Shown here: piece after piece, positions 1 to 64,000 of the stretch
Layout of the letters: every line of letters begins with the position of its first letter
How positions within the stretch are numbered: the stretch's first letter is position 1
NCBI RefSeq assembly: GCF_003790525.1
Contig: NZ_CP033635.1
From: Escherichia coli
GTDB lineage: Bacteria > Pseudomonadota > Gammaproteobacteria > Enterobacterales > Enterobacteriaceae
Reading direction: 5' to 3' (one strand)
Length of the DNA: 64,000 bases
Made by a program: the position numbers and the translations under genes
The notes under the pieces: model-generated
Told to the model about the DNA's origin: nothing
What the model saw: only the letters and a program-made list of their open reading frames with translations
Database searches by the model: none

Positions 1-1
1 C

Positions 2-235
2 ATTACAGCTAATTCCGATCGAACTGCAGAGATGGTAATGCATTCCTGCGGTATTGTGACTCTCCTGAAGCCACATCTGGGATATAAGGTGTGTTCTGAA
101 ATGGCGCACGAAGCATACCATACAGGCAAATCCCTCCATCAGATAGTGGTTGTCGAACGTAAGCTACTCACACAGGAAGAATGGGAGAAGACATTCAATC
201 TGGATAATCTGATTGCTCCGAAGTTCGAACAATAA
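2..235 (+). CDS. Aspartate ammonia-lyase/fumarase-family protein, C-terminal fragment (5' end outside window or truncated)
   Basis: Frame is open from window start; translation ...GIVTLLKPHLGYKVCSEMAHEAYHTGKSLHQIVVVERKLLTQEEW...NLIAPKFEQ matches the AspA/FumC C-terminal pattern as I recall it. Confidence 0.5.
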   Translation: MTANSDRTAEMVMHSCGIVTLLKPHLGYKVCSEMAHEAYHTGKSLHQIVVVERKLLTQEEWEKTFNLDNLIAPKFEQ

Positions 236-544
236 AATGTTTGGAAACTAAAAATGTAACCAATGTTCCTAGGCTGGCCCCCTGAATCTCCAGACTCCCT
301 ATATCACTTAAATTGATACAACTTTTTAGAGTAGTCATTAGTGAACAGATAATTGATAACTCAGAACCAGTAAAATGCAAAAGACGCACCACGCTGGGAA
401 AATCGCTGCTATTCAGCAGAGTTTTGTATCGAGAATGGTGGCCAGCCACTTATTGCTCTCGCGTAAGCGGGTATCCCCATCGTTTACCAGTCCAGATATA
501 GGTCACGTCACCATACTTGATTTAGCTGTGTCACAGCTAAGCGC

Positions 545-1034
<490 letters not shown>

Positions 1035-1199
1035 TTATCTTGTCATTGTGGAAAGACCGACATCCATAGCTTTGGATGGTACCTGCCACCGTAAAGTTCT
1101 GGTTAACAACTAGTTGAGTGGATTCGCGTTTAAACTCTGCGCTGAAATTTCCTTTTTTCATTGGAGCATCTGTGTTGTTCTAAGGTGAGCATATTACCT

Positions 1200-1650
1200 A
1201 TGCTCAGGTGGCCAAATTCAGTATGCCAGAACCAGAACATCTTGTGGTCAGGCAGAGGAAGAGCAAACTGTTACTGGACTCACTGCATGCGTGGATGGTG
1301 GAGAAAAATGCCACGCTGTCCAAAAATCCAGACTGGGAGAATGGTTCAGCTGTGTACTGAATCAGTGGGGCGCACTCTGTTATTACAGTGTTGACGGTCA
1401 GGCGGAGGCAGACATAATGCCGCGGAAAAAGCCCTTTGTGCCATCTGTCTCGGAAATAAAAACTTTATGTTCTTCGACGGCGAGCGCAGTGCACTGTTGT
1501 ATGGGCTTATCGGCACTTGCCTTCTGAACGACATTGATCCGGAAGAGTATCTGCGCCATATCCTGAGCGTACTGCCGGAATAACCTTCCAACCGTATTGA
1601 TGAACTCCTGCCATGGAACGTAGTTCTCACCAATAAATAAGCATCAATAT
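1200..1650 (+). mobile_element. IS66-family transposase (TnpC) 3' remnant, frameshifted
   Basis: Frames give LLLDSLHAWMVEKNATLSKNP, GNKNFMFFDGERSALLYGLIGTCLLNDIDPEEYLRHILSVLPE and NRIDELLPWNV, matching the C-terminal region of IS66-family TnpC across at least two frameshifts. Confidence 0.5.
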
Positions 1651-1778
1651 GATTCTCCATTAACGCTTACCTTTTCTCAGGCTATTTTTGATTTTTTTTG
1701 CTTTTCCCCGCCACTTTATGGTGATTATCACATCAATATACATCGACAGATATTAACGTAACTGAAGTGAGGTGAAGC

Positions 1779-2993
1779 ATGAAATTTGAACGCCATCATG
1801 AAATATTGAAACGACTCAGTAAATTCGGTTCTGTAAAAGTATCCGATCTGTCCAATAGCCTCAATGTAACGAAAGAAACTATTCGATCAGATCTTAATGA
1901 ACTTGCCAGACTTGGCTATCTGACTCGATGTCATGGCGGTGCTTTTATCGTCCTAGACTCGCTTGATACTATTGCGAAAAATGAAATCGCTTATGCGCTT
2001 GAAAATTATGATACAGCCCAGGGAATAAAAAAAGGCCACTCAACTATGAAAAGTCAAGTATGCGTTATTGGTTCGTTTAATGTTGATATCATCAGTTATT
2101 TGCCGAGGCTTCCCACTATCGGAGAATCGCTTCTGGCAAGTAATTTTATATTTTCACCGGGGGGAAAAGGTTGTAACCAAGCGCTGGCAGCAAGCTTTGC
2201 CGATACTGATGTTTATTTCATAACAAAAGTAGGTACAGATCACTTTAGTGATTATGCGATCAACTTTATGAATTCGTCTAAGATTTATAAAAGTATAATT
2301 TATCAAACGAAAGAAACGCAAACCGGAACTGCCACGATCCTTGTTAATGAAGGTACTGGCGATAATGTTATTGCGATCTATCCCGGTGCCAACATGACAA
2401 TGTCGTCCGATGAAATAACTATTCAGAAAGAAGCGATTATTAATTCTGATGTCATACTTCTGCAGCTCGAAACAAATTATACCGCTCTGCAACAAGCGAT
2501 CACATTGGCGCAAAAAAACAGTATCCCGGTCATTATTAACCCGGCACCCTATAATGATATCGTCAACGAACTTATTCAGGATGTTGATTATATCACCCCC
2601 AATGAAACAGAAGCTGGTTTACTGTCCGGCATAGACGTACACGATCTTGAATCAGCTAAACGAGCTGCAGAAGCTATCCACAATAAAGGGGTAAAAAACA
2701 CGGTTATCACGCTCGGTAGCAAGGGCTCACTCGCATTTGATGGCAAAAAATTCATTCATTCGCCAGCGTTTCCAGCGGTCGTTAAAAATACGGCAGGAGC
2801 CGGGGATGCTTTTAACGGCGCTCTGGCATCAGGACTTGCGAAAGGAAAATCACTGGAATCAGCACTGTGTTATGCCAGTGCCTTTGCATCCCTGGCGGTG
2901 GAGACAAGCAATGCTTCCGACATGCCTGAACATGAATCTGTGATACATCGAATTCAGAGTATACATTATCAGCAAACTATTTTTACGCATTAA
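1779..2993 (+). CDS. DeoR-type HTH domain fused to PfkB/ribokinase-family sugar kinase
   Basis: 404-aa ORF; N-terminus HEILKRLSKFGSVKVSDLSNSLNVTKETIRSDLNEL is DeoR-like; C-terminus has PfkB features (GGKGCNQA, NTAGAGDAFNGALA). Confidence 0.75.
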   Translation: MKFERHHEILKRLSKFGSVKVSDLSNSLNVTKETIRSDLNELARLGYLTRCHGGAFIVLDSLDTIAKNEIAYALENYDTAQGIKKGHSTMKSQVCVIGSFNVDIISYLPRLPTIGESLLASNFIFSPGGKGCNQALAASFADTDVYFITKVGTDHFSDYAINFMNSSKIYKSIIYQTKETQTGTATILVNEGTGDNVIAIYPGANMTMSSDEITIQKEAIINSDVILLQLETNYTALQQAITLAQKNSIPVIINPAPYNDIVNELIQDVDYITPNETEAGLLSGIDVHDLESAKRAAEAIHNKGVKNTVITLGSKGSLAFDGKKFIHSPAFPAVVKNTAGAGDAFNGALASGLAKGKSLESALCYASAFASLAVETSNASDMPEHESVIHRIQSIHYQQTIFTH

Positions 2994-3006
2994 GAAGGGA
3001 CAGAGA

Positions 3007-3765
3007 ATGAATAACACCAAAAAATCACTAAAGGTGCTCTTTATTGGAGAATCCTGGCATATTCATATGATTCATTCAAAAGGATATGACAGTTTTACCT
3101 CAAGTAAATATGAAGAAGGTGCGACCTGGTTACTCCAATGTCTGAAAAATAGTCAGGTAGATGTCACCTATATGCCGGCACATACGGTACAAATTGCCTT
3201 CCCTGAAGATGTGGCACAGTTAGAACAATATGATGCCATCGTTATTAGTGATATTGGTAGTAATACTTTCCTGCTACAAAATGATACTTTTTATCAGCTT
3301 CGCATAAAACCAAACGCTCTCGAACTGATTAAAGAATATGTGAATAACGGTGGTGGGTTATTGATGATTGGCGGCTATCTCTCATTCATGGGAATTGAAG
3401 CAAAAGCCAATTATAAAAATACAGTTCTGGCTGATGTGCTCCCGGTTACGATGTTAGATGGTGACGATCGTGTCGAAAAACCAGAGGGTGTTATTGCACA
3501 GCCATCACAACCTGACCATCCGGTTATTAAAGGGTTCTCTGAATATCCTTTTTTCCTAGGTTATAACCGGGCGATCGCTAAAGAAAATGCTGAGGTGGTA
3601 TTAACAATAAACAACGATCCATTACTGGTCTTTGGTAACTATCACAACGGGAAAATAGCCTGCTTTATGAGTGACTGTTCACCGCACTGGGGTACACAGC
3701 AGTTTATGTCCTGGCCGTTCTATACCGCGTTGTGGGTAAATATACTGACTCATATTGCAAGATAA
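3007..3765 (+). CDS. Class I glutamine amidotransferase-like (ThuA/DUF1355-type) protein
   Basis: 252-aa ORF 14 bp after the upstream gene; motif NNGGGLLMIGGYLSF suggests a GATase1-like fold; family assignment tentative. Confidence 0.55.
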   Translation: MNNTKKSLKVLFIGESWHIHMIHSKGYDSFTSSKYEEGATWLLQCLKNSQVDVTYMPAHTVQIAFPEDVAQLEQYDAIVISDIGSNTFLLQNDTFYQLRIKPNALELIKEYVNNGGGLLMIGGYLSFMGIEAKANYKNTVLADVLPVTMLDGDDRVEKPEGVIAQPSQPDHPVIKGFSEYPFFLGYNRAIAKENAEVVLTINNDPLLVFGNYHNGKIACFMSDCSPHWGTQQFMSWPFYTALWVNILTHIAR

Positions 3766-3821
3766 TAATAATAATGGGGTAACACCAGTTACTCCATTTA
3801 CTATAATAGAAGGATTGATGT

Positions 3822-4787
3822 ATGAAAAAGAATAAGTACTCAACTCCCTTATGGATGCTTGCCACGATTCTTGCGGGTATGCTCTCCCCTATGCAATCAG
3901 CGGTGAATGGTCAATTAGGTCACTGGTTACAGGACGGTAATGCATGCGCAGTTATCTCCTTTGCCAGTGGTTTAGTCGTGATGTTTTTTATTATTATGGC
4001 GCGAAAAGAAACCCGGCAACAATTTGCGGCAATTCCTTCTCTGATTAAAAACCGAAAAGTTCCTCTCTGGAACTGGTTTGCCGGTCTCTGTGGAGCGATG
4101 GTGGTATTTTCTGAAGGCGCATCAGCCAGCGCACTCGGGGTCGCAACGTTTCAGACCGCACTGATCTCCGCGCTATTGCTGTCTGGTTTACTTTGCGATC
4201 GCTTTGGTATCGGTGTCGACGAGAAAAAATACTTTACCCCTTATCGCATCATCGGTGCATTATTTGCGGTTATTGCTACGATTTTTGTTGTGTCACCGCA
4301 GTGGCATTCTACCTCTTTCATTTTACTTGCCATTCTTCCGTTCTTAGCTGGTTTGCTTGCAGGATGGCAGCCCGCTGGAAATGCAAAAGTAGCTGAAGCT
4401 ACGGGATCCATGCTGGTTTCAATCACCTGGAATTTCATCGTTGGATTTTGTGTTTTAGGCACAGCGCTAGCTATTCGTGTCGCATTAGGGCACGTCACTG
4501 TTCAATTACCAGATGTCTGGTGGATGTATCTTGGCGGCCCGCTTGGACTAATGTCTATCGGTTTAATGGCCATTTTGGTCAGAGGTCTTGGGTTACTGAT
4601 GCTGGGGGTTGCTTCAACGGCGGGCCAGTTACTGGGATCAGTATTGATTGACGTATTAATTCCATCGCTGGGCAATACCGTTTATCTGGTCACGATCATC
4701 GGAACACTGTTTGCACTGGTCGGTGCAATTGTTACCACTATTCCGGAATACAGAGCCTCGAAAACAATGAAGAAAATGGAGGTATAA
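3822..4787 (+). CDS. Polytopic inner-membrane protein (tandem DUF606/YdcZ-like, DMT-superfamily-like)
   Basis: 321-aa ORF with about 10 hydrophobic segments and an internal two-fold repeat; RBS-like aggattg upstream. Confidence 0.6.
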   Translation: MKKNKYSTPLWMLATILAGMLSPMQSAVNGQLGHWLQDGNACAVISFASGLVVMFFIIMARKETRQQFAAIPSLIKNRKVPLWNWFAGLCGAMVVFSEGASASALGVATFQTALISALLLSGLLCDRFGIGVDEKKYFTPYRIIGALFAVIATIFVVSPQWHSTSFILLAILPFLAGLLAGWQPAGNAKVAEATGSMLVSITWNFIVGFCVLGTALAIRVALGHVTVQLPDVWWMYLGGPLGLMSIGLMAILVRGLGLLMLGVASTAGQLLGSVLIDVLIPSLGNTVYLVTIIGTLFALVGAIVTTIPEYRASKTMKKMEV

Positions 4788-4789
4788 TC

Positions 4790-5824
4790 ATGAAAGATTA
4801 TCTACAAACTGTGACGGGCCCCGTCGCCCGTGAAGATATGGGGCTAACACTTCCTCATGAACATCTGTTCAACGATCTTTCCTCTGTTGTGGATGCTCCT
4901 TGCTATCCTTTTTCACAACGGCTTGTTGATAAAAAAGTCACGGCAGAAATCCAGTGGGCATTAAAACACGATCCTTATTGCTGCGCTGATAATATGGACC
5001 GCAAACCTATTGAAGATGTGATCTTCGAAATTAATAACTTTATCTCGCTCGGTGGTCGCACCATTGTTGATGCCACAGGGTCTGAGTCTATCGGACGAGA
5101 TGCGCAGGCATTACGAGAAGTCGCATTAAAAACAGGTCTGAATATTGTTGCTTCCTCCGGTCCCTACCTGGAAAAATTTGAAAGCCAGAGAATTCATAAA
5201 ACGGTTGATGAACTAGCGACAACGATCGATAAAGAATTGAATCAAGGGATTGGCGATACGGATATTCGTGCCGGAATGATCGGTGAAATAGGTGTCTCAC
5301 CGACATTTACCGAAGCCGAGCATAACAGCTTGCGGGCTGCCTCGCTGGCACAGATTAACAATCCTCATGTGGCGATGAATATTCACATGCCGGGCTGGCT
5401 TCGTCGCGGTGATGAAGTACTCGACATTGTGTTAGGTGAAATGGGCGTCTCGCCAAATAAAGTCTCTCTCGCACACTCGGATCCGTCAGGAAAAGACGTG
5501 GCGTATCAGCGGAAAATGCTTGATAAAGGTGTCTGGCTGGAATTCGACATGATTGGCCTAGACATTACCTTCCCGAAAGAGGGAATAGCGCCAGGGGTGC
5601 AGGAGACTGCCGATGCCGTCGCTCATCTCATTGAGTTGGGATACGCCGATCAGCTTGTTCTCAGCCACGATGTCTTCCTTAAACAAATGTGGGCTAAAAA
5701 TGGCGGTAATGGCTGGGGATTTGTTCCAGATGTTTTTCTGGCCTATCTGGCGGAGCGCGGCGTCGATAAAACGATCCTCAAAAAACTCTGTATCGATAAT
5801 CCCGGACGATTATTGACCGCATAA
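4790..5824 (+). CDS. Phosphotriesterase-family (PTE/Php-like) metal-dependent hydrolase
   Basis: 344-aa ORF; N-terminal metal-binding motif TLPHEHL typical of the PTE family; starts 3 bp after the upstream gene. Confidence 0.8.
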   Translation: MKDYLQTVTGPVAREDMGLTLPHEHLFNDLSSVVDAPCYPFSQRLVDKKVTAEIQWALKHDPYCCADNMDRKPIEDVIFEINNFISLGGRTIVDATGSESIGRDAQALREVALKTGLNIVASSGPYLEKFESQRIHKTVDELATTIDKELNQGIGDTDIRAGMIGEIGVSPTFTEAEHNSLRAASLAQINNPHVAMNIHMPGWLRRGDEVLDIVLGEMGVSPNKVSLAHSDPSGKDVAYQRKMLDKGVWLEFDMIGLDITFPKEGIAPGVQETADAVAHLIELGYADQLVLSHDVFLKQMWAKNGGNGWGFVPDVFLAYLAERGVDKTILKKLCIDNPGRLLTA

Positions 5825-5833
5825 AACCATTAT

Positions 5834-5856
5834 CCCCCGGCACATTGCGCCGGGGG
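5834..5856. terminator. Hairpin between convergent PTE gene and ggt fragment
   Basis: cccccggc-acattgc-gccggggg perfect inverted repeat directly after the PTE stop. Confidence 0.4.
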
Positions 5857-5863
5857 ATGTCAA

Positions 5864-6202
5864 TTAATACCCCGCCGTTAAATCATCCACCAAGCGCGAG
5901 TCGGATGCGCCGTACAACTCACCATCCGACCCAACCATAATGCTTTGCGTGCTGCCCATCGCCTCATTCAGCGCCACTTTCTGACCTTTTGCTTCCAGCA
6001 GCTTGAGCGTATCCGGACTAAACCCTTTTCAACACGCAGCTCGTCCGGCAACCACTGATGGTGGAAACGAGGCGCATTGGTCGCTTCGGCAACATTCATT
6101 CCACAATTGATGCTGTTCACCACCATTTGCGGCACGGTAGTGATGATCCAGCTACCGGTAACAAAGTGAGTACATAAAGGCCATACTGTCACGAACAGTG
6201 CA
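5864..6202 (-). pseudogene. gamma-glutamyltranspeptidase (ggt-like) C-terminal fragment, truncated by ISL3-family insertion and frameshifted
   Basis: Minus-strand translation ...NAPRFHHQWLPDELRVEKG... and ...GSTQSIMVGSDGELYGASD...DDLTAGY-stop matches the GGT C-terminus; N-terminal ~80% is absent. Confidence 0.6.
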
Positions 6203-7936
6203 AAAGTGGCTCTTCCTCAACCTAGGTGAAGATTTTCATGCCAGTGGACTCATTACCCTCCGCCTAAGTAGTTCAAGTCCGGCTCGACCATACATCTGGC
6301 GTATCAGCACCTTCAGGCGATTTACATGACCTTCGACAACACCAGTACTCCAGCGACTGCTGATTGCCTCACATATAGCCGCAGCATCAGCTTCCATCCC
6401 CGCAGCTACGCACCGAAGTTCTGCTGAGCCGCTTTCGTGGACCCGAGTGAACCAGCTGCTTAGCTGTGATTTATTTTAGGTTTTCAGAATACGGTAGAAC
6501 TCGAGTACCAGTTGCTGCGCTATTTTCAACTCCGGTTCTTTTTCACACATCAGACTAATAAATCGGAAAGCATAATTTTCTCCACCCCTGATTATTCTCC
6601 AGGGCATCAACCAGCGGCTTACCCGGGACACTGAAGGAAGTCTTGCGGCAGTAGTAACCGGTGGGATCCAGCCTTTATGCCATTTGGCAACAGCATCCCT
6701 GACGATGGTTTCACTGCCTGTAACCCCCCTGGCCACCATTTCCCGCCATATCCGGCCGGAGTTATAATTACCACATTCTCGTTGCTCTTTTAACCACTCC
6801 CTCCATGGGTCCAGAAGCCCTCGCTTTGGAGGCCTGGTTGACATTTCAGGGAATGTTCCTGAACCCACCCAGCGACTGACTGTCACTCGCGACAGGCCTG
6901 TAATACGGGATATTTCCCTGAAACTACATCCCTTGTTATGCAGGGCCATAACCTCTGTCCAACGCTGATGCCGTTTTTTGCGGATGTGCTGTTTAAGGCG
7001 TTCCAGACGACGGAGCGATGCTACAGGCACAGATATTTCTGGCTCAGGTGATTTCTTCAGTGATAACTCTCTGACAACAAGACGTATCAGAGGCATATGT
7101 CTGTACATCATTCGTTCAGGCTCATCACCAATATTTTTTAGCAGGTGCCATCGATCGGCCACCTGTCTGGCCTGAGGTGCACCTTCACGTGCTGCTGTCG
7201 CATAGACTCCACTGCGATCACGCGAGACAACCTGTATTTCCGGATATTTTCTGAACCAGGTCGCCAGCGTACGCTGATCACGGCCGGGAAGCAGGACGAG
7301 GGGACGGTGAGTATCAGGATTGACTATTAACATACCGCAGCAGTGGCCCCGATGCCACGCCCACTCATCAATACCGACATGAGGCGCGCCTGACTGTTTC
7401 GTCTCCGGGGTATTGATAAGCCTGCGAAGAAGAGTATCAGCACTGCAACGGAGACCCACTGCCGTTGCAGCCCGTTTTCCAGCCTCACCTCCAGCTATTA
7501 ATCCCAGTTGACATTGTTAATTTTGTAACGCCTGTGAAGACTGCTGGTGTGAACTGGCGAAGGGAGCAAGCGACTCGGCAAAAATTTTACGTGAACAAGC
7601 CGGGTTACGGCAGTACCAGTGGCGGACGGAAAATACAAGCCATAGCGTCTGCCCTGAGCAGGGTAGATGCTGTATCCGGCGCCGACGACAACTATGAACA
7701 GAGTCGCTACGCTTAAAGCATTCAGGACATTGTGCTGTTTTGCGTTTTCCGTGGAGATGGAGGGTTATACCGTCAGAGCTAATAATTTGTCGACTGCATC
7801 GCCATCCGCAAGGTAACTGTAGAAGTGTCTTAAGAGAGTGCATTGCGTTGCCCATAACTTAAAACAGCTTAGATCCTTGTTCGCCAGAAAGTTTCATCCA
7901 TTTTCTTCCACCCAGGTTGCGGAAGAACCACTTTTC
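6203..7936 (-). mobile_element. ISL3-family insertion sequence (~1.73 kb) with ~30-bp imperfect terminal inverted repeats
   Basis: Left end aaaagtggctcttcctcaacctaggtg versus reverse complement of right end aaaagtggttcttccgcaacctgggtg (3 mismatches); internal ISL3-type transposase. Confidence 0.6.
6215..7855 (-). pseudogene. ISL3-family transposase, disrupted by at least two frameshifts
   Basis: Zn-finger N-terminus (7855-7517), DDE core GIDEWAWHRGH...SRDRSGVYATAAREGAPQARQVADRWHLLKN (7459-6476), and C-terminal STGVVEGHVNRLKVLIRQMYGRAGLELL in a third frame (about 6300-6215). Confidence 0.6.
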
Positions 7937-8138
7937 ATCCGTCGTTGACAGATGTGAAGTATGCGGGAGAAAAAGTGAATATCTAACTGTAATAACTCAG
8001 ACCGGTACGAGTACTCGGGACGTCTACAATCATTCAGGGCAAAGTGCTAAAATTTCTCTATCCCGGGATGCCCCTACCAACGCAGCACTCCCGGAGATAT
8101 CATTACAGCTCTGCAACTGATTTCCGCGACTGAACCGC

Positions 8139-8546
8139 TCAGTTCCTATCCTTCCAGTTGCCCTCCTGCCCCCCCTCCCTGCTGTATACCCCGGTACCAC
8201 AACTCGGGCAGCACTTTTCCCCCTCATAATTTTCGTCACACATCACACAAAACCACTTTCTCACCTTCACCGTATAATCCGGAACCGTCATACCCTGCAG
8301 ATGCAAACGACGGGCCTCTTTCTCTGCCGGGTCAAGCCAGGTGCATCGCAGCAGGATTTTCTCAGCGACAGTCATCTGGTCATGTTCAAACCACGGTGGT
8401 TGTCCGTCATTGCCCCGCTGAAGTGTTAACGGGCATCCACAGGACACACAGCACAAAACGTCCTGGCGGTTGTGCTTCGCTGCTTCTTTCGCCGTAACAA
8501 AATGGCCTTTGCTGTCATTCGCCATATAACAGTTCAGAATTCGCAT
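8139..8546 (-). CDS. Cys-rich zinc-ribbon protein, hypothetical (paralog of upstream gene)
   Basis: CxxC pairs and a PWFEH motif shared with the adjacent gene; aggagg RBS just upstream of the ATG at 8546; start uncertain. Confidence 0.45.
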   Translation of the reverse strand: MRILNCYMANDSKGHFVTAKEAAKHNRQDVLCCVSCGCPLTLQRGNDGQPPWFEHDQMTVAEKILLRCTWLDPAEKEARRLHLQGMTVPDYTVKVRKWFCVMCDENYEGEKCCPSCGTGVYSREGGQEGNWKDRN

Positions 8547-8941
8547 ATTTCCTCCTGAGTTGTCCGGGGAATACTGAATCCTCCGGTCTGGCAGTGTGTG
8601 CAGTACCGCTCCCCATAATAATCGTGGTGACATTGTCTGCAGTGCCAGCTGGCTTTACGCACCACGGGTAAGGCATCCGGTACGAATTGCTGCAGACGTT
8701 TAATCAACTGTATTTCTCTGCGCTCCGGCCTGACATAAGGGCACTGTTGACCGTGCTCTGTCAGCCTGTCGTCAGTGTGTTCAAACCAGGGAAGTTCAGT
8801 GTCGTATTGCGGATGGTATCTGAGTGCACTGCCACACAAGTGGCAGGTGTAGTTAGCATAAGGTGCGGCCTGTGCAGTACGGGCGCCCGTCAGACGTCCG
8901 TTGCCATCAAGAGCGATAAAGGATTTTGCGTACATAGTCAT
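8534..8941 (-). CDS. Cys-rich zinc-ribbon protein, hypothetical
   Basis: 135-aa ORF with CHLCG, CRQCH, CTHCQ pairs and a PWFEH motif. Confidence 0.5.
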   Translation of the reverse strand: MTMYAKSFIALDGNGRLTGARTAQAAPYANYTCHLCGSALRYHPQYDTELPWFEHTDDRLTEHGQQCPYVRPERREIQLIKRLQQFVPDALPVVRKASWHCRQCHHDYYGERYCTHCQTGGFSIPRTTQEEICEF

Positions 8942-9194
8942 ATTCCTCAGCCGCCAGACGACACGCAGGCAACAGCCGTCCCGGTACGGGCAGCGTGGTC
9001 AGGGTGTGAATGGCGGTTCAGTTAAAATCTGGACTGGAGTTTGGGTAAAGCAGGCTGGTTGCTGTTACAGCACTGTGGTTGTCACACAATGGAACACTGA
9101 CGTAAAAAACAGTCAGTGGGCGAGTGGATACATCGTTGCCGCCAGACAACAACCCATACTTTTGGTTTGCCGGGTATTGGCGCGCCAGTCGTGC

Positions 9195-9764
9195 TCAACT
9201 CCGGCTACAGCCAAAATTGCGCTCACCGGTGCAGTGAGCTTTGGTATGTTCCTTCGCCAGATAGTCAGCACGTTCCAGCACCTGCTGAAAGCCAGTGTCA
9301 TCATCGCGTTCCAGCCACACCGCCGGCCAGGCCGGAAAATGCACCAGCGTGGCATGGCACCCGACATCCACTCCCAGGGCACTGCACCACGCCTGTTTAA
9401 TCATCCCGGCCAGTGATCCCGGAGCACGGTAATCACCGGCACGACACCAGGTATCCCGGTTAACCAGCAGCATCAGGTGATAGTGTTTTTTACCTTTGCA
9501 CTCCCCAAACTCCCGGGCCCAGACGTAATGCAGGGTTGTGGGATGCACGCGTTTACCTTCCCGATGCTTACGTTTCTGGTAAGCGTCGATTCGGGCTTTC
9601 AGGGCATTGATGAAGCGGGATATCACAGCTGCGTCCGTTGCTGCCGGTACATCCGGGAAACGCAGGTCAACCCGCAATGCCGTCAGGCGGGGATGAACAT
9701 TCAGTGCGTGCCGCACCGTCTCACGAATACGTTGCTGCCAGAAGGGGTTGTATTTGTAGGTCAT
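9195..9764 (-). CDS. YfjJ/YagK-family (inovirus Gp2-like) prophage protein
   Basis: N-terminus MTYKYNPFWQQRIRETV... recalled as the YfjJ/YagK family of CP4-type prophages; ATG at 9764 preceded by ggag; an upstream GTG at 9800 is an alternative start. Confidence 0.6.
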   Translation of the reverse strand: MTYKYNPFWQQRIRETVRHALNVHPRLTALRVDLRFPDVPAATDAAVISRFINALKARIDAYQKRKHREGKRVHPTTLHYVWAREFGECKGKKHYHLMLLVNRDTWCRAGDYRAPGSLAGMIKQAWCSALGVDVGCHATLVHFPAWPAVWLERDDDTGFQQVLERADYLAKEHTKAHCTGERNFGCSRS

Positions 9765-9963
9765 GGTTAAATCTCCGTATGGTTCATACGGAATAGCCAC
9801 GTCGTAAAAAATGCGCAGAGTCCCTGAAGTGACCTCCGGCAGGACACTGTCTCAGGCACTCTGTGATAACCCGAACGGTCGTCTCCGGACTGACGGTTGA
9901 ATTTTCAGCGTTGTTTTTTTAATGTAAAAAACCGGTTACGGGTAAGGCTGTGAGGAGGGAGTG

Positions 9964-10164
9964 ATGGTGATACGCAAAAAGAAGTGCAGGGACTGTGGAA
10001 ACGCGATTACTCATAATACAGTGTGTTGCCCGTATTGTGGTTCTGTCGACCCCTTCGGCTATTACCGGAATACAGACCGTATCGTTACCATACTGCTGGC
10101 ACTGATTATTGTGGTCCTGCTGACTACTGTCAGCGTCAGTGTGTATATACTGTGTAGCTGGTGA
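9964..10164 (+). CDS. Small zinc-ribbon protein with C-terminal transmembrane helix
   Basis: CRDCG...CPYCG zinc ribbon followed by hydrophobic IVTILLALIIVVLLTTVSVSVYIL; strong SD gaggaggga immediately upstream. Confidence 0.4.
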   Translation: MVIRKKKCRDCGNAITHNTVCCPYCGSVDPFGYYRNTDRIVTILLALIIVVLLTTVSVSVYILCSW

Positions 10165-11117
10165 GATAACGGTTCATGTATCCCCTGAGCTGACAGTGTA
10201 CCGGGTATATTAAGCGTAACCGACAGGTTCTCCTTCATACCATATTAAATTTTTCCAGGTATTGCCGCTGCCTTATTTCGTCCCATACAGGAAAACTCGT
10301 CTGGGTTTCTGACAAATACGCGAAACTCACAGCCCCTCAATATCAACCACACGCTGTAAGCCGGTAATACCTGAAAATCAGCCTATTACCGCCCGCGCCT
10401 CCGTTACCGAACGCTCAGGTGACCAGACTGAAGCCCAGCACGCACTCGTAAAATTTGCGGTCAGTTCCGTCAGTCAGTGGGCAACCGCAGAGTTACGGGC
10501 TTCCAGGTCCACAGGAGTGAGTCTATAACGCGTGTGGGAAATCATTTTTTCTGGCGTTGACAGAACGCCTTACGGGCTGCTACTTACCCGGTGTCCCGCA
10601 ATACAGCCTTAGTGTTCCGTTATCGGGGATCCGGACGCACCGCAACAACCGGGGAAGTATTTCTGGTTAGAGCTGTGTCAAGAGGGATTTCTCAGCCCCT
10701 CACTCACCGGCTCAGTCTCAGGGCAGAAGCATTAATACACTCAGTTCATGTCTTATACAGGAATGGGCATAGGGGGAGCTGGCGTGTCACTGCTGATTTT
10801 ACGCATCAGCGTTCATGTATCTGCACTCTGATACAGAATGCTTCACAGCGCTCTGTTACCGGAGAGATTTACTCTCTTAGGTTATTCTGGCAAATCCTTT
10901 ACGTTACTCTCTGATGACTTCTTATATTTATAATACCAATCAGACAACCTTATCCCATCGGTGATATCAGTCTCCTGCTCGCCAGGAACGGGCTGACTCA
11001 CTGTAACCACCTCCGAAAACAACTCTGCAATTATCAGAACGCCTGCTTCTCTCCCTGTCCTCACGAAAACTATCCCCTCTTTATCGCGCGTGCGTGCGGA
11101 AGCATCTTTTCGCAACA

Positions 11118-11130
11118 CCCCCCCCCCCCC
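11118..11130. repeat. Homopolymeric C13 tract
   Basis: 13 consecutive C residues, about 165 bp upstream of the alpA-like start. Confidence 0.9.
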
Positions 11131-11294
11131 GGGATTCCGCTACGGCTCTGCCATCGCAATCCCCCCGTTTATCTCCGGACAGCCACATTCCCGATTATTT
11201 TTTACGTTTCTCCCCGGTTGTTATGCCGGTGAAGGTGGCGCGCTGTTTTCATGACCACACCGGCTGGTTTAACAACATCCGGAGGAACATTCTC

Positions 11295-11501
11295 ATGGCT
11301 ACCCCAGTTTCGCTGATGGATGACCAGATGGTCGACATGGCGTTTATCACTCAACTGACCGGCCTAACCGATAAGTGGTTTGACAAACTCATCAAAGATG
11401 GGGGCTTTCCTGCGCCCATCAAAATGGGGCGCAGCTCCCGCTGGCTGAAAAGTGAAGTGGAAGCCTGGCTGCAGGCGCGTATTGCACAGTCCCGTCCGTA
11501 A
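11295..11501 (+). CDS. alpA: AlpA-family prophage transcriptional regulator
   Basis: 69-aa product MATPVSLMDDQMVDMAFITQLTGLTDKWFDKLIKDGGFPAPIKMGRSSRWLKSEVEAWL matches the AlpA/Phage_AlpA HTH family; ggagg RBS 8 nt upstream. Confidence 0.7.
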   Translation: MATPVSLMDDQMVDMAFITQLTGLTDKWFDKLIKDGGFPAPIKMGRSSRWLKSEVEAWLQARIAQSRP

Positions 11502-11579
11502 TTTTTAACCACTAACCCTTCGCCCACAGCAGACGCAATCTCCGGCCTGCCGGCGGCGCTCTGCTGCCTGTTATCCCCC

Positions 11580-12197
11580 GTGAGGAATATGAAAATGAAA
11601 CAACAGTATCAGACCCGTTACGAGCTGCTCCATGAAAACTACCAGAAATGGCTGACCGGCTTCACCCGGCACGCCGTATCATGGGGCGTGTGTCATCCGA
11701 ATATCTACTATTTCCATAATCTGACGCCCGGGTGGGTGTCATTCAATGGCGAAAAACCGGAGATTGCCATCGTTCCCCAGAGTCTGCACCGGCTGATTTA
11801 TGGTCCGGACAAACGGAGCTCCCCGTCCCTGGATGATGATCTGGTGGTGAATTTATGCACCAGCGAACACCTGCTGGTTCATCATCCGATGCTGGAAGGG
11901 ATCCTGCTGTCTGAATGTGAGCGCCTGAAGCAACATTCTCTGGCAAACAAACTGATCAGCCTCTTCCGTCAGTTTGGCGGCACGGAGTTACGTCTCAAAC
12001 TGGTCTGGCTCTGCTGGCTTGACTTAATGACCGGAAACAGCCTTGACGACTGGACGAAAAACCTGAAACACAAATCAGAAAAAGATCTGGAGCAATGGAT
12101 CATTGCACGTCAGGGTCAGAGTGAACCACTGACAAATCTGATGGATCAGTACGTGCTTATGGCATACCGTACATCGGTTGATGCCGCTCACAGTTGA
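11580..12197 (+). CDS. Hypothetical prophage protein
   Basis: 205-aa ORF 78 bp downstream of the alpA-like gene, same strand; no family recognised; start ambiguous among several Met codons. Confidence 0.5.
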   Translation: MRNMKMKQQYQTRYELLHENYQKWLTGFTRHAVSWGVCHPNIYYFHNLTPGWVSFNGEKPEIAIVPQSLHRLIYGPDKRSSPSLDDDLVVNLCTSEHLLVHHPMLEGILLSECERLKQHSLANKLISLFRQFGGTELRLKLVWLCWLDLMTGNSLDDWTKNLKHKSEKDLEQWIIARQGQSEPLTNLMDQYVLMAYRTSVDAAHS

Positions 12198-12739
12198 TGT
12201 CTGAGAACCACAGGGCTGGCAGCAGAAAACCAGCCCTGTGGTAAAATACAGTAATAGCGGCGTACATCAGGCACGCCGCTCACTCGTCCACAGATCATAT
12301 ACGTCATTATACTGCGCGATAACGGAGGGCTTCAGCACCCGGTCATTTCTGAGCGGGTATGAATACCATTGATGATGCGAAGCAGCCACGTGCAGAAACG
12401 TTCTTCACAACCAGGTGCCTCCATCTTCACTGCAGTCTGAATGTGCCGGCTTGTTATCCACCAGAAATGGTATGCTCCGGTACATGCATACCCCGGAGAC
12501 TATAAACGCACTGAATCATAGCCTCCCACCTCAGCAGGAGGCAGTCAGCTTTCAGGCGGAAAAACGTTGCAGTTAAAGATCGTGAGAATCGCTGTTTCGT
12601 TGCATAGCAACCCGAACAGTTGTAGTGAAACATTTTACCTGCATCAGCACATGGTCAGGCGCCGTCTGTATGGCGTGGAATACTGATGTTTCGGCTGATG
12701 GCAAGCCTCATTCTGTACTGACCCCAAAAAGTTGGACAG

Positions 12740-13591
12740 TTAAACACGAGGCATATAGGTCTGATTCCGATATTCAATTGGAGTCAGACTTTTTAATTTC
12801 AGGCTAATTCTTCTGCTGTTGTAGTATTCAATATATTCCGTAACAGCATCCTTCAGTTCGCTTATATTACTGAACTCATCAAGATAAAAACACTCCGACT
12901 TTAAGGTTCCAAAGAAACACTCCACCACAGCATTATCCAGACAATTGCCTTTTCTGGACATGCTTTGTTTAATACCATGTTCTTTAAGAATATTTTGATA
13001 TTTTCTCATACGATACTGCCATCCCTGGTCAGAGTGCAGAACAGGATGCTCGTGAGGATTAAGCTTTTTGAATGCCTGATCGAGCATATTCTCAACCATG
13101 TTCATCACTGGTCTTTCCGAAAGGCTGTAAGAAATAACTTCGTTGTTGAAGAGATCTATTACTGGAGACAAATACAGCTTGCGCCCATTGACTGCAAATT
13201 CAGTAACATCGGTAACCCACTTCTCGTTTGGCCGCGTAGCCTTGAAATCTCTTTGGAGAACATTAGGGGCGGTTTGCCCTACCTCTCCTCTGTAAGAGCG
13301 GTATCGCTTGACCTTAATCGCTGCTTTAAGTGAGAGGGTTCCCATCAGGCGCTGAACAGCTTTATGGTTAATCTGTTTCCCTTCTCGATGAAGAGACAGC
13401 GTTACCCTACGGTATCCGTATCGGCCTCTATTCTCGTGATAAATCTCACCAATACGCTTTTTAACGTCCGCATACTTGTCAGGCTTGCTGAGAGCCTTTA
13501 GATGGTAATAAAACGTACTGCGCGGTATCTCCGCAGCCCTGAGAAGCTCATCAAGAGGATAAAACTGCCTTAGCTCGTTGAGTACTTTCAC
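12740..13591 (-). CDS. insK: IS150 transposase OrfB (InsK)
   Basis: 283-aa IS3-family DDE transposase; overlaps insJ by 4 bp as expected for the -1 frameshift fusion. Confidence 0.9.
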
Positions 13592-14109
13592 TTTTTCGTG
13601 GGATGAGCTAAGGCTTTCAGCTTTTTTAGATACATAAGCCGCGTTTCAAGAAATCGAACTTGCCTTTCAAGATCCTCAATACGTCGGTCTTTTGACAGCT
13701 CCAATGCTGATGCCGCTTTTTCTGGATCAACTGATATTGCAATGTTTCTTTTGGTGCCAATCTTGAGCGCGCGTAAACCAGCTTCTCCGCGCTCTTCATA
13801 AACCTTCAGCCACCTGGCTACAGAACCACTACCAGCAAGCATAAAGTGAGCAGCAGCCTGATTAAGGGACATGTGCTGCTCGATCACAGCTTTCACGACC
13901 TTAATACGCAACTCTGGATCAGCACTAACACCTTTAGGTTTGGGAATTAAACCTTTTTCTCCATGTTTTTCATAGAGGGCAACCCATGTCCTGACCTGGG
14001 TTCGGGGGACACCAAAACGTGCCGAGATGATCCTGTAACCATCATCAGTAGTGAAGTAGTGATTCACGACTTCAAGGCGCTTTTCAAAAGGGTATTTTGG
14101 CTTTGACAT
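13588..14109 (-). CDS. insJ: IS150 OrfA (InsJ)
   Basis: 173-aa product MSKPKYPFEKRLEVVNHYFTTDDGYRIISARFGVPRTQVRTWVALYEKHG... matches InsJ of IS150 as recalled. Confidence 0.9.
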   Translation of the reverse strand: MSKPKYPFEKRLEVVNHYFTTDDGYRIISARFGVPRTQVRTWVALYEKHGEKGLIPKPKGVSADPELRIKVVKAVIEQHMSLNQAAAHFMLAGSGSVARWLKVYEERGEAGLRALKIGTKRNIAISVDPEKAASALELSKDRRIEDLERQVRFLETRLMYLKKLKALAHPTKK

Positions 14110-14439
14110 ATCAGGGGCTATTCCATTTCATCGTCCAACAAAATGGGTGCAGTACATTCTCTGTGGAAACAGGGGCGCGCATTAGCTTCTCAACCAGAGA
14201 GTGTCACAAAGACAAATATTGCTGAAAATCGCATTCATCGTTCAGGCGTGAATGCCCGGAGACAAAAGCCGCTGTCCACACAGTCCCCCTCTGACCTGAA
14301 CAAAAAGCATACACACAACAGGCTCACCTGACCCCGAAAAACCATAACTTCAGCAATACCAGTGACACCAGCACGTTACCTCAGTGCCACATCTTCAGAC
14401 CGCGATCAATCTGAAATGTGACTATCGGGGCAATATCCC

Positions 14440-14720
14440 TGCTTTGTGGTACACGATAACCAGAAAACATCCCCTGAACCGCCAGCCAGAAAGACTGGCC
14501 ACAAAAGGGGTAAGCTGAAATCGTTTATGGATTACATCGACATATGCCTGGCAGAGAATGTCCGGAATGACGAGGTTATCTTTGCGGAGATTAAGGCAAT
14601 GGTATACGGGCCGACGTTCCATGCCGCGTTACTACATTCAGCCCGGACGTAAAATGCGCCCGTCAAAAAGAACGGTTCGCTTCGAAACTCAGCCAGGATA
14701 CCACCTCTCCGCCACACCCG
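14440..14720 (+). pseudogene. IS21-family istA 5' remnant
   Basis: Frames give EPPARKTGHKRGKLKSFMDYIDICLAENVRNDEVIFAEIKAMVYG and RYYIQPGRKMRPSKRTVRFETQPGY, matching the IstA N-terminus with a frameshift and loss of the rest. Confidence 0.5.
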
Positions 14721-16024
14721 GGAAGAAGTTGATATGGTGGTTGCCGGACAACAGCGCTCCTGGATTGACTGCTGCATCACTCAACCACGCTGAATATCAA
14801 AGGAGAGCGTTACCGGTTAAAAGAGAAACGTAAAGCTGTGGTGATGACCCAAAACGCAACGCCTGTCAGTGAGGATGAAATGGTGAAAAGCGGACAGCAT
14901 CAGTAACGGAAGTATCTTAGCGGGTACGAAAATGGCAGGATCGTGACATTGACAGAATATCTCCTGATCATCCTGAATGACTGCAGTTGCTGTAGAAAAG
15001 TAAGCTGTCTCCACCCACGGCACCACTTAACAGGCATTCCGTAACTTCCCCCAGACTTACTATGACGCATTATCGGTGCACTGAAAACGGGAGAGTGCGC
15101 TTAAAACCGCAGACCGCATGCGGGTGTTACTGCATGACAGTCTGGCCGTATTGTGAGATGTCGGCAGGAACCGATGTCCGCGCAGGGGGGAACTTCCTGC
15201 AGTACCTGACGCTTCAAATGGTATTAACCGTAGGGTGTTGTTGGTTCCGGATCGCGGAAATGGGAGCACAGGTCTGCTACGGGGTGTACCTCTGACAGTA
15301 AATCCGGCTCGCTCATCTGACAGCCTCTCTCCCGGAAAAGACCAAAAATGAGATCGTCTCCTCAACAGCAGAGAAGAGGTCTTGACAGACAGGCTACATT
15401 GCATACGATTTATGAAGAAAAAGACAGCAAATATGGAGGTTATAGCGGAGAATACCCTACGAAATTCCTATGAAAAACGATTGAAAAAAATATCAAATTC
15501 GATTCGTTTTTATATGCTTTTTGGGAGCGTGGCGATGACGAACTGTTGCATGTGCAGAGGAGAATGCACCCGGAAGCACCAGAATCATCCAGAAAGGCAG
15601 AACGATTACGCATCAAACCAGGAGACAGCAATATCAAGGTAATATACTGATTTAAAATGAATTTACAGCAATACGTGAAAACATTTTTTACTTAAAGGAG
15701 ACAGATGCGCTGAAGAGAGTGCAGGTATTTTTATATAAAAATGAGAAGTTTACGGGATGTATATCCGGCACACTATGACCGGAGAATATCAGTCAAGCTT
15801 AAAAAGACAATAAATACAGTGAGTTAAATACACAGAGAAAACGTAGTATCAGAGGGTACATCTTACAACAGAGACTGAATTTCCGGTTTTTCATAACCGG
15901 CGCATTCCGGAAAGTGCAGGCGGCCCGGAGGTTTTCTGACGCCACTACCTGGTAGATTGTTCTGTACATCATGTACGGAGGTTTTTGTTTGCTTTTTTAA
16001 AATCTGCAAATGTGAGAAAAGCAG

Positions 16025-17188
16025 GTGAGGTGTATTGTGGGAAAGGAACTGGATGATATCTGCACCAGCTGTCCGTATATCGATACTGTAAAACGGCACA
16101 AACAACAGCTCGGTGCCATAGAGGAATATACACAGTGGTTAAAAAAAGAACCACGGGCATCTTATTTTTTTCTGTTCCAGCTGTATACCCGCATTCACAA
16201 TACATTTTTCTCCCAAAAGCAACAACTCCCGTTCACTCCCGGTGGCACTCACTGCCCGGAACCTGATGTCACCCTTCGGGACTTAACGCTTTCCCCTGGC
16301 TACCACAGTGATTATGCCCCTCAACCCATTCCGGAGATGGACAGTTCTGCTGTTGTTCCCCCAACTAATGAAAACACCTCGCCTCCGGAAGATACTCCCG
16401 ACAACACTCCGGCCGGAGGCAATACCGGACAAGCGGAAAAGACCAGAAACGCAGGACTCACACCCATTCCTGAAAAACGTTCAGGAATGCCCCCGGAACA
16501 TCTGCGGTTTGCCACGGGGTTTCCATCGCAACCGAAGATTGCCGGTCCCAGAGAAAAGCCGATGCGCACCGTGCATCCGGATAAAATCTACCGTGAAATT
16601 ATATGGTTCTGCTCCAGTTACCTGCTGAAATCCGGACCAGAGGCTACGAGGACGATTATCAACTCAGTATTCTCTGAATGGGCCAGCATAAACAATGATT
16701 ACCCCTCCCCCTTTTCGTGGGTGGACAGCAGGGACAGTGAACAGTGTGACTGGTTATGGAACGCCATGCAGATCCGGTGTGTGGGAACCCCGCTGAATCC
16801 CCTTACCCCGGAGCAGAAATACTGGTTTGCCTGCGCCACGTTTGATAACTGGGAGGGCTGGAATGAGCAACAGGTACAGTTTTTACTGGAAAGTAATCCC
16901 AGACGGAACAGAGCGAAGTTTACGCAGGTCTCCTTCCAGGCCCCCAGGATTCAGCATAAAGCGATTCTTCTTGATGAGCTGAAAAGTGCCCGGGAGCAAC
17001 AAAAAAGGCGTGATGAACGTGCTGATGGTTCCGTCCCTCTGAAACTGTCCGGAAAAATCCACAAACAGCTTGAAAGTATTGCCCGAAGTCGTGGTGTCCT
17101 CCCAAAAAAACTGCTGAATGAAATGATTGAGCAGGCGTACCATGATTTGGTGGCAACCAGGCAGAACAGCCAAATCGATTCCAGATAA
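16025..17188 (+). CDS. Hypothetical protein with Pro/Thr-rich linker and possible C-terminal ribbon-helix-helix segment
   Basis: 387-aa ORF with GTG start (uncertain); low-complexity PPTNENTSPPEDTPDNTPAGG; C-terminal KLSGKIHKQLESIARSRGVLPKKLLNEMIEQAYHDL resembles an RHH DNA-binding motif. Confidence 0.4.
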   Translation: MRCIVGKELDDICTSCPYIDTVKRHKQQLGAIEEYTQWLKKEPRASYFFLFQLYTRIHNTFFSQKQQLPFTPGGTHCPEPDVTLRDLTLSPGYHSDYAPQPIPEMDSSAVVPPTNENTSPPEDTPDNTPAGGNTGQAEKTRNAGLTPIPEKRSGMPPEHLRFATGFPSQPKIAGPREKPMRTVHPDKIYREIIWFCSSYLLKSGPEATRTIINSVFSEWASINNDYPSPFSWVDSRDSEQCDWLWNAMQIRCVGTPLNPLTPEQKYWFACATFDNWEGWNEQQVQFLLESNPRRNRAKFTQVSFQAPRIQHKAILLDELKSAREQQKRRDERADGSVPLKLSGKIHKQLESIARSRGVLPKKLLNEMIEQAYHDLVATRQNSQIDSR

Positions 17189-17213
17189 TTTCAGACAGAT
17201 ATTATTTCCGTGA

Positions 17214-17256
17214 ATCCCCCGCCACCTTTCCGGTGCGCGGGGTTTTGTCTTTTTTC
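17214..17256 (+). terminator. Putative rho-independent terminator
   Basis: GC stem (cccgc ... gcggg) followed by ttttgtctttttt, just after the 387-aa ORF. Confidence 0.45.
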
Positions 17257-17271
17257 ACCGGGAATACATGT

Positions 17272-18144
17272 ATGAATCCGTCTGATGCCATTGAGGCAAT
17301 TGAAAAACCGCTCTCCTCCCTGCCTTACTCACTTTCCCGTCACATCCTGGAACATCTGCGCAAACTCACCAGTCACGAACCCGTGCCTGGCATTATGGGT
17401 AAAAGCGGGGCCGGTAAATCCTCACTCTGTAATGCGCTGTTTCAGGGGGAGATCACCCCGGTCAGTGATGTTCACGCCGGCACCCGGGAAGTGCAGCGCT
17501 TCCGTCTGAATGGCCATGGTCACAGCATGGTTATCACTGACCTGCCCGGGGTGGGCGAGAGCCGGGACAGGGATGCAGAGTATGAAGCCCTGTACCGTGA
17601 CATTCTGCCCGAACTGGACCTGGTACTGTGGCTGATTAAAGCCGATGACCGTGCCCTGTCTGTGGATGAGTATTTCTGGCGACACATCCTGCACCGGGGA
17701 CATCAGCGGGTACTGTTTGTGGTGATGCAGGCCGATAAAACGGAGCCCTGCCATGAATGGGATATGGCCGGTATTCAGCCTTCTCCCGCACAGGCACAGA
17801 ACATTCGCGAAAAAACGGAGGCGGTATTCCGTCTGTTCCGGCCCGTACATCGGGTTGTTGCCGTATCGGCCCGCACCGGCTGGGAACTGGATACGCTGGT
17901 CAGTGCGCTCATGACAGCACTTCCCGACCATGCCGCCAGTCCCCTGATGACCCGCCTGCAGGACGAGCTGCGCACGGAATCTGTCCGCGCTCAGGCCCGT
18001 GAACAGTTTACCGGTGCGGTGGACCGGATATTTGACACGGCGGAGAGCGCCTGTATTGCCTCTGTTGCACGCACGGTTCTGCGTGCCGTCCGTGACTCGG
18101 TGGTCTCTGTTGCCCGCGCGGTATGGAACTGGATTTTCTTCTGA
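17272..18144 (+). CDS. YeeP/YfjP/YkfA-family prophage GTPase, apparently intact
   Basis: P-loop GKSGAGKSSLCNALF and G3 DLPGVGES; family recalled from CP4-44/CP4-57/CP4-6; start set at the ATG giving MNPSDAIE (ORF extends upstream to a GTG). Confidence 0.8.
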   Translation: MNPSDAIEAIEKPLSSLPYSLSRHILEHLRKLTSHEPVPGIMGKSGAGKSSLCNALFQGEITPVSDVHAGTREVQRFRLNGHGHSMVITDLPGVGESRDRDAEYEALYRDILPELDLVLWLIKADDRALSVDEYFWRHILHRGHQRVLFVVMQADKTEPCHEWDMAGIQPSPAQAQNIREKTEAVFRLFRPVHRVVAVSARTGWELDTLVSALMTALPDHAASPLMTRLQDELRTESVRAQAREQFTGAVDRIFDTAESACIASVARTVLRAVRDSVVSVARAVWNWIFF

Positions 18145-18261
18145 ACCCGGTGGTGATGTACCAGGCTGTTGTTACAGATTTTTAACTCCATGAAAACACT
18201 ATGCAAACGCAGCCATACCCGGGTTGTCCCCTTGCGTTGTGTTTCTCAAGTTAATAGAATG

Positions 18262-18305
18262 CATCGATCGTTACTATCATATCGATCGTTATAAACGATC
18301 GTTTG
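18262..18305. promoter_or_regulatory. Cluster of three CGATCG-core repeats upstream of the dynamin operon (putative operator)
   Basis: catcgatcgtta (18262-18273), atcgatcgtta (18281-18291), and the 12-bp perfect palindrome aaacgatcgttt (18294-18305); 57 bp upstream of the dynamin start. Confidence 0.3.
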
Positions 18306-18361
18306 TAGTAAATGACCTCCTCCGTGGTTGTCATGAAAATGCGTCTTAGGAAGGTTAAATA

Positions 18362-20758
18362 ATGCACGAAAAGAACATCGCCCTGCTTTGTGATGAAGCC
18401 GACCGACTTTTGCAACTGAACATTAATCTGCTCCGGCAAATGGTTGAGGAGCCAGATGTGTTATCTGACAGTAAGAACGAAAACAGACTGCTTTTTGATA
18501 AACAGAAAGCACTGAAAAGAATTGAGGAGCTGGAGGGCGAACAAATCAAAACCGCCCGCAGGGAGATGGTGCTGGCTGTTGTCGGCACGATGAAAGCAGG
18601 CAAATCAACCACCATCAACGCCATTGTGGGGCAGGAAATTCTGCCTAACCGTAACCGCCCCATGACCTCTGTACCGACGCTCATCCGCCACGTTCCCGGA
18701 AAAACTGAGCCGGTTCTCCATCTGGAACATATTCAGCCTGTCCGCAATTTATTAATCACACTGCAGGAAAAACTCGCCACCCCGGCAGGACAGCAGGTCG
18801 CACAGACCCTGCAGCAAACCGGGGATACCCGCGAACTGCTGGATATTCTGACGGATGATGGCTGGCTCAAAAATGAATACCACGGGGAGGAGGAAATCTT
18901 TACCGGACTGGCATCGTTAAACGATCTGGTTCGTCTTGCTGCGGCAATGGGGACTGAATTTCCTTTTGATGAATACGCAGAAGTGCAGAAACTGCCGGTG
19001 ATCGACGTGGAATTCAGCCATCTGGTGGGGATGGATGCATGCCAGGGAACACTCACACTGCTGGATACCCCCGGCCCTAATGAGGCCGGACAACCGCAGA
19101 TGGAAGTGATGATGCGGGATCAACTGCAGAAAGCCTCTGCGGTTCTGGCTGTGATGGATTACACCCAGATGAACTCAAAAGCGGATGAAGACGTCCGTAA
19201 AGAGCTTAATGCCATTGCTGACGTATCAGCCGGCCGCCTGTTTGTACTGGTCAATAAATTTGATGAGAAAGACCGCAATGGCGATGGGGCAGATGCCGTA
19301 CGCCAGAAAGTTCCGGCAATGCTGAACAGCGATGTGCTGCCCGCCTCCCGCGTTTATCCCGGATCCTCACGCCAGGCATACCTGGCTAACCGTGCGCTTC
19401 ATGAGTTACGGAAAAACGGAACCCTTCCTGTTGATGAAGCCTGGGTCGATGATTTTATCAGAGGTGCCTTCGGTTGCATGAAAAAAGAATACGTCTGTAA
19501 AGACAGTGAACTGGCAACTGAAGGGGCGACAGACCTGTGGGAAGGCTCACTTATCGATCAACTGATAACGGAAGTCATACAGAGCTCACATTCCAGAGCT
19601 GCGGCACTGGCGGTTGACTCTGCCGCCGCAAAACTGATGCAGAATGCAGAAAATATCAGTGAATACCTGTTGTTACGCCATCAGGGGCTACAGCAAAGCA
19701 TTCAGTCACTGCAGTCGCATATCACCAGCCTGCTTGCGGATATCCGGGAAATCGCGGACTGTCAGGAGCAGATGACCACTGATGTCAGAATGGCCATGGA
19801 GGAGATCGATACTAAAACCCGGGAATTACTGACGGGGGTCTGCACCTCACTGGAAGAGGAGCTGAATGACTATTTCAGAAGCGGTAAACGCAAAGAACAG
19901 CAAATGCTGGAGGAAGAAGACGCAGAACAACGAAGGTCTCAGTCCGGATTATGGGGGAAAATTTCTCAATGGTCCGGTATCAACAACCAGGGCCGGGAGG
20001 ATTACAGGAAACGAGATTTTGCCCCGGACAGCCCCGAAATAAAATTCAGTGATCGCAGGGAAGCCCTTGAACTGATGACGCAAATCGAATCGACCGTGAC
20101 CAGCCTGCACCGTGAGGCTGAAGCACAGTTCCGGCCTGAGCTGGAGAAAATCGTCAGCGGGATTGAAACAGGTTTTCGTGGCACGGCCCTGTACGCCACA
20201 GAAAACATTGCCGGTCGCATCAATGCCCGCCTGGAGGATGAGGGCTTTACCGTAAAAATCAGTTTTCCGGCAGTCAGCCAGTTACAGACCCGGCTCGCGG
20301 TAAAAATAAATCTGAGTGCGCTTATGGAGGAAAGAACGGAGACCGTCACCCGTCGCCGTCGGCAGAGTGGCGTATGGGGAACCGTTTGTCGATGGTTTGG
20401 CACCAGTGACCTGGGCTGGGAAAACTATGACGAGGATGTGAGTCGCAGCGTGATCAATATCAACAAGGTCAGAGAGGAAGTTATGTCACTGACCCGGGCA
20501 TATTTCGGGGAGCTGCAGGCATCCATTGAGCAGGATATTAACCAGCCCGTCCGCCAGGAAATCGATGCCTTTTTCTGCGCATTCAGGGAGAAAGTTGAAC
20601 AACTGCGTAACACGCTGATTCAGAGCTCTGAAGATCATAAACGCGATCAGCAGGCGCAGGAACGGCTTACCGGGCGACTTCAGGCATTAAATGAAAGGGT
20701 TCCTGAGCTCATTACTGACAGTAAGGCGCTGAGGGAAGAGCTGGAGACAATGCTGTGA
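18362..20758 (+). CDS. Bacterial dynamin-like GTPase, CrfC/YjdA-like
   Basis: 798 aa; G1 GTMKAGKST, G3 DTPGPNE, G4 NKFD; N-terminal block REMVLAVVGTMKAGKSTTINAIVGQEILPNRNRPMT matches E. coli CrfC as recalled; long helical C-terminal stalk; RBS aggaagg. Confidence 0.9.
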   Translation: MHEKNIALLCDEADRLLQLNINLLRQMVEEPDVLSDSKNENRLLFDKQKALKRIEELEGEQIKTARREMVLAVVGTMKAGKSTTINAIVGQEILPNRNRPMTSVPTLIRHVPGKTEPVLHLEHIQPVRNLLITLQEKLATPAGQQVAQTLQQTGDTRELLDILTDDGWLKNEYHGEEEIFTGLASLNDLVRLAAAMGTEFPFDEYAEVQKLPVIDVEFSHLVGMDACQGTLTLLDTPGPNEAGQPQMEVMMRDQLQKASAVLAVMDYTQMNSKADEDVRKELNAIADVSAGRLFVLVNKFDEKDRNGDGADAVRQKVPAMLNSDVLPASRVYPGSSRQAYLANRALHELRKNGTLPVDEAWVDDFIRGAFGCMKKEYVCKDSELATEGATDLWEGSLIDQLITEVIQSSHSRAAALAVDSAAAKLMQNAENISEYLLLRHQGLQQSIQSLQSHITSLLADIREIADCQEQMTTDVRMAMEEIDTKTRELLTGVCTSLEEELNDYFRSGKRKEQQMLEEEDAEQRRSQSGLWGKISQWSGINNQGREDYRKRDFAPDSPEIKFSDRREALELMTQIESTVTSLHREAEAQFRPELEKIVSGIETGFRGTALYATENIAGRINARLEDEGFTVKISFPAVSQLQTRLAVKINLSALMEERTETVTRRRRQSGVWGTVCRWFGTSDLGWENYDEDVSRSVININKVREEVMSLTRAYFGELQASIEQDINQPVRQEIDAFFCAFREKVEQLRNTLIQSSEDHKRDQQAQERLTGRLQALNERVPELITDSKALREELETML

Positions 20759-21660
20759 CTTCACCATTTATTCAACAAATTGCTGATAACCGGGTATGTC
20801 AGGTACTCACCTGTCTTCCTGAAAAATTTGTGGTTGATTTCGCAAACGGAATCGATGTTGCACAGGAGCATATCCGCACGGCCGGAGAGCGCACGTTCTT
20901 CCGGCGTTTAAAAGAGGGGCTGACCGGCGAAGGCGCTGCACGGCAGAATGCCATCAATGCGTCGCTTGCACAGGGCGTTGAGGCGTCCCTGCGCTGGCTG
21001 ACGGAGATGACAACGTCACTTGCCACCACAAACTACGCGATTACCCGGGTAAACGACAGGGTCAGTTCACTGGTCAGTGATACAGCCAGGCTGGCGCATT
21101 ATTCCGCAGATACGCGGGAGCAGTTACTCACCCTGGCCGATCAGGTTCACCATAAACTGAATCATCTTGAAGAAAAACTCCACCGTGTTGACCAGGTTCA
21201 GCGGGCGCAGTTACATCTTGAGCAGATATTCTCATGGTGGAGCGCCGGGCGATATGCGTCATTTTCCCCTGCCGGACGTTGTTATGTGGCACTTGAAGAG
21301 CTTCGCTGGGGCGCGTTTGGTGATGTGATACGTCAGAGCGAAACAGGCCAGGTTAACCAGCTACTGGATATTCTCAGACATAAAGCATTAACGCAGATGG
21401 CACAGGAGAGTGGCGGTAGTGCAACCGTGCGTCTGAACACTCTGGACTGGCTTGGTGGTCAGGGCCGGGAGCAGGCAGATAACGAGTGGCATGACGCGAT
21501 TAACTGGCTGGGAGACTGGTGCAGTGAAGAGCAGCATCCGGTGATCTGGTCAACCACGCAGGCTGCAGAACACTTACCGGTTCGCATGCCTCGCCTCTGC
21601 TCTGCAGAACGCCTCTCTGAAAGTATGGTCGATGAAATATTTCAGAAGGGGGCTGCATGA
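20755..21660 (+). CDS. Dynamin partner protein (YjcZ-like, by synteny with crfC-yjcZ)
   Basis: 301-aa ORF; GTG start overlaps the dynamin stop (GTGA); mostly helical; family assignment rests on position, not recalled sequence. Confidence 0.7.
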   Translation: MTSPFIQQIADNRVCQVLTCLPEKFVVDFANGIDVAQEHIRTAGERTFFRRLKEGLTGEGAARQNAINASLAQGVEASLRWLTEMTTSLATTNYAITRVNDRVSSLVSDTARLAHYSADTREQLLTLADQVHHKLNHLEEKLHRVDQVQRAQLHLEQIFSWWSAGRYASFSPAGRCYVALEELRWGAFGDVIRQSETGQVNQLLDILRHKALTQMAQESGGSATVRLNTLDWLGGQGREQADNEWHDAINWLGDWCSEEQHPVIWSTTQAAEHLPVRMPRLCSAERLSESMVDEIFQKGAA

Positions 21661-22727
21661 GTACAGAAATGAAAACGGGGCTGGTGCTGTCCGGTGGCGG
21701 GGCGGTGGGCGCTTATCAGGCGGGAGTGGTTAAGGCACTGGCAGAGTGTGGTACACAGATCAGCATGGTTTCAGGGGCCAGCATTGGCGCATTCAATGGT
21801 GCCATTATCGCGGCCTCTACCGATCTGTCAGAAGCTGCCGTACGCCTGGAGGCGCTCTGGGATCATCTGGGGAATAATCAGGTGCTGTCGGTAAACAGAT
21901 TGGTTTACTTTTCATTGCTGAAAAAATTGTTCCAGGCAATGAACCTCTGCCAGATCCCCGGACGTGCAGGAGCACTGCTTACGACGCTTCTTCGCCATAT
22001 ATCGACAATCAACGGGTTTGACAATCTGATGGCTCAGCCGTTGTTGTCAGATGAGCCCCTGACAGCGCTGATGGATCATTATCTTGATACTGATGCTCTG
22101 GCAGACGGGCTACCGCTGTATGTGTCGCTGTACCCCACAGAAGGGGGCATGCAGGATATTATTGACTGCATTCGTGCTGAACTGGGTGTCGGAACCACGA
22201 AAAACGCCGTTTTTCAGCATATCCAGAGCCTGCCCCGCGGACAGCAGAAAGAGGCTCTGCTTGCGTCAGCCGCGCTGCCCCTGCTGTTCCGTCCCCGTGA
22301 GGTTCAGGGGACAATGTTCGGTGATGGTGGTATGGGAGGATGGCGAAATATGCAGGGAAATACCCCTGTGACGCCTCTGGTCGATGCCGGATGCAATATG
22401 GTGATTGTGACGCATCTGAGTGACGGTTCTTTATGGGATCGCCAGGCTTTTCCGGACACCACAATCCTTGAGATCCGTCCCCGGAAAAGGCTGAAATATG
22501 CAGGTGATGGTGGCAACAGCGGCGGTCTGCTCAGTTTTACATCGGCACATACCGACGCCTGGCGTCAGCAGGGCTATGAAGACACGATGCTGGCGATGGA
22601 GCATATCCGGAAACCGCTGGCAGCACGTCAGGCACTGACCCGGTCAGAGGCGGTATTGCAGAAAAGCCTGGATATAACGGAAGAGGCAGATTTGGCACTG
22701 AGAAACGCGATGGCCCGGATTAAATAA
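21657..22727 (+). CDS. Patatin-like phospholipase
   Basis: 356 aa; Gly-rich oxyanion SGGGAVGAYQAG, lipase GxSxG as GASIG, catalytic Asp in FGDGGM; ATG overlaps the upstream stop (ATGA). Confidence 0.85.
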   Translation: MSTEMKTGLVLSGGGAVGAYQAGVVKALAECGTQISMVSGASIGAFNGAIIAASTDLSEAAVRLEALWDHLGNNQVLSVNRLVYFSLLKKLFQAMNLCQIPGRAGALLTTLLRHISTINGFDNLMAQPLLSDEPLTALMDHYLDTDALADGLPLYVSLYPTEGGMQDIIDCIRAELGVGTTKNAVFQHIQSLPRGQQKEALLASAALPLLFRPREVQGTMFGDGGMGGWRNMQGNTPVTPLVDAGCNMVIVTHLSDGSLWDRQAFPDTTILEIRPRKRLKYAGDGGNSGGLLSFTSAHTDAWRQQGYEDTMLAMEHIRKPLAARQALTRSEAVLQKSLDITEEADLALRNAMARIK

Positions 22728-22743
22728 AGACGCCCCAAAGAAA

Positions 22744-22770
22744 CGCCACCGCCTGTGGTGGTGTTTTTCC
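22744..22770 (+). terminator. Putative rho-independent terminator after the patatin gene
   Basis: ccacc-gcctgt-ggtgg hairpin followed by tgttttt, 17 bp after the patatin stop. Confidence 0.5.
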
Positions 22771-23057
22771 TGTCTGGTGTTATTGAAAATATTTTCAGAT
22801 ATATATTACCTGAGAGAAAGTTTTACCCCTCACCTGTCAATTCACTCACTGGAAATTTAATTATGAAATTACCTGTAAAGTTATTAATGAGCCTTATATC
22901 TCTGGTCAGCGTTATTGCACGTGCCGGGGAATATAAAAATTACAGCCGGGATGAAATAAAATACTGGCGATATACATCATACAAGGGGGGGAAACTTCCG
23001 GAAGGTTTCACTGATGAGAAATTTTCCAGCGCCATTTACAACGGAAGAATATTTACA

Positions 23058-23546
23058 ATGAAACGTTTACATACCCTTATGTTATTTCTGGCGGTTCTGT
23101 TCACGGGCTTTAACTTTAACGCAGAAGCGGCTACCGTAAAACAAGCTCTTAGTTGTAACCCGGAAGCCTGGGCTGAACAACCTGGAGCGTGTCCATCAAC
23201 GTACGAGTTGTACGAAGGTGACGCTACCTACAAAGCCGCTATCGACAAAGCATTAAAACCGGTCGGACTGAGCGGCATGTTCGGTAAAGGCGGCTATATG
23301 GATGGCCCTGGTGGAGGTATCACGCCAGTAAACATTAACGGTACAGTCTGGTTCCAGGGCGACGGTTGCAAAGCCAATACCTGCGGCTGGGACTTTATCG
23401 TAACACTCTATAACCCAAAAACCCATGAAGTTGTTGGCTACCGTTACTTTGGTTTAGATGACCCGGCCTACCTGGTTTGGTTCGGTGAAATTGGCGTGCA
23501 TGAATTCGCGTATCTGGTGAAAAACTACGTAGCTGCGGTTAACTAA
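23058..23546 (+). CDS. Ivy-like (inhibitor of vertebrate lysozyme family) periplasmic protein, divergent
   Basis: Signal peptide MKRLHTLMLFLAVLFTGFNFNAEA; KAA...KGG...CKANTCGWDFIV aligns with Ivy KAA...KGG...CKPHDCGSQRIAV as recalled; an in-frame upstream ATG at 22863 also precedes a hydrophobic stretch. Confidence 0.5.
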   Translation: MKRLHTLMLFLAVLFTGFNFNAEAATVKQALSCNPEAWAEQPGACPSTYELYEGDATYKAAIDKALKPVGLSGMFGKGGYMDGPGGGITPVNINGTVWFQGDGCKANTCGWDFIVTLYNPKTHEVVGYRYFGLDDPAYLVWFGEIGVHEFAYLVKNYVAAVN

Positions 23547-23561
23547 TTTAAGGAGTCTATC

Positions 23562-23972
23562 ATGAAAACTTTTATCAAAACTTTACTCGTTGCTGTAACT
23601 ATTCTGTTCTCTGTCTTCGCTACTGCGAAACAAGTAAAACTGCCAAATAACATCAAATACGTTAATACTACAGAAGCGTTTTCCTGTACCGAAATTGACG
23701 GTATGAATTGCCAGACAAAGAATCAGTTCAACTATAAAGATAACAGCTATGTTTTCGTGCTTGAGCGTGGTGGTGCCTGGTGCTACGACTACACTGTCTC
23801 GGTAGTTAACCTGAAAACCGGGAAAGCACAAATGATTGAATACGGGGACAATCAACTGTGCTCAGGTAGCAACAAACCGTTCTTCGAAATCAAAAATGGC
23901 GTACCGACGGTAGGAGTCATCGACACATCCGGAAAACCTGTCGTTGTAGCCCAGGACAAACTTAAAATCTAA
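23562..23972 (+). CDS. Small secreted Cys-containing protein, hypothetical
   Basis: 136 aa; signal peptide ending ATA-KQ; four Cys; strong aaggag RBS; 15 bp after the Ivy-like gene. Confidence 0.6.
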   Translation: MKTFIKTLLVAVTILFSVFATAKQVKLPNNIKYVNTTEAFSCTEIDGMNCQTKNQFNYKDNSYVFVLERGGAWCYDYTVSVVNLKTGKAQMIEYGDNQLCSGSNKPFFEIKNGVPTVGVIDTSGKPVVVAQDKLKI

Positions 23973-24112
23973 GGAGTAAACCATGCGTTTCTCTGCACAT
24001 TATTAATATCAAAGGTAAATACAGCCCCAGCCATTGTTACCGGAAAGCCGCTTAATGCGTGGCTCGCCAGTGAAAGGCCTCTCAGACAATAAACCTTATT
24101 CATTTCACCCGT

Positions 24113-24148
24113 CAGGCCGCGTCTTCTCCGGGAGACGCGGCTTTTTTC
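24113..24148 (+). terminator. Rho-independent terminator
   Basis: gccgcgtcttctcc / ggagacgcggc hairpin followed by ttttttc. Confidence 0.6.
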
Positions 24149-24192
24149 ATTTATTGCACCAGTAAATCTTAACCACCGATAAGGAGCAAAGT

Positions 24193-25013
24193 ATGCGATT
24201 AGCCAGTCGTTTTGGTTATGCTGCAAACCAGATACGCCGTGACCGTCCGCTGACACATGAAGAACTGATACGCCATGTACCCAGTATTTTTGGGGAAGAC
24301 CGGCACATCTCCCGCAGTGAACGGTATGCGTACATTCCCACCATTACCGTCCTGGAAAATCTGCAGCGGGAAGGCTTTCAGCCGTTCTTCGCCTGCCAGA
24401 CCCGTGTGCGCGACCCGGGCCGCCGGGGATACACAAAACACATGCTGCGTCTGCGGCGGGCCGGAGAGATAAACGGAGAACATGTCCCTGAAATTATTCT
24501 GCTCAACTCTCATGACGGTACCTCCAGCTACCAGATGCTGCCGGGTTACTTCAGGTTCGTCTGCCAGAACGGGTGCGTCTGTGGCCAGTCTCTGGGGAAG
24601 TGCGTGTTCCACACCGGGGAAATGTAGTGGAGAAAGTTATCGAAGGGGCTTACGAGGTGGTGGGCGTGTTTGACCGGATAGAGGAGAAGCGTGATGCCAT
24701 GCAGTCGCTGGTCCTGCCGCCACCGGCACGCCAGGCGCTGGCACAGGCGGCACTGACTTACCGTTATGGTGACGAACATCAGCCCGTCACCACCGCCGAC
24801 ATTCTGACGCCGCGACGCCGGGAGGATTACGGTAAGGACCTGTGGAGCGCATATCAGACCATCCAGGAGAATATGCTGAAAGGCGGGATTTCCGGTCGCA
24901 GTGCCAGAGGAAAACGTATCCATACCCGGGCCATTCACAGCATTGATACCGACATTAAGCTCAATCGCGCATTGTGGGTGATGGCAGAAACGATGCTGGA
25001 GAGCCTGCGCTGA
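24193..25013 (+). pseudogene. DUF932 (YfjQ-like) prophage protein, frameshifted
   Basis: N-terminal part (24193-24627) and C-terminal part (24573-25013) both match YfjQ as recalled but lie in different frames; break near 24590-24625. Confidence 0.75.
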
Positions 25014-25094
25014 TGCCGTTTCCCTGAGTGAGGGAATCATTCAGCTTTCGTTCCTGAAAAACACACATTTATTTGTTATTTAAGGAGTTATCTC

Positions 25095-25574
25095 ATGAAA
25101 ACCGTTTCTCAGAATACCCCCACAATTTATTCAGCTACAACACCAGAGAATAATCCGCCTCAGTTGGTTGCCAGCCTCGTCCCTGATGAACAGCGCATCA
25201 GCTTCTGGCCGCAGCATTTTGGCCTCATTCCACAGTGGGTGACCCTGGAGCCCCGTGTCTTCGGCTGGATGGACCGTCTGTGCGAAGACTACTGCGGTGG
25301 TATCTGGAATCTGTACACCCTGAACAACGGCGGGGCATTTATGGTACCCGAACCGGATGACGATGATGACGAAACATGGGTACTGTTCAATGTCATGAAC
25401 GGTAACCGCGCTGAAATGAGCCCGGAAGCCGCCGGCATTGCTGCCTGTCTGATGACGTACAGTCATCATGCCTGTCGTACAGAGTGTTATGCCATGACGG
25501 TCCATTATTACCGGCTGCGGGATTACGCCCTGCAGCATCCGGAATGCAGCGCCATTATGCGCATCATCGACTGA
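25095..25574 (+). CDS. Anti-restriction protein, ArdB/KlcA (YfjX-like) family
   Basis: 159 aa; conserved position before the RadC-like gene in CP4-type islands; acidic DDDDDE stretch; RBS aaggag. Confidence 0.75.
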   Translation: MKTVSQNTPTIYSATTPENNPPQLVASLVPDEQRISFWPQHFGLIPQWVTLEPRVFGWMDRLCEDYCGGIWNLYTLNNGGAFMVPEPDDDDDETWVLFNVMNGNRAEMSPEAAGIAACLMTYSHHACRTECYAMTVHYYRLRDYALQHPECSAIMRIID

Positions 25575-25589
25575 ATGGAGAGAAGCACA

Positions 25590-26066
25590 ATGCAACAACT
25601 TTCCTTTCTGCCAGGAGAGATGACGCCCGGCGAGCGCAGCCTCATTCTGCGGGCCCTGAAAACCCTGGACCGCCATCTTCATGAACCCGGCGTGCCCTTC
25701 ACCTCCACCCGTGCGGCACGGGAATGGCTGATTCTGAACATGGCGGGACTGGAGCGTGAAGAATTCCGGGTGCTGTATCTGAATAACCAGAATCAGCTGA
25801 TTGCCGGTGAAACCCTCTTCACCGGCACCATCAACCGCACGGAAGTCCATCCCCGGGAAGTGATTAAACGCGCCCTGTATCACAATGCCGCTGCCGTGGT
25901 GCTGGCACACAATCACCCGTCCGGTGAAGTCACACCCAGCAAGGCAGACTGCCTTATCACGGAACGTCTGGTACAGGCACTGGGCCTGGTGGATATCCGG
26001 GTGCCGGACCATCTGATAGTCGGTGGCAACCAGGTTTTCTCCTTTGCCGAACATGGTCTGCTTTAA
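25590..26066 (+). CDS. yeeS: RadC-like JAB/MPN-domain protein (YeeS/YfjY/YkfG family)
   Basis: JAMM motif HNHPSG; start set at MQQLSFLPGEMTPGER with ggagag RBS (ORF extends 5 codons upstream). Confidence 0.85.
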   Translation: MQQLSFLPGEMTPGERSLILRALKTLDRHLHEPGVPFTSTRAAREWLILNMAGLEREEFRVLYLNNQNQLIAGETLFTGTINRTEVHPREVIKRALYHNAAAVVLAHNHPSGEVTPSKADCLITERLVQALGLVDIRVPDHLIVGGNQVFSFAEHGLL

Positions 26067-26128
26067 CCCGTCACAACCACATCACACCTGTTTTCACTTT
26101 TATCTTCTGTCTTCAGAGGTATCCCATT

Positions 26129-26350
26129 ATGAAAATTATCACCCGTGGCGAAGCCATGCGTATTCACCGTCAGCATCCGGCATCCCGTCTTTTTTCGTTC
26201 TGTACCGGCAAATACCGCTGGCACGGCAGTGCTGAGGTTTATACCGGTCGTGAAGTGCAGGATATTCCCGGTGTGCTGGCCGTGTTTGCCGAACGCCGTA
26301 AGGACAGTTTTGGTCCGTATGTCCGGCTGATGAGCGTCACCCTGAACTGA
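26129..26350 (+). CDS. yeeT: YeeT-family (DUF987) protein
   Basis: 73 aa MKIITRGEAMRIH...YVRLMSVTLN matches K-12 YeeT as recalled. Confidence 0.85.
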   Translation: MKIITRGEAMRIHRQHPASRLFSFCTGKYRWHGSAEVYTGREVQDIPGVLAVFAERRKDSFGPYVRLMSVTLN

Positions 26351-26423
26351 GTGGGAATTCTGATGAGCAGAATTATCGCCACTACCGGACCATTCTTAGC
26401 CGATTTTCTGTAAGGATTTTATC

Positions 26424-26792
26424 GTGTCAGACACACTCCCCGGGACAACACTTCCCGACGACAATCACGACCGCCCCTGGTGGGGGCTGCCCTGCACCGT
26501 GACGCCCTGTTTCGGGGCACGTCTGGTGCAGGAGGGTAACCGCCTGCATTACCTTGCCGACCGCGCCGGTATCAGAGGCCTGTTCAGCGATGCAGATGCG
26601 TACCACCTGGACCAGGCCTTTCCGCTGCTGATGAAACAACTGGAACTCATGCTCACCAGCGGTGAACTGAATCCCCGCCATCAGCATACCGTCACGCTGT
26701 ATGCAAAAGGGCTGACCTGCAAAGCCGATACCCTCAGCAGTTGTGGTTACGTTTATCTGGCTGTTTATCCGACGCCCGAAATGAAAAATTAA
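26424..26792 (+). CDS. cbeA: Type IV antitoxin CbeA (YeeU)
   Basis: 122 aa MSDTLPGTTLPDDNHDRPWWGLPCTVTPCFGARLVQEGNRLHYLADRAGIRG... matches CbeA as recalled. Confidence 0.9.
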   Translation: MSDTLPGTTLPDDNHDRPWWGLPCTVTPCFGARLVQEGNRLHYLADRAGIRGLFSDADAYHLDQAFPLLMKQLELMLTSGELNPRHQHTVTLYAKGLTCKADTLSSCGYVYLAVYPTPEMKN

Positions 26793-26880
26793 CTCTCCAG
26801 AATAGCCTTCTGCTACGGCCTGGTGTTTTCACCACGCCACTTTTCCATTTTTATATCTGCATATCAGGAAAATCTTCAGT

Positions 26881-27254
26881 ATGAAAACATTACCTGTATT
26901 ACCCGGGCAGGCGGCCAGTTCTCGCCCGTCTCCTGTTGAAATCTGGCAGATACTGCTGTCCCGACTGCTGGACCAGCACTATGGCCTCACACAGAATGAC
27001 ACACCTTTTGCCGATGAACGTGTGATTGAGCAGCATATTGAGGCAGGCATTTCACTGTGTGATGCGGTGAACTTTCTCGTGGAAAAATACGCGCTGGTGC
27101 TACCGACCAGCCGGGATTCAGCGCCTGTACCCGCTCTCAGTTAATAAACAGCATCGATATCCTCCGGGCTCGCAGGGCGACCGGCCTGATGACCCGCGAC
27201 AATTACAGAACGGTAAATAACATTACCCTGGGTAAGTATCCGGAGGCGAAATGA
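26881..27254 (+). pseudogene. cbtA: Toxin CbtA (YeeV), frameshifted
   Basis: First 73 residues match CbtA, then the frame ends at 27144; the expected C-terminus INSIDILRARRATGLMTRDNYRTVNNITLGKYPEAK is in another frame (27150-27254); consistent with a single-base deletion near 27103. Confidence 0.8.
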
Positions 27255-27445
27255 TGACACTGGAAGCCGACAGCGTTAACGTACAGGCGCTGGATATGGG
27301 GCACATTGTCGTTGACATTGATGGTGTTAATATCACTGAACTGATTAATAAGGCCGCTGAAAACGGTTATTCACTCCGCGTGGTGGATGACCGTGACTCT
27401 ACCGAAACACCGGCAACTTATGCCAGCCCTCACCAGTTGCTGTAA
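27251..27445 (+). CDS. yeeW: YeeW-like small protein
   Basis: 64-aa ORF overlapping the cbtA stop, in the position of K-12 yeeW. Confidence 0.45.
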   Translation: MMTLEADSVNVQALDMGHIVVDIDGVNITELINKAAENGYSLRVVDDRDSTETPATYASPHQLL

Positions 27446-27850
27446 GACAATGCAGTGATGCAGGGTATAGTGCCATTAACCACAGAAACAGCACTGTTGT
27501 CCTGTATTAAGCAGGCAAGAGAAGATGTCCTTACCCTGCGCCATCTGCAGCTTCTGCACCAGAACCGGTGAATCTCACTCAACAGGCTTCATTTCCCCTG
27601 ACGCCAGCCTGAATACAGCTGGCGTTTTCATTTATAAACAGAAAGGAAAACCGATAATAATGGAATGGACGCCCCGACCATGAAGCAACGGTAGGATATT
27701 ACTGATAAACCTTCCAGTGGAGGTGCGTTATGGCCGTTTTAACGATTAGCATTGACCTGACAAAAAATGAATTCCAAATCCACGGTCTGGGTAGGAACAG
27801 AAAAATCTAAGCTCAGAAAACGGATTAAAGTAAGCGTCAACGGAGCACCA

Positions 27851-27985
27851 TATTGACGCTTATTTATTGGTGAGAACTACGTTCCATGGCAGGAGTTCGT
27901 CAACACGGTTGGAGGGCCATTCCGGCAGTATGCTCAGAATATGGCGCAGATACGCTTCCGGATCGATACCGTTCAGACGGCAGGT
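27851..27985 (-). mobile_element. IS66-family terminal remnant (~135 bp), inverted relative to the 1200-1650 copy
   Basis: About 88% identical by eye to the reverse complement of 1515-1650 (ttatttattggtgagaactacgttccatggcaggagttc...). Confidence 0.45.
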
Positions 27986-28029
27986 GCCTGCTTTTCCGGC
28001 AACAAGCAGGAATCTCAGCGCTGAAGCAG

Positions 28030-28242
28030 GAATTAGAGGTAAAAACGCCCTACCGGGCCATGAATCACCCGGTCATTGGAGTAGTAACCAAAGCAGATTT
28101 AGCCAGCATGGAACAAATATCTTTGGTGAAATGTTGGTTACGGGAAGCTGGAGCGCACAACGTGTTAGTAACCAGTGCGGTTAATAACAATGGAGTTACA
28201 GAACTTTTTGCCTTGCTGCATACAGAAGAAGGCTGCCGCTAA
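28030..28242 (+). pseudogene. yoeF: PduV/EutP-like fragment (yoeF-like)
   Basis: C-terminal PVIGVVTKADLASMEQISLVKCWLREAGAHNVLVTSAVNNNGVTELF resembles EutP/PduV; N-terminus missing; position matches K-12 yoeF. Confidence 0.45.
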
Positions 28243-28342
28243 TTTCGATAGGTTCTCAGATGAGAATGATGACGGTGATACACAGATAAGAATCAATGAG
28301 CAATGAGGGTTGCCGGGCAACCCTCATTGAATAAAACAGGAA

Positions 28343-28672
28343 TTACTTCGCTTCGCCGTTTTTCATTTCGCCCATAGCTTTCAGCTTTTTGGAGATATCG
28401 CGGCGTTCTTTGGAGAGCTCGGCATTTTTGATGATGTAATCGTCAACGCGATCTTCATAGTCACCTTTCATGCTGGCGATGATGCCCTGGATTGCTTCAA
28501 CGCTCATCCCTGGCTTGATGTAATCGCTCAGGTTGTCCAGCAACAGGACGCGCTTCTGGTTGTCACGGATCTTTTTCTCAACGTCCTGAATTTCACGTTG
28601 CAGTTTGTTCTTACGACGGAACAGACGAACAAATTCCAGTACGTCCTGGAATGAAGGCTTGGTAGTTTCCAT
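28343..28672 (-). CDS. yeeX: YeeX (DUF496/UPF0265) protein
   Basis: [41 protein letters not shown]...; start set at METT (ORF extends 22 codons upstream). Confidence 0.85.
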
Positions 28673-28843
28673 TTTTATACCCCTGATAATGTGAGAGTCG
28701 GATTCGTTTAAGCAACCGCTATTCGATAGGGCCAACATTACTCATAGCTGCCGCAGATGACAATGCTTTTATCCCTTTTCACTATCATACCCTTTATCCT
28801 TGCTGAATCGAAGCAGCAGCAAGATGATTCTGAAGTTCAGGAA

Positions 28844-29902
28844 TTATTTGCGCAAGGCCCGGCAAATCAGATTCGATAGCAACTCAAGCTGATGCGCCGT
28901 TTCCATGTTCAGCCACACATAACCATAGATTGGTGTTTCCACAACCTTCAGGTCATGGTGGTTATTAAGCAACAGACGCAGCTCTTCCACAGCATCGTTC
29001 AATTTTTCCGTATTGGCAAAAACCGGCTGCGGATTACCTTCGTACAGCGCATGAACAAGGCTCAGCAGTATTTGCTGCATCATGTGCTGGGTATCACGAA
29101 GTTTTTGCGCGTTCAATAACACGAAATGGCTGGGGCGCGTGGCCCAGTATGCATTGATTTGCAACTCCAGCATACAAACCAGATTGCGGTTAATGGTCTG
29201 GATACCTTCATATATCGATTTTGGAATACGGGTTTCTTTGCTGGCGGGCGCAATCAGCCCACGCATTTTCACGGCATCGGTCAGCAGTTTTTGTAGATGG
29301 CTTTCCAGACGTGGGCGTTCGAGTAAGTTCGGTGAGAATGCAGATTGATAGACCCGATTATACTCGGTCAGACTTTTCGCCAGTTGAATGCGCCAGTGGA
29401 TGAACGCCCGTTGTGGCCAGATACCGGTAAACAACATTGCCAGTAAAGAGCCGAGGATCACATCGCCGCTTCGCCATAACGCCGTATCAATTTCACCTGT
29501 CGGGGAACCCACAACAATTGCCAGCGTCACCCCAATCAATAATCCTTGATACGGTTTCTTGCCCAGCGCCAGCCAACCGCAAAGAAACATCGCCGCCGCG
29601 CACCAGACTAACATCAGCGGTAACGAAATTAACTCCAGTTGCAGAGCGATAAGACCTAAAATCGAACCCAACACCGTACCGCCAATACGTTCGAAGGCAC
29701 GAGGGACAACGTTCCCCCAGAACGAGATTGGCCCCATAATCACCACCATGGTGACCAGCGGCCAGGTGCTTTCCGGGATAGTAAACAGGCGGATAATGAG
29801 AAAAGTGAGCAGGAATGCCAGCGCGACCCGAGTACCATGCACAATGCGGTAATGGCGGTATACCCGGATTTCAAACGGGCTTAATGACTTATCGGCACGC
29901 AC
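28844..29902 (-). CDS. yeeA: Inner-membrane protein YeeA
   Basis: 352-aa polytopic membrane protein in the conserved position between yeeX and sbmC. Confidence 0.85.
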   Translation of the reverse strand: MRADKSLSPFEIRVYRHYRIVHGTRVALAFLLTFLIIRLFTIPESTWPLVTMVVIMGPISFWGNVVPRAFERIGGTVLGSILGLIALQLELISLPLMLVWCAAAMFLCGWLALGKKPYQGLLIGVTLAIVVGSPTGEIDTALWRSGDVILGSLLAMLFTGIWPQRAFIHWRIQLAKSLTEYNRVYQSAFSPNLLERPRLESHLQKLLTDAVKMRGLIAPASKETRIPKSIYEGIQTINRNLVCMLELQINAYWATRPSHFVLLNAQKLRDTQHMMQQILLSLVHALYEGNPQPVFANTEKLNDAVEELRLLLNNHHDLKVVETPIYGYVWLNMETAHQLELLSNLICRALRK

Positions 29903-30099
29903 GCAGAAACTCCGTAATGAAGATTAAAAGCGCTCATAACACATCTGTCGGCCAGAAGGCGCGCCTCTGAGTTATCCGACGGACATACCGGGAACAGTGT
30001 AATTTCCCGGCAGGAGCGAAAAATTTGAAAGGCGCATCTTACTCTTTTCGCTTTCAAAAAAAGAGTGGTCTTCGCGTCAACACACCGCCCTGAGATGAA

Positions 30100-30573
30100 T
30101 TAGTGATGTTTTGGCTGCACCGCAACATACATTTCGATATCCCAGTACCCATCTTCCGCGCCATTGTTCAAGTAAACCTCGAAGCAGGGCTTTGGTAACA
30201 TTTCATAGGCACTGTCCTGCAAGAGGCTATTAAAGAACTGATACCAGGGTTTAGCAAAATCATCACCGACTACACGAGCCACCGCCACCGCATACTGACC
30301 ACCTGAAATTTCTGTCAGAATGACGCCCTCACTGTTTTCGGGGAGCGTAAAGTTATTCGGCACCGTCACGACGGTGTCGCAGCGTAATTTTTCGGCGGGT
30401 GTTTCATCTGGATTGTCGTAATAGACAGCAACCCACTCCTTCGGCACAATATTTTTGCTATCTATCCACATCATCAACTGCTCAAAGCCTTTCTTTACCG
30501 TCTGTTCCCACGGGCCAACGAGATGGAAACCTGCAACGGTACGTTTATCTTCCTGCTTAATCTCGTAGTTCAT
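30100..30573 (-). CDS. sbmC: DNA gyrase inhibitor SbmC (GyrI)
   Basis: 157 aa [38 protein letters not shown]... matches SbmC as recalled. Confidence 0.9.
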
Positions 30574-30691
30574 GACGCCCCCATTAATACTGTTTTTATA
30601 TACAGTATAGTTGCAATATTAAAACCACAAGGAATGAGTGTTGATTATGCGAGCAGACTCGCACTCCTGCCAGTCTGCTGCAAAAGAAAGG

Positions 30692-31864
30692 TCAGGCCTT
30701 ATGGTGGAAATAATCACTCAGCCGGGAAAACATGCTGCCTTCCCCGACAGATTCCAGGGTAACCAGCGGCCAGTGCGCCACCTGTTTATCACGGTCGTAA
30801 AGTTCAATTTCCCCTACCCGCTGATGGGCGCTAATTGGCGCGGTGAGTTCTTTACCATCAAGGGTATATTTGGCTTTGATATGTGGAATTTCGGCTTTCG
30901 GTAGCACCATCCAGAACTCTTGTTCCGTTCCCAGGGCGATATTTTCTTTATCGCCATACCAGATGCGTTCCGTACCAACCTTTTTCCCACGGTGCAAAAT
31001 TTGCACCGTAGTAAAGTTTTGTTGACCCCAACGCAGTAATTTTCTTGCCTCTTCCTCACGACCTTTTGCGCTGTCAGCCCCCATTACCACTGCAATGAGA
31101 CGACGCTGCCCATCTACAGCCGAAGCAATGAGATTAAACCCGGCACCAGAAGTATGACCCGTTTTCAGGCCGTCAACATTCATGGTTTTATCCCACAATA
31201 ACCCGTTACGGTTTTGCTGGGTGATACCGTTCCAGGTGAGGCTTTTCTCACTGTACATATGATAAAACTCGGGCTCGCCGTGGATGATAGCGCGAGAAAG
31301 CACAGCTAAATCATAAGCCGAGCTATGCTGGCCAGGTGCATCCAGACCATGCACTGTTTCAAAATGCGTATCCTTGAGATGCAGCTTCTCGGCATAGTTG
31401 TTCATCATTTCAACAAACTGCCGTTGCCCACCGGCAATATAGTCAGCCAGTGCAACACAAGCGTCATTTCCGGAATCCACAATTAAACCACGGCTTAAAT
31501 CACGTACCGATACGCGATCGCCCTCTTTCAAAAACATCAGTGAAGAACCGACAAACACCGGATTATCTTTCGCCCACGCATCACGCCCCACGGTGACAAT
31601 ATCGTCTGGCGTAATGCGATGACTATCGATAGCACGATCCACGACATAGCCCGTCATCAGCTTTGTCAGGCTGGCGGGATTGCGCTGTTGATGCTCATTA
31701 CCCGCGGTGAGAATCTGACCGGTGGTGTAATCCATCAATACCCAGGACCCGGCATGAATCTCTGGAGGCTGAGGTGAAAAAGGAATGTTTTCCGCCGCAA
31801 AACCAGACGATAAATTAAAAACGAACAAAGAAGCAGCAATAATAAGACGGCGTTTCAACAGCAA
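30692..31864 (-). CDS. dacD: D-alanyl-D-alanine carboxypeptidase DacD (PBP6b)
   Basis: 390 aa with signal peptide and penicillin-binding-protein pattern; conserved position. Confidence 0.9.
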   Translation of the reverse strand: MLLKRRLIIAASLFVFNLSSGFAAENIPFSPQPPEIHAGSWVLMDYTTGQILTAGNEHQQRNPASLTKLMTGYVVDRAIDSHRITPDDIVTVGRDAWAKDNPVFVGSSLMFLKEGDRVSVRDLSRGLIVDSGNDACVALADYIAGGQRQFVEMMNNYAEKLHLKDTHFETVHGLDAPGQHSSAYDLAVLSRAIIHGEPEFYHMYSEKSLTWNGITQQNRNGLLWDKTMNVDGLKTGHTSGAGFNLIASAVDGQRRLIAVVMGADSAKGREEEARKLLRWGQQNFTTVQILHRGKKVGTERIWYGDKENIALGTEQEFWMVLPKAEIPHIKAKYTLDGKELTAPISAHQRVGEIELYDRDKQVAHWPLVTLESVGEGSMFSRLSDYFHHKA

Positions 31865-32066
31865 ACCCTCAGGTGTTTCAAATAGCTGTTCTTTTTACGG
31901 AAATACTTATGAACTGGCTGGAATAAAGTGCAAGAAAATGTGACTACTATCTCATTTTTATCTGACATGATCTGTTGCCACTCGCTGCCAAATTGTCGCG
32001 CTAAAGCTGATTAGCACGGTGATATTTGATACTCTGGCAGACAGCAGAAATAACGGATTTAACCTA

Positions 32067-33494
32067 ATGATGAATGACGGTAAGCAACAATCTACCTTTT
32101 TGTTTCACGATTACGAAACCTTTGGAACGCACCCCGCGTTAGATCGCCCTGCACAGTTCGCAGCCATTCGCACTGATAACGAATTCAATGTCATCGGCGA
32201 ACCCGAAGTCTTTTACTGCAAGCCCGCGGATGACTATTTACCCCAGCCTGGAGCAGTATTAATTACCGGTATTACCCCGCAGGAAGCACGGGCGAAAGGA
32301 GAAAACGAAGCCGCGTTTGCCGCCCGTATTCACTCGCTTTTTACCGTACCGAAGACCTGTATTCTGGGCTACAACAATGTGCGTTTCGACGATGAAGTCA
32401 CACGCAACGTTTTTTATCGTAATTTCTACGATCCTTACGCCTGGAGCTGGCAGCATGATAACTCGCGCTGGGATTTACTGGATGTTATGCGTGCCTGTTA
32501 TGCCCTGCGCCCGGAAGGAATAAACTGGCCTGAAAATGATGACGGTCTACCGAGCTTTCGCCTTGAGCATTTAACCAAAGCGAATGGTATTGAACATAGC
32601 AACGCCCACGATGCGATGGCTGATGTGTACGCCACTATTGCGATGGCGAAACTGGTAAAAACGCGTCAGCCACGCCTGTTTGATTATCTCTTTACCCATC
32701 GTAATAAACACAAACTGATGGCGTTGATTGATGTTCCGCAGATGAAACCCCTGGTTCACGTTTCCGGAATGTTTGGGGCATGGCGTGGCAATACCAGCTG
32801 GGTGGCACCGCTGGCGTGGCATCCTGAAAATCGCAATGCCGTAATTATGGTGGATTTGGCAGGAGACATTTCACCATTACTGGAGCTGGATAGCGACACA
32901 TTGCGCGAGCGTTTATATACCGCAAAAGCCGATCTTGGCGATAACGCCGCCGTTCCGGTTAAGCTGGTGCATATCAATAAATGTCCGGTACTGGCCCAGG
33001 CGAATACGCTACGCCCGGAAGACGCTGAGCGTTTAGGGATTGCTCGTCAACACTGCCTGGATAACCTGAAAGTGTTGCGCGAAAACCCGCAAGTACGCGA
33101 CAAAGTTGTGGCAATTTTTGCAGAAGCTGAACCGTTTACACCATCAGATAATGTAGATGCACAGCTTTATAATGGCTTTTTTAGCGACGCCGATCGTGCA
33201 GCAATGAAAATCGTGCTGGAGACTGAACCGCGTAATTTACCGGCTCTGGATATCACCTTTGTTGATAAGCGTATCGAGAAACTCCTGTTCAACTACCGCG
33301 CCCGCAACTTCCCCGGCACGTTAGATGACAACGAGCAGCAACGCTGGCTTGAGCACCGCCGCCAGGTCTTCACACCCGAGTTTTTACAAGGCTATGCAGA
33401 AGAGATTCAGATGCTGGCGCAGCTGTATGCCGACGATAAAGAAAAAGTGGCGCTGTTAAAAGCGCTTTGGCAGTACGCGGAAGAGATTGTCTAA
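32067..33494 (+). CDS. sbcB: Exodeoxyribonuclease I (SbcB)
   Basis: 475 aa from MMNDGKQQSTFLFHDYETFGT; DEDDh exonuclease motifs. Confidence 0.9.
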   Translation: MMNDGKQQSTFLFHDYETFGTHPALDRPAQFAAIRTDNEFNVIGEPEVFYCKPADDYLPQPGAVLITGITPQEARAKGENEAAFAARIHSLFTVPKTCILGYNNVRFDDEVTRNVFYRNFYDPYAWSWQHDNSRWDLLDVMRACYALRPEGINWPENDDGLPSFRLEHLTKANGIEHSNAHDAMADVYATIAMAKLVKTRQPRLFDYLFTHRNKHKLMALIDVPQMKPLVHVSGMFGAWRGNTSWVAPLAWHPENRNAVIMVDLAGDISPLLELDSDTLRERLYTAKADLGDNAAVPVKLVHINKCPVLAQANTLRPEDAERLGIARQHCLDNLKVLRENPQVRDKVVAIFAEAEPFTPSDNVDAQLYNGFFSDADRAAMKIVLETEPRNLPALDITFVDKRIEKLLFNYRARNFPGTLDDNEQQRWLEHRRQVFTPEFLQGYAEEIQMLAQLYADDKEKVALLKALWQYAEEIV

Positions 33495-33501
33495 TGTGAA
33501 G

Positions 33502-33525
33502 CCTCCGCCGCTGGTACGGCGGAGG
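33502..33525. terminator. Hairpin between convergent sbcB and yeeD
   Basis: cctccgccg-ctggta-cggcggagg perfect inverted repeat. Confidence 0.45.
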
Positions 33526-33536
33526 ACAATTTTGAG

Positions 33537-33764
33537 TCAGGCTTTTTGAACGGTGATGCTCCACGCTGCATCGCCAATCTGCTGATAATCGGTGATGGCA
33601 TGTCCTTCTTCTGCCGCCCACTGTGGGATTGCTTCAGTTGCCTGGGTGCAATCAAACTCAATTACCAACTCATCGCCGCTGGCCATTTCTGCCAGTGCTG
33701 CTTTTGCTTCTATGAGTGGAAACGGACAGACCTGCGTCACCACATCCAGCTTTTTAATCGCCAT
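33537..33764 (-). CDS. yeeD: TusA-like sulfurtransferase YeeD
   Basis: 75 aa with CPFP motif (VVTQVCPFPLIEAK). Confidence 0.85.
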   Translation of the reverse strand: MAIKKLDVVTQVCPFPLIEAKAALAEMASGDELVIEFDCTQATEAIPQWAAEEGHAITDYQQIGDAAWSITVQKA

Positions 33765-33777
33765 CTTTACACCTTAC

Positions 33778-34836
33778 TTAATTTGCCGCAGCAGTTGCCA
33801 GTCGCGCCTTACGCTGCGGTCGAACATACACAAGCCAGGACGCAGTCCAGACTCCGAGAATCATAAATACAAGGCCAATCCAGCCCTGCCAGGTCATCAT
33901 TGCAGTCATGACCAGTCCATTACCGATAGAGCAACCACCTGCAATGCTGGCACCGAAGCCCATCAGTACACCACCTAACCCGCTACGTAATGTTGTTTGT
34001 GCATCAGCAGCGCGAACGCGGAACTCACGGCTCGCTTTGGCGGCAATAAATGACCCCACGAAGCTCCCTAACACCAGGAAAACGCCCCAGTTAATGTATT
34101 TCACGTCACCCGCGACCAGAAATTGCAGAATATTGGCCGTTGGGGAAGTGATGCCTAACCCAAACATACGTCCGGTTGCTTCACTCAGGGGCCAGGCTAA
34201 AAGCGCAATCAAACCGATGAGTACAGCTGTGACAAAGGGATGCCAGCGTTTTTCAAACAGAATATGAGCGATCCCGGTTCGGCGCGGCGGTAAGGTCGCG
34301 ACTTTGAGTTTTGGCTTCTTCAACTCTTTCATCACCACCCAGAGCGTTATCACCAGCAAAACGGCAACCAACGGCCACACAGACAAATTAAAAGTATCAG
34401 CAATAGAGTTATGTTCAGTAGTGTAGTGCTGCAAGGTTTGATTTAAACCACTGGCGTGTGGAGAACGCATCACCGCACTCATCACCATATAAGTGAAAAG
34501 CGCGATCCAACTGCCGATCAATCCCTCACCCGCGCGATACCAGGTCCCGGTGGCACATCCACCCGCCAGAACAATTCCCAGCCCGAAAAGATACCCACCT
34601 ATAACAGTACCAAGCCACGGGAACGCCCCGGCTTCGTAAGTCAGTAGGCCCGCCTGAATTAACGCAAAAACCCCCACGCTTTGTACCGAAATTGCAATCA
34701 GCAAGGCGTAAAACATGCGATTATTTTTCGCGACATACATATCGCGAAAACCACCTGTCAGGCAAAAACGCCCACGCTGCATGACAAATCCCAGCAGAGC
34801 ACCACAAATTAGCCCGCTTAATATCATTGAAAACAT
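33778..34836 (-). CDS. yeeE: Thiosulfate transporter YeeE (TsuA family)
   Basis: 352-aa polytopic membrane protein immediately upstream of yeeD. Confidence 0.85.
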   Translation of the reverse strand: MFSMILSGLICGALLGFVMQRGRFCLTGGFRDMYVAKNNRMFYALLIAISVQSVGVFALIQAGLLTYEAGAFPWLGTVIGGYLFGLGIVLAGGCATGTWYRAGEGLIGSWIALFTYMVMSAVMRSPHASGLNQTLQHYTTEHNSIADTFNLSVWPLVAVLLVITLWVVMKELKKPKLKVATLPPRRTGIAHILFEKRWHPFVTAVLIGLIALLAWPLSEATGRMFGLGITSPTANILQFLVAGDVKYINWGVFLVLGSFVGSFIAAKASREFRVRAADAQTTLRSGLGGVLMGFGASIAGGCSIGNGLVMTAMMTWQGWIGLVFMILGVWTASWLVYVRPQRKARLATAAAN

Positions 34837-35014
34837 AAATTAATTAACCAGATGAATGTTAATAAGGAAATTATTCATGACTGGTGGAATGCAGACCAAT
34901 AACCAAATTCTCTAAATTAGAACAAATGGTTATTAATGAGGATTTCGATAAAAAAGAATAAAAAAACCGGAGCCAAATATTCATTCGACTCCGGTTGATT
35001 ATTAGAAAAGATGA

Positions 35015-36373
35015 TTATGCTACGTCTTCGTACTGCGGAACCGGGTTACGGAAGCTCTTGGTTACGCATGCCAGGTAAATCAGGCCGATAGCAGCCCAGA
35101 TCAGACCCAGAACCATTGAGCTTTCTTCCAGGTTAACCCACAGCGCACCAACGGTCAGCGCACCACACATCGGCAGGAACAGATACTGGAAGTGATCTTT
35201 CAGCGTCTTGTTACGCTTCTCACGGATCCAGAACTGCGAGATGACCGACAGGTTAACGAAGGTGAACGCCACCAACGCACCAAAGTTAATCAGCGCCGTT
35301 GCCATTACCAGGTCAAAGTTGATTGCCAGCAGGGCAATCGCGCCAACCAGGATGATATTCATCGCCGGAGTACGCCATTTCGGGTGTACATAACCGAAGA
35401 AGCTTTTCGGGAACACGCCGTCACGACCCATTACGTACATCAGACGCGCAACGCCTGCGTGCGCCGCCATACCGGACGCCAGTACGGTAATGGTGGAGAA
35501 GATCAGCGCGCCAACCTGGAACGCTTTACCCGCAACGTACAGCATGATTTCAGGCTGTGACGCATCCGGATCTTTAAAGCGAGAGATATCCGGGAAGTAC
35601 AGCTGCAGGAAGTAAGTTGCAAAGATGAAGATCATGCCGCCAATCAGCGCGGTCAGGAAAATCGCACGCGGGATCACGCGCTCTGCATCTTTGGTTTCTT
35701 CCGACAGGTTGCTGATGCCGTCAAAGCCGGTAAAGGAGAAGCACAGGATTGTCGCCCCGGTAATCATCGGGATAACATGCGCATCGCCAGACCAGAACGG
35801 ACGAGTGCTCGCCAGCGTACCCGCTCCTTCACCTTCAAATACGCCATAAACAACCATGCCCAGGATCACCGCGATCAGCACTACCTGCAACACGACGATT
35901 ACAGTGTTGAAGTTCGCTACGGATTTCAGACTACGCAGGTTAAAGGCGGTCATAAAGGCCACCAGCGCCACCACAAACATCCACGATGGAATGGAAGGCA
36001 CCAGAGCTTCAAAATAGATTTTCGCCAGCAGAATGTTGATCATCGGCGCGAACAGATAGTCGAGCAGAGAAGACCAACCCACCATAAAGCCGACAGTCGG
36101 GCTAATGGATTTCTGGGCGTAAGTGTATGCAGAGCCAGCAGAAGGATAGCGGCGGACCAGCTTCCCGTAGCTCAGAGCCGTAAACAGGATCGCAATCAAT
36201 GCGAACGCATAGGCTGTCGGCACATGACCATCCGTGAGGCCTGAAACGATACCAAAAGTATCAAACAGCGTCATCGGCTGCATATAGGCAAGACCCATCA
36301 TTACAACCGGAACTAACGTAAGCGTTTTACGCAATTCCACGCGAGAGGTGTTTGGAGTAACGTTATGCGACAT
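35015..36373 (-). CDS. plaP: Putrescine importer PlaP (YeeF)
   Basis: APC-family permease; start set at [16 protein letters not shown] as in K-12. Confidence 0.9.
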
Positions 36374-36639
36374 GGTCATTCTCCTTTACGGTGATAACCG
36401 TCGCGTAAGCAAAAAATTGCCCCATTTTTTTGGATTCCTCAGCGACAACAACTGTCGATTTTTAGTAAATATCTATCCGGTACGAAGCCCGGCCTCTTGG
36501 TATGAATGATTGGTTTGAAGCAAAAAATAACCGACGCTGATGAAACGTCGGTTTTTAGTCATTTTTTGACAGCGGCGCATTGTGCCTAAATGGGGGGGAA
36601 ATGACAAGAGAATGAGAGGCTTGTCATAATAATTTTTCT

Positions 36640-37569
36640 TTAAATGGCTGATTTTCCGTCATCAGATTTTGCATAAACACCGGCGATCGCACTATTTGCT
36701 AAAATTTCATCCCGCCACCAGCCGCTGGCAAGCCCTGCGGTCTGTTCATTCCAGCCAATCCAGACGGGTTCAAAGAGAGTTTGGGCGACCACTTTCTTCT
36801 CGATTAACGCGCCACTATCGAGAAAACGTTGCGCCAGATAACGGGGTAAATAGCCGCAGCCGAGGCCGCTAATTTGCAGCTCCAGCTTGGTTTTAAAATC
36901 GAAAACGGTAATGGCTTCTTGTTCGTCGAGAAGTTGTGAGGCCGTAGAAGCGCCTGCCTGCGCAGTGTCCCCCACCACAATCGCCCGATATCGCTTAATG
37001 ATACGACGGTTTAACGGCTCTTCTTCCTGGGCTAACGGATGATGAGGCGCGACCGCAAAGACTTGTTCCAGATCGCCCAACCGCGAGAAACCAAATTCAC
37101 TGGAAGATGGTGGCTCATGCATCGCGCCAACAATAATATCCGCTCGCCCCTGAGTCAGGGCATCCCAGGAACCACCGAGTACGCCATTGATAAACTTCAG
37201 GCGCGTCACGCTATGATGTTGATAAAAAGCTTCAATCAGTGGCGCAAGCAGAGAAAAAGGAAACGTGTCGTCCACGCCAATCACCAGCTCGTTTTCCCAG
37301 CCTTCATGCAGTTTGATCGCCTGCTTTTCCAGTTCCCGCACGGTATGCAGAACTTCCCGCCCTTTCTCTAATAACATTTTTCCGGTGCGGGTGAATTTAG
37401 CGCGGTGACCGCTACGATCAAGCAATTGAATATTAAGGTCGCTTTCCAGCTTGTGAACGGTGTAACTCAGAGCGGACGGCGTCTTGTAGAGTTTGGCCGA
37501 CGCCGCCGCAAAACTGCCTTCTTTTTCTAAGGCATCGAGGATCATCAACACATCCAGCAGTGGTTTCAT
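36640..37569 (-). CDS. yeeY: LysR-family transcriptional regulator YeeY
   Basis: N-terminal HTH and LysR substrate-binding region; start set at MKPLLDVLMILD. Confidence 0.85.
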   Translation of the reverse strand: MKPLLDVLMILDALEKEGSFAAASAKLYKTPSALSYTVHKLESDLNIQLLDRSGHRAKFTRTGKMLLEKGREVLHTVRELEKQAIKLHEGWENELVIGVDDTFPFSLLAPLIEAFYQHHSVTRLKFINGVLGGSWDALTQGRADIIVGAMHEPPSSSEFGFSRLGDLEQVFAVAPHHPLAQEEEPLNRRIIKRYRAIVVGDTAQAGASTASQLLDEQEAITVFDFKTKLELQISGLGCGYLPRYLAQRFLDSGALIEKKVVAQTLFEPVWIGWNEQTAGLASGWWRDEILANSAIAGVYAKSDDGKSAI

Positions 37570-37614
37570 ACACGCCCCCTTGCAGTGCATGCGGCGTCCT
37601 GCTGGCGTGATCGT

Positions 37615-38439
37615 TTACTCCAGCGGCATTACCAGCGGATCGGGATACTGGTATTCAAACCCCAGTTCATTACAAATCCGACTGCCATCAATAATCTTAC
37701 CTTTGCCGCTGTCCAGACTATTTCTGAACTGCGGAGGTTCCAGCCCCAGTAAACGGGCCATCTGCGGATAGAAAACATTACGCGCAGGGTGAGCTGGCGC
37801 ACATATATTATAGATGTGTCCGCCTTTAGGTGCCTGTAACAACAGAGTGATAGCGCCAATAACATCTTCTAAATGGACTAAATTAACACCATGTTCACCA
37901 TCAGGCGCGGTTTTTCCGGCAAAGAAGCGTCCGGGATGACGTCCCGGTCCGACAAGGCCCGCAAGACGCAGAATATCGACCGAAGTACCGGGTAAATTGT
38001 GCAGCCAGTCTTCGAGTTCTTCTAATACTCTTCCACTGTTGGTTACCGGATTACGCGGGGTAGTTTCTTTCACCGTGCCTTGCGCGTCGCCATAGACAGA
38101 CGTTGAGCTGGTGAAAATAATGCGGGGAATACGATGAGCCAGCGCGCTATCCACTAACTCTTGTACCGCTTGTAAATAGAACTCATCGCCGGGGCCGCTA
38201 CGACGTGCCGGAAGCGTAATGACCAGCGCATCGGCATCCATCAGGGCATCCAGATCGTCAGAATCGCAAACTAACTCAGGCTCCATGCGAAGCAGATAGC
38301 TATCAATGCCACTCATTCGGGCCGCTTCGACACCATCTTGTGTGGTTTTACTCCCGGTGACTTGCCAGCCTCGCGCTGAAAGTGACATCGCCAGCGGCAT
38401 GCCTAACCACCCTAACCCGACAATTGCGACCTTTTTCAT
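37615..38439 (-). CDS. yeeZ: NAD-dependent epimerase/dehydratase-family protein YeeZ
   Basis: 274 aa with Rossmann motif VGLGWLGMPLA. Confidence 0.85.
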   Translation of the reverse strand: MKKVAIVGLGWLGMPLAMSLSARGWQVTGSKTTQDGVEAARMSGIDSYLLRMEPELVCDSDDLDALMDADALVITLPARRSGPGDEFYLQAVQELVDSALAHRIPRIIFTSSTSVYGDAQGTVKETTPRNPVTNSGRVLEELEDWLHNLPGTSVDILRLAGLVGPGRHPGRFFAGKTAPDGEHGVNLVHLEDVIGAITLLLQAPKGGHIYNICAPAHPARNVFYPQMARLLGLEPPQFRNSLDSGKGKIIDGSRICNELGFEYQYPDPLVMPLE

Positions 38440-38865
38440 CCGTTATCTCCTGATACACCTAAGATCTATAAGGCTACGCTAGCGTATCAAAACTGACAAT
38501 TCATTCTATGAATGAAATCGAAACGGTTAGCAAATATACCATTGCCTGATGCGCTCCGCTTATCAGTCCTACAAAAACATCAATATATTGAATTTACGCA
38601 ACATTTGTAGACCAGATAAGGCATTCACGCCGCATCCGGCAGGAACAAAGCCCACTTTAGTTACAGAACACAATGTTCTTGAGGGTTTTAAAGACATATT
38701 TTCACGATTTCTTTTCTAACGTAGTCACTCCAGGCCCCCTCCTTTCCCCGCTCATTCATTAAACAAATCCATTGCCATAAAATATATAAAAAAGCCCTTG
38801 CTTTCTAACGTGAAAGTGGTTTAGGTTAAAAGACATCAGTTGAATAAACATTCACAGAGACTTTT

Positions 38866-38916
38866 ATGACACGCGTTCAATTTAAACACCACCATCATCA
38901 CCATCATCCTGACTAG
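38866..38916 (+). CDS. hisL: his operon leader peptide
   Basis: MTRVQFKHHHHHHHPD with seven consecutive His codons. Confidence 0.9.
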   Translation: MTRVQFKHHHHHHHPD

Positions 38917-38979
38917 TCTTTCAGGCGATGTGTGCTGGAAGACATTCAGATCTTCCAGTGGTGCATGAACGCATGAGAA

Positions 38980-39016
38980 AGCCCCCGGAAGATCACCTTC
39001 CGGGGGCTTTTTTATT
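38980..39016 (+). terminator. his attenuator terminator
   Basis: agcccccggaag-atcac-cttccgggggct hairpin followed by a T tract, between hisL and hisG. Confidence 0.8.
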
Positions 39017-39061
39017 GCGCGGTTGATAACGGTTCAGACAGGTTTAAAGAGGAATAACAAA

Positions 39062-39961
39062 ATGACAGACAACACTCGTTTACGCATAGCTATGCAGAAA
39101 TCCGGCCGTTTAAGTGATGATTCACGCGAATTGCTGGCGCGCTGTGGCATTAAAATCAATCTTCACACCCAGCGCCTGATCGCGATGGCAGAAAACATGC
39201 CGATTGATATTCTGCGCGTGCGTGACGACGACATTCCCGGTCTGGTAATGGATGGCGTGGTAGACCTTGGGATTATCGGCGAAAACGTGCTGGAAGAAGA
39301 GCTGCTTAACCGCCGCGCCCAGGGTGAAGATCCGCGCTACTTTACCCTGCGTCGTCTGGATTTTGGCGGCTGCCGACTTTCACTGGCAACGCCGGTTGAT
39401 GAAGCCTGGGACGGCCCGCTCTCCTTAAACGGTAAACGTATCGCCACCTCTTATCCTCACCTGCTCAAGCGTTATCTCGACCAGAAAGGCATCTCTTTTA
39501 AATCCTGCTTACTGAACGGTTCTGTTGAAGTCGCCCCGCGTGCCGGACTGGCGGATGCGATTTGCGATCTGGTTTCCACCGGTGCCACGCTGGAAGCAAA
39601 CGGCCTGCGCGAAGTCGAAGTTATCTACCGCTCGAAAGCTTGCCTGATCCAACGCGATGGCGAAATGGAAGAATCCAAACAGCAACTGATCGACAAACTG
39701 CTGACCCGTATTCAGGGTGTGATCCAGGCGCGCGAATCAAAATACATCATGATGCACGCACCGACCGAACGTCTGGATGAAGTCATCGCCCTGCTGCCAG
39801 GTGCCGAACGCCCAACTATTCTGCCGCTGGCGGGTGATCAACAGCGCGTAGCGATGCACATGGTCAGCAGCGAAACCCTGTTCTGGGAAACCATGGAAAA
39901 ACTGAAAGCGCTGGGTGCCAGTTCAATCCTGGTCCTGCCGATTGAGAAGATGATGGAGTGA
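39062..39961 (+). CDS. hisG: ATP phosphoribosyltransferase
   Basis: 299 aa from [17 protein letters not shown]; matches HisG. Confidence 0.95.
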
Positions 39962-39966
39962 TCGCC

Positions 39967-42337
<2,371 letters not shown>

Positions 42338-42338
<1 letters not shown>

Positions 42339-43404
42339 TGAGTCAGAAGTATCTTTTTATCGATCGCGATGGAACCCTGATTAGCGAACCGCCGAGTGAT
42401 TTTCAGGTGGACCGTTTTGACAAACTCGCCTTTGAACCGGGCGTGATCCCGGAACTGCTGAAGCTGCAAAAAGCGGGCTACAAACTGGTGATGATCACTA
42501 ATCAGGATGGTCTGGGAACACAAAGTTTCCCGCAGGCGGATTTTGATGGACCGCACAACCTGATGATGCAGATCTTCACCTCGCAAGGCGTGCAGTTTGA
42601 TGAAGTGCTGATTTGTCCGCACCTGCCCGCAGATGAGTGCGACTGCCGTAAACCGAAAGTAAAACTGGTGGAGCGTTATCTCGCTGAGCAAGCGATGGAT
42701 CGTGCCAACAGTTATGTGATTGGCGATCGCGCGACCGATATTCAACTGGCGGAAAACATGGGTATTAATGGTTTACGCTACGACCGCGAAACCCTGAACT
42801 GGCCGATGATTGGCGAGCAACTCACTAAACGAGACCGTTACGCCCACGTAGTGCGCAACACCAAAGAGACGCAAATTGACGTCCAGGTGTGGCTGGATCG
42901 TGAAGGTGGCAGCAAGATTAACACCGGCGTTGGCTTCTTTGATCACATGCTGGATCAGATCGCCACCCACGGCGGTTTCCGCATGGAAATCAACGTCAAA
43001 GGCGACCTCTATATCGACGATCACCACACCGTCGAAGATACCGGCCTGGCGCTGGGCGAAGCGTTAAAAATTGCCCTCGGCGATAAACGCGGTATTTGTC
43101 GCTTTGGTTTTGTGCTGCCGATGGACGAATGCCTTGCCCGCTGCGCGCTGGATATCTCTGGTCGCCCGCACCTGGAATATAAAGCCGAATTTACCTACCA
43201 GCGCGTGGGCGATCTCAGCACTGAAATGATCGAGCACTTCTTCCGTTCGCTCTCTTACACTATGGGCGTGACGCTACACCTGAAAACCAAAGGTAAAAAC
43301 GATCATCACCGTGTAGAGAGCCTGTTCAAAGCCTTTGGTCGCACCCTGCGCCAGGCCATCCGCGTGGAAGGCGACACCCTGCCCTCGTCAAAAGGAGTGC
43401 TGTA

Positions 43405-43405
<1 letters not shown>
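42338..43405 (+). CDS. hisB: Bifunctional imidazoleglycerol-phosphate dehydratase / histidinol-phosphatase
   Basis: 355 aa from [13 protein letters not shown] (HAD motif) with IGPD C-terminal domain. Confidence 0.95.
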
Positions 43406-45483
<2,078 letters not shown>

Positions 45484-45490
<7 letters not shown>

Positions 45491-46095
45491 CAGAACAACA
45501 ACGTCGCGAACTGGACTGGGAAAAAACCGACGGACTGATGCCGGTGATTGTGCAACATGCGGTATCCGGCGAAGTGCTAATGCTGGGCTATATGAACCCG
45601 GAAGCTCTGGACAAAACCCTCGAAAGCGGCAAAGTCACCTTCTTCTCGCGCACTAAACAGCGACTGTGGACCAAAGGCGAAACGTCGGGCAATTTTCTCA
45701 ATGTGGTGAGTATTGCCCCGGACTGCGACAACGACACGTTACTGGTGCTGGCGAATCCCATCGGGCCAACCTGCCACAAAGGCACCAGCAGCTGCTTCGG
45801 CGACACCGCTCACCAGTGGCTGTTCCTGTATCAACTGGAACAACTGCTCGCCGAACGTAAATCTGCCGACCCGGAAACCTCCTACACTGCCAAACTGTAT
45901 GCCAGCGGCACCAAACGCATTGCGCAGAAAGTAGGCGAAGAAGGCGTGGAAACCGCGCTGGCCGCGACGGTACATGACCGCTTTGAGCTGACCAACGAGG
46001 CATCTGATTTGATGTATCACCTGCTGGTGTTGTTGCAGGATCAGGGGCTGGATTTAACGACGGTAATTGAGAACCTGCGTAAACGGCATCAGTGA
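45484..46095 (+). CDS. hisI: Bifunctional phosphoribosyl-AMP cyclohydrolase / phosphoribosyl-ATP pyrophosphatase
   Basis: 203 aa; last gene of the his operon. Confidence 0.95.
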
Positions 46096-46144
46096 GTTGC
46101 GGGGTAAGCGGATGCGATATTGTTGCCGCATCCGGCAAAAAAAC

Positions 46145-46176
46145 GGGCAAGGTGTCACCACCCTGCCCTTTTTCTT
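46145..46176. terminator. Terminator between convergent hisI and wzzB
   Basis: gggcaaggtg...caccaccctgccc hairpin followed by tttttcttt; a second palindrome gcggatgcg...cgcatccggc lies just upstream (46108-46136). Confidence 0.5.
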
Positions 46177-46190
46177 TAAAACCGAAAAGA

Positions 46191-47171
46191 TTACTTCGCG
46201 TTGTAATTGCGTAGAGCATTACGCCCCAGCACAATCCCCGCGCCAACCATGCCACCCAGCAGCACCGCCAGAATCAAGGTAATTGCCTTTTTCGGGCTAT
46301 CACGACGAATAGGTAACGTCGGTTTCATTACATAGCGGTAAGCATGAATATCAAGATCATCAACCTTTAAGCTTTCGATATCAAGCAGGTTTTGACGAGT
46401 CTGATAGTAGTTTGGTGAGAACACCAACGGACGGGTCGCCTCATGCTTAATCATCGACTCCAGCGCTTCGCTCCCCAAAAGGAACAACGTATCTTGTGTG
46501 ATATCTTCGCCAGTCTGTTGAATCTGCGGTTTTGTCACCTGCGCCTGATTCGCATACTGCAACGCTTCCTGAATCTGACGGATACGCAGATCTTTCTGCT
46601 CCTGCGCAACCACTTCCTGCGTTCTTAAAGAGTCCTGCAAGTTTTTCCGTCCCAGAGCAAGGTTGTCCTTGAGATCCTTTTCTAGCTCTTGATTTACTTT
46701 ATCATCAACTTGCTGAATGTATTGGGCCAATTTCATTTGTGCGTCCTCTGCAGTTTGCCCAACATAAGAAACAGTCAATGGTAATTGCTGGTTCTTTACA
46801 GAAGGTTCGATTGTAAGTTTTTCTGGTTCTTTCTGATTATCCAGCGTTTCTGCTAATGCAGAGAAGGCAGAACTGAAGCGACCAATTAACGCCTCCTGTA
46901 AATCCGGCACTTTAGGTGCAGCCTGACCATAGATAACATTCATGGCATTGTTATAGCCAGCAATTTGCCCCACGTCAGGCTGAGTGATAATTGCTGTTGA
47001 CGTCCATTTCTCCTTCGCTACCGCCAAATACCCAATAGCCAGGGCAATAGCAACAATGACAGAGAAGATGATTGTCACCTTGCCACGCCACAACTGCACT
47101 AGTAAATCAATCAAATCAATCTGTTCCGGATCATGGTTTTGCCCAGAAACGTTATTATCTTCTACTCTCAT
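46191..47171 (-). CDS. wzzB: O-antigen chain-length determinant Wzz
   Basis: 326 aa from MRVEDNNVSGQNHDPEQIDLIDLLVQLWRGK; two transmembrane ends and coiled-coil periplasmic domain. Confidence 0.9.
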   Translation of the reverse strand: MRVEDNNVSGQNHDPEQIDLIDLLVQLWRGKVTIIFSVIVAIALAIGYLAVAKEKWTSTAIITQPDVGQIAGYNNAMNVIYGQAAPKVPDLQEALIGRFSSAFSALAETLDNQKEPEKLTIEPSVKNQQLPLTVSYVGQTAEDAQMKLAQYIQQVDDKVNQELEKDLKDNLALGRKNLQDSLRTQEVVAQEQKDLRIRQIQEALQYANQAQVTKPQIQQTGEDITQDTLFLLGSEALESMIKHEATRPLVFSPNYYQTRQNLLDIESLKVDDLDIHAYRYVMKPTLPIRRDSPKKAITLILAVLLGGMVGAGIVLGRNALRNYNAK

Positions 47172-47317
47172 CATTACCCTAACGGACTAAATAATTTTAA
47201 GTCGCCATAGTTTAGCGATAATCGCCATGAATGCCATAGGATAAATGATAAAAATAATGAATTATTACAAAGGGAACATAAGAGAATCAGGGCGAAAATC
47301 GCCCTGATAACAGGATG

Positions 47318-48493
<1,176 letters not shown>

Positions 48494-48731
48494 TCAGAAT
48501 TAACTTAACTGTGAATCATGATGTTTTTAGCATCCTGATAAGAGCTAAAAGTTTTAACGCTACGTTGTCAGATGGTCAACGCAACGAAAAACAATTCAGA
48601 TTTTCTTTATAAGAATAGCTGATATTTATTAAGTTAATATTAAGCAGTGAAATTTAGTCTATAAGATAATTGGCAAAAAAAAGCCCGGCGCAATATACGC
48701 CAGGCCTCAATTTATTGTTAGTTAAATAAGA

Positions 48732-50138
48732 TTAATCCAGCCATTCAGTATGGAACACACCTTCTTTATCAATGCGCTTATAAGTATGCGCCCCGAAATA
48801 GTCACGCTGTGCCTGGATCAGGTTCGCAGGCAGAACAGCGGCACGGTAGCTATCGTAATAGGCAACCGCAGCGGCGAAGGTCGGAACCGGGATACCGTTC
48901 TGTACTGCATAAGCGACGACATCGCGCAGCGCCTGCTGGTAGTCATCGGCAATTTGCTTGAAGTACGGGGCCAGCAGCAGGTTAGCGATCTGCGGATTTT
49001 CGGCATATGCATCGGTGATTTTCTGCAGGAACTGCGCACGGATGATGCAGCCAGCACGGAAAATCTTCGCGATTTCGCCGTAGTTCAGATCCCAGTTGTA
49101 CTCTTCAGACGCAGCACGCAGCTGAGAGAAGCCCTGAGCGTAAGAAACGATTTTGCCCAGATACAGCGCACGACGAACTTTTTCGATGAACTCAGCCTTG
49201 TCGCCAGCTGGCTGCGCTTGCGGACCAGAGAGAACTTTAGATGCGGCAACGCGCTGATCTTTCAGAGAAGAGATATAACGTGCAAACACAGACTCGGTAA
49301 TCAGCGACAGCGGTTCTCCGAGATCCAGCGCGCTCTGGCTGGTCCATTTACCGGTACCTTTGTTAGCCGCTTCATCCAGGATCACATCAACCAGGTAGTT
49401 ACCGTCTTCATCTTTTTTAGTGAAGATGTCTTTGGTGATGTCGATCAGGTAGCTGCTCAGTTCACCGTTATTCCACTCGGTAAAGGTCTGTGCCAGTTCT
49501 TCGTTAGAGAGATTCAGGCCGCCTTTAAGCAGAGAATAGGCTTCAGCAATCAGCTGCATATCACCGTATTCAATACCGTTGTGAACCATCTTAACATAGT
49601 GACCTGCGCCATCGGCACCAATATAGGTAACGCATGGCTCCCCGTCTTCAGCCACTGCGGCGATTTTGGTCAGGATCGGTGCAACCAGTTCATAGGCTTC
49701 TTTCTGTCCGCCAGGCATAATGGAAGGACCTTTCAGCGCACCTTCTTCACCACCGGAAACACCGGTACCGATAAAGTTAAAGCCTTCTGCAGAAAGCTCA
49801 CGGTTACGACGAATGGTGTCCTGGAAGAAGGTGTTACCACCATCAATGATGATGTCACCTTTATCGAGGTATGGCTTGAGGGAATCAATAGCAGCATCCG
49901 TGCCTGCACCTGCTTTCACCATTAACAGGATGCGACGAGGCGTTTCCAGAGATTCAACAAACTCTTTCACCGTATAGTAAGGAACCAGTTTCTTGCCTGG
50001 ATTTTCGGCAATAACTTCTTCCGTCTTTTCACGGGAACGGTTGAAAATAGAGACGGTATAACCACGGCTTTCGATGTTGAGCGCAAGGTTGCGCCCCATC
50101 ACTGCCATACCGACGACGCCAATCTGTTGCTTTGACAT
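48732..50138 (-). CDS. gnd: 6-phosphogluconate dehydrogenase (decarboxylating)
   Basis: 468 aa [27 protein letters not shown]... matches Gnd. Confidence 0.95.
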
Positions 50139-50327
50139 TGTTTACTCCTGTCTGAGGTGCTCACCGCTGCAAATAAGCGGCTGAATATGAGTAACGGGTT
50201 TACTTCTAATATATTTAGGAAAGGCTTATCTCTCTATGTCCCAAAAACTAAACCTTTTGGATACATCGACTATCAGATCTAAAAGACATACATTTTATAA
50301 TATCAAAACCTAATAAAACCATTCTAA

Positions 50328-51083
50328 TTAAAGTCTCTTAGCAAGAGCTCTTACTGAATAAATAAAAAAAAGAACTAATGACTTGAATAATGAAAAAGAC
50401 AATACTCTTCTATAAATATTCCATTGCCACATAGCTGCAGTGAACTTATTTGAGGACAACCCCGTATTATGTATATAATATCTGGCAAGATTTTTCTGTA
50501 TGCAATAAACCAGCTTTGCTTTTTTTACTATTGTTAACCACATTAGGTAATCTTCATGACCAATTTCCTGTTGATATACTTTCCCTATCTGAGTTGAGTC
50601 ATAAATACCAGTTAAGTTACCAATATGATTAGATTGCAGCATATTATTATATGTAATAACTTCCTTAAACCTTCTTTCTTTTATTACATTTGTATCAGCA
50701 TAAAAAACCTCATAGTTTGAACAAACAACTTTATAATTTCCAGCACTCAATATTTTCAGTTGTTCTTCGAGTTTAGTCTCAAACCAAACATCATCACTAT
50801 CACAAAATGCAATATATCTACCATTACAAGCAGCAATCCCAACATTTCTAGCCGAAGATACTCCCTTACCATTTCGATTTAGTAAATAAACAATACGTTC
50901 ATCGATAATAGACTTAATAATATGTTCTGTTGAATCCGACGAATTATCATTGATTATATATAATTTAAAATCCTCATACGTTTGTTTTAAAATTGACAAA
51001 ATACTATCTTTAATAGTTTCTTCAGCATTATAAGCTGGCATAATTATTGATACTGTTTCATTACCCATAAAAAGCCCCATCAT
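50328..51083 (-). CDS. Family 2 glycosyltransferase (O-antigen)
   Basis: IIMPAYNAEETI and DSDD motifs; AT-rich; start uncertain among three N-terminal Met codons. Confidence 0.8.
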   Translation of the reverse strand: MMGLFMGNETVSIIMPAYNAEETIKDSILSILKQTYEDFKLYIINDNSSDSTEHIIKSIIDERIVYLLNRNGKGVSSARNVGIAACNGRYIAFCDSDDVWFETKLEEQLKILSAGNYKVVCSNYEVFYADTNVIKERRFKEVITYNNMLQSNHIGNLTGIYDSTQIGKVYQQEIGHEDYLMWLTIVKKAKLVYCIQKNLARYYIHNTGLSSNKFTAAMWQWNIYRRVLSFSLFKSLVLFFIYSVRALAKRL

Positions 51084-51092
51084 TATTCAAAA

Positions 51093-52175
51093 TTAGAACA
51101 AGTATGATTTATAATAAAATTCTGCGATAGGAAACAGAATAACCTTTAATAGATACGGAATAAAACAGTATAATAATGAGAGATACAAACAAACGAAGTA
51201 TCTATTCTTAACAGTGTATTTAATAACATAAATTATCGGGATTATATAAAATATCACAAAATAGTAGTTAACCCTTGAAATAAAATCAAAACTGAGCATT
51301 AACAAATAAACATTCACCGTTAAAGCCCACATACCAATTAACTTTCGCTCATTATCTTTTATAACAAAAACCTTTAGTTTTAATAAGATAAGGAATAGCA
51401 AATTAAATGGAATCCAATACATTTTAGTTAGTACATTCATTATACTCACAGAACTTTCATCGAATGAGGATAAATAATGTGAGTAATAGGGGAATAAATT
51501 TTGCACTATATAATAAATAATTTGCTGAAGATAAGAGAAAAGAAACAATAAAAAAGTCAACACATAAATTTTAAAAGCATGTTTACACGCAAAAAAATAC
51601 GTCTTATCTGGAATTACGAGAAAACAGAAACCAATCAAAGCAGAGCGATGAAAACCTAAAGCAGCAACCATTAATATGAAAGATAACAATAATTTCCCTC
51701 TAAACTTATAGAGAATTGATATTGCAAACAAATAAATTGAAAATGATGCTCTTATTATATTCATCTGGGTATGAAATAAATTAGTAACAACCCAAAAAAG
51801 AAAAAAAACCAAAACAAGAGAATAACCATAGTTTTTCCATAACTGAAAAACAATAACAAACACCAATAAAGATTGTAATAAAGCAGTTAACGCAATAAAA
51901 CCTTTGAATCCCCATCCAGTCAGTTGATATAGCCTCATATATCCATAAAAGAGATATTCCTTATTTTGATAAAAGGTATCGAGTTCATTAGCATTATTAT
52001 ATATATTTTGATAGCTAAAATAATCTGTTCCAACACCGTATTGAAATGCTGGCAACAGAGTCATAAAAAAAACGCATATGCCCCCGATAATTATTTTCCC
52101 ATAAGGAATACGATTATATGCATTAAACAAAAACATATAAAAAAGCACAATAGTATTAATTATAATATATATCAT
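51093..52175 (-). CDS. wzy: O-antigen polymerase Wzy (EpsG-like)
   Basis: 360-aa highly hydrophobic polytopic protein, AT-rich, inside the O-antigen cluster. Confidence 0.7.
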   Translation of the reverse strand: MIYIIINTIVLFYMFLFNAYNRIPYGKIIIGGICVFFMTLLPAFQYGVGTDYFSYQNIYNNANELDTFYQNKEYLFYGYMRLYQLTGWGFKGFIALTALLQSLLVFVIVFQLWKNYGYSLVLVFFLFWVVTNLFHTQMNIIRASFSIYLFAISILYKFRGKLLLSFILMVAALGFHRSALIGFCFLVIPDKTYFFACKHAFKIYVLTFLLFLFSYLQQIIYYIVQNLFPYYSHYLSSFDESSVSIMNVLTKMYWIPFNLLFLILLKLKVFVIKDNERKLIGMWALTVNVYLLMLSFDFISRVNYYFVIFYIIPIIYVIKYTVKNRYFVCLYLSLLYCFIPYLLKVILFPIAEFYYKSYLF

Positions 52176-52858
52176 TTTTCTGCAATAAAAAGACGTTCAG
52201 CTTCGATAGAACTAGAGTTTAAATTTACAGGATGAGAAAAGTATTGACCATAAAATACATTATCCAGTTTCGCATTTCTTACAATGTAACTCCAGTCATC
52301 ACAAAAGAAACTATTTTCTTCCATTAACCTCAGAATTCTCTCAGCGCCTTTAATATCCACACAATAACAGCATGTCCTATATAACCAACGATGTGTACCT
52401 AATATTACTTTTCGCACCCCACATATTGATTTTCTCCCCATTATGACACGACTAAAGCTTTTTAGACCATCCTGTCCACCCAAAATATAGACACTTGATG
52501 AGCAGAATGAATTAATCATTTCGTCCAAATATTTAACATTTTCCTTGGGCAAAACGTCATCTTCCAAAACCACCAACCATTTCCTTCCACTCGCCAAAAA
52601 TTCCGTTAAAGCTTTTTTATGACTCAAGAAACATCCCAATTCCGACGGAGTTAAAAAACCTCTTCCAAACATCTTTGAGGACCTAATTTTAAATAAAGAA
52701 AAGTATTTTTCTGCCAATAATTTCCGTCCATCAATAGCATGAGAAACACGACATTCTATGTCATACTTCGCCATTTCATTTTTTAATTTATCTCTCCTTT
52801 CATTATGTTGAGGTAATGATATTATACAAAAGTCAACAAGTTTTCTTTTCATTCTCAC
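52172..52858 (-). CDS. Family 25 glycosyltransferase (LPS/O-antigen)
   Basis: N-terminal CIISLPQHNERRDKL... pattern typical of GT25 (Lic2B/LgtB-like). Confidence 0.65.
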   Translation of the reverse strand: MRMKRKLVDFCIISLPQHNERRDKLKNEMAKYDIECRVSHAIDGRKLLAEKYFSLFKIRSSKMFGRGFLTPSELGCFLSHKKALTEFLASGRKWLVVLEDDVLPKENVKYLDEMINSFCSSSVYILGGQDGLKSFSRVIMGRKSICGVRKVILGTHRWLYRTCCYCVDIKGAERILRLMEENSFFCDDWSYIVRNAKLDNVFYGQYFSHPVNLNSSSIEAERLFIAEK

Positions 52859-53664
52859 TTCCTTTTACTGGACAGTTGTTTTAATCTTTTATAAAAATAT
52901 GAAAGCATATATCTTATAACTGTTATGAATGCAAGACAAAATGCATTATTTAGGGACGTTCTGTAAACCTCCAGAGCAAGCTCAACTATTTGTTTTGGTG
53001 TATATTTATATCCCCGTCCATAGGATATTTTAATTTGAGACCCTCCCAGAGTTCTCACAGAAATTAGCGACATAACAGAAATTAGTTTTAGTTTTAATGG
53101 TATATCTTCCCCCCAAGTCAAATATCTTATTTTATAAGCATCAATGATTTTATTTCTACGATACAACGTATTAGATTGATTCCAACCAAGAGTAAATTGC
53201 TTTGGATACCCTAAACACTCTATACATTCTTGTATTAATCCTCTGTTATATTTTTTTATTGTGAAAATATTACCTGTCTCGTTTTTACAATTAAACTCTT
53301 CCACATAATCACTTCTAAAGACGATGGCATCAACCTCATTATTTTCTAATAAATAATTAACACCCCAATCAAGAGCAAATTCAGCAATATAATCATCAGT
53401 ATCAAGAAAAAAACAAAATTCTGTATCTGAATCCAATAAGCCTACATATCTTGCGTGAGAAGGGCCTTGATTAAGAGTATAGGTGTAATTACACCCGTAA
53501 TTATTACAAATAATTTTATTTTTGCGCGCTTCATCAGAAACTGAACCATCATCAATTACAAAAATCTTACACTGCTTATAGCTACTGATTATTTTAATAT
53601 TTTCCTCTAATATTATGCTCGAATTATAAGTTGGTATTATTATTGATATTCTTTTATTATTCAT
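52855..53664 (-). CDS. Family 2 glycosyltransferase (O-antigen)
   Basis: ISIIIPTYNSS and DTDD motifs. Confidence 0.8.
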   Translation of the reverse strand: MNNKRISIIIPTYNSSIILEENIKIISSYKQCKIFVIDDGSVSDEARKNKIICNNYGCNYTYTLNQGPSHARYVGLLDSDTEFCFFLDTDDYIAEFALDWGVNYLLENNEVDAIVFRSDYVEEFNCKNETGNIFTIKKYNRGLIQECIECLGYPKQFTLGWNQSNTLYRRNKIIDAYKIRYLTWGEDIPLKLKLISVMSLISVRTLGGSQIKISYGRGYKYTPKQIVELALEVYRTSLNNAFCLAFITVIRYMLSYFYKRLKQLSSKRK

Positions 53665-53672
53665 TCTATTGC

Positions 53673-54467
53673 CTATTTATTGTATTTTACGTATATGGCT
53701 TTCTTTGTGTTATAAAGGTTTTTAACATAGGATAACCGTTTAACATGCAAGTAAAGGGGTTTAATGATAGTTTTTACCCTGACGGTTGATTTATCCCACA
53801 TTAACTGTTCATATAATTCGCCATCACAATATTTCAGACCCAGTGAACGTTTATATAAAAACAGCTCATTGCTCATCCACTTCCCAAAAAACTCTAACCC
53901 TCGAAAAACGACACCATCATAATTTTTTGCTATCTGCTTTTGCAAAATATCAACACCGTATGCCGAAAAAATATAATGGGCATCGACTTTCATTAAATAA
54001 TCACAATCACCTAAAGAAAAACTAAAATTATAAAATTCGGCCAGTGAACCATCTCCCTTTGTCACCTGATCTTTATACCCTTCTCCAGCAATAGCGAGAT
54101 TTTTATCATAAGAGTAAAGTTGTATAGAGCAAACATCAGCTAATTGATTCGATAATCTTTCTACAATATCTCTTGTATTATCTGTAGAATTATTATCTAC
54201 AACAATTATTTGTGATGCTAACCCCGAAATAGACAATATAGATGCCTCTATATATTCAGATCCGTTTTTGACTCTATATATAACAGAGACACTTGGTATT
54301 TTCCTCTTATATTCATTCTGTTTTCTTAGCTTAGCTGCAACATAATCATCAAAATCTAACCGATTGGAGTACTTCTTATCGTTTTTCGCAGATAAAAAGG
54401 AAATAGTAAAAAGATAGTAATGAAAAGATAAAATTAACTTTTTTAAAATAGAATATAAACTCATCAC
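53673..54467 (-). CDS. Glycosyltransferase, GT2-like
   Basis: VSVIYRVKNGSEYIEASILSI...VVDNNSTDNT pattern; DXD-like VDAH. Confidence 0.6.
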   Translation of the reverse strand: MMSLYSILKKLILSFHYYLFTISFLSAKNDKKYSNRLDFDDYVAAKLRKQNEYKRKIPSVSVIYRVKNGSEYIEASILSISGLASQIIVVDNNSTDNTRDIVERLSNQLADVCSIQLYSYDKNLAIAGEGYKDQVTKGDGSLAEFYNFSFSLGDCDYLMKVDAHYIFSAYGVDILQKQIAKNYDGVVFRGLEFFGKWMSNELFLYKRSLGLKYCDGELYEQLMWDKSTVRVKTIIKPLYLHVKRLSYVKNLYNTKKAIYVKYNK

Positions 54468-55738
54468 TTTATCACTCGATTAAACAATAAAATACAGTAA
54501 ATCAATGGGATTATATTAATCAATGACACGACAATTAACTTAGACACAGCTATTCCAACAACACCAAATATGTTAGTCAGATAAAATGTTATAACAAGAG
54601 ACGGTATAAGCATATATATATGCAATTTACTTATAAAACCTTGCCGATCACTCATATTTAAAAAAACATATACAGGGCAAAATATTGCATTAATAATCTG
54701 CGTCATAACTAAAATAATTAACACTTCGCTAGCATTACTGTATTGAACACCAAATATAGATAATATCAGCCCTGAAAAAAAGGGAAACAGAAGAGCCATT
54801 AAAACACATGGTATCATTATGAAGAACATAGCTTTTTTAGTTAGCTCTTTTATTTCATTCATTTTACTTTGGCTGTATAAACTGGCGACCTTAGGTGCCA
54901 GAATTGTGCTAATTGACATTGCAAATAAATTTATAACCAAGGATATTCTATCAGACACAGCAATAATAGCGACATCAGCAGCTGGGAGCAACAAACCGGA
55001 AAGTACAACATAAGATTGAACAATCAGCATTCCTAATGAGTTACCAATGAAATACTCTGATAATTCTTTCAGTCTAAACGGTATTGACTCTGTTTCTAAC
55101 CGATTGAAATCGTCCCTAAATTTATAATACGAGTATACCCCCCCCCCTCCTCCAATAAGAATAATTGAGAAGAAGTATGATAAAGACACCAGTAAAACAC
55201 TTTCATTTTTAATCAGAACAATAAGTAATACAAAAAAAATAAACAATAAGGGTTGAAATATATACTGCAGAACAACACTAAAAGTGACAAGACCTTGAGA
55301 CTGTAAAAAGGAATATAACAATATATTTACTGACGATGATATTATCAACAGAATCGCCAAACACCATGTATTTCGTAATAATAATTGTGGCGAAAAATAA
55401 TGAATTATAGGTATTAAAATGATAGATAAGATAATACTGGATATAACACTCCGTTTTATGCATCTAAGAAAAAAAACGCCTCGTGCTTTTAATGCATATT
55501 TAACTGAGGCACATTTTTTCAAAATTAAATTATTTTGTCCTAAAGAGGATAGGGACGATATTATTCCAGTTACTGATAATAGGAAGAAAACCCCACCAGC
55601 CTCACTCATATTGAGCGTTCTTGATATCATCACACTCGTTGACAGCGCAAGTATAGCGCCGAATATCCTCAACACAAATACAGTTTTAATTGTAAACATT
55701 AACTTCTCGTTATTTACCCAAAGACCTCTTTGCAACAA
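54464..55738 (-). CDS. wzx: O-antigen flippase Wzx
   Basis: 424-aa polytopic membrane protein; first gene after the JUMPstart; contains an internal G10 coding-strand homopolymer. Confidence 0.8.
   Translation of the reverse strand: MLQRGLWVNNEKLMFTIKTVFVLRIFGAILALSTSVMISRTLNMSEAGGVFFLLSVTGIISSLSSLGQNNLILKKCASVKYALKARGVFFLRCIKRSVISSIILSIILIPIIHYFSPQLLLRNTWCLAILLIISSSVNILLYSFLQSQGLVTFSVVLQYIFQPLLFIFFVLLIVLIKNESVLLVSLSYFFSIILIGGGGGVYSYYKFRDDFNRLETESIPFRLKELSEYFIGNSLGMLIVQSYVVLSGLLLPAADVAIIAVSDRISLVINLFAMSISTILAPKVASLYSQSKMNEIKELTKKAMFFIMIPCVLMALLFPFFSGLILSIFGVQYSNASEVLIILVMTQIINAIFCPVYVFLNMSDRQGFISKLHIYMLIPSLVITFYLTNIFGVVGIAVSKLIVVSLINIIPLIYCILLFNRVIK
55138..55147. repeat. Homopolymeric C10 tract (G10 on the wzx coding strand)
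   Basis: Ten consecutive C residues inside wzx, encoding part of GGGGG in IILIGGGGGVYSYY. Confidence 0.9.
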
Positions 55739-55786
55739 ATAATAGGGGGGAGGGTATAGATACTACCCCGCAAGACGCAAAAAACA

Positions 55787-55797
55787 ACGCTACCGCC
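55787..55797 (-). promoter_or_regulatory. ops element (GGCGGTAGCGT) of the JUMPstart region, RfaH-dependent antitermination site
   Basis: Plus-strand acgctaccgcc is the reverse complement of GGCGGTAGCGT, 49 bp upstream of wzx on the transcribed strand. Confidence 0.7.
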
Positions 55798-56009
55798 CCT
55801 GGCTTAACAGCTACCAGTTCACTAACACAAACTTATAACATGGCAATCTTAATAAATTCGTCTCTAATAAAACAAGAGACCGTTTTCTAAATCACATGAA
55901 GCAAAAAATCACCATAAAAGATCTAAACATCATCTGATATTTTAAACATTAGCTTAGATAATCGGTTGACGACTTTCATATTACTATTTTCTCCCGCCTT
56001 TTATCTTCA

Positions 56010-56909
56010 TTAAAAATCATTTATAATTATTTCTTCTATTTTACCACGGAATTTTGTGCCTAGCATAATGTTTCTCAAACCATACTTCACAAACGCCTGC
56101 ATATAGCCCATTTTTTTGCCGCAGTCGTAACTGTCGCCAGTCATCAGCATTGCATCCACAGCATGTTTTTTCGCCAGTTCGGCAATGGCATCAGTCAGTT
56201 GAATACGTCCCCATGCACCAGGCTGAGTACGTTCCAGTTCCGGCCAAATATCGGCAGAAAGCACATAACGACCTACGGCCATGATATCTGAGTCCAGCGT
56301 CTGCGGCTGATCCGGTTTTTCGATAAATTCAACAATGCGGCTGACTTTACCTTCGCGATCCAGCGGTTCTTTGGTCTGAATGACGGAGTATTCAGAGAGA
56401 TCGCCCGGCATACGTTTTGCCAGCACCTGGCTGCGTCCCGTTTCATTGAAGCGCGCAATCATAGCGGCAAGATTGTAGCGCAGCGGGTCGGCGCTGGCGT
56501 CATCGATAACAACGTCCGGCAATACCACGACAAATGGGTTGTCACCAATGGCCGGTCGCGCACACAAAATGGAGTGGCCCAGACCTAAAGGTTCGCCCTG
56601 ACGCACGTTCATAATGGTCACACCCGGCGGGCAGATGGATTGAACTTCCGCCAGTAGTTGACGCTTCACGCGCTGTTCAAGAAGAGATTCTAATTCATAA
56701 GAGGTGTCGAAGTGGTTTTCGACCGCGTTCTTGGACGCGTGAGTTACCAAGAGGATTTCTTTGATCCCTGCAGCCACAATCTCGTCAACAATGTACTGAA
56801 TCATTGGCTTGTCGACAATCGGTAGCATCTCTTTGGGAATCGCCTTAGTGGCAGGCAACATATGCATCCCAAGACCTGCTACCGGTATAACTGCTTTTAA
56901 ATTCGTCAT
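56010..56909 (-). CDS. galF: UTP-glucose-1-phosphate uridylyltransferase paralog GalF
   Basis: 299 aa [43 protein letters not shown]... matches GalF. Confidence 0.9.
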
Positions 56910-57150
56910 TCTTTTCCTACCTCTAAGTGGCTGATAGTGCGTAAATTATTGCCATAGGTTAGCCAACGGTATGGCTATATGCCAAAGCTTAGTACCGCAT
57001 AACTTTGATTAAACCTTACGATAACACTACACACCATCAGCATCTGGGTTACTCGGATTACTCGGAAATCCACATACTGATAATTTAATCAGTACCTCTT
57101 TCCGAATAATCGTAGTCCAACCTAGTCCTTTTTTCTCTGACTCGTCTGCA

Positions 57151-58146
57151 TTACTCAGAAACAAACGTTATGTCGTCTTTTTTGGCATGGACGAATTCAT
57201 ACTGCAGAGTTCGATCCAGACCTTGCGACAGCGTATACGGTGCAACAAAACCTGACGAATGCACTTTCGTTGCGTCAAACTGTGTAGTTGCGCAGAACTT
57301 TTTCACGCGCACAGAGCTGACAGCGTATTTTTTGCCCATAATTTTGCTCAGGATATCAAAGCAATATCCACCCAGCATTCCTAGTGGGTAAGGCAAGTGC
57401 ATAGAAGGGATCTTTTTGTTCAGACTTTGTTCAACTTCAGCAACCAACTGGTTCATGTTCAGGTCTGGCTTATCAACGTAGTTATAAACCTCATAACCTG
57501 CGGCAACATTCTTCAGTTTGTACTTGATAAACTCAACAATGTTTCCAACATAAGCCATGGACTTATAGTTAGTCCCTGCGCCCACCATCATAAACTTGCC
57601 GCCAGCGATCTGTTTCAGCAAGTTATAGACGTTACCGCGGTTGCGTTCACCGAAGATAACGGTAGGACGGATGATGGTTAATGAACGTTCTGTTGGTGCT
57701 TTGTTATACCATTCACGCAGCACTTCCTCTGCCTGCCACTTACTTTTGCCGTAGTGGTTGAAAGGGTCGTGTGGATGGTTTTCGTCAGGGTTATGTTTGT
57801 TCAAACCATAAACAGCAACGGAACTGGTAAAGATGATATTTTTAACGCCATTTTTTTCCATGGCCGCCAGCACATTGCGGGTACCCTGAACGTTGACATC
57901 ATAATAGAGAGAAGTAGGGCTGACGTCATCGCGGTGTTCCGCTGCCAGTAGTACAACAGTGTCAAAACCAACTAATGCCTGGTCGAGTGCCTGTTGATCG
58001 CGAACATCGCCAATCTGTGTGATTTCTGGATAAAAGTGGCTCTGCTGTTTGTCCAGGTTCTTGATATTAAAGTCAGCAATTGCCGTTTCAAGTAGTCGGG
58101 TTCCTACGAATCCGGAAGCTCCTATGAGCAAAACGTTATCGTTCAT
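57151..58146 (-). CDS. gne: UDP-N-acetylglucosamine 4-epimerase-like (Gne/GalE family)
   Basis: 331-aa SDR with GASGFVG Rossmann motif and YGKSK catalytic motif; located between galF and wcaM as gne is in several O-antigen loci. Confidence 0.7.
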   Translation of the reverse strand: MNDNVLLIGASGFVGTRLLETAIADFNIKNLDKQQSHFYPEITQIGDVRDQQALDQALVGFDTVVLLAAEHRDDVSPTSLYYDVNVQGTRNVLAAMEKNGVKNIIFTSSVAVYGLNKHNPDENHPHDPFNHYGKSKWQAEEVLREWYNKAPTERSLTIIRPTVIFGERNRGNVYNLLKQIAGGKFMMVGAGTNYKSMAYVGNIVEFIKYKLKNVAAGYEVYNYVDKPDLNMNQLVAEVEQSLNKKIPSMHLPYPLGMLGGYCFDILSKIMGKKYAVSSVRVKKFCATTQFDATKVHSSGFVAPYTLSQGLDRTLQYEFVHAKKDDITFVSE

Positions 58147-58303
58147 AAATCACTTTAGTCTGGTTGTTACGTAAGAAACACAAGATAAAGATGAGTACCT
58201 TCCCTGAGTAGTCAATGCTGCCCAGCCCCAGCTTTAACAGTTAGTGTGAGGATTATAATCTTTTAGAACATTATATCCAGTAAGTTTATGAATGGTCGCA
58301 AAT

Positions 58304-59698
58304 CTACTCCCTCCGTTCCGGCAATCTAAAGTTAATCTTTTCCACATTAACAATATGGTGATTAATCCTGTCGATATCGACGGAGCTTTGCCCTTTTTCA
58401 TTCACCGCATGAACATTTGCAAGAGACAGTAGTGTTTCTTTTTTCGCCATAAAGACGCCGCGAACGTCTTTGCGCATGTCAAAGTTCATGCTCAATGCGG
58501 GTCCAACTGAGGATTCCTGCATCACATTGATATTACGCATAAAAAGATGTTGCGGTTTGTTGTGTAACTCCAGCGACGCACGCTTCATCTCAATGTTAGT
58601 CAGCGCCACAAAGGAGACAGCATTCCCGGCGGAGATTTGAATGCCGCGCAATTTATAAGCAAGATGAGTATTATCCAGTTGAATATTATTCACCCGGAAA
58701 TTCTGCGGTATCGAGAGATATTTGCCTTTAATTACCCCATAGCCGATTAACATCCCGGCACTATTAATCATTTCAATATTATCAATCACAAAGTTGTCAC
58801 AACCATAAATAGCAACTGTGGCGTTATCAATACCTGCTTTCTTACTGAAATCCGGCGTGATATTACGGGCTTTGATATTACGAATAACAAAATGTTTACC
58901 ATTTTCAACATGGATCAGTTGCCGACAATCCGATCCCGTGATATTCGCCACGACAAAGTTTTTCACTGCCTGGTCTTCCGGGTAGTTGTTATCATAAGTG
59001 CTTCCCGCAAGACCTATGCCAATGCCCCAGTTGATTTTGCCGTTAGTACAGTTGATGCGCTCGATGACATGGTCAGATATCAAAATATCACGGTCGTTAA
59101 TCGCCACGTTCCATTCAATAGCGTCGCCCTGTAAGTCACTGAACTTACAGTTGGTGATGTTGGCACCGATAATCTGATTATGAAATCCCTGGCGTAAGAT
59201 GGCGTAATTAGCGTGGCTGACAGTGAGGTTATCGATGGTCAGGTTGCGCATGACCCGTTTGTTTTTGCCGCCGATATAAATCTGCGTTACCGGACCAAAG
59301 CCGCTCATCGCCAGCCCTTTGATGGTGCAGTCAGAGCCGCGCACATCCAGGGTGATGTTATGCATACTGCCGCCCTCCTCCCCTGTCACCTGGCTGCCGT
59401 CCTGTAAGACAAATCGCCCTCTGCCGTTGCCGCGCAAGCTTCCAAGAATGTGTAACGTTTTACCGGGAGGGATAAAGATGCCGGTGTTGATATTGTCACA
59501 AACCAATCCGCCAGGCACGACAACCGTTTGCCCTTCGCTGAAGGCTTGTTTAAATGAGGCGATCCAGTCGTGAGGGTTGTAGTCGTTAATGTTTACGCTT
59601 TGTCGGGCGGATAGTGCGCGAGCGAAAGGGGTATGAAGGAAGGCAAGCGCGGAGCTTGCCGTCAGGAAGGTGCGTCGGGAGAGTGTTTTAAATGGCAT
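58304..59698 (-). CDS. wcaM: Colanic acid biosynthesis protein WcaM
   Basis: 464 aa with Tat-like signal [21 protein letters not shown]. Confidence 0.9.
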
Positions 59699-59708
59699 AC
59701 GTTCTCCT

Positions 59709-60929
59709 CTATAAAGCCTGCAGCAAGCTGGCGAGTTCTCGATTGATCACCTGCTGGTTAAAATCGTGTTCGACTTTTTCGCGAGCACGTTTGACGACAG
59801 GAGCCAGTTCGTCGGTGTCCAGTTGGCTAAACGCCGCCAGTCGTTGCGCCAGTGCGCGAGCATCGTTCTCAGGCACCAACCAGCCGGATTTATCGGCCTC
59901 CACCAGTTCAGGAATTCCGCTATGCAGAGTAGAAACCACCGGAATGCCGACCGCCATCGCTTCCATTAGCGCCACCGGGATGCCTTCCATATCGCCGTCC
60001 GCACCCGTTACCGAAGGCAACAGGAAGACATCCGCGTCGTCGAGCATCGCCTTCACTTCGTGGCTTGGTTTAAAGCCCGGCATCTCCACCACATCTTCCA
60101 GTTGATATTGTTCGATGAGGGTGCGCAGGCGTCGTTCCCACGGGCCAATGCCGAGGATGCGATAGCGAAATGCCACGCCCTGCTCTTTCAACTGAAGGCA
60201 GGCTTCGATCGCCACATGCAGGCCTTTTTTCTCGGTTAAGCGTGCGACGGAAATGATTTCCAGCGGCGTTGCGGGCGCTTTCACCGGACGCGGGCTAAAA
60301 CGCGTCATGTCCACGCCCATGCGCGATACGGCGATTTTTTCCCTCGGGCAGCCCATTTTTTGCAGCCTTCCGGCCCACAGATTGCTTATTGGTAACATCA
60401 GGTCGCCACGGCGAAACAGTTGTTGATATTCGGGAGTGTAGTGGTTGAGCACTTCCCGACTGGAGATATCAATACCGTGGAAGATAGTGGCAATTTTGCC
60501 GCGAATGACACCCAGTTCGCGTAGTTTTGCCGCGGTTACCCCAGCAGGGCCAAAATGAGCGATAAACACATCGGCATGAAACGGTGTTGCGACCTGGCCG
60601 CAAATGGCAGACAAAATCAGGTTCCGCGACTCGGCACCATAGCGTTTGAGGTTAAGCGCCTGCCAGGTATTTTTACGATGAATGCCGCGTAAGGTCTGAC
60701 TGGCTCGGTGGCGCAGTTTCGCCACTTTGCCCGTAGGTTCGTCCTGTAACCAGCGGGTTCTGGCGGCAAGGTTGTATTTCGTCCATGCCGCGTGGGTGTT
60801 CTGGGTGTCGCCTTTTTGCAGCGCGAGAATCTCCACCTCAAATCCCATATCAATAAACGCGGTAATTTGGTTAAGGACGAAGGTTTCTGAAGACAGCGGG
60901 AATTTCAGTAAAAAGAAGCCAACCTTCAT
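59709..60929 (-). CDS. wcaL: Colanic acid glycosyltransferase WcaL
   Basis: 406-aa GT1-family protein in conserved position. Confidence 0.9.
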
Positions 60930-62206
60930 TTCACTTCCCCGATGCGTTCAAGCACAGATTGCACCATCTGCATTCCTGTCTGACGCTCACGACTGACGGC
61001 TTCGTTAAGTCGTGTATTCAGCGCAGGAAGCTGGCCTAAGGTATCCGCAACCATCGCTTGCAGGCTGCCGTCTAATAAATGACGGATATCAATTGCCATC
61101 TCTGGTAGCCCCAGTTGTTGCATAATCCCGGCGGATTTATGTTCATAGTTGATGGCAATCGCTGGAGTGGCAAAGTTCATCGAGATAATGGCAGAGTGCA
61201 AGCGCGTACCGACGGTGAGTTCACAGGCCGCCAGAATTTTGCCCATTTCCAGATCATTGAGTTCATCCATCACTACGTGGTAACGGGCAGGATCGCTGAT
61301 GTGCTGGCGCAGGTTGAGCGCCACCATGCGGTCGTCTTTGTTATAGCTGTCGATACCCGTACAGGTGGAGAGCGCAATCACCTGATACCCTTCATCGAGA
61401 ATGCGATTGACCACCCCGGCAAAGGCTTTTTCATACGCTTGCTGAGTGGTGCCGAGACGTTTGTCGAACGGTGCCAGTTCGCGTAGGGTAATTGCTACCG
61501 TTTTCTGTTGTGCGGCAACGTCCAGCCAGTGTTGAACGGCATAGCTGGCGGTGAAGTCTTCTGTGTGGTGATCGACCAGCCACGCGGTATCGACGCCATG
61601 TTCCACTTTTGCAGTGGTGATATTGCTGCGTTTCATTAGATCGAGGCTAACCGACTCGCGCAGGATCAGCGCGTCACAGTGACCAAAAACGTAGTTCGCC
61701 AGTTGGTTAAATTGCTCATCCTGGAACGGGCCGACGCTGTGACCAATCATAAACAGCGGCTTTTTCGCCATAAATGTGCAAAGCGCATGTTCAAACTGCG
61801 GCACACCGTAGAGATCGACAAAAAACGATCCGCCGACCTGAATAATGGCGTCGTAACCTGACAGCAGGCGCACGAAGTCGGTGAATCCCTGGGCGATGGC
61901 GATATTACGCAGCTTGCCAGTGTCGGTGACGCGTGAGAGCAATACCTGATGCTGGTAGCGGCGACGGAGGACTTTTTTAACGCGCCCGACAACGCCCGCC
62001 GCGCTGTTGTGTTGTTTCATTTGCAGGAACAGCGGATCGCCCATTACCGGGCGGTTGAGCAGCCAGGAAGAACTGACCGGATAGCGACTCATCACGTCCA
62101 CTTCGGCGTGTGGATTGAGGATGTTGATGGCATCAAGTAAGCCGCGCAAGATGGCGCTGTCGCCGCGGTTGCCGCAAGTGTGGTTGCCCAGAATAAGTAA
62201 TTTCAT
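60926..62206 (-). CDS. wcaK: Colanic acid pyruvyltransferase WcaK
   Basis: 426 aa MKLLILGNHTCGNRGDSAIL...; overlaps wcaL by 4 bp. Confidence 0.9.
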   Translation of the reverse strand: MKLLILGNHTCGNRGDSAILRGLLDAINILNPHAEVDVMSRYPVSSSWLLNRPVMGDPLFLQMKQHNSAAGVVGRVKKVLRRRYQHQVLLSRVTDTGKLRNIAIAQGFTDFVRLLSGYDAIIQVGGSFFVDLYGVPQFEHALCTFMAKKPLFMIGHSVGPFQDEQFNQLANYVFGHCDALILRESVSLDLMKRSNITTAKVEHGVDTAWLVDHHTEDFTASYAVQHWLDVAAQQKTVAITLRELAPFDKRLGTTQQAYEKAFAGVVNRILDEGYQVIALSTCTGIDSYNKDDRMVALNLRQHISDPARYHVVMDELNDLEMGKILAACELTVGTRLHSAIISMNFATPAIAINYEHKSAGIMQQLGLPEMAIDIRHLLDGSLQAMVADTLGQLPALNTRLNEAVSRERQTGMQMVQSVLERIGEVK

Positions 62207-62298
62207 TATGACCTCAAAAGGAGTTCTAAATTGCGTCGGTGCTATAGTTGATGATTAAGAGTTAAACCGGTGACATATTCAAAGCTGTGCTCGATCAG

Positions 62299-62336
62299 TC
62301 CCCTCGCCCCCTGGGGAGAGGGTTAGGGTGAGGGGG
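62299..62336. repeat. GC-rich imperfect palindromic intergenic repeat
   Basis: cccctcgccccctggggagagggttagggtgaggggg between wcaK and wzxC; repeat family not assigned. Confidence 0.3.
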
Positions 62337-62367
62337 AAAATGCGCACGACCTTACGGGGATAGCCAT

Positions 62368-63846
62368 TCACCCCGCCCGTAAAAGCATTTTCATTTTTTC
62401 GCTGCGACAAAACTGACGCTTCACTTCCACCACAAGCGGATGGCGCGACAGCACAATCATCACCACAAACGCCAGCACACCCGTGGCTATTTGCACCGCC
62501 AGCAGCATCCCCAGCGCCAGTTGCCCTTTCAGCACAATGCCCAGCGCATAACTGTCCACCAGCGTCGGCAGCGAGAGATAAAACGGCAGCCACAAACTCA
62601 GGATGTACTGGCGATAACTGGAACCGAGCACCGGTTTAATCATCACGAAATAGCTCAGAATGGTGTTGATAATCTGCACCAGCAGGAAGCCAAGCGTGAC
62701 GCCGATTGCGCCCGCCATCTGCCCACCAATAACAATCGCCGGAATAAACAGAAATGTTTTGAATACGTTGAATTTAAAGCTGATGTCCACCCGTGCTTTC
62801 GCCATCAGCAGCGAACCAATCGGGTTACCCACGGAGCGCAGTAGCCCCACCACACACAGCAATTGCAGCACCGGAATAATGCTGTTCCACTTCTCACCAA
62901 AGACCAGCGGTACAAAGTTATTCGACACCACCATCAGCCCCAGCAGCGCCGGAAAGTTGATAATCCCCACTACCGACAGCAGCTTGTAGAAGTTAACGCG
63001 CAGCTTTTCGGTGTCGTCCTGAATTTTGGCAAATGCCGGAAACAACACGCGGGTGATGATTGGGTTCAGCTTCATCGGCGGCACAACGGCCACGTTGTAC
63101 GCCAGGTTGTATCCCCCTGCTACGCCCGCGCCGAGAATACGCGCCAGCACCAGCGTTGAAAGGTTGGTGTTGAGATAGTTGATGATGCTGTCCGCCGTCA
63201 GCCAGGCACCAAAGCGTAAGTTCGGTGCCACCGACGCCAGCGAGAAATGCAGACCGGGGCGATAAATTTTGCGGCCAAAGTAGCCAAACAGCAGCGTTCT
63301 CACCGCACTATTGACCAGATAACCGAGGATCGCGGTCATCGCCAGCGGCCAGAAATGGGCGCTAACCACCGTAAAAGTAAAGCCCGCCAGCACCGCGCTG
63401 GTTTCGATCATGCCGATTTTGTTGAACTCCAGCTCTTTTTGCATCAACGCGCGGAACTGTTGCCCGTGGGGGATCACCACAAACGCCAGCGACAATGTTT
63501 TAATCAACGGTGCCAGGTCCGGGTTATTCAGCACGTCGCCGATGAGATCACTCAACAAAAACACCGCCACACACACCACAAGCCCCAGCCCAACGTTCAG
63601 CCAGTACAGCGTGGTGAGTTCCAGGCGGCTGATTTCTTTTCGCTGAATAATGGAGTTAGCGATACCGAAGTCAGAAAGCGTATCTGCCAGCGCGATAATC
63701 ACCAGCGACACGGTAAGCAAACCGAACTGGTGGTTGTCGATAATCCGCGCCAGCACGGTCATCTGCACCAGCCCGAGGCCGATGATGATCACCGTGGCAA
63801 TCGCCGACCACTTCGCGCCGCTGATGGTTTTTTCACGTAAGCTCAT
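62368..63846 (-). CDS. wzxC: Colanic acid flippase WzxC
   Basis: 492-aa polytopic membrane protein MSLREKTISGAKWSAIATVIIIGLGLVQ. Confidence 0.9.
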   Translation of the reverse strand: MSLREKTISGAKWSAIATVIIIGLGLVQMTVLARIIDNHQFGLLTVSLVIIALADTLSDFGIANSIIQRKEISRLELTTLYWLNVGLGLVVCVAVFLLSDLIGDVLNNPDLAPLIKTLSLAFVVIPHGQQFRALMQKELEFNKIGMIETSAVLAGFTFTVVSAHFWPLAMTAILGYLVNSAVRTLLFGYFGRKIYRPGLHFSLASVAPNLRFGAWLTADSIINYLNTNLSTLVLARILGAGVAGGYNLAYNVAVVPPMKLNPIITRVLFPAFAKIQDDTEKLRVNFYKLLSVVGIINFPALLGLMVVSNNFVPLVFGEKWNSIIPVLQLLCVVGLLRSVGNPIGSLLMAKARVDISFKFNVFKTFLFIPAIVIGGQMAGAIGVTLGFLLVQIINTILSYFVMIKPVLGSSYRQYILSLWLPFYLSLPTLVDSYALGIVLKGQLALGMLLAVQIATGVLAFVVMIVLSRHPLVVEVKRQFCRSEKMKMLLRAG

Positions 63847-63847
63847 A

Positions 63848-64000
63848 TCAATATGCCGCTTTGTTAACGAAGCCTTTGAATACCGTCAGGAAAACGATTT
63901 TGATATCGAACCAGACGCTCCATTCGCGGATGTACTCAAGGTCGAACTCGACGCGTTTTTCCATTTTCTCCAGCGTGTCGGTTTCGCCGCGCCAGCCATT
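63848..64000 (-). CDS. wcaJ: Colanic acid UDP-glucose lipid carrier transferase WcaJ, 3' end only (continues beyond window)
   Basis: Minus-strand translation ...DIKIVFLTVFKGFVNKAAY-stop matches the WcaJ C-terminus; stop lies 2 bp upstream of the wzxC start. Confidence 0.7.
   Translation of the reverse strand, partial: NGWRGETDTLEKMEKRVEFDLEYIREWSVWFDIKIVFLTVFKGFVNKAAY

Follow-up and report, generated by a model that had tools for sequence, protein, structure and literature searches.

A mobile operon encoding a dynamin-like GTPase, an RdcB-family partner and a patatin-like phospholipase is linked to an Ag43-type switch homologue in Escherichia coli

Results

The 64,000-nucleotide stretch of Escherichia coli DNA analyzed here (the window) contains three adjacent genes, hereafter termed the triad, for a dynamin-like GTPase, an RdcB/YjcZ-family partner and a patatin-like phospholipase. 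The triad is a real, widespread and horizontally mobile three-gene operon that has already been flagged as a possible anti-phage system by two studies published in 2026. The novel observation is its linkage to an agn43/cah-type switch: about 65% of the triad copies in E. coli, including the copy in the window, lie immediately downstream of a sequence homologous to the Dam-OxyR phase-variation switch of agn43/cah.

Gene Content and Catalytic Motifs

The locus comprises the following features:

18232-18260, plus strand: predicted promoter, assigned by agn43/cah homology (-35 TTGCGT at 18232-18237, 17-nt spacer, -10 TAGAAT at 18255-18260)
18263-18299, plus strand: OxyR-type operator, agn43 switch homologue, with three Dam GATC sites at 18266, 18284 and 18297
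18362-20758, plus strand: dynamin gene, ATG start, 798 aa; RdcA/CrfC-family dynamin-like GTPase
20755-21660, plus strand: RdcB/YjcZ-family partner gene, GTG start, 301 aa; start overlaps the dynamin stop codon
21657-22727, plus strand: patatin gene, ATG start, 356 aa; cytoplasmic patatin-like phospholipase
22744-22763, plus strand: terminator-like GC-rich hairpin and T-run, 17 nt past the patatin stop; a consensus match only

The three open reading frames lie on the same strand and both junctions are 4-nt overlaps (GTGA and ATGA), in agreement with the translational coupling described in the first-pass annotation. The same three CDSs are annotated in identical genomes in RefSeq, where the middle gene is named 'diguanylate cyclase regulator RdcB family protein'. 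The transcription unit likely ends at the hairpin, whose stem (22747-22763) is followed by TTTTTCC. Conservation of the triad motifs exceeds 90% across 30-34 diverse homologues, so the locus is not a chance pattern of open reading frames.

The enzymatic assignments of the first-pass annotation are supported by Pfam profiles (Dynamin_N, 1.6e-17; Patatin, PF01734, 8e-24), and all of the GTPase and patatin motifs that it listed are present in the translations. The Dynamin_N match covers residues 71-299 of a large GTPase domain (approximately residues 61-330), which contains G1 (GTMKAGKST, residues 75-83), G3 (DTPG, residues 235-238) and G4 (NKFD, residues 298-301). The C-terminal half after this domain is helical. 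Across 30 homologues, conservation of G1, switch I, G3 and G4 exceeds 90%. A search for hydrophobic or transmembrane segments in the dynamin revealed none (maximum KD19 of 1.16), and no transmembrane segment was found in any of the three proteins. The single feature pointing to a putative membrane association of the dynamin is a basic, Trp-rich loop at residues 663-690, which is kept in 30 out of 30 triads. The sequence match to BDLP (2j68) is limited to the P-loop region, and the score with the DynA model, 28.7 bits, is below its cutoff of 1600.

The partner protein matches the YjcZ family (Pfam PF13990, 4.7e-70) over residues 26-296, that is, along the full length of the 272-position model, and its stop-start overlap with the dynamin gene is kept across the family. 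Its AF2 model consists of a helix (59-164) and a helical C-terminal domain, and a fold search with this model gave no informative match. The patatin contains a GGGxxG oxyanion hole (13-18), a GxSxG motif with Ser42 and a DGG motif with Asp223; G13-G15, S42 and D223-G225, which provide the oxyanion hole and the Ser-Asp dyad, are invariant in 38 patatin sequences. The closest folds to its AF2 model, which ends in a 60-residue C-terminal helix (296-355), are PlpD, CapV, CapE, VipD and ExoU. With all catalytic motifs intact, both enzymes are predicted to be active.

Conservation and Distribution of the Triad

The three genes are contiguous in all 34 non-redundant loci identified outside the enterobacteria, with overlaps of 4, 1 or 8 nt, and each non-enterobacterial YjcZ-family locus examined in Gamma- and Betaproteobacteria is a full triad, which bears out across many taxa the expectation that the genes co-occur as a unit. 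Even next to the YjcZ members showing the greatest divergence (25-28% identity), the patatin gene remains the next gene downstream; two of these contigs extend upstream far enough to show the dynamin gene, and both contain it. Among the triad genes, pairwise identities correlate with each other (r = 0.85-0.87), indicating that these genes co-evolve, and the triad gene tree conflicts with taxonomy, in keeping with horizontal mobility. Replacement of the lipase by another effector was never seen among the triad loci examined; such effector swapping is typical of modular defence systems, and its absence from the triad counts against a defence reading.

The triad locus is present in about 45% of complete E. 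coli genomes. The canonical crfC-rdcB pair occurs in 5416 out of 5426 such genomes, which is the separate canonical locus that the first-pass annotation had proposed to look for; the triad in the window is therefore an additional locus. The lipase-less RdcAB pair forms a narrow branch confined to Enterobacteriaceae.

Genomic Context

In the window, the triad is preceded by a YeeP-like GTPase gene and followed by two hypothetical genes, a DUF932 gene, an antirestriction gene and yeeS, within an island inserted at the cobU...tmaR/yeeA site that is also used by CP4-44 of E. coli K-12 (gene order yeeP-isrC-flu-yeeR-yeeS). The triad thus occupies the position of flu, as noted earlier, but it is not a mere alternative to Ag43, as in O157:H7 it directly follows cah, a gene of the Ag43 family. 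Other carriers include integrase elements, CP4-44-type islands with the triad in differing slots and IncF plasmids; small insertions were found between ileS and lspA and between fecIR and fecA, and in some lineages the triad resides among ordinary chromosomal genes. The description as prophage cargo proved misleading: a search of 50,697 phage genomes and of IMG/VR detected no triad homologues, the triad is absent from the phages and satellites searched, and its carrier in the window, an integrative island of the CP4-44 type, lacks annotated phage structural genes.

Known defence genes adjoin the triad in only some contexts. PDC-S11 and a type I R-M system are such neighbours, EcoKI and Druantia are encoded on MP1 islands carrying the operon (PMC12922286), and the validated DS-31 adjoins a dynamin scored by DefensePredictor (PMC13092281), whereas no known defence gene was found within the window's own island, and the triad contexts of Methylomonas, JGI contig L092 and Pectobacterium are without defence neighbours. 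Toxin-antitoxin genes (CbtA/CbeA, Fic, CcdAB) are often adjacent. No linked GGDEF or EAL gene was found in the contexts examined.

A Predicted Ag43-Type Promoter and Switch

Alignment with the yeeP-flu (K-12) and yeeP-cah (O157) intergenic regions revealed that both promoter hexamers and their spacing are conserved upstream of the triad, and we infer a promoter and a predicted start from this homology. The adjacent operator contains three GATC sites within a single OxyR site, the arrangement of the agn43-type Dam/OxyR switch (PMC3764049, PMC4872104, PMC2909390). The GATC spacing is 18/13 in the window vs. 19/13 upstream of K-12 flu, and the OxyR tetramer consensus scores 16/20 and 14/20, respectively; among 217-nt pieces drawn at random from the window, just 0.5% attain a score of at least 14. 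The OxyR/GATC site is kept in the Escherichia triad copies. In contrast to the agn43/cah switch, which drives an autotransporter gene, the homologue in the window would drive the triad directly, with a predicted 5' leader of about 96 nt vs. about 222 nt for agn43. This Ag43/Cah-type promoter with its three Dam sites leads us to predict phase-variable expression of the triad.

Comparison with Known Systems

No PADLOC model fits the triad, in line with the earlier view that it lies outside the named systems; its description as undescribed is, however, outdated. A 2026 RNA-seq paper describes a triad-type operon and proposes a phage defence system without a test of it (PMC12922286), and in DefensePredictor (Science 2026) an E. 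coli dynamin of equal size, with a matching operon layout, carries the label 'Predicted novel defense gene', with scores of 6.7 and 7.7, outside the systems tested there (PMC13092281). This omission of an operon found in almost half of the E. coli genomes counts against a defence reading. No phage-protection experiment on the triad was found in the literature. Nor is the triad known to have been reported from previous functional screening of E. coli DNA.

The closest characterized relative is the K-12 pair RdcA (YjdA/CrfC) and RdcB (YjcZ), which has the two protein families in the order seen in the triad, joined by a 4-nt overlap of stop and start codons, and shares with it the GTPase motifs and the conserved YjcZ core residues. 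RdcA and RdcB interact directly with the membrane-bound diguanylate cyclase DgcE and activate it in dependence on GTP hydrolysis, a function known for K-12 RdcB only (PMC6510439). By analogy, the GTPase pair of the triad is probably the same type of hydrolysis-dependent switch. The differences are substantial: the triad is an island-borne extra locus with 33% (RdcA) and 30% (RdcB) identity to the K-12 pair, and it always includes the patatin gene, which is absent from the pair; the gene for the RdcAB output, DgcE, lies at another genomic locus, whereas the lipase is encoded in the same operon; and the pair belongs to the FlhDC/FliA regulon (PMC6510439), whereas the triad is associated with an Ag43-type switch.

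Dynamin-superfamily GTPases on mobile or accessory DNA are also found in Eleos (LeoA and LeoBC) and in B. subtilis (DynA), and LeoBC is the remote homology noted by DefensePredictor for its dynamin (PMC13092281). Eleos, however, consists of a dynamin pair without YjcZ or patatin, whereas the triad has a single dynamin and both partners. As an Eleos system the triad was rejected: LeoA gives no match, and LeoBC a weak and partial one (8.6e-5 over residues 29-89, PADLOC). The catalytic core of the triad patatin has the CBASS effectors CapV and CapE among its best structural matches (9jeh, 9ioq, 8zr9) and would share with them the concept of a membrane-damaging lipase effector. A CBASS assignment was likewise rejected, with no CD-NTase/cyclase in the operon and a CBASS_lipase (NCBIfam) score of 19.5 bits vs. 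a cutoff of 200; the PADLOC CBASS effector match is limited to the N-terminal 65 residues, and the distinct C-terminal helix is unlike CapV/CapE. Another structural neighbour, the Legionella patatin phospholipase VipD, was solved with Rab5 (4kyi). VipD is switched on by Rab5 binding. It is secreted, targets eukaryotes, has another C-terminal domain and responds to a host small GTPase; the likeness is an analogy only, though useful as a precedent for the mechanism. The proximity of the patatin fold to VipD and to CapV/CapE supports the analogy of a GTPase-lipase switch.

Alternative Explanations

One alternative, which we consider rather unlikely, is a membrane-remodelling or envelope-maintenance module, in which the dynamin and the lipase would jointly remodel or mend the inner membrane or drive the formation of vesicles, possibly as a phase-variable envelope or host-interaction phenotype beside Ag43/Cah (cf. 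LeoABC of ETEC and DynA of Bacillus). Vesicle formation and membrane surveillance are known roles of dynamin-like proteins in bacteria (PMC12922286), the triad shares a switch that normally controls a surface phenotype and immediately follows the adhesin gene cah in O157:H7, and its ordinary chromosomal setting in some lineages and the fixed lipase partner, as expected of a co-adapted machine, point the same way. Such a function is difficult to reconcile with the patchy, horizontally transferred distribution, unusual for membrane housekeeping, with the lack of transmembrane or obvious paddle segments in the three proteins, with the intrinsic danger of a cytoplasmic phospholipase without regulation and with the high machine-learning defence score. 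We find it improbable that the triad is an addiction or stabilisation module, the lipase being a latent toxin restrained by the GTPase pair, and cells that lose the island dying or falling behind. Its constant residence on islands, insertions or plasmids, the frequent toxin-antitoxin neighbours and a stoichiometry fixed by translational coupling would suit this role; about 1450 aa in three large proteins, however, far exceed the needs of known TA modules, no sign of a labile antitoxin was seen, and conserved GTPase catalysis suggests signal processing over simple sequestration.

Slightly less probable again is the reading of the triad as an additional RdcAB system acting on c-di-GMP/biofilm control, with DgcE or a different MASE1 protein as its target and the lipase in an accessory role. 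Membership in the RdcA and RdcB families, the RefSeq name of the middle gene and the biofilm-related Ag43 slot speak for it; the low identity to RdcAB and the lack of linked GGDEF or EAL genes speak against it, and since the triad form is widespread in Gamma- and Betaproteobacteria and the lipase-less pair is confined to Enterobacteriaceae, the ancestral output is unlikely to have been DgcE. DgcE is not known outside the enterics. A CrfC-type clamp-binding nucleoid-partition factor is very improbable. The name 'clamp-binding protein CrfC' appears in UniRef/NCBI sources and the CrfC equivalog model (NCBIfam NF007368) matches the dynamin along its full length, and 'CrfC-like' is adequate at the family level only; the score of 556.2 bits, however, is below the curated cutoff of 1146, the gene is located at the CP4-44 site rather than in yjdM-rdcA-rdcB-proP, and the true crfC is elsewhere in virtually all E. 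coli genomes. The beta-clamp-binding motif of CrfC is 41-QLALP, with Q41 essential (PMC6374313). This motif, present in K-12 CrfC, is missing from the triad dynamin, where it aligns to RLLFD at a position not conserved in the triad clade, which refutes the clamp-binder reading at the motif level.

Proposed Role of the Triad

Our preferred explanation, held tentatively and at slightly less than an even chance, is that the triad is a self-contained mobile module in which a GTPase switch licenses a membrane lipase, with a role in conflict or abortive infection and under Ag43-type phase-variable control. The GTPase, together with its helical partner of the RdcB type, would form a GTP-dependent switch or scaffold, possibly in a physical complex with the third protein, and the output encoded in the same operon would be a patatin-like phospholipase that hydrolyses inner-membrane phospholipids once licensed by the GTPase module. 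A trigger, perhaps a perturbed membrane or an altered GTP pool, would release the lipase in an abortive-infection-type or anti-mobile-element defence. The most economical reading of the triad is a lipase effector coupled to a GTPase module. In most Escherichia islands, including that of the window, the operon would be transcribed from an Ag43/Cah-family promoter with an OxyR operator carrying three Dam sites, and the triad is therefore predicted to be expressed in a phase-variable manner, with ON and OFF subpopulations.

Gene Content of the Triad Operon

The window encodes a dynamin-like GTPase, an RdcB/YjcZ-like partner and a patatin-like lipase (18362-22727, plus strand), hereafter termed the triad:

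18362-20758, plus strand: dynamin-like GTPase, 798 aa (ORF call; Pfam Dynamin_N, 1.6e-17)
20755-21660, plus strand: YjcZ-family partner, 301 aa, GTG start (ORF call; Pfam YjcZ, 4.7e-70)
21657-22727, plus strand: patatin-like lipase, 356 aa (ORF call; Pfam Patatin, 8e-24)

Both junctions are four-base overlaps, and the RefSeq annotation of genomes identical to the window contains the identical three CDSs. The GTPase carries the dynamin motifs G1 (residues 75-83), DTPG (235-238) and NKFD (298-301), and the lipase carries GGGxxG, GxSxG with Ser42 and DGG with Asp223, which confirms the three overlapping genes and all motifs named in the first-pass annotation. In the structural model of the patatin protein (pLDDT 77.5), the canonical core is accompanied by a low-confidence lid region and a C-terminal helix of 60 residues. 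The best matches in structure came from PlpD, from the CBASS effectors CapV and CapE, from the VipD-Rab5 complex and from ExoU. All triads keep a basic, Trp-rich loop of the dynamin (663-690), which has partly degenerated in the clade of lipase-less rdcA-rdcB pairs. Transmembrane segments were found in none of the three proteins. The fold search with the RdcB-like protein retrieved generic helical bundles only and thus gave no functional lead, and no significant relative of solved structure was found by sequence. In public databases the dynamin is inconsistently or wrongly named 'dGTPase', 'clamp-binding protein CrfC' or 'putative vimentin', the RdcB-like protein appears as 'chemotaxis protein' or 'methyl-accepting chemotaxis protein', and truncated fragments bear the name 'ferredoxin reductase'.

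Relation to RdcA (CrfC) and RdcB of E. coli K-12

The window dynamin and the middle protein are 33 and 30% identical to K-12 RdcA (CrfC/YjdA) and RdcB (YjcZ), respectively. The CrfC NCBIfam model matches the dynamin over its full length, but at 556 bits, where the curated cutoff is 1146. The clamp-binding motif 41-QLALP, which is essential in CrfC (PMC6374313), aligns with RLLFD in the window dynamin, at a position that the family does not conserve. Of the 5426 complete E. coli genomes, 5416 have the canonical crfC-rdcB locus and 2444 (~45%) have the 4.6-kb triad, counted at a coverage of at least 80%, in as many as five copies per genome. The triad is thus a further, paralogous locus, and the case that the first-pass annotation had set against its own proposal, a relocated and only crfC-yjcZ locus, fails. 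Score, clamp motif and locus together rule out the identification of the window dynamin as CrfC, and a CrfC-like function of the triad is extremely improbable.

Distribution and Conservation of the Triad

A YjcZ-family profile scan of species-representative genomes identified 79 loci, and tblastn with ORF extraction then showed two clear groups. Outside core Enterobacteriaceae, the dynamin, YjcZ and patatin genes are contiguous and on one strand in every locus, and their junctions usually overlap by 4, 1 or 8 nt. Carriers include Pantoea, Erwinia, Budvicia, Serratia oryzae, many Pseudomonas, Allochromatium, Thiodictyon, Thiorhodospira, Marinospirillum and HdN1, as well as the betaproteobacteria Macromonas, Aquaspirillum, Paenacidovorax, Gallionella and Yanghanlia. 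The lipase-less loci (n = 48) are all chromosomal rdcAB loci of Enterobacteriaceae, and this pair clade is monophyletic in the unrooted tree. The tree of the triads is at odds with taxonomy, an indication of horizontal transfer. Between loci, the pairwise identities of the three genes correlate with r = 0.85-0.87.

When 1.84 billion representatives were searched exhaustively with the profile, only 468 YjcZ clusters were found, and about 10 of the top 145 are of the pair type. The patatin gene lies directly downstream in all four of the most divergent members that could be placed (25-28% identity), and a dynamin gene was also seen in both contigs that reach far enough upstream. Effector swapping, sought in these four contexts, was not found. 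The patatin gene is present in every locus outside core Enterobacteriaceae and beside the divergent members, so the lipase is a fixed partner. Contiguity, correlated identities and the patatin beside divergent YjcZ proteins bear out the three genes as a genuine unit across taxa, as the first-pass proposal requires. The YjcZ family is essentially always found in triad form except for enterobacterial RdcAB, a pattern that is new here, and the lipase-less RdcAB of K-12 seems to be a narrow branch of it. Because the tree is unrooted and lacks an outgroup, we infer the direction from triad to pair solely from taxonomic breadth.

Two variant layouts were observed. In the Methylomonas koyamae triad (locus L085), the dynamin and YjcZ genes, which overlap in other loci, are separated by 405 nt with an extra 99-aa ORF (9617-9916) that has no Pfam match; a metagenome contig (L086) has the same layout. 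A contig of a 'Synergistaceae' MAG (L038, 1413-2957) contains a partial second dynamin-like match upstream of the triad dynamin (35% identity over 533 aa), which may represent a paired-dynamin variant.

Mobility and Genomic Neighborhood

The first-pass annotation regarded the triad as prophage cargo, which was not borne out: neither tblastn against 50,697 phage genomes nor a scan of IMG/VR detected a triad homolog. The cassette is carried by 44 plasmids. Most are IncF plasmids of Klebsiella, Enterobacter and E. coli, in which a variant with 62% identity lies between IS elements. Elsewhere, the triad is inserted between ileS and lspA, with Uma2 and Fic genes, in Allochromatium, and between fecIR-like genes and a TonB-dependent receptor gene in Methylomonas; it lies in an integrase/DUF927 element with a WYL regulator in Pseudomonas aestuarii, in an integrase element in Plesiomonas, in a different slot of CP4-44-type islands in Pectobacterium and Morganella, and in ordinary chromosomal surroundings on a JGI contig (L092). 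Known defense genes adjoin the triad in some cases: PDC-S11 and a type I R-M system, the validated system DS-31 ~870 bp away on an ECOR contig (PMC13092281), and EcoKI and Druantia on the E. coli MP1 islands that carry the operon (PMC12922286). Neither the window nor any of the retrieved loci contains the DS-31 HEPN protein, and none of ten neighboring proteins in the window's own island matched a defense gene. We consider the link of the triad to mobile elements strong; on a qualitative view, that to defense islands appears moderate.

Within the island, where integrase or phage structural genes are not annotated and Rfam gave no match, an IS150 copy and remnants of ISL3, IS66 and IS21 break up the left part (12740-14110). 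The CbtA toxin gene of the CbeA/CbtA pair (26881-27257) is frameshifted according to the annotation of an identical genome (L082), with cbeA intact. Upstream of the triad, a conserved hypothetical protein of 383 aa that is Pro/Thr-rich in its middle (16037-17188), specific to E. coli islands and without PADLOC or PHROG match, precedes a YeeP-like small GTPase (17272-18144). The latter is a core island gene with a weak PADLOC LeoBC match in the P-loop region (4.7e-8), and its homologs in the Pectobacterium, Morganella and Serratia oryzae loci (44-48% identity) are located away from the triad. Neither gene travels with the triad outside Escherichia, and a link of them to it was therefore rejected. 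Downstream are two small genes (22863-23546 and 23562-23972) whose products have signal-peptide-like N-termini. The first product (~227 aa) resembles two signal-peptide-bearing halves and was rejected as an Ivy-type lysozyme inhibitor because it has no Pfam match at all, and the 136-aa product has PHROG 8968 (unknown function) as its sole match. Both genes are confined to Escherichia islands; in ST131 (L098), ISEc12 interrupts one of them. A five-gene operon including them was rejected, since they do not co-travel outside Escherichia and a terminator-like hairpin follows the patatin stop codon. Farther away, downstream of the his operon region, positions 50000-56000 combine a very low G+C content (27-33%) with a strongly negative GC skew, and presumably correspond to the O-antigen gene cluster.

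Homolog of the Ag43 Switch Upstream of the Dynamin Gene

The 217-nt region 5' of the dynamin gene is homologous to the K-12 agn43 (flu) regulatory region and to the yeeP-cah intergenic region of O157:H7, and includes the following elements:

18232-18237: conserved -35 box TTGCGT (homology to the agn43/cah region)
18255-18260: conserved -10 box TAGAAT, after a 17-nt spacer (homology to the agn43/cah region)
18266, 18284 and 18297: three GATC sites, with spacing 18/13 vs 19/13 in K-12

The motif CGATCGTTTrTAGT after the GATC sites is also conserved with the agn43/cah regions. The agn43 switch is well established: when Dam has methylated its three GATC sites, the OxyR repressor is blocked, and the resulting ON and OFF states are heritable (PMC3764049, PMC4872104, PMC2909390). 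Positions 18263-18299 match the OxyR tetramer consensus at 16 of 20 positions, compared with 14 of 20 for K-12 agn43, and a score of 14 is reached by only 0.5% of random pieces of the window. From these sequence features, the triad operon is predicted to be phase-variable in the window. Among the E. coli genomes, 1985 contain the switch segment, at 2203 places in total, vs 3409 triad places; an Ag43-family epigenetic switch ahead of ~65% of E. coli triad copies is new here, and the segment is absent upstream of triads in other genera. The gene order in O157:H7 TW14359 (L105, 1807-10364) is YeeP-like GTPase, switch, cah, a 110-nt gap and the triad; thus the window layout seems to have arisen when an O157:H7-like ancestor lost the autotransporter gene by deletion. 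The only other site in the 64-kb window with three GATC within 40 nt (42941-42958, his operon region) probably arose by chance.

Previous Reports and Proposed Function

No PADLOC v2 model covers the triad, in line with the first-pass view that it belongs to no named system, and membership in Eleos, DynA or CBASS is ruled out by profile scores and operon content. The further claim that it is undescribed holds only in part. Homologous dynamin-RdcB-phospholipase operons on two E. coli MP1 islands are reported to top the list of up-regulated genes of Kapi1 lysogens in every condition, and were proposed as a putative defense system without functional test (PMC12922286, BMC Genomics 2026). In the DefensePredictor supplement, E. 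coli 'dynamin family proteins' of 798 and 794 aa each carry the label 'Predicted novel defense gene' (scores 6.7 and 7.7), outside the list of tested systems and unmentioned in the main text (PMC13092281, Science 2026). The operon geometry of these entries matches the triad, and WP_000544741.1 from this set may belong to the same cluster as the window protein WP_000544732.1, judged by organism, name, length (798 aa) and operon geometry. Our literature search found no functional study of the operon. Given the Ag43-type switch, the 'induction' in Kapi1 lysogens may reflect a comparison of ON- and OFF-phase clones instead of prophage cross-talk; this colony-picking pitfall is known for Ag43 (PMC3764049).

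The best-supported reading of the triad, in our analysis, is a GTPase switch governing the co-encoded lipase, in which the dynamin and its YjcZ partner would control, at the inner membrane, the lipase that their operon encodes. The proposal draws on two precedents. The patatin lipase VipD binds the GTPase Rab5 and is activated by this binding. RdcA and RdcB activate the diguanylate cyclase DgcE, for which GTP hydrolysis is required (PMC6510439).

With regard to biological function, a role in conflict or abortive infection is tentatively the most likely, with somewhat less than an even chance. It is suggested by the mobility of the triad, its dangerous effector, the machine-learning prediction, some defense neighbors and the predicted phase-variable control, which fits a costly function. 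Membrane remodeling or vesiculation is an unlikely alternative, an addiction module is improbable and c-di-GMP regulation quite improbable. Possible, but at low confidence, is a joint reading that combines the conflict role with a new abortive-infection class (a GTPase-licensed lipase), RdcAB as a domesticated descendant and Ag43-type bet-hedging. The dynamin and YjcZ proteins would then sense a disturbance of the membrane or of the GTP pool and directly license the patatin lipase, with no nucleotide second messenger taking part. RdcA and RdcB, the activators of the master biofilm cyclase DgcE, would be the domesticated lipase-less descendant of a conflict module, and the E. coli immune module would also be bet-hedged by an Ag43-type epigenetic switch.

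Implications

The operon is present in ~45% of complete E. coli genomes, including ST131, O157:H7, O103 and Nissle 1917, and the triad is also widespread in Gamma- and Betaproteobacteria. The near-universal triad form, the lack of effector swapping and of phage carriage, and the Ag43-family switch ahead of ~65% of the E. coli copies are the new elements of this analysis. Public annotations of triad proteins ('CrfC', 'dGTPase', 'chemotaxis protein', 'ferredoxin reductase') are unreliable. The predicted Dam/OxyR phase variation could explain why screens have missed the triad, and offers a simple alternative for the published induction in lysogens, namely different ON/OFF clones. If the triad is an immune system, a GTPase-gated lipase would join the known mechanisms of effector control, and the RdcAB/DgcE biofilm switch would gain an evolutionary origin.

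What the first reader, a model, noticed from the sequence alone, without database searches (positions are those of the whole stretch)
22863..23972. Ivy-like periplasmic protein with altered loop motif, paired with a small secreted Cys protein, next to the candidate defence operon
The 23058-23546 product has a signal peptide and a CKANTCG loop aligning with the CKPHDCG lysozyme-inserting loop of Ivy; the substitution suggests altered target specificity. It is followed 15 bp later by a 136-aa secreted protein with four Cys and a strong RBS. The Ivy-like frame is also open from an upstream ATG at 22863 that precedes another hydrophobic stretch, so there are two possible signal-like N-termini. These could be inhibitors of phage or host lytic enzymes, or immunity proteins.
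Basis: partly seen in the sequence, partly recalled or inferred. Interest (0 to 1): 0.5.

Follow-up and report, generated by a model that had tools for sequence, protein, structure and literature searches.

The report
Divergent Ivy-fold periplasmic protein pair
An E. coli island carries a secreted protein with the fold of the lysozyme inhibitor Ivy but a changed inhibitory loop, plus a small secreted partner; relatives of both occur in giant phages, and a 2024 preprint already links the gene to resistance against phage T7.

Summary

- **Loop:** CKANTC sits where Ivy has CKPHDC, so the histidine position is not kept.
- **Prior report:** preprint 10.1101/2024.04.20.590424 already describes this protein (Hypo_04657, "CKANTC"). 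Its knock-down restores T7 plating on E. coli O121.

New here:
- The upstream ATG at 22863 belongs to the leftover 5' end of a deleted 180-aa secreted-protein gene. The annotated 227-aa protein is therefore a chimera, and the real start is 23058.
- The preprint's guide RNA binds inside that remnant, so it should silence both genes.
- The 136-aa partner belongs to phrog_8968, a family of four-cysteine secreted proteins. It lies in a cassette conserved in Seoulvirus giant phages.
- The closest divergent Ivy-like homologues sit inside that cassette in an uncatalogued giant phage.

The most likely function is a periplasmic blocker of a phage-borne peptidoglycan-cleaving enzyme. No binding or inhibition has been tested.

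The parts
22747..22763 (+). Terminator-like hairpin followed by a T run, just after the patatin gene stop. It separates the pair from the dynamin/RdcB/patatin operon.
   Evidence: 7 pairs, 5 G-C, TTTTTCC tail. The sequence is also conserved in L002.
22863..23057 (+). In-frame remnant (65 codons) of the 5' end of a 180-aa secreted-protein gene. It probably now serves as an untranslated or non-functional leader. PGAP annotation merges it with the next gene into a 227-aa protein (WP_000775500.1).
   Evidence: It aligns to the N-terminus of the intact 180-aa gene at L002:7098-7640, and a deletion of about 708 bp follows. Window vs L009 shows 0 synonymous and 7 non-synonymous changes, and the start codon is lost in L009. 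Divergent homologues of 160-161 aa lack it.
22927..22946 (.). Exact target of the CRISPRi guide used for 'hypo_04657' in preprint 10.1101/2024.04.20.590424. It lies upstream of both real genes.
   Evidence: Guide oligo from the preprint's supplement. There is a single exact match in the window.
23043..23047 (+). Shine-Dalgarno-like GGAAG, 10 nt before the ATG at 23058.
   Evidence: Read from the sequence. SD-like motifs also precede the same MKRL start in two unrelated upstream contexts, L002 (AAGGA) and L006 (AAGGAG).
23058..23546 (+). Ivy-fold periplasmic protein: 162-aa precursor, predicted mature form 138 aa, pI 4.8. It has four Cys, at positions 33, 45, 104 and 109.
23367..23384 (+). Codons of the Cys-bracketed loop CKANTC, the counterpart of Ivy's CKPHDC.
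   Evidence: HMM alignments to 1gpq place it on CKPHDC. The two Cys are invariant in all 24 family members. In the model the loop lies between strands 72-80 and 88-95 of the mature chain.
23550..23555 (+). Strong Shine-Dalgarno AAGGAG for the partner gene.
   Evidence: Read from the sequence.
23562..23972 (+). 136-aa secreted four-Cys all-beta protein (mature form 114 aa, pI 8.35). It is a member of phrog_8968.
   Evidence: phrog_8968 at E 2.6e-45. Homologues of 35-37% identity occur in Seoulvirus giant phages. It is a paralogue of two neighbouring cassette families. No Pfam family and no matching solved fold were found. dN/dS is 0.09-0.21.
24114..24143 (+). Strong terminator-like hairpin (13 pairs) with a T run, ending the two-gene unit.

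Best explanation
The unit is a two-gene operon for two exported proteins.

The first protein (23058-23546) is a divergent member of the Ivy superfamily. It most likely works as Ivy does. It sits in the periplasm and pushes a disulfide-locked beta-hairpin loop (CKANTC) into the sugar-binding cleft of an enzyme that cuts peptidoglycan glycan strands, blocking it. The histidine position of CKPHDC is not kept, and the nearest relatives are carried by a giant phage and by mobile islands. The preferred target is therefore probably not animal C-type lysozyme. It is more likely a phage-borne or element-borne muramidase or lytic transglycosylase, such as the enzymes virions use to pierce the wall. That would make the module a periplasmic exclusion device, analogous in logic to T4 Spackle.

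The second protein is a basic four-Cys beta protein from the same phage cassette. Its role is unknown; it may be a second, independent binder.

Shown: gene boundaries, export signals by sequence rules, purifying selection, Ivy fold, loop position, phage and island distribution.

Reported by others: knock-down of the locus restores T7 plating.

Inferred: that it inhibits any enzyme, which enzyme, and which of the two genes causes the phenotype.
For: - Ivy fold with a clear gap to all other folds.
- Homology through intermediates.
- A direct tblastn match at E 5e-10 to Klebsiella plasmid genes that PGAP names Ivy family.
- An invariant Cys-x4-Cys loop at a hairpin tip.
- Ivy inhibits by inserting a loop between antiparallel strands into the active site (PMC5608400, PMC7677548). 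Ivy proteins also inhibit lytic transglycosylases in vitro (PMC10139938, citing Clarke 2010).
- Homologues of 59-72% identity lie in a giant-phage genome that also encodes two SLT-domain proteins.
- Knock-down at 22927-22946 gives T7 EOP 1.0-1.5, against 0 for the control.
- T7 virions carry a lytic transglycosylase motif in gp16 (Moak and Molineux 2000, as listed in PMC8954989).
- T4 Spackle is a precedent for periplasmic inhibition of a virion lysozyme (PMC7677548).
Against: - No binding or inhibition data exist.
- The histidine position of CKPHDC is changed (N here; H, N or D in close relatives), so the classical contact cannot be assumed.
- PhiA of Brucella is a cautionary case: it has an inhibitor-family fold, lacks the motif, and did not inhibit in vitro (PMC8334348).
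- E. coli Ivy is only a weak inhibitor of MltA and MltB (PMC10139938).
- The CRISPRi phenotype is polar on both genes. It comes from a table where 18 of 26 knock-downs, including unrelated genes such as csgD, rclR and coaE, give EOP near 1, so specificity is doubtful.
- Neither protein matches a PADLOC defence model.
- The Ivy-like gene is broken in some lineages.
- The AF2 model rests on 8 sequences, and only one of five models was confident.
Confidence: 0.45

Rival explanations
1. It is a classical host-defence factor. Like Ivy, it would inhibit animal (C-type or other) lysozymes, protecting E. coli in the gut or in tissues, and the loop change would only tune specificity.
For: It shares Ivy's fold, compartment and loop architecture. 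Some close relatives keep the histidine position (CKAHAC in P0014 and P0016), as do most distant relatives. The gene is present in about 43% of complete E. coli genomes, including many human isolates.
Against: The window protein has N at the histidine position, A in place of P, and T in place of D. Its closest relatives are in a phage, and the gene travels in a phage-derived cassette. The one reported phenotype concerns a phage.
Confidence: 0.12
2. It controls or neutralises bacterial wall-cutting enzymes rather than phage ones. Candidates are the cell's own lytic transglycosylases, those of conjugation machines, or peptidoglycan-targeting toxins delivered by competitors, in which case it would be an orphan immunity protein. 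Any T7 effect would be an indirect result of an altered envelope.
For: Ivy and Ivyp proteins inhibit MltB in vitro (PMC10139938). The gene sits in arrays of exported proteins on mobile islands and plasmids, next to GTPase, DUF932 and antirestriction modules. The preprint itself suggested a surface-related role.
Against: There is no linked toxin or effector gene in the window or in related loci. E. coli Ivy is only a weak inhibitor of its own transglycosylases (PMC10139938). The cassette is conserved in lytic giant phages, which have no obvious need for immunity to bacterial toxins.
Confidence: 0.15
3. The fold is retained but the inhibitor function is lost or changed. The protein would bind something other than a glycan-cleaving enzyme, or act only with other cassette proteins. 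The T7 phenotype would then come from the partner gene or from an artefact of the screen.
For: The altered loop. The PhiA precedent (PMC8334348). The guide RNA sits upstream of both genes. Many unrelated knock-downs gave full rescue. The partner is intact in about 350 more genomes than the Ivy-like gene and survives where the Ivy-like gene is broken.
Against: Strong purifying selection on the Ivy-like gene. The Cys-Lys...Cys-Gly-Trp frame of the loop is strictly conserved. The gene also persists without the partner.
Confidence: 0.2
4. The annotated 227-aa protein is the real product: a membrane-anchored Ivy domain with an N-terminal helical region, as drawn in the preprint.
For: The frame is open from 22863, and PGAP annotates it this way in thousands of genomes.
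Against: The extension is a gene remnant with 0 synonymous and 7 non-synonymous changes. Its start codon is lost in L009 while the Ivy-like gene is intact. All divergent homologues start at MKRL behind their own ribosome-binding sites, with stop codons upstream. By standard membrane-topology rules (inference), a cleaved first signal followed by a second hydrophobic segment would leave the disulfide-bonded domain on the wrong side of the membrane.
Confidence: 0.05

Closest known systems
Ivy (YkfE) of E. coli and Ivyp1/Ivyp2 of Pseudomonas aeruginosa (Pfam PF08816; PDB 1gpq, 1xs0, 1uuz, 4ps6)
   Different: Identity is only 17-22%, and the protein itself has no Pfam or NCBIfam hit. The loop is CKANTC rather than CKPHDC. 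It has an extra N-terminal Cys pair (C33, C45) that is conserved across this subfamily; from my own knowledge, E. coli Ivy lacks this pair. It is carried on mobile islands and in a giant phage, in an operon with a second exported protein.
Hypo_04657 of E. coli O121 (preprint 10.1101/2024.04.20.590424)
   Same: It is the same protein. It has the same CKANTC loop, and the preprint's guide RNA matches the window exactly at 22927-22946. The preprint makes the same proposal, an inhibitor of phage lysozyme.
   Different: The preprint used the 227-aa annotation and read the extra part as a transmembrane domain. It did not note the downstream partner, the polarity of the knock-down, or the phage origin.
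T4 Spackle (periplasmic superinfection-exclusion protein that inhibits the gp5 tail lysozyme; PMC7677548)
   Same: The proposed logic is the same: a small, disulfide-bonded periplasmic protein with phage-encoded relatives that blocks a virion wall-cutting enzyme.
   Different: The fold is unrelated (Spackle is a helical bundle that acts allosterically). No target is known here.
MliC/PliC, PliG and PliI lysozyme inhibitors, and Brucella PhiA
   Same: All are periplasmic beta-rich proteins that insert a loop into a lysozyme active site. PhiA shows that motif-less members may not inhibit (PMC8334348).
phrog_8968 and its paralogues in Seoulvirus giant phages (for example vB_EcoM_Lh1B UGO35907-UGO35909)
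   Same: The 136-aa partner is a member (E 2.6e-45). Gene order around it is conserved from the phages to the island.
   Different: All members are of unknown function. In the catalogued phages, the slot before the partner holds a four-Cys paralogue rather than an Ivy-like gene.

Membership tests
Ivy family (Pfam PF08816 / NCBIfam NF007443) | Ivy three-dimensional fold (antiparallel beta-sheet flanked by helices) | tested here: met
Ivy family (Pfam PF08816 / NCBIfam NF007443) | Direct match to the curated family profiles above threshold | tested here: not met
   No Pfam hit even at E 10. NCBIfam NF007443 gives E 0.19 and 11.6 bits against a cut-off of 180. A phmmer search against PDB finds no Ivy hit.
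Ivy family (Pfam PF08816 / NCBIfam NF007443) | Homology to Ivy through intermediate sequences | tested here: met
   A profile of the E. coli clade finds 47 relatives. All 18 distant members match Pfam Ivy at E<=0.001. The joint profile hits 1gpq at E 1.5e-13 and 1uuz at 1.7e-9. tblastn gives E 5e-10 to Klebsiella genes that PGAP names Ivy family.
Ivy family (Pfam PF08816 / NCBIfam NF007443) | Protruding loop closed by two Cys (C-x4-C) between antiparallel strands | tested here: met
   C104 and C109 are invariant in 24 of 24 sequences. The loop lies between strands 72-80 and 88-95 of the mature chain and aligns with CKPHDC. The disulfide itself was not verified.
Ivy family (Pfam PF08816 / NCBIfam NF007443) | Conserved CKPHDC motif with its histidine | tested here: not met
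   The window has CKANTC. Close relatives have CKANAC, CKSNAC, CKSDAC or CKAHAC. Most distant relatives keep H at that position.
Ivy family (Pfam PF08816 / NCBIfam NF007443) | Periplasmic location through a cleavable Sec signal peptide | tested here: met
   Sequence rules only: MKR, then a hydrophobic core (score 2.5), then AEA|A. There is no lipobox. No dedicated predictor or experiment was available.
Ivy family (Pfam PF08816 / NCBIfam NF007443) | Inhibition of C-type lysozyme (or of lytic transglycosylase) | not testable with these tools
   This needs purified protein and enzyme assays.
Spackle-type periplasmic superinfection exclusion | Homology or shared fold with T4 Spackle (helical bundle) | tested here: not met
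   The fold is Ivy-like, not helical. The resemblance is in proposed logic only.
Spackle-type periplasmic superinfection exclusion | Encoded by a phage, and blocks the wall-cutting enzyme of incoming virions | tested here: inconclusive
   Relatives of 59-72% identity are encoded in a giant-phage genome. The blocking activity could not be tested. The T7 phenotype is from a polar knock-down.
Catalogued anti-phage defence systems (PADLOC-DB 2.0) | Match of either protein to a defence-system model | tested here: not met
   No family at E<=0.01 for either protein.
phrog_8968 (partner protein) | Full-length match to the family profile | tested here: met
   E 2.6e-45, residues 1-131 on profile positions 1-133 of 135. 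The family's function is unknown.

The most novel reading that the evidence does not exclude
The Ivy-fold protein, possibly with its four-Cys partner, would be a phage-derived periplasmic exclusion module now fixed in about four in ten E. coli genomes. It would stop phages at the wall-penetration step by blocking virion-borne lytic transglycosylases or lysozymes, such as T7 gp16. The three variable loop residues would set which phages are excluded. This would be a defence acting outside the cytoplasm, of a kind absent from current defence catalogues.
Probability: 0.25. Interest if true: 0.7.

Novelty: new variant of a known kind. Interest (0 to 1): 0.45.

Why it matters
- If the protein blocks a phage wall-cutting enzyme, it would add a periplasmic, entry-stage layer to E. 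coli phage resistance. That layer would be common (about 43% of complete genomes, including O157:H7 and O121) and absent from defence catalogues.
- It would also give the Ivy family a function that explains why a "vertebrate lysozyme" inhibitor fold travels on phages and islands.
- Practically, the corrected gene model (start at 23058, a two-gene operon, the preprint's guide RNA upstream of both genes) changes how the published T7 phenotype should be read and followed up.
- If the protein turns out not to inhibit anything, the finding reduces to a divergent family member with a mis-annotated start.

Tried and rejected
- **Direct sequence tests of Ivy membership.** Pfam, NCBIfam and phmmer against PDB gave nothing significant for the protein itself. 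Only the profile and fold routes worked.
- **Fusion idea.** I tested whether the 136-aa partner is related to the C-terminal four-Cys domain of two-domain Ivy relatives (P0088, P0089, P0120, Klebsiella WP_226650519.1), because the Cys spacing looked alike. BLASTP and hhalign reject it (probability 0.4-0.5%).
- **Diversifying selection on the loop.** The three inner loop residues vary (A/S, N/H/D, T/A). But about 60% of all columns vary in the 9-sequence clade alignment, and gene-wide dN/dS is low, so no claim is made.
- **Phage database search with the Ivy-like protein.** No match in 50,697 phage records. The phage link came only through metagenome scaffolds and a record filed as a plasmid.
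- **Promoter.** No sigma-70 consensus site was found on the + strand between the terminator and 23058. The start of transcription remains unknown.
- **L014 hit.** A 53% hit on plasmid pZ0117EC0013-3 is a frameshifted pseudogene, not a divergent homologue.
- **L010 pseudogene.** Its "internal stop" lies in the Ivy-like part, not in the extension, so it says nothing about the start site.
- **Primary papers.** The original Ivy papers (PMC1847508, PMC2865275) are not held. Their content is cited second-hand.

Full report
**Where the finding sits**

The window is an E. coli genomic island of the CP4-44 type. The stretch 22700-24200 is 100% identical to many complete genomes, for example SMS-3-5. 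The local gene order is:
- GTPase, dynamin-family protein (18362-20758), RdcB-like protein (20755-21660), patatin-like phospholipase (21657-22727)
- the two genes of the finding
- DUF932, antirestriction, RadC/YeeS, DUF987 and CbeA genes

PGAP annotates the two genes as hypothetical proteins. It calls the first from the ATG at 22863 as a 227-aa protein (WP_000775500.1).

**Check of the observation**

- a 162-aa ORF at 23058-23546 with a signal-like N-terminus ending AEA|A
- the loop CKANTCG, with CKANTC encoded at 23367-23384
- a 15-nt gap, an AAGGAG, and a 136-aa ORF at 23562-23972 with a signal-like N-terminus and four Cys
- an open frame back to 22863 with a third signal-like segment

Terminator-like hairpins lie at 22747-22763 and 24114-24143. 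The pair is therefore a unit of its own, separate from the patatin operon. Both genes are under purifying selection: pairwise dN/dS is 0.12-0.33 for the first and 0.09-0.21 for the second.

**Is the first protein Ivy-like?**

Direct sequence tests fail:
- Pfam gives no hit.
- NCBIfam Ivy gives 11.6 bits against a cut-off of 180.
- phmmer against PDB finds nothing.
- A profile of the eight E. coli-clade sequences reaches Ivy (1gpq) only at E 1.4, although it aligns CKANAC with CKPHDC.

Structure and intermediate sequences settle the matter.
- An AlphaFold2 model of the mature chain has pLDDT 84 and pTM 0.81 for the best model, although the other four models were poorer. It shows two helices, five strands and a C-terminal helix.
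- A full HMMER scan of 1.8 billion representatives with the clade profile found 47 relatives.
- All 18 distant full-length relatives match Pfam Ivy on their own.
- The joint profile hits 1gpq at E 1.5e-13 and 1uuz at 1.7e-9.
- tblastn links the window protein directly (E 5e-10, 33% identity over 95% of its length) to Klebsiella plasmid genes that PGAP names "Ivy family c-type lysozyme inhibitor".

The protein is therefore a divergent offshoot of the Ivy superfamily, just beyond the reach of the curated profiles.

**How it differs from Ivy**

- The two loop Cys are invariant across the family, and Lys after the first Cys and Gly-Trp after the second are fixed within the E. coli clade.
- The three inner loop residues vary: CKANTC in the window, and CKANAC, CKSNAC, CKSDAC or CKAHAC in relatives of 58-92% identity.
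- Most distant relatives keep His at the fourth loop position.
- The subfamily also has a second, N-terminal Cys pair (C33, C45) that is conserved in at least 90% of members.

Ivy acts by inserting this loop into the lysozyme active site (PMC5608400, PMC7677548). The change makes the classical target doubtful, but it does not rule out the mechanism.

**Prior report**

A full-text search for CKPHDC found preprint 10.1101/2024.04.20.590424. It describes "Hypo_04657" of E. coli O121 as Ivy-like, with CKANTC in place of CKPHDC. It also proposes that the protein inhibits phage lysozyme.
- CRISPRi knock-down gave T7 efficiencies of plating of 1.09, 1.5 and 1.0, against 0 for the control.
- The guide sequence matches the window once, at 22927-22946.
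- That site is upstream of the start at 23058, so the block should silence both genes. It also implies that transcription starts upstream of 22927.
- In the same table, 18 of 26 knock-downs give values near 1, including unrelated genes such as csgD, rclR and coaE. I therefore treat the specificity with caution.

**The two N-termini**

The upstream segment 22863-23057 is not an alternative start. It is a gene remnant.
- In loci carrying homologue P0014 (L002-L005), an intact 180-aa secreted-protein gene lies between the patatin gene and the Ivy-like gene. Its N-terminus aligns with the window's 65 upstream codons.
- A DNA alignment shows a deletion of about 708 bp in the window. It removed the rest of that gene and a degraded copy of another cassette gene, and fused the frames.
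- Between the window and L009 the remnant has 0 synonymous and 7 non-synonymous differences. Between L009 and L010 it has 1 and 9.
- In L009 the remnant's start codon is gone while the Ivy-like gene is intact.
- Homologues of 58-81% identity are 160-161 aa long and start at MKRL. In L002 and L006 that start follows a ribosome-binding motif of its own, with stop codons upstream in frame.

By inference from membrane-topology rules, a product starting at 22863 would also strand the disulfide-bonded domain on the cytoplasmic side. The "transmembrane domain" drawn in the preprint is therefore most likely the two signal peptides of a chimeric ORF.

**The partner protein and its origin**

It is, however, a full-length member of phrog_8968 (E 2.6e-45). 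It also has homologues of 35-37% identity in about 40 giant phages of Salmonella, Erwinia and E. coli, in the genus Seoulvirus.
- In those phages it lies in a fixed cassette of exported proteins followed by an SMC-like gene, in the order 133, 163, 136, 127, 166 and 208 aa.
- The same cassette appears in metagenome scaffolds L006-L008 and in a 222-kb Enterobacter ludwigii record filed as a plasmid (L015).
- That record is really a giant phage. Its SMC protein is 71% identical to that of Erwinia phage Asesino. It also encodes an S80 prohead protease, a 2377-aa SLT-domain protein and a second, 228-aa SLT protein.
- In this phage the slot that normally holds the 163-aa gene holds the Ivy-like gene instead (59-72% identical to the window protein, with loops CKANAC and CKSDAC). 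The 136-aa gene follows 11-16 nt later.
- Profile comparison shows that the 136-, 127/129- and 163-aa proteins are paralogues with aligned Cys (probability 93-95%, E 4e-7 and 7e-8).

Taken together, the island module looks like a captured and partly decayed piece of a giant-phage cassette.

**Is the pairing obligatory?**

No.
- L002-L005 have the Ivy-like gene but no partner.
- L010 and L012 have a stop codon in the Ivy-like gene and an intact partner. L011 has the Ivy-like gene cut by an IS21 element and an intact partner.
- Among 5,426 complete E. coli genomes, 2,332 have the Ivy-like gene (1,933 at 80% coverage or more) and 2,365 have the partner (2,289 at 80% or more).
- The pair also occurs without the dynamin/patatin operon (L009, L006, L015).

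**Mechanism**

The best-supported reading is an exported Ivy-fold protein that blocks a glycan-cleaving wall enzyme with its disulfide-locked loop. The likely target is a phage-borne or element-borne enzyme rather than animal lysozyme. Supporting points:
- Ivy proteins also inhibit lytic transglycosylases in vitro (PMC10139938).
- The phage that carries the gene encodes two SLT-domain proteins.
- T7 virions carry a transglycosylase motif in gp16 (reference list of PMC8954989).
- T4 Spackle is a precedent for periplasmic inhibition of a virion lysozyme (PMC7677548).

All of this is inference, and no binding has been tested. Brucella PhiA, a motif-less member of another inhibitor family that failed to inhibit in vitro (PMC8334348), shows that the inference can fail. 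Rival readings are given separately: an animal-lysozyme inhibitor, a controller of bacterial enzymes or orphan immunity protein, a fold retained with a changed function, and the 227-aa anchored form.

**Verdict**

The protein fails the motif test for a classical Ivy, and its function is untested. The central idea is already in a preprint, which lowers its novelty. The corrected gene model, the polarity of the published knock-down, the partner's family and the giant-phage origin are the added value. Interest is moderate.

Noticed in passing
window 24193-25013 (about 24594): The DUF932 gene downstream of the pair has a 1-nt deletion (a missing G) relative to the intact 822-bp gene in strain KFu014. 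This splits it into two overlapping ORFs, 24193-24627 and 24573-25013.
   Followed up: yes
L015 / L019 (NZ_CP134650.1, Enterobacter ludwigii 'plasmid unnamed1', 222 kb): This record, filed as a non-mobilizable plasmid, looks like a giant-phage genome. Its SMC protein is 71% identical to that of Erwinia phage Asesino. It also has an S80 prohead protease, a 2377-aa SLT-domain protein, thymidylate synthase and RNase H, and most of its genes are hypothetical.
   Followed up: partly
window 18362-22727: The dynamin-family, RdcB/YjcZ-like and patatin-like genes have overlapping stop and start codons (20755/20758 and 21657/21660), so they look like one operon. PADLOC gives only weak matches (LeoBC E 8.6e-5, phospholipase effector E 4e-5), so it is not a catalogued defence system.
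   Followed up: partly
L016:4779-5852 (Klebsiella quasipneumoniae IncFIB conjugative plasmid); also P0088, P0089, P0120: These are two-domain Ivy relatives of about 280-357 aa: an N-terminal Ivy-like domain (loops CEQGNC, CEANNC, CEAHNC) joined to a C-terminal four-Cys domain of unknown type. The Klebsiella gene sits in a GTPase - WYL - ... - DUF905 module that resembles the E. coli island backbone.
   Followed up: partly
window 22863-23546 compared with L009 and L010: Divergence is mosaic. The remnant upstream of 23058 is almost identical between lineages (dS 0-0.025), while the adjoining Ivy-like gene differs strongly in the same genome pairs (dS 0.23-0.44). This suggests a recombination breakpoint near the start codon.
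   Followed up: partly
L002:7641-8000: The spacer between the 180-aa gene and the Ivy-like gene in P0014-type islands holds a decayed copy of the 128/133-aa cassette gene of the giant phages (it ends ...AELIGRITLNRSAE*). This is further evidence that the island array derives from the phage cassette.
   Followed up: partly
preprint 10.1101/2024.04.20.590424, supplementary Table S6: In the clonal validation, 18 of 26 knock-downs restore T7 plating on O121 to about 1, including genes with no obvious link to the envelope (csgD, rclR, coaE, gspA). A common cause, such as loss of O-antigen in the clones, has not been excluded.
   Followed up: no
window about 8139-9800 (from the annotation of the identical stretch in L013): Upstream in the island lie two zinc-ribbon proteins and an 'inovirus Gp2 family protein', flanked by several IS remnants (ISL3, IS150, IS66). 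I did not examine them.
   Followed up: no
H40 (NZ_CP074785.1) and the UniRef name of P0014: Some records label Ivy-like homologues or their neighbourhood 'DNA polymerase III subunit gamma/tau'. This looks like an annotation error.
   Followed up: no

Follow-up and report, generated by a model that had tools for sequence, protein, structure and literature searches.

An inherited cbtA pseudogene and a private DUF932 frameshift in the CP4-44-type island of an Escherichia coli genome

The right-hand module of the island

Synteny with K-12 and with annotated relatives places the locus, within the window (the whole stretch of 64,000 nucleotides analysed), in the conserved module at the right-hand end of a cryptic island of the CP4-44 type in the E. 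coli chromosome. The genes run in the order DUF932, ArdB, RadC/yeeS, yeeT, cbeA, cbtA and yeeW, with tmaR-yeeA-sbmC-dacD adjoining. Both marks of the CP4-44 locus are present, namely the tmaR(yeeX)-yeeA-sbmC-dacD flank and yeeS-yeeT-cbeA-cbtA-yeeW at the right end. The right junction and its flanks, from yeeW through tmaR and yeeA, share 98.7-100% identity with K-12, and sbmC and dacD 97.7-98.3%. A profile search returned Pfam matches for every gene of the module, and the features are as follows.

24114..24143, + strand: terminator-like hairpin upstream of DUF932, a 13-pair stem with 8 GC pairs, then a T run
24193..25013, + strand: DUF932 (YfjQ-like) gene, disrupted at about codon 135 of 273, two ORFs in different frames; PF06067
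24594..24597, + strand: GGGG run with a private 1-base deletion, GGGGG in all close relatives
25095..25574, + strand: antirestriction gene of the ArdB/KlcA type, intact; PF03230, 1.1e-36, profile 1-92 of 92
25590..26066, + strand: yeeS, RadC-like JAB domain gene, intact; PF04002, 1.7e-44, profile 2-121 of 121; WP_012311619.1 in the annotation of relatives
26129..26350, + strand: yeeT (DUF987), intact; PF06174, 1.3e-39; annotated in relatives
26424..26792, + strand: cbeA (yeeU), type IV antitoxin, intact, 122 aa; PF06154, 4.3e-53, profile 1-100 of 101; WP_001285585.1 in relatives
26881..27254, + strand: cbtA (yeeV) toxin pseudogene, frame-0 product of 87 aa; PF06755, profile 1-73 of 112 only
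27100..27101, + strand: site of the 1-base cbtA deletion, the G of codon 74 (CGT), from alignment with K-12 cbtA; not a homopolymer
27251..27445, + strand: yeeW (DUF5983 N-terminal domain), intact; PF25638, 2e-29; annotated in relatives

The ArdB-type gene is identical in DNA to the SMS-3-5 copy, annotated there as WP_000860090.1, and the ATG of yeeW overlaps the original cbtA stop (ATGA, 27251-27254). Congruent with the first-pass annotation, which had listed the ArdB and RadC-like genes as intact and cbeA as full length upstream of cbtA, the first two match their entire profiles and the third nearly all of PF06154; yeeT and yeeW likewise match their families along the whole profile. The hairpin probably marks the start of the module's transcription unit; a promoter and terminator scan of the region gave little besides it. 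An Rfam scan at gathering thresholds revealed no RNA family in 24-28 kb, and elsewhere in the window His_leader, STnc240 and JUMPstart only. Pseudogenes and IS fragments are numerous in other parts of the island, and the module is present 1-5 times in close relatives.

An inherited pseudogene allele of cbtA

Alignment with K-12 cbtA demonstrates that the G of codon 74 is missing, with GTGCGTACC turned into GTGCTACC between window positions 27100 and 27101. The single-base deletion suspected near 27103 is therefore real, and lies 2-3 bases from that position; together with one SNP it makes up the entire difference from the K-12 allele. Frame 0 (26881-27144) encodes 73 native residues followed by 14 out-of-frame residues and a stop, in total 87 aa, while the last 50 residues of the toxin are encoded in a different frame, which ends with the stop at 27252-27254. 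Of the two parts of a type IV pair, the full-length CbtA_toxin ORF (PF06755, about 124 aa) is thus absent, the 87-aa ORF covering profile positions 1-73 of 112, and the CbeA_antitoxin gene (PF06154) is found directly upstream on the same strand, separated from cbtA by an 88-bp spacer.

The exact 61-mer spanning the deletion occurs in 1503 of 5426 complete E. coli genomes (approximately 28%), SMS-3-5, O157:H7 and ATCC 11775 among them, and the intact 62-mer in 1815 genomes of the same set. Carriers of the deletion span phylogroups B2, E and F. Seven loci of relatives at tmaR-yeeA-sbmC (six complete genomes) were inspected, comprising four from phylogroup F (SMS-3-5, ECONIH1, KFu014 and 4621), Rb-50 (near-identical background), O157:H7 (E) and ATCC 11775 (B2). 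All seven combine the deletion with an intact upstream cbeA, and in all seven PGAP labels cbtA as "frameshifted". The exact 87-aa product is present on at least 1000 contigs, deposited for example as ABJ01408.1 and ACB17009.1, and the deletion also appears in the metagenome contig OCAA01000271.1. A separate cbtA frameshift, near codon 86, is found in another contig (L011).

Considering that the deletion lies outside any homopolymer and is common to assemblies of many origins, including the metagenome contig, a sequencing error in cbtA is excluded. Homopolymer error had been put forward at first as the alternative explanation for both frameshifts; the counts above (1503 of 5426 genomes, at least 1000 contigs with the 87-aa product, a metagenome contig) dispose of it for cbtA, and it is still live for the GGGGG run of DUF932. 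Comparison with intact alleles of other strains, K-12 for cbtA and SMS-3-5 for DUF932, confirms one missing base in each gene. The cbtA deletion is thus a genuine, inherited and population-wide pseudogene allele, and as such already known, being annotated in over a thousand reference genomes.

Between phylogroups, cbeA-cbtA-yeeW shows 2-4 differences in 1095 nt, against core flanks that differ by about 1%. Such uniformity is not obviously expected of a pseudogene that died long ago; recombination or gene conversion, as suggested by a mosaic contig (L021), can account for it.

A private frameshift in DUF932

The gene described at first as split across two frames indeed consists of two ORFs in different frames, at 24193-24627 (144 aa) and 24573-25013 (146 aa), with GGGG where GGGGG is expected; a single ORF spanning the 227-position domain is absent from the window, the split falling at about codon 135. 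With one G inserted at 24594-24597, the gene again encodes 273 aa, the same protein as the intact DUF932 gene of SMS-3-5 (WP_001234504.1), and this repaired form covers profile positions 2-227 of 227 in PF06067 (1.2e-51). Over 3401 bases, SMS-3-5 and ECONIH1 differ from the window in nothing but this indel, the best 40 matches all span 3402 bases against the 3401-base query, and more than 40 near-identical genomes depart from the window across 3.4 kb by the lost G alone. Across 37 kb, the window differs from KFu014 and 4621 by 4 SNPs each plus the DUF932 indel, with the length of a 13-C tract differing against KFu014 only; to ST648-like phylogroup F genomes, positions 1-37 kb show 4-5 differences. 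The his/O-antigen part of the window reaches 99.1% identity at best to any complete RefSeq genome.

A G4-like 41-mer is found in only 5 of the 5426 genomes, which are unrelated strains or paralogous copies. Among metagenome contigs the G4 form has no matches, against 29 for the G5 form, and neither the 144-aa nor the 146-aa fragment is present among 15 billion catalogued proteins. The change from GGGGG to GGGG is private to this assembly. Nor does the run behave as a phase-variable homopolymer: a contingency locus has a long tract, usually 7 or more, the length of which varies often among close relatives, while the tract here is only 5 G and its G4 form is as rare as given above.

Single-base slippage in the short G run would account for the change, and may have taken place in the bacterium or during sequencing and consensus calling; between a real mutation and an error we consider the odds about even. 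If the G was dropped by the assembly or its consensus, the strain itself has an intact gene. Such an error is suggested by the nature of the change, a single-base deletion in a G homopolymer that is private to one assembly, by its absence from the more than 40 near-identical genomes, the metagenome contigs and the protein catalogue, and by the scatter of the other G4-like genomes over unrelated strains, as recurrent calling errors would appear. Yet the assembly is not generally indel-prone. Out of 205 homopolymers of at least 5 bases in the comparable 37 kb, only the DUF932 run and the 13-C tract differ from relatives, and all core genes are full length across the 64 kb (the his operon, gnd, ugd, wzzB, the wca genes, yeeA, dacD and sbcB); one private indel with 2 private SNPs in 37 kb also fits real mutation. 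If real, the deletion splits the domain mid-way and would inactivate the gene, and until the reads are checked this frameshift should be treated as unverified.

Retention of cbeA and relation to known systems

We propose, with a probability of roughly 85%, that the module carries two unrelated 1-base deletions, an inherited cbtA pseudogene and a private DUF932 change, and has undergone no coordinated decay. Since the cbtA allele is population-wide and the DUF932 allele private, the notion of two co-selected decays is unsupported, and neighbouring frameshifts should not be joined into one evolutionary story without a population comparison. The selective decay originally proposed for the module thus stands in part. 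Toxin loss with antitoxin retention, offered as a common pattern, does hold for cbtA and cbeA and has been described before, orphan antitoxins being abundant in E. coli (PMC10790755), and carries little biological weight by itself. DUF932, intact in the closest genomes, falls outside this pattern, and that cbeA is kept by selection is at most a possibility in an island rich in other pseudogenes and IS fragments.

In K-12, CbtA inhibits FtsZ and MreB, and CbeA neutralises it by bundling the target polymers (Heller et al. 2017, PMC5624674), a mechanism also treated by Wen et al. (2017, PMC5371832). The deletion removes the C-terminal 51 of 124 residues, so that no full-length toxin inhibiting FtsZ and MreB is made, and would also uncouple translation of the overlapping yeeW. 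Considering that CbeA acts on FtsZ and MreB polymers and not on the toxin, it is probably harmless in the absence of its partner, and an intact cbeA could persist upstream of a dead cbtA for this reason. It may still buffer paralogous toxins of the CbtA family elsewhere in the genome.

The latter prospect leads to an adaptive domestication, in which selection drove the loss of the toxin and cbeA, together with ArdB and RadC, is actively maintained for a benefit to the host, for example neutralisation of paralogous CbtA-family toxins or stabilisation of FtsZ and MreB under stress. We regard it as possible, albeit rather doubtful. Congruent with such a role, cbeA is intact beside the dead toxin in all seven inspected loci, which represent phylogroups B2, E and F, at least 1000 contigs encode exactly this CbeA protein, and genomes of close relatives contain the module 1-5 times. 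Paralogous systems have antitoxins that cross-neutralise (PMC5371832), CbeA confers general protection against FtsZ inhibitors (PMC5624674), orphan antitoxins are frequent in the species (PMC10790755), and the cbtA frameshift near codon 86 is an independent one. However, cbeA differs by only 2-3 nucleotides between phylogroups, too few for a selection test, and the near-identity of cbeA, cbtA and yeeW, the pseudogene among them, is explained as well by recent spread through recombination as by constraint. The remaining island, full of fragments and IS elements, rather points to general erosion.

The 87-aa product itself has, judged from its sequence, probably lost toxin activity. It does retain R15 and F65, residues linked to MreB and FtsZ binding (Heller et al. 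2017, PMC5624674), within an unaltered stretch of residues 1-73 that still matches Pfam CbtA_toxin (positions 1-73, 1e-36), and the start codon and upstream region equal those of the K-12 allele. Continued expression of a weakened or modified toxin would explain both the retention of cbeA and the frequency of the allele, yet we find this improbable, and slightly more so the fuller version in which an attenuated fragment, with its contact residues for FtsZ and MreB, is maintained alongside cbeA. C-terminally deleted YeeV is said to still elongate cells, as Tan et al. reportedly saw in 2011. On the other hand, the fragment lacks 39 of the 112 conserved profile positions and has 14 unrelated residues in their place, the population variants of the product bear assorted non-conservative substitutions, R15H included, and PGAP calls the gene a pseudogene; a search for a solved CbtA structure, from which to judge whether the fragment can fold, found none. 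If true, such a toxin would account for the roughly 28% frequency across phylogroups and for the little further decay of cbeA-cbtA-yeeW. Programmed recoding, by which -1 ribosomal frameshifting at one or both sites would still deliver full-length protein, is rejected as most implausible: although both sites would require a -1 shift, a P-site slip on CTG GGG A in DUF932 would recreate exactly the wild-type sequence and many genomes share the cbtA allele unchanged, neither overlap (27063-27144 and 24516-24627) contains a canonical X XXY YYZ slippery heptamer, the ancestral and majority forms are plain single ORFs, 24-28 kb contains neither a frameshift element nor any other RNA family of Rfam, and the private DUF932 change leaves room for low-level leaky slippage at most.

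Among the closest known counterparts to this module with two unrelated deletions is CbtA/CbeA (YeeV/YeeU) of K-12 CP4-44, at the same chromosomal locus, in the same order yeeS-yeeT-cbeA-cbtA-yeeW and with a cbeA that is 99.2% identical. Unlike K-12, the window lacks one base in codon 74 of cbtA, leaving 73 native residues encoded, has DUF932-ArdB in place of flu-yeeR, and carries different genes on the left side of the island (dynamin, RdcB and patatin). The "frameshifted" cbtA genes of SMS-3-5 and ATCC 11775 are base-for-base identical to that of the window, the O157:H7 copy has the same 1-base deletion and is one SNP away (L38 instead of Q38), and the GenBank entries ABJ01408.1 and ACB17009.1 are identical to the 87-aa product; in contrast to the window, the genomes of SMS-3-5, ECONIH1, O157:H7 and ATCC 11775 all have DUF932 intact. 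The paralogous CP4-type modules, YkfI/YafW of CP4-6 and YpjF/YfjZ of CP4-57 with yfjQ-yfjX-yfjY, share the architecture of DUF932, antirestriction, RadC, DUF987, antitoxin and toxin, but reside at other chromosomal sites; their toxins in K-12 share the targets of CbtA (PMC5624674, PMC5371832) while being only 58-62% identical to it (PMC5624674). As with the orphan antitoxins of E. coli (PMC10790755), the antitoxin gene is kept without a functional cognate toxin, the difference being that a toxin remnant is present here, nearly intact in sequence. Typical gene-presence pipelines would therefore score the pair as complete, and for about one in four E. coli a survey that goes by the presence of cbtA will report more functional type IV toxins than there are.

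Composition of the module

Seven genes, all on one strand, make up the right end of the CP4-44-type cryptic island, as defined from the ORF listing and the sequence. Pfam upheld the assignment of each gene, with the intact ones covering full profiles.

Genes of the module (window coordinates; basis for each: ORF listing, sequence and Pfam)
24193-25013, DUF932 gene, split into two ORFs
25095-25574, ArdB-type antirestriction gene, intact
25590-26066, yeeS (RadC/JAB), intact
26129-26350, yeeT (DUF987), intact
26424-26792, cbeA (type IV antitoxin), intact
26881-27254, cbtA (toxin), split over two frames
27251-27445, yeeW, intact

The first-pass annotation had reported frameshifts in DUF932 and cbtA alongside intact cbeA, ArdB and RadC-like genes; ORF listing and alignments confirm the former at the positions given there, and ORFs and full Pfam profiles the latter.

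The DUF932 frameshift

Comparison of 24100-27500 with complete genomes returned more than 40 matches at '100.0%', each spanning 3402 bases against a 3401-base query. Global alignment with the phylogroup F relatives SMS-3-5 and ECONIH1 traced the sole difference to GGGG at 24594-24597 in the window, where both have GGGGG, and with the G put back the gene encodes 273 aa, a product equal to the intact DUF932 protein of both. A G4-like state occurs in 5 of 5426 complete E. coli genomes; the one exact match (with a 41-mer able to seed on the G4 form only) is a paralogous DUF932 gene beside Ag43 in strain 2012C-4606 (NZ_CP027352.1, 3121-3938), put out of frame by the same G5-to-G4 loss and labeled 'frameshifted' by PGAP. 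Indels or errors recur at the G5 run, but rarely. Neither fragment protein was found among ~15 billion catalogued proteins, which include the intact protein from 999 contigs, and an exact-pattern scan of metagenome contigs gave 0 matches for G4 versus 29 for G5. Judged by these genome, protein-catalogue and metagenome comparisons, the change is private to the window's assembly.

We consider real mutation and homopolymer error about equally likely origins. For assemblies built from long reads only, a single homopolymer deletion left over in 40-60 kb is within the range. The assembly does not look noisy: every conserved core gene of the 64 kb is full length, and over 37 kb only 2 of 205 homopolymers of at least five bases, the DUF932 G run and a 13-C tract at 11118-11130, differ from relatives. 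In this stretch the window is separated from each of the phylogroup F genomes KFu014 and 4621 by 4 SNPs and the DUF932 indel, and from KFu014 only by a further length change, in the 13-C tract, which also varies in length between reference genomes. Real mutation is also plausible, as one private indel next to two private SNPs. Programmed frameshifting is very unlikely, considering that neither overlap holds a canonical slippery heptamer and that the majority alleles are single ORFs; at DUF932, as with any mutation of this kind, P-site slippage on G GGG A could allow leaky read-through at a low level. The cbtA/DUF932 region matched no Rfam family.

The 13-C tract lies ~165 bp 5' of a gene for a helix-turn-helix regulator (start codon ATG, at 11296). 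It is one base longer or shorter in otherwise near-identical genomes (KFu014, Rb-50), and may be hypermutable or assembly-sensitive.

The cbtA deletion and the retained antitoxin

Alignment to the intact K-12 gene shows that cbtA codon 74 lacks its G (GTG CGT ACC to GTG CTA CC, between 27100 and 27101). The deletion is common to SMS-3-5 (phylogroup F), O157:H7 (E) and ATCC 11775 (B2); the window gene equals those of SMS-3-5 and ATCC 11775 at every base, while O157:H7 differs by one SNP (L38, Q38 in the window). In the relatives inspected (seven loci, six genomes) the locus is the same, PGAP labels cbtA 'frameshifted', and cbeA, yeeT, yeeS, ArdB and DUF932 are intact. At least 1000 contigs encode the exact 87-aa product (GenBank, e.g. 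ABJ01408.1, ACB17009.1) and at least 1000 its L38 variant, and the metagenome contig OCAA01000271.1 has the identical deletion in another flank context. A deletion-centred 61-mer matched exactly in 1503 of the 5426 genomes (1815 for the intact-allele 62-mer), and the site is not a homopolymer, which excludes for cbtA the homopolymer error offered earlier as the alternative. By these counts, the shared locus and the metagenome contig, the frameshift is real, inherited and common. Toxin loss with antitoxin retention, as first proposed, thus holds for cbtA/cbeA, an annotated pseudogene allele already known and nothing new, but does not extend to DUF932, which is a private change; likewise, among other strains' alleles the cbtA deletion is widely common, whereas DUF932 is intact in near-identical genomes. 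Another metagenome contig (~1227-1600, minus strand) holds a related cbtA copy frameshifted at another place, near codon 86; here a CbtA-family toxin was inactivated independently.

From its own start, cbtA now encodes 73 native and 14 unrelated residues, with a stop at 27142-27144; the C-terminal 51 residues are missing and the Pfam profile is covered at 1-73 of 112 only. The full dual FtsZ and MreB inhibitor would not be made. The yeeW ATG overlapped the original stop (ATGA at 27251-27254), and because ribosomes would halt 107 nt 5' of it, translational coupling to yeeW is probably lost. Since the fragment keeps both R15 and F65, residues where substitution affects binding to MreB and FtsZ (PMC5624674), residual toxin activity is conceivable, if improbable. 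Population variants include non-conservative changes, e.g. R15H, which fits relaxed constraint without proving anything. No solved CbtA structure was found.

CbeA counters CbtA by stabilizing FtsZ/MreB assembly rather than binding the toxin, and protects against other FtsZ inhibitors too (PMC5624674). Given this mode of action, the cross-neutralization by antitoxins of paralogous systems (PMC5371832) and the 1-5 module copies per genome in the closest relatives, cbeA retention could be useful, or simply harmless. Orphan antitoxins are abundant in E. coli according to a 950-genome survey (PMC10790755).

Between phylogroups cbeA differs by 2-3 nucleotides only, and the cbeA-cbtA-yeeW block (26351-27445) by 2-4 in 1095 nt (A, B2, E, F), as compared to ~1% for the core flanks and 2-5% for yeeS/yeeT directly 5'. 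On OCAA01000271.1 (~9339-9709) the deleted cbtA lies beside a cbeA region ~91% identical to that of the window, with a different gene downstream; the deletion allele therefore moved between island variants. Together, the block being more uniform than its neighbors and this mosaic contig point to spread by recombination or gene conversion, not deep vertical decay.

Genomic setting

Among the complete E. coli genomes of RefSeq, none is more than 99.1% identical to the window over 39001-64000 (his, O-antigen and colanic-acid genes), whereas the first 37 kb are near-identical to ST648-like genomes of phylogroup F. It would seem that the strain is a recombinant in the O-antigen region, absent from the complete RefSeq E. 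coli collection.

Between yeeW and tmaR (27446-28342) the relatives' annotation is limited to fragments, namely remnants of DUF957 and of a transposase domain plus a short ORF resembling EutP/PduV (yoeF-like). A 2026 paper argues that the ORF after DUF5983/yeeW, which is listed in AntiFam, could be genuine and linked to it through frameshifting (PMC13294457). Inside the island, 17233-22727 holds an operon-like run encoding a YeeP-like GTPase, a dynamin-family protein of 798 aa, a member of the RdcB family and a patatin-like phospholipase; start/stop overlaps link the last three genes.

The module is followed 3' by tmaR (yeeX), yeeA, sbmC, dacD, sbcB, the his operon and the O-antigen and colanic-acid genes, which identifies its site, by gene order, as the CP4-44 site of E. 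coli. As in the window, the yeeS-yeeT-cbeA-cbtA-yeeW block of K-12 CP4-44 adjoins the same flank; K-12 however has flu-yeeR where the window island has the GTPase-dynamin-RdcB-patatin run.

Follow-up and report, generated by a model that had tools for sequence, protein, structure and literature searches.

The 64-kb window analysed here, the whole stretch of Escherichia coli DNA under study, very probably carries the O-antigen gene cluster of serogroup O21, a Wzx/Wzy-dependent system. The cluster itself is previously described: Li and colleagues reportedly published it in 2011 (PMID 21205000), paired with that of Salmonella O38, and the structure of the O21 O antigen is said to have been published by Staaf and colleagues in 1999 (PMID 10542071). 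The copy in the window is intact and ordinary; its value to epidemiology is that it assigns the strain to type O21, and otherwise it matters little past annotation. A preliminary description, made from the letters of the window, had held that the serotype could not be named, and comparison with public databases now supplies the name.

Exact public matches exist for six of the six cluster proteins, all under O21 names, in records that include E. coli O21 and O21:H28. When the galF-gnd interval is aligned with RefSeq E. coli genomes having an "O21 family" flippase and polymerase, a single mismatch is found in 5871 bp (5870/5871 nucleotides identical), and the complete cluster is present in 34 of the 5426 RefSeq genomes. 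The gene order, galF-wzx-GT-GT-GT25-wzy-GT-gnd, is collinear with the annotated locus of strain TUM9803, again with one mismatch, and the O21 cluster represented by the RefSeq "O21 family" wzx and wzy and by UniProt B5T081/B5T082 has these six genes, identically ordered, between galF and gnd as well. Against the RefSeq "O21 family" proteins, Wzy is identical and Wzx is identical at 410 of 411 residues, the lone difference from the RefSeq O21 genomes being Q200R (window position 55101). The five remaining cluster proteins and the JUMPstart element are identical to the O21 references, and every open reading frame is full length. These comparisons establish the identity, gene content and intactness of the cluster. 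A truncated or incomplete cluster was considered and is ruled out, the gene content being that of the O21 reference. Nor does the cluster appear to be of a type needing additional unlinked genes: its genes are those annotated in other O21 clusters, and a review that notes serogroups with an anomalous glycosyltransferase count does not list O21 among them (PMC7685785).

The six genes between galF and gnd encode a flippase, a polymerase, three GT2-type glycosyltransferases and one GT25 enzyme, all on the minus strand (Table 1, where the glycosyltransferases are lettered A to D). They are tightly packed, with junctions of -4 to +24 nt, and AT-rich, at 27-34% GC; over positions 50500-55500 the GC fraction is 0.26-0.32, as against 0.48 for the whole window. 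The start of wzx is the ATG at 55699 and not the TTG further upstream at 55738. A profile search of the six genes found no domain of a nucleotide-sugar pathway, whether rml, man or another. The preliminary description of a compact, AT-rich Wzx/Wzy cluster with four glycosyltransferases and no dedicated sugar pathway thus holds in its coordinates, gene calls and Pfam domains, and its "GT2-like" label fits glycosyltransferase A, whose weak GT2 match is confined to the N-terminus and which has a DxD motif at residue 153 and a DxH motif at residue 161. Both Wzx and Wzy are recognised in the cluster by Pfam and by annotation, without wzm or wzt; a Pfam search found no ABC-transporter domain in any cluster open reading frame, and an ABC-transporter or synthase pathway was rejected, no such domains being present in the cluster. 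Pfam likewise gave no initiating phosphoglycosyltransferase domain in the cluster, which is compatible with initiation by WecA, wecA itself lying outside the window. In NCBIfam, neither Wzx nor Wzy nor any of the glycosyltransferases scores above the cut-off of a model, and these curated HMMs give no pointer to specificity. The nearest relative of Wzy outside E. coli is in Salmonella enterica (65%). Scans for promoter consensus sites (44 sites against 35.6 ± 7.1 expected) and for terminators (5 against 4.2 expected) were uninformative in DNA this rich in AT.

Table 1. Features of the O21 locus and its flanks, in window coordinates
Feature	Position	Strand	Assignment	Basis
Crossover inside hisF	45098-45174		Probable left edge of the putatively imported O21 block	Switch of mismatch profile, O21 genome TUM9803 against non-O21 KFu014
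wzzB	46191-47174	minus	O-antigen chain-length regulator	RefSeq annotation of identical sequence
ugd	47318-48484	minus	UDP-glucose 6-dehydrogenase	RefSeq annotation of identical sequence
gnd	48732-50138	minus	Conserved downstream flank	Pfam 6PGD, 452 bits; RefSeq annotation
Glycosyltransferase D	50328-51068 (alternative 51083)	minus	GT2, WbdN-like, 246 aa	PF00535, 121.7 bits; DxD (DSD) at 90
wzy	51093-52175	minus	O21 O-antigen polymerase, EpsG family, 360 aa	PF14897, 105 bits; RefSeq "O21 family O-antigen polymerase"; polytopic, hydrophobic
Glycosyltransferase C	52172-52852	minus	GT25 family, 226 aa	PF01755, 61.5 bits; EDD at 97; RefSeq name
Glycosyltransferase B	52855-53664	minus	GT2/GT-A fold, 269 aa	PF00535, 45.9 bits; DxD at 88
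Glycosyltransferase A	53673-54464	minus	Divergent GT2, 263 aa	PF00535, 33.7 bits, N-terminal part only; RefSeq "glycosyltransferase family 2 protein"
wzx	54464-55699	minus	O21 O-unit flippase, 411 aa	RefSeq "O21 family O-antigen flippase"; weak MatE and Polysacc_synt matches; many hydrophobic segments
JUMPstart element with ops	55786-55824	minus	Inside the 310-bp galF-wzx spacer	Rfam RF01707, 56.4 bits (gathering score 35), E 2.9e-10
galF	56010-56909	minus	Conserved upstream flank	TIGR01105, 665.5 bits (cut-off 659); RefSeq annotation
gnu	57151-58146	minus	Predicted GlcNAc-PP-undecaprenol 4-epimerase, SDR, 331 aa	O157:H7 orthology; RefSeq product name

The epimerase gene upstream of galF, which lies between wcaM and galF, had been called gne-like and credited with supplying UDP-GalNAc. 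Its product is identical to the O157:H7 enzyme at 329 of 331 residues (99%), which establishes orthology, and its GxxGxxG (residue 9) and YxxxK (residue 132) motifs are intact. The O157 enzyme has been reported to be inactive on UDP-GlcNAc and to epimerise Und-PP-GlcNAc to Und-PP-GalNAc, making it Gnu and not Gne (PMC3682973; PMC7685785), and the earlier claim does not survive this comparison. A Gne that makes UDP-GalNAc, as a donor for WecA or for a glycosyltransferase, is nonetheless the function one might read from some of the evidence: the protein is a member of the SDR-family NAD-dependent epimerases (PF01370), it is distantly similar to GalE structures, and the gene has historically been annotated as gne (PMC3682973). 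Those matches to GalE entries in the PDB are partial, with E values of about 1e-11 at best, and the protein falls short of the cut-offs of the galE model TIGR01179 (70 bits, cut-off 262) and of PRK10675 (55 bits, cut-off 394), so that by sequence it falls outside the GalE/Gne clade. Cunneen et al., in their Table S2, score O21 as having one main-chain GalNAc, with gnu needed and present and gne absent. With this and the near-identity to an enzyme that uses the lipid-linked substrate, we regard a Gne function as highly improbable. The gene product is, on the strength of its orthology, Gnu, predicted to make the GalNAc-PP-Und primer and not to act as a UDP-GlcNAc epimerase. This assignment corrects a common mis-annotation, in that the epimerase would work on a lipid-linked sugar and would not be a UDP-GalNAc-producing Gne.

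Comparison with the E. coli O157 locus (gnu/Z3206, WbdN) also bears on the glycosyltransferases. The two loci have in common Gnu (99%), the JUMPstart core and a WbdN homologue, glycosyltransferase D, which is 48% identical to O157 WbdN over its full length (246/248 aa, E 9e-81). Beyond these the loci differ: O157 has twelve genes, including pathways for GDP-perosamine, GDP-fucose and GDP-mannose, none of which is present in O21, and neither its wzx and wzy nor its remaining glycosyltransferases are related to the O21 ones. A review refers to WbdN as a beta-1,3-glucosyltransferase that has been characterised (PMC7685785), and glycosyltransferase D probably adds the second sugar, a beta-1,3-linked Glc, onto GalNAc-PP-Und. 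The likeness to O157 implies that the two serogroups would take the same first two steps of assembly, GalNAc-PP-Und and then beta-1,3-Glc. While wbdN is the first gene in O157, its homologue is the last in O21; a reverse order, in which the last gene acts first, is common (PMC7685785). Glycosyltransferase B bears the name beta-1,3-N-acetylglucosaminyltransferase in one public source, a putative function. Assigning a glycosyltransferase to a linkage from sequence alone is rarely safe (PMC7685785), and the linkages suggested here for individual enzymes of the O21 cluster should be taken as predictions of that kind.

From established knowledge of the pathway, we infer that assembly of the O21 antigen would proceed as follows. 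WecA, encoded outside the window and unlinked to the cluster, would make Und-PP-GlcNAc, which Gnu would convert to Und-PP-GalNAc; glycosyltransferase D would add the second residue, and the GT25 enzyme and the two other GT2 enzymes would then add three residues from UDP-Gal, UDP-GlcNAc and UDP-GlcA, giving an O-unit of five sugars, presumably Gal, Glc, GlcA, GlcNAc and GalNAc. All four glycosyltransferases are in inverting families, and therefore beta linkages are expected. Wzx would flip the O-unit and Wzy polymerise it, WzzB would set the chain length, and the unlinked WaaL would ligate the chain to lipid A-core. The adjacent ugd would be the source of UDP-GlcA, provided the O-unit has GlcA. 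There being no nucleotide-sugar genes in the cluster, the O-unit would be made from precursors synthesised elsewhere, and according to a review E. coli O-antigen clusters do not include the genes that serve UDP-Glc, UDP-Gal, UDP-GlcNAc and UDP-GlcA (PMC7685785). The earlier suggestion of an O-unit built from housekeeping UDP-sugars stands in this respect, while the part of it that invoked UDP-GalNAc from Gne does not. The O21 cluster may serve as a clean example of an O-unit made from housekeeping UDP-sugars only, which is a textbook phenomenon.

The presence of an ops element upstream of wzx, also remarked on earlier, is borne out by the Rfam match to JUMPstart. The window has a single copy of the ops motif, GGCGGTAGCGT, on the minus strand at 55787-55797. 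It has the core GGCGGTAGnnT and lies on the coding strand within the 5' leader, 88 nt upstream of the ATG that starts wzx. The 11-nt motif alone is weak, since at least one match to it turned up in 27 of 100 shuffles of the 64 kb; what marks the element as real is its Rfam score, together with where it lies and with its conservation relative to O157. In an alignment of the galF-wzx spacer with the O157 galF-wbdN spacer, JUMPstart is the sole conserved block, and the element is also found in the Salmonella counterpart of the locus. Transcription would start in the galF-wzx spacer, and RfaH recruited at ops would keep it processive across the tightly packed operon.

We considered whether an intact cluster might still fail to yield the canonical O21 antigen. 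It could be present but silent or defective, leaving the strain rough or O-nontypeable, either through the Wzx Q200R substitution or through the unlinked wecA, waaL or rfaH. The substitution is a non-synonymous difference from all 34 RefSeq O21 genomes, the three unlinked genes are outside the window, and rough serogroups with complete clusters do exist (PMC7685785). We nevertheless think a silent cluster highly improbable: the reading frames are full length, the other five proteins and JUMPstart match the O21 references, and the R200 allele recurs on 17 public contigs that are independent, as would hardly be expected of a lethal or null artefact. The exact protein is listed at NCBI as "O21 family O-antigen flippase". 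We would give just as little weight to an antigen altered from canonical O21 by unlinked modification genes, such as those for gtr glucosylation or an O-acetyltransferase. Side branches are added by prophage Gtr-type systems in several serogroups (PMC7685785), and beyond the O21 locus the window has nothing that bears on the matter, but for every part of the window the annotation of the closest relatives shows neither a gtr nor an acyltransferase gene, and O21 does not figure among the discrepancies in glycosyltransferase count mentioned above. An intact O21 cluster producing the canonical antigen is the reading we prefer to both.

The counterpart of this locus in Salmonella enterica O38 (serovars Mgulani and Inverness) has the same order, gnu-galF-JUMPstart-wzx-GT2-GT2-GT25-wzy-GT2-gnd-ugd-wzz, and a GC content of about 29%. 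This likeness matches the title of the 2011 report by Li and colleagues. The cluster-specific proteins of the two are 60-72% identical (72% for glycosyltransferase A, 60% for B and 69% for C); for gnu, galF, gnd and ugd the figure is 90-96%. The gap is consistent with either an old divergence or independent acquisition from a common source.

The flanks of the cluster bear on how this strain came to have it. To the left of the crossover inside hisF, the window has 1 mismatch in about 45 kb against genomes carrying another O-antigen cluster, one for which RefSeq annotation gives no serogroup name; from the crossover to the end of the window it has 1 mismatch in 18.9 kb against O21 genomes. It is thus likely that the strain underwent a serotype switch, in which homologous recombination brought in a block no shorter than 18.9 kb. 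This block would run from within hisF across wzzB, ugd and gnd, the O21 cluster, and galF and gnu, and reach into the genes for colanic acid. The import would be recent, because the block has gathered almost no mutations. The locus would in that case illustrate the replacement of an O antigen by flanking homologous recombination, likewise a phenomenon familiar from textbooks.

The six genes between galF and gnd constitute a member of the described O-antigen cluster of Escherichia coli serogroup O21, and the cluster is already known. The 5871-bp galF-gnd interval has one mismatch to the matching RefSeq E. coli chromosomes, which are annotated with an "O21 family O-antigen flippase" and an "O21 family O-antigen polymerase"; the whole cluster is present in 34 of 5426 complete genomes, and the content and order of its genes are identical to the annotation. 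All six proteins have exact public matches under O21 names in the protein collection, UniProt B5T081 and B5T082 included, and some of the records are labelled E. coli O21 or O21:H28. The O21 structure was solved by Staaf et al. (1999), and Li et al. (2011) paired E. coli O21 with Salmonella enterica O38 in a genetic characterization (both as cited in PMC7685785). Throughout 45139-64000, the sole difference from RefSeq O21 genomes is Wzx Q200R (codon 200, position 55101, C vs T); the R200 allele is public on 17 contigs, and two commoner alleles are found on 868 and 623.

The gene set listed in the preliminary description was found in full within 50328-58146, on the minus strand, which is the transcribed strand. 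The six cluster ORFs are intact, with tight junctions (-4 to +24 nt) and a GC content of 27-34%, against 48% window-wide; Wzx and Wzy are polytopic, and the catalytic motifs DxD, EDD and DxH were found in the glycosyltransferases. Domain searches of the six genes returned no nucleotide-sugar pathway domain, in agreement with the earlier claim that the cluster has no sugar-synthesis genes. O-antigen clusters range from 5 to 18 genes (PMC7685785), and this one is at the compact end, yet unexceptional. The ops element described upstream of wzx is likewise present: the window has a single copy of the motif GGCGGTAGCGT, within an Rfam JUMPstart match (56.4 bits; gathering score 35), and in an alignment of the galF-wzx spacer with its O157 counterpart, the galF-wbdN spacer, the JUMPstart/ops block is the sole conserved island. 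Two further gathering-level Rfam matches, to an sRNA and a leader, are listed in the table.

Features of the O-antigen locus, in transcription order, and of the rest of the window
Feature	Position	Strand	Remark
gnu (SDR epimerase, 331 aa)	57151-58146	-	first in transcription order
galF	56010-56909	-	
galF-wzx spacer			310 bp
ops motif	55787-55797	-	
wzx	54464-55699	-	annotated start ATG at 55699, not the upstream TTG of the ORF list
divergent GT2	53673-54464	-	
GT2	52855-53664	-	
GT25	52172-52852	-	
wzy	51093-52175	-	EpsG family
GT2	50328-51068	-	last cluster gene
gnd	48732-50138		after last GT2; ugd and wzzB further on
hisF	44714-45490		
histidine operon leader	38892-39015	+	132 bits; upstream of hisG
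sRNA STnc240	36520-36594	-	68 bits
CP4-44-like yeeS-yeeT-cbeA-cbtA segment	~25100-27500		after island
GTPase, dynamin-family, RdcB-family and patatin-like phospholipase genes	~17273-22728		
PfkB kinase, glutamine amidotransferase, DMT transporter and phosphotriesterase-related genes	~1779-5824		
accessory island	1-25000		IS66, ISL3 and IS150 remnants

The epimerase upstream of galF had been taken for a gne-like enzyme supplying UDP-GalNAc, a reading that is not supported. The protein, which has the GxxGxxG and YxxxK motifs, shares 329 of 331 residues with its positional counterpart in O157:H7, scores far under the galE/Gne model cut-offs, and is named N-acetyl-alpha-D-glucosaminyl-diphospho-ditrans,octacis-undecaprenol 4-epimerase in RefSeq; its gene occurs in 1314 of the 5426 genomes. 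The O157 enzyme is reported to be inactive on UDP-GlcNAc and to convert Und-PP-GlcNAc to Und-PP-GalNAc; Cunneen et al., summarizing Rush et al. (2010), renamed the clade including it Gnu, and their Table S2 gives O21 one main-chain GalNAc and scores gnu as both required and present, and gne as absent, in line with expectation (PMC3682973). Gnu orthology, this entry and the low galE/Gne score together indicate that GalNAc would enter as the lipid-linked first sugar, not from a UDP-GalNAc pool.

Under the general model of O-antigen synthesis (PMC7685785), WecA would make the Und-PP-GlcNAc primer, Gnu would convert it to Und-PP-GalNAc, and the four glycosyltransferases would add four residues. 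A five-residue unit is expected because the number of glycosyltransferases is normally that of residues minus one, and O21 is not among the exceptions given (PMC7685785). Wzx would then flip the unit, Wzy polymerize it, WzzB set the chain length and WaaL ligate the product. The last cluster gene encodes a protein with 48% full-length identity to O157 WbdN, a characterized beta-1,3-glucosyltransferase, and probably adds Glc to GalNAc-PP-Und, in line with the frequent arrangement of glycosyltransferase genes opposite to their order of action. Only housekeeping UDP-sugars can serve as donors, and their genes are situated outside O-antigen clusters (PMC7685785). One source labels the 52855-53664 product a putative beta-1,3-N-acetylglucosaminyltransferase. 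As GT2 and GT25 are inverting families, beta linkages are predicted from all four enzymes. The O21 unit presumably contains Gal, Glc, GlcA, GlcNAc and GalNAc, and ugd is a close neighbor of the cluster.

The nearest non-E. coli Wzy, at 65% identity, is from S. enterica. The proteins that cluster with it by sequence belong to serovars Mgulani and Inverness, both O:38 serovars of the Kauffmann-White scheme. Gene order in the Salmonella locus is that of the window (wcaM-gnu-galF-JUMPstart-wzx-GT2-GT2-GT25-wzy-GT2-gnd-ugd-wzz); identity is 60-72% for the cluster-specific proteins and 90-96% for the products of gnu, galF, gnd and ugd. Its wzy (8905-9987 of that locus, L006) encodes 328 aa in public records, but the ORF reaches 360 aa; the extended N-terminus (MIYIIINT...) is conserved with the O21 Wzy, and the extended gene overlaps the end of the GT25 gene, at its stop codon, by 4 nt, as in E. 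coli O21. The start codon in public records is probably mis-called.

The window is a mosaic. Alignment to TUM9803, an O21 genome, shows a single difference, at base 55101, between about 45139 and 64000, and 2-5% divergence further left. Compared with genomes of the KFu014 type, it is identical over 1-25000 and has one mismatch in 24975-45174; right of 45174, those genomes differ by ~1-5% in the genes that border the O-antigen cluster. The left-flank near-identity is shared with KFu014, ECONIH1 and others, all of which carry another O-antigen cluster. The crossover is a sharp junction within hisF, at 45098-45174, and the O21-like block to its right extends for at least 18.9 kb, to the window end. 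From these alignments, the mosaic indicates that the O21 locus was imported via homologous recombination. Serotype substitution normally proceeds by homologous recombination in the flanks (PMC7685785), and the hisF junction is the expected signature of such replacement.

In the non-O21 relatives, the flippase gene of the resident O cluster is truncated and adjoins an IS1A insertion (in KFu014, 13063-15452 of its locus, L005), an IS1 interruption that may make such strains O-rough and could bear on why selection favored a replaced O locus in the lineage of the window. A subset of E. coli genomes matches the accessory island at the left end with 100% identity.

What the first reader, a model, noticed from the sequence alone, without database searches (positions are those of the whole stretch)
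55138..55147. G10 homopolymer inside the O-antigen flippase gene wzx: possible phase-variation switch
Ten consecutive G on the coding strand encode part of a five-Gly run in wzx. Tracts this long are prone to slipped-strand mispairing, and a 1-bp change would frameshift the flippase and block O-antigen export. The frame is intact here. It could instead be a homopolymer sequencing artefact.
Basis: seen in the sequence. Interest (0 to 1): 0.5.

Follow-up and report, generated by a model that had tools for sequence, protein, structure and literature searches.

The report
G10 slippage hotspot in O21 wzx
The ten-G run is real and is the normal, in-frame state of the E. coli O21 O-antigen flippase gene; it is also where that gene most often appears broken in public genomes (one G missing in about 1-2%), so it is a mutation hotspot and not a demonstrated on/off switch.

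Summary
Confirmed: C10 on the + strand at 55138-55147 is G10 on the coding strand of a 411-aa wzx (54464-55699, minus strand). It encodes Gly185-187 of a Gly183-187 run plus the first base of Val188. The gene is the E. coli O21 O-antigen flippase in a galF-gnd cluster.

G10 is not an artefact of this window. It is present in 31 of 34 complete O21 genomes and in at least 2,500 public contigs. It is lineage-specific: the syntenic Salmonella homologue has GGT AGC GGT GGG TTA.

The tract is the gene's main site of inactivating variation. G9 alleles (200-aa truncation) occur in 2 of 34 complete genomes, one of them an Illumina-based hybrid assembly, and on about 34-51 contigs. They sit on three wzx protein backgrounds (two main DNA haplotypes) and several flanking backgrounds. 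G8 and G7 were each seen once; G11 was never seen. Minus-one alleles at the T8 runs of the same gene are 6-8 times rarer.

Contigs often break at the tract, so some G9 calls may be errors. About 98% of alleles are ON, E. coli has mismatch repair, and wzx loss is toxic in K-12. Best reading: a slippage-prone hotspot that yields occasional, potentially reversible flippase-null variants. An evolved phase switch is unproven.

The parts
55138..55147 (-). G10 homopolymer (C10 on the + strand). Covers codons 185-187 (GGG GGG GGG) plus the first base of Val188 (GTA).
   Evidence: Expected by chance 0.03 per window.
55139..55153 (-). Five-glycine run Gly183-187 (GGA GGA GGG GGG GGG). It lies in the C-terminal part of predicted TM6 (model helix 168-200), just before the low-confidence inter-lobe linker 198-220.
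   Evidence: hydropathy; AlphaFold2 model, mean pLDDT 75.5.
54464..55699 (-). wzx, the O21-family O-antigen flippase, 411 aa, MOP-superfamily fold. The window allele carries R200 where all 34 complete genomes have Q200 (SNP at 55101).
55096..55098 (-). TAG stop reached in the -1 frame. A G9 allele ends here and gives a 200-aa product containing TM1-6 only.
   Evidence: The sequence was read. The G9 product was found in public assemblies.
55122..55124 (-). TAA stop reached in the +1 frame. A G11 allele would give a 192-aa product; this product was never found in public data.
   Evidence: The sequence was read.
53673..54464 (-). First downstream glycosyltransferase gene. Its ATG overlaps the wzx TGA by one base (TGATG), the layout expected for translational coupling.
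50328..56909 (-). The O21 O-antigen operon that holds the tract: galF (56010-56909), wzx, three glycosyltransferase genes, wzy (51093-52175) and a GT2 gene (50328-51083). gnd lies just beyond at 48732-50138. G+C is about 0.30, against 0.48 for the whole window.

Best explanation
The G10 run is a genuine, lineage-specific homopolymer in the E. coli O21 O-antigen flippase gene. G10 is the functional in-frame state carried by nearly all O21 strains. It is the longest mononucleotide run in the gene, so it is the preferred site of replication slippage. The usual product is a -1 (G9) allele that truncates Wzx after TM6 (200 aa) and removes the C-terminal lobe (TM7-12). That should stop flipping of Und-PP-linked O21 units and give O-antigen-deficient cells (inferred). 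Such alleles arise repeatedly on different backgrounds, but they stay rare and look like tip variants. Rare in-frame contractions (G7, giving Gly4) are tolerated in annotation. A G9 allele could in principle revert by +1 slippage. So the tract behaves as a hypermutable hotspot that supplies standing wzx-null variation, not as a balanced, evolved ON/OFF switch.

Shown here: the tract, its frame, its modal length, its absence from homologues, and the recurrence and deletion bias of variants.

Inferred: slippage as the cause, the O-antigen phenotype, and reversibility.
For: G10 is present in 31 of 34 complete genomes and on at least 2,512 contigs carrying full-length alleles (P0024 1000, a capped count; P0001 868; P0006 623; P0003 17; minor alleles 4).

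G9 was verified in DNA in 30COLEC and AREA_492 and in L006-L013, L023-L026, L029, L031 and L032. G9 N-terminal products are on 20+14 contigs, and the matching C-terminal fragments are on 36+15 contigs.

G9 lies on both main DNA haplotypes and on the I98 and V98 protein backgrounds. It occurs with divergent galF (L009) and with a different upstream context (L011).

AREA_492 (G9) differs from FDAARGOS_536 (G10) over 8.3 kb only by the missing G and one wzy SNP.

wzx is the only pseudogene in 45 kb around the tract in both G9 genomes. 30COLEC was assembled with Unicycler from NovaSeq plus MinION reads. One G9 SPAdes contig has k-mer coverage 48.

Control: -1 alleles at the two T8 runs of wzx are on 6 and 4 contigs, and those at the T7 runs on 0-1.

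The deletion bias fits measured poly-G behaviour: in C. jejuni, G10 to G9 occurs at 17.9e-4 against 3.7e-4 for G10 to G11 (PMC3401435). In E. coli the indel rate rises exponentially with run length (PMC8510543).

The Gly run is not conserved. Salmonella (64% identity, syntenic cluster) has GSGGL, encoded GGT AGC GGT GGG TTA, and Citrobacter has ISVCML.
Against: No raw reads were available, so each G9 call could be a homopolymer error.

Many draft assemblies break or gap exactly at the tract. Partial proteins start at K193 (27+3 contigs) or end at G184 (5 contigs), L027 has an N-gap there, and L030 starts just after it. Short-read data are therefore troubled, or heterogeneous, at this site.

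Two different G9 haplotypes come from neighbouring ENA accessions (ERZ27269409 and ERZ27269481). Pairs of G9 assemblies also come from single NCBI projects. This hints at batch effects.

One G9 contig has coverage of only 3.5.

A wzx null should be harmful (PMC11813082), yet no suppressor is visible within the O-antigen cluster of the G9 genomes.
Confidence: 0.58

Rival explanations
1. Evolved contingency locus. The G10 tract is maintained by selection as a reversible slipped-strand switch that turns O21 O-antigen export OFF (G9) and ON (G10) at high frequency, for example to escape O-antigen-specific phage or antibody.
For: The tract length matches classical poly-G phase-variable genes, where the modal length is G9-G10 in C. 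jejuni (PMC3401435). It sits in a surface-glycan gene. The codon choice is unusual: three consecutive GGG, where GGG makes up only 2 of the other 15 Gly codons of wzx, giving p of about 0.002. The tract is derived in the O21 lineage and kept on all main haplotypes. G9 recurs on several backgrounds, including uncultured gut metagenomes. There is an E. coli precedent: a reversible A7-to-A6 frameshift in kpsC that also occurs in natural isolates (PMC13410964).
Against: About 98% of alleles are ON, and OFF alleles look like rare tips. There is no G11 and no spread of lengths as seen in true contingency loci. E. coli has MutS/MutL repair, which keeps G10-G12 switching near 1-3e-5 even in meningococci. 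A wzx block with ongoing O-unit synthesis inhibits growth in K-12 (PMC11813082), so an early glycosyltransferase would be a far cheaper switch point. Frequency at the tract is only 6-8 times that at ordinary T8 runs of the same gene. No reversion has been observed.
Confidence: 0.15
2. The tract is biologically stable at G10, and the G9, G8 and G7 alleles in public assemblies are sequencing or assembly errors at a long G homopolymer.
For: Only contractions are seen, as expected from PCR stutter and nanopore undercalling. Contigs often break or gap at the tract. Several G9 calls cluster in single projects. One contig has low coverage of 3.5. The T8 runs also show a -1 excess, mostly in automatically assembled Logan contigs. 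The G7 allele exists in a single record.
Against: G10 is called correctly in at least 2,500 contigs made with the same technologies. 30COLEC is an Illumina-based Unicycler hybrid in which wzx is the only pseudogene in 45 kb. A G9 SPAdes contig has coverage 48. G9 appears in assemblies from NCBI, ENA, JGI and Logan made with MEGAHIT, SPAdes and other tools. A real deletion bias at G10 is documented in vivo.
Confidence: 0.22
3. The G10 in this window is itself a miscall of a shorter or interrupted run.
For: None beyond the general error-proneness of homopolymers.
Against: The identical G10 with an intact frame is found in 31 of 34 independent complete genomes, in one JGI metagenome contig and in thousands of contigs. 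A shorter run other than G7 would break the frame.
Confidence: 0.02

Closest known systems
Poly-G/C contingency loci in surface-glycan genes of Campylobacter jejuni and Neisseria meningitidis (Bayliss et al. 2012, PMC3401435)
   Same: A G run of 8-12 nt inside the reading frame of a surface-polysaccharide gene. A ±1 change truncates the product. Longer tracts (G10-G11) mutate mainly by -1, matching the pattern of G9 far outnumbering G11 seen here.
   Different: Those tracts vary widely in length within and between strains and switch at 1e-5 to 1e-3 per division, and C. jejuni lacks MutS/MutL. Here about 98% of alleles are G10, the host is mismatch-repair-proficient, no rate has been measured, and the gene is a flippase rather than a transferase.
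Reversible A7-to-A6 frameshift in kpsC of E. coli K96 (group 3) capsule (PMC13410964)
   Same: Same species. A homopolymer in a surface-polysaccharide gene, with spontaneous -1 frameshift mutants. The same frameshift is present in natural isolates, and the authors call it rare slipped-strand mispairing.
   Different: For kpsC, loss and reversion were shown experimentally; here they were not. The kpsC tract is A7 and shorter. Capsule export there is ABC-dependent, so there is no Wzx or Und-PP dead-end problem.
Homopolymeric tracts as gene-inactivation sites, e.g. L. monocytogenes inlA A7 (Orsi et al. 2010, PMC2831843)
   Same: Recurrent, independent -1 events at one homopolymer produce truncated alleles in natural populations.
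   Different: That study found poly(A/T) tracts over-represented and poly(G/C) tracts generally under-represented. It also found a bias towards the 5' end of genes, whereas this tract is mid-gene (codon 185 of 411).
Wzx (WzxB) O-unit flippases of the MOP superfamily and Und-P sequestration (PMC11813082; WzxE structure PMC11706664)
   Same: Same protein family and same genomic position. The predicted fold matches MurJ, WzxE and MATE. The truncation removes the C-terminal lobe.
   Different: In K-12, a wzxB null with O-unit synthesis switched on is growth-inhibitory. Natural G9 O21 genomes show no suppressor within the cluster, so how they tolerate the allele is unexplained.
E. coli O21 / Salmonella enterica O38 related O-antigen clusters (Li et al. 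2011, cited in PMC7685785)
   Same: The syntenic cluster found here in Salmonella (L017) has the same gene order and a Wzx that is 64% identical.
   Different: The Salmonella gene has no homopolymer at this site (GGT AGC GGT GGG TTA). I did not confirm that L017 is serogroup O38.

Membership tests
Wzx O-unit flippase (MOP superfamily) | Encoded in the galF-gnd O-antigen cluster together with wzy and glycosyltransferases | tested here: met
   The ORF map and NCBIfam hits identify galF and gnd. RefSeq annotation of the identical locus gives wzx, wzy and four glycosyltransferase genes.
Wzx O-unit flippase (MOP superfamily) | Sequence membership (Pfam Polysacc_synt / MatE; near-identity to named O21 wzx) | tested here: met
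   Pfam MatE 1e-5 and Polysacc_synt 8e-5, both weak. The gene is 99.6-99.9% identical in DNA to 'O21 family O-antigen flippase' in 34 genomes. There was no NCBIfam HMM hit.
Wzx O-unit flippase (MOP superfamily) | Multi-helix (12-TM type) two-lobe MOP fold | tested here: met
   AlphaFold2 model with pLDDT 75.5 and pTM 0.75. Foldseek top hits are MATE, MurJ and WzxE, with query-normalised TM-scores of 0.66-0.77 for the best MATE, MurJ and WzxE hits.
Wzx O-unit flippase (MOP superfamily) | [quoted passage not shown] | not testable with these tools
   This needs genetics or biochemistry.
Simple-sequence-repeat contingency locus (slipped-strand phase variation) | A repeat tract long enough to slip (about 8 nt or more for mononucleotides), placed so that ±1 changes gene expression | tested here: met
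   G10 is in frame at codon 185. G9 gives a 200-aa product and G11 a 192-aa product.
Simple-sequence-repeat contingency locus (slipped-strand phase variation) | Tract-length polymorphism among closely related isolates, with both ON and OFF lengths | tested here: inconclusive
   G9 occurs in 2 of 34 complete genomes and on about 1-2% of contigs, on several haplotypes. G8 and G7 were each seen once, and G11 never. OFF alleles are rare and artefacts are not excluded.
Simple-sequence-repeat contingency locus (slipped-strand phase variation) | High-frequency reversible switching (about 1e-5 per division or more, in both directions) | not testable with these tools
   No rate data exist for this tract. 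By analogy, mismatch-repair-proficient meningococci switch G10-G12 tracts at 1-3e-5 (PMC3401435).
Simple-sequence-repeat contingency locus (slipped-strand phase variation) | Length heterogeneity within a clonal population | not testable with these tools
Frequent contig breaks at the tract are compatible with heterogeneity or with sequencing error.
Simple-sequence-repeat contingency locus (slipped-strand phase variation) | The OFF state is viable and gives a selectable phenotype | not testable with these tools
   The literature predicts a cost from UndP sequestration (PMC11813082). The G9 genomes have otherwise intact clusters.
Homopolymer sequencing artefact (of the window itself) | The tract length is not reproduced in independent assemblies | tested here: not met
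   The same G10 is found in 31 of 34 complete genomes and in at least 2,500 contigs.

The most novel reading that the evidence does not exclude
The O21 wzx G10 tract is a true contingency locus in a mismatch-repair-proficient Escherichia coli. It would give reversible slipped-strand switching of O-antigen export at the flippase step. The OFF (G9) state would be tolerated in the gut through some undescribed relief of Und-PP-O-unit accumulation, such as polarity on the translationally coupled downstream glycosyltransferases or back-up flipping by WzxE or WzxC.
Probability: 0.15. Interest if true: 0.6.

Novelty: new member of a known kind. Interest (0 to 1): 0.33.

Why it matters
If the G9 alleles are real, a single predictable hotspot explains most natural inactivation of the O21 flippase. 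Three consequences follow.

- Genotype-based O-typing (wzx/wzy detection) would call such strains O21 although they may be rough or untypeable.
- The hotspot gives a simple genetic handle on how wild E. coli tolerate a wzx block that is toxic in K-12.
- It would add a second E. coli example, after kpsC, of homopolymer-driven and potentially reversible loss of a surface polysaccharide in a species not usually credited with slipped-strand phase variation.

There is also a practical point. The tract is a place where draft assemblies of O21 strains break or miscount, so 'frameshifted wzx' annotations need read-level checking.

Tried and rejected
- An NCBIfam scan of Wzx gave no family, and a PDB sequence search gave no hit. 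Membership therefore rests on RefSeq identity, Pfam and fold.
- A DNA pattern scan of JGI metagenome contigs, allowing any tract length, found a single contig (G10), so it gave no length distribution.
- Lee et al. 2012 (run-length indel rates in E. coli) is not held in the library. I used PMC8510543, which restates its result.
- I looked for suppressor mutations within galF-gnd in the G9 genomes. AREA_492 has none. 30COLEC has one private SNP near the 3' end of the last GT2 gene and no disrupted gene.
- I asked whether Gly5 is a conserved functional motif. It is not, because the homologues lack it.
- I considered that the two halves of a G9 allele could act as a split transporter. The called C-terminal ORF starts at M224, inside predicted TM7 (helix 218-237), so this is unlikely, and I did not pursue it.
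- I considered general assembly sloppiness in the variant genomes. It was rejected for 30COLEC, AREA_492 and CE0021a, where no other pseudogene occurs in 45 kb. It is plausible for CS5L, whose wzx is broken by a 2-nt loss in an A7 run and whose next-but-one glycosyltransferase gene, the second one downstream of wzx, is truncated.
- Literature searches for a described O21 wzx homopolymer or for wzx phase variation in E. coli found nothing specific.

Full report
**1. The observation**

The + strand at 55138-55147 is ten consecutive C. The reverse complement lies in an ORF on the minus strand (54464-55738 from the first TTG). With the RefSeq-style ATG at 55699 this ORF encodes 411 aa.

The local reading is CTT ATT GGA GGA GGG GGG GGG GTA = L-I-G-G-G-G-G-V. 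The G10 therefore covers codons 185-187 and the first base of Val188, and the frame is open. A 10-mer of G or C is expected 0.03 times in shuffles of the window.

**2. What the gene is**

- The 1,275-nt stretch is 99.6-99.9% identical to a gene annotated 'wzx: O21 family O-antigen flippase' in 34 of 5,426 complete E. coli genomes.
- The neighbourhood is the classical O-antigen locus: galF (56010-56909), wzx, three glycosyltransferase genes, wzy (51093-52175), a GT2 gene, then gnd (48732-50138). G+C is about 0.30 against 0.48 for the window.
- Pfam gives weak MatE (1e-5) and Polysacc_synt (8e-5) matches.
- An AlphaFold2 model (pLDDT 75.5, pTM 0.75) matches the MOP-superfamily transporters MATE, MurJ and WzxE, with TM-scores of 0.66-0.77 for the best hits.
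- In the model and in a hydropathy plot, Gly183-187 sits in the C-terminal part of TM6 (helix 168-200). It lies directly before the low-confidence inter-lobe linker (198-220) and TM7 (218-237).
- The wzx stop overlaps the ATG of the next glycosyltransferase gene (TGATG).

**3. Is G10 the true length?**

Yes. A 120-nt query spanning the tract matches 31 of the 34 complete genomes at 100%, with G10. The window itself differs from all 34 only by a C/T SNP at 55101, which gives R200 instead of Q200.

In the 15-billion-protein collection the full-length (G10) products are on the following numbers of contigs:

| Allele | Contigs |
|---|---|
| P0001 | 868 |
| P0006 | 623 |
| P0003 (the window allele) | 17 |

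One JGI metagenome contig also has G10. The idea that the window carries a homopolymer miscall is rejected.

**4. Is the tract conserved or functionally required?**

No. The closest non-E. coli homologue is a Salmonella Wzx (64% identity) in a syntenic cluster. It has GSGGL at this position, encoded GGT AGC GGT GGG TTA. A Citrobacter homologue (49%) has ISVCML. The homopolymer is therefore a derived feature of the E. coli O21 lineage.

Its codon choice is unusual. GGG accounts for only 2 of the 15 other glycine codons of wzx, so three in a row has a probability of about 0.002. This could reflect past slippage or selection; the data cannot tell which.

**5. Variation at the tract**

Three of the 34 complete genomes differ.

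- 30COLEC and AREA_492 have G9 and are annotated 'frameshifted'.
- CE0021a has G7, which is in frame with four glycines and is annotated intact.
- A fourth genome (CS5L) keeps G10 but has lost 2 nt in an A7 run elsewhere in the gene.

I computed the products expected for G6-G14 and looked them up exactly.

| Allele | Result |
|---|---|
| G9 N-terminal product, 200 aa | 20 contigs (I98 background) and 14 contigs (V98 background) |
| Matching 188-aa C-terminal fragments | 36 and 15 contigs |
| G8 product | 1 contig |
| G7 product | CE0021a only |
| G11, G12, G13 products | absent |

Every retrievable locus had nine G in its DNA: L006-L013, L023-L026, L029, L031 and L032.

SNP haplotypes over ±1.5 kb place G9 on both main DNA haplotypes. 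G9 also occurs with a divergent galF (L009) and with a different upstream context (L011). AREA_492 (G9) and FDAARGOS_536 (G10) differ over 8.3 kb only by the missing G and one wzy SNP. The -1 allele is therefore recurrent. Its frequency is roughly 1-2% of contigs, and 2 of 34 complete genomes.

As a control, -1 products at the two T8 runs of the same gene are on 6 and 4 contigs. The +1 products are on 1 contig each, and products at the T7 runs are on 0-1. The G10 tract accounts for about three quarters of the homopolymer frameshift alleles counted. It is 6-8 times more affected than a T8 run.

**6. Real mutations or errors?**

*For real mutations:*

- In 45 kb around the locus, wzx is the only pseudogene in 30COLEC and in AREA_492. 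CE0021a has none.
- 30COLEC was assembled with Unicycler from NovaSeq and MinION reads, so its consensus is Illumina-based (bioRxiv 10.1101/2021.02.19.431933).
- One G9 SPAdes contig has coverage 48.
- G9 appears in assemblies from four repositories and several assemblers, including uncultured gut metagenomes.
- The same technologies call G10 thousands of times.
- A deletion bias is what poly-G tracts of this length do in vivo. In C. jejuni, G10 to G9 occurs at 17.9e-4 against 3.7e-4 for G10 to G11 (PMC3401435).

*For errors:*

- Many draft assemblies end or gap exactly at the tract. Partial proteins begin at K193 (27+3 contigs), D196, G187 or I180, or end at G184 (5 contigs). There is an N-gap in L027, and L030 starts just after the run.
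- Two different G9 haplotypes come from neighbouring ENA accessions, and pairs of G9 assemblies come from single NCBI projects.
- One G9 contig has coverage of only 3.5.

I judge that at least some G9 alleles are real. Raw reads are needed to be sure.

**7. Mechanism and its likelihood**

The indel rate in E. coli rises exponentially with homopolymer length (PMC8510543). In mismatch-repair-proficient meningococci, G10-G12 tracts switch at 1-3e-5, rising to 2-8e-3 in mutS mutants (PMC3401435). By analogy, a G10 in E. coli should generate G9 cells at roughly 1e-6 to 1e-5 per division, and far more in mutators (inference).

A G9 allele stops at TAG 55098-55096 and yields TM1-6 only. O-unit flipping should then fail (inference).

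In E. coli K-12, a wzxB null with O-unit synthesis switched on inhibits growth, because undecaprenyl phosphate is trapped in dead-end intermediates (PMC11813082). An OFF state at wzx is therefore expected to be costly. That fits the rarity and tip-like distribution of G9. It leaves unexplained how the G9 genomes, whose clusters are otherwise intact, cope. Polarity on the translationally coupled downstream transferases, or back-up flippases, are possibilities, but they are untested.

**8. Comparison with what is known**

The anatomy is that of a poly-G contingency locus (PMC3401435). It also resembles the recently described reversible A7-to-A6 kpsC frameshift in the E. coli K96 capsule (PMC13410964).

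Two membership criteria for phase variation cannot be tested here: high-rate reversible switching and within-clone heterogeneity. The population pattern differs from classical contingency loci: about 98% of alleles are ON, only contractions are seen, and the frequency is only 6-8 times that of ordinary T8 runs.

I found no paper describing this tract. The O21/Salmonella O38 relationship is cited in PMC7685785.

**9. Verdict**

The tract is a real, slippage-prone hotspot, with natural frameshift alleles among isolates of the same serotype. It is not an artefact in this window. It has not been shown to be a phase-variation switch, and on the balance of evidence it probably is not an evolved one.
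- It is a new member of a known kind, of moderate to low interest (0.33).
- The most novel reading still open is a true contingency locus at the flippase step in E. coli. I give it a probability of about 0.15.

Noticed in passing
window 11118-11130: An intergenic C13 run, the longest homopolymer in the window. It lies about 165 nt upstream of a 68-aa helix-turn-helix regulator gene, inside a widespread island that also carries an inovirus Gp2-family gene, zinc-ribbon genes and IS150 nearby. The length or sequence of the run differs between genomes: C13 in strain 144, C7 in KW21, C6TC2 in DSM 103246, and AC6 in UCPROB-002.
   Followed up: partly
window 55101: The window's wzx carries a private SNP (C on the + strand) that gives R200 in the inter-lobe linker. 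All 34 complete RefSeq O21 genomes have Q200. The R200 allele (P0003, e.g. AYW31151.1) is on only 17 contigs.
   Followed up: partly
L011 1-1632 (Logan SRR29159022): In this contig the O21 wzx (G9) is preceded by a pyruvyl-transferase (PS_pyruv_trans) gene and a 90-aa ORF instead of galF. This suggests a rearranged or different upstream context.
   Followed up: no
L028 about 1340-1400 (ENA ERZ28585359 metagenome scaffold): A 73-nt deletion in wzx that begins after a repeated CTTATT motif and ends inside the G run, leaving nine G. It is either a second kind of lesion anchored at the tract or an assembly artefact.
   Followed up: partly
L005 (E. coli CS5L, NZ_CP158311) = window 54770-54776: This genome has wzx frameshifted by loss of 2 nt in an A7 run, not at the G10. 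The second glycosyltransferase gene downstream of wzx is truncated. This is probably a less accurate assembly.
   Followed up: partly
window 50000-56000: The O-antigen cluster has about 30% G+C, against 48% for the window. Its genes are tightly packed, with overlapping stop and start codons (TGATG at wzx/GT, and 4-nt overlaps further on). This is typical of horizontally acquired O-antigen operons.
   Followed up: no
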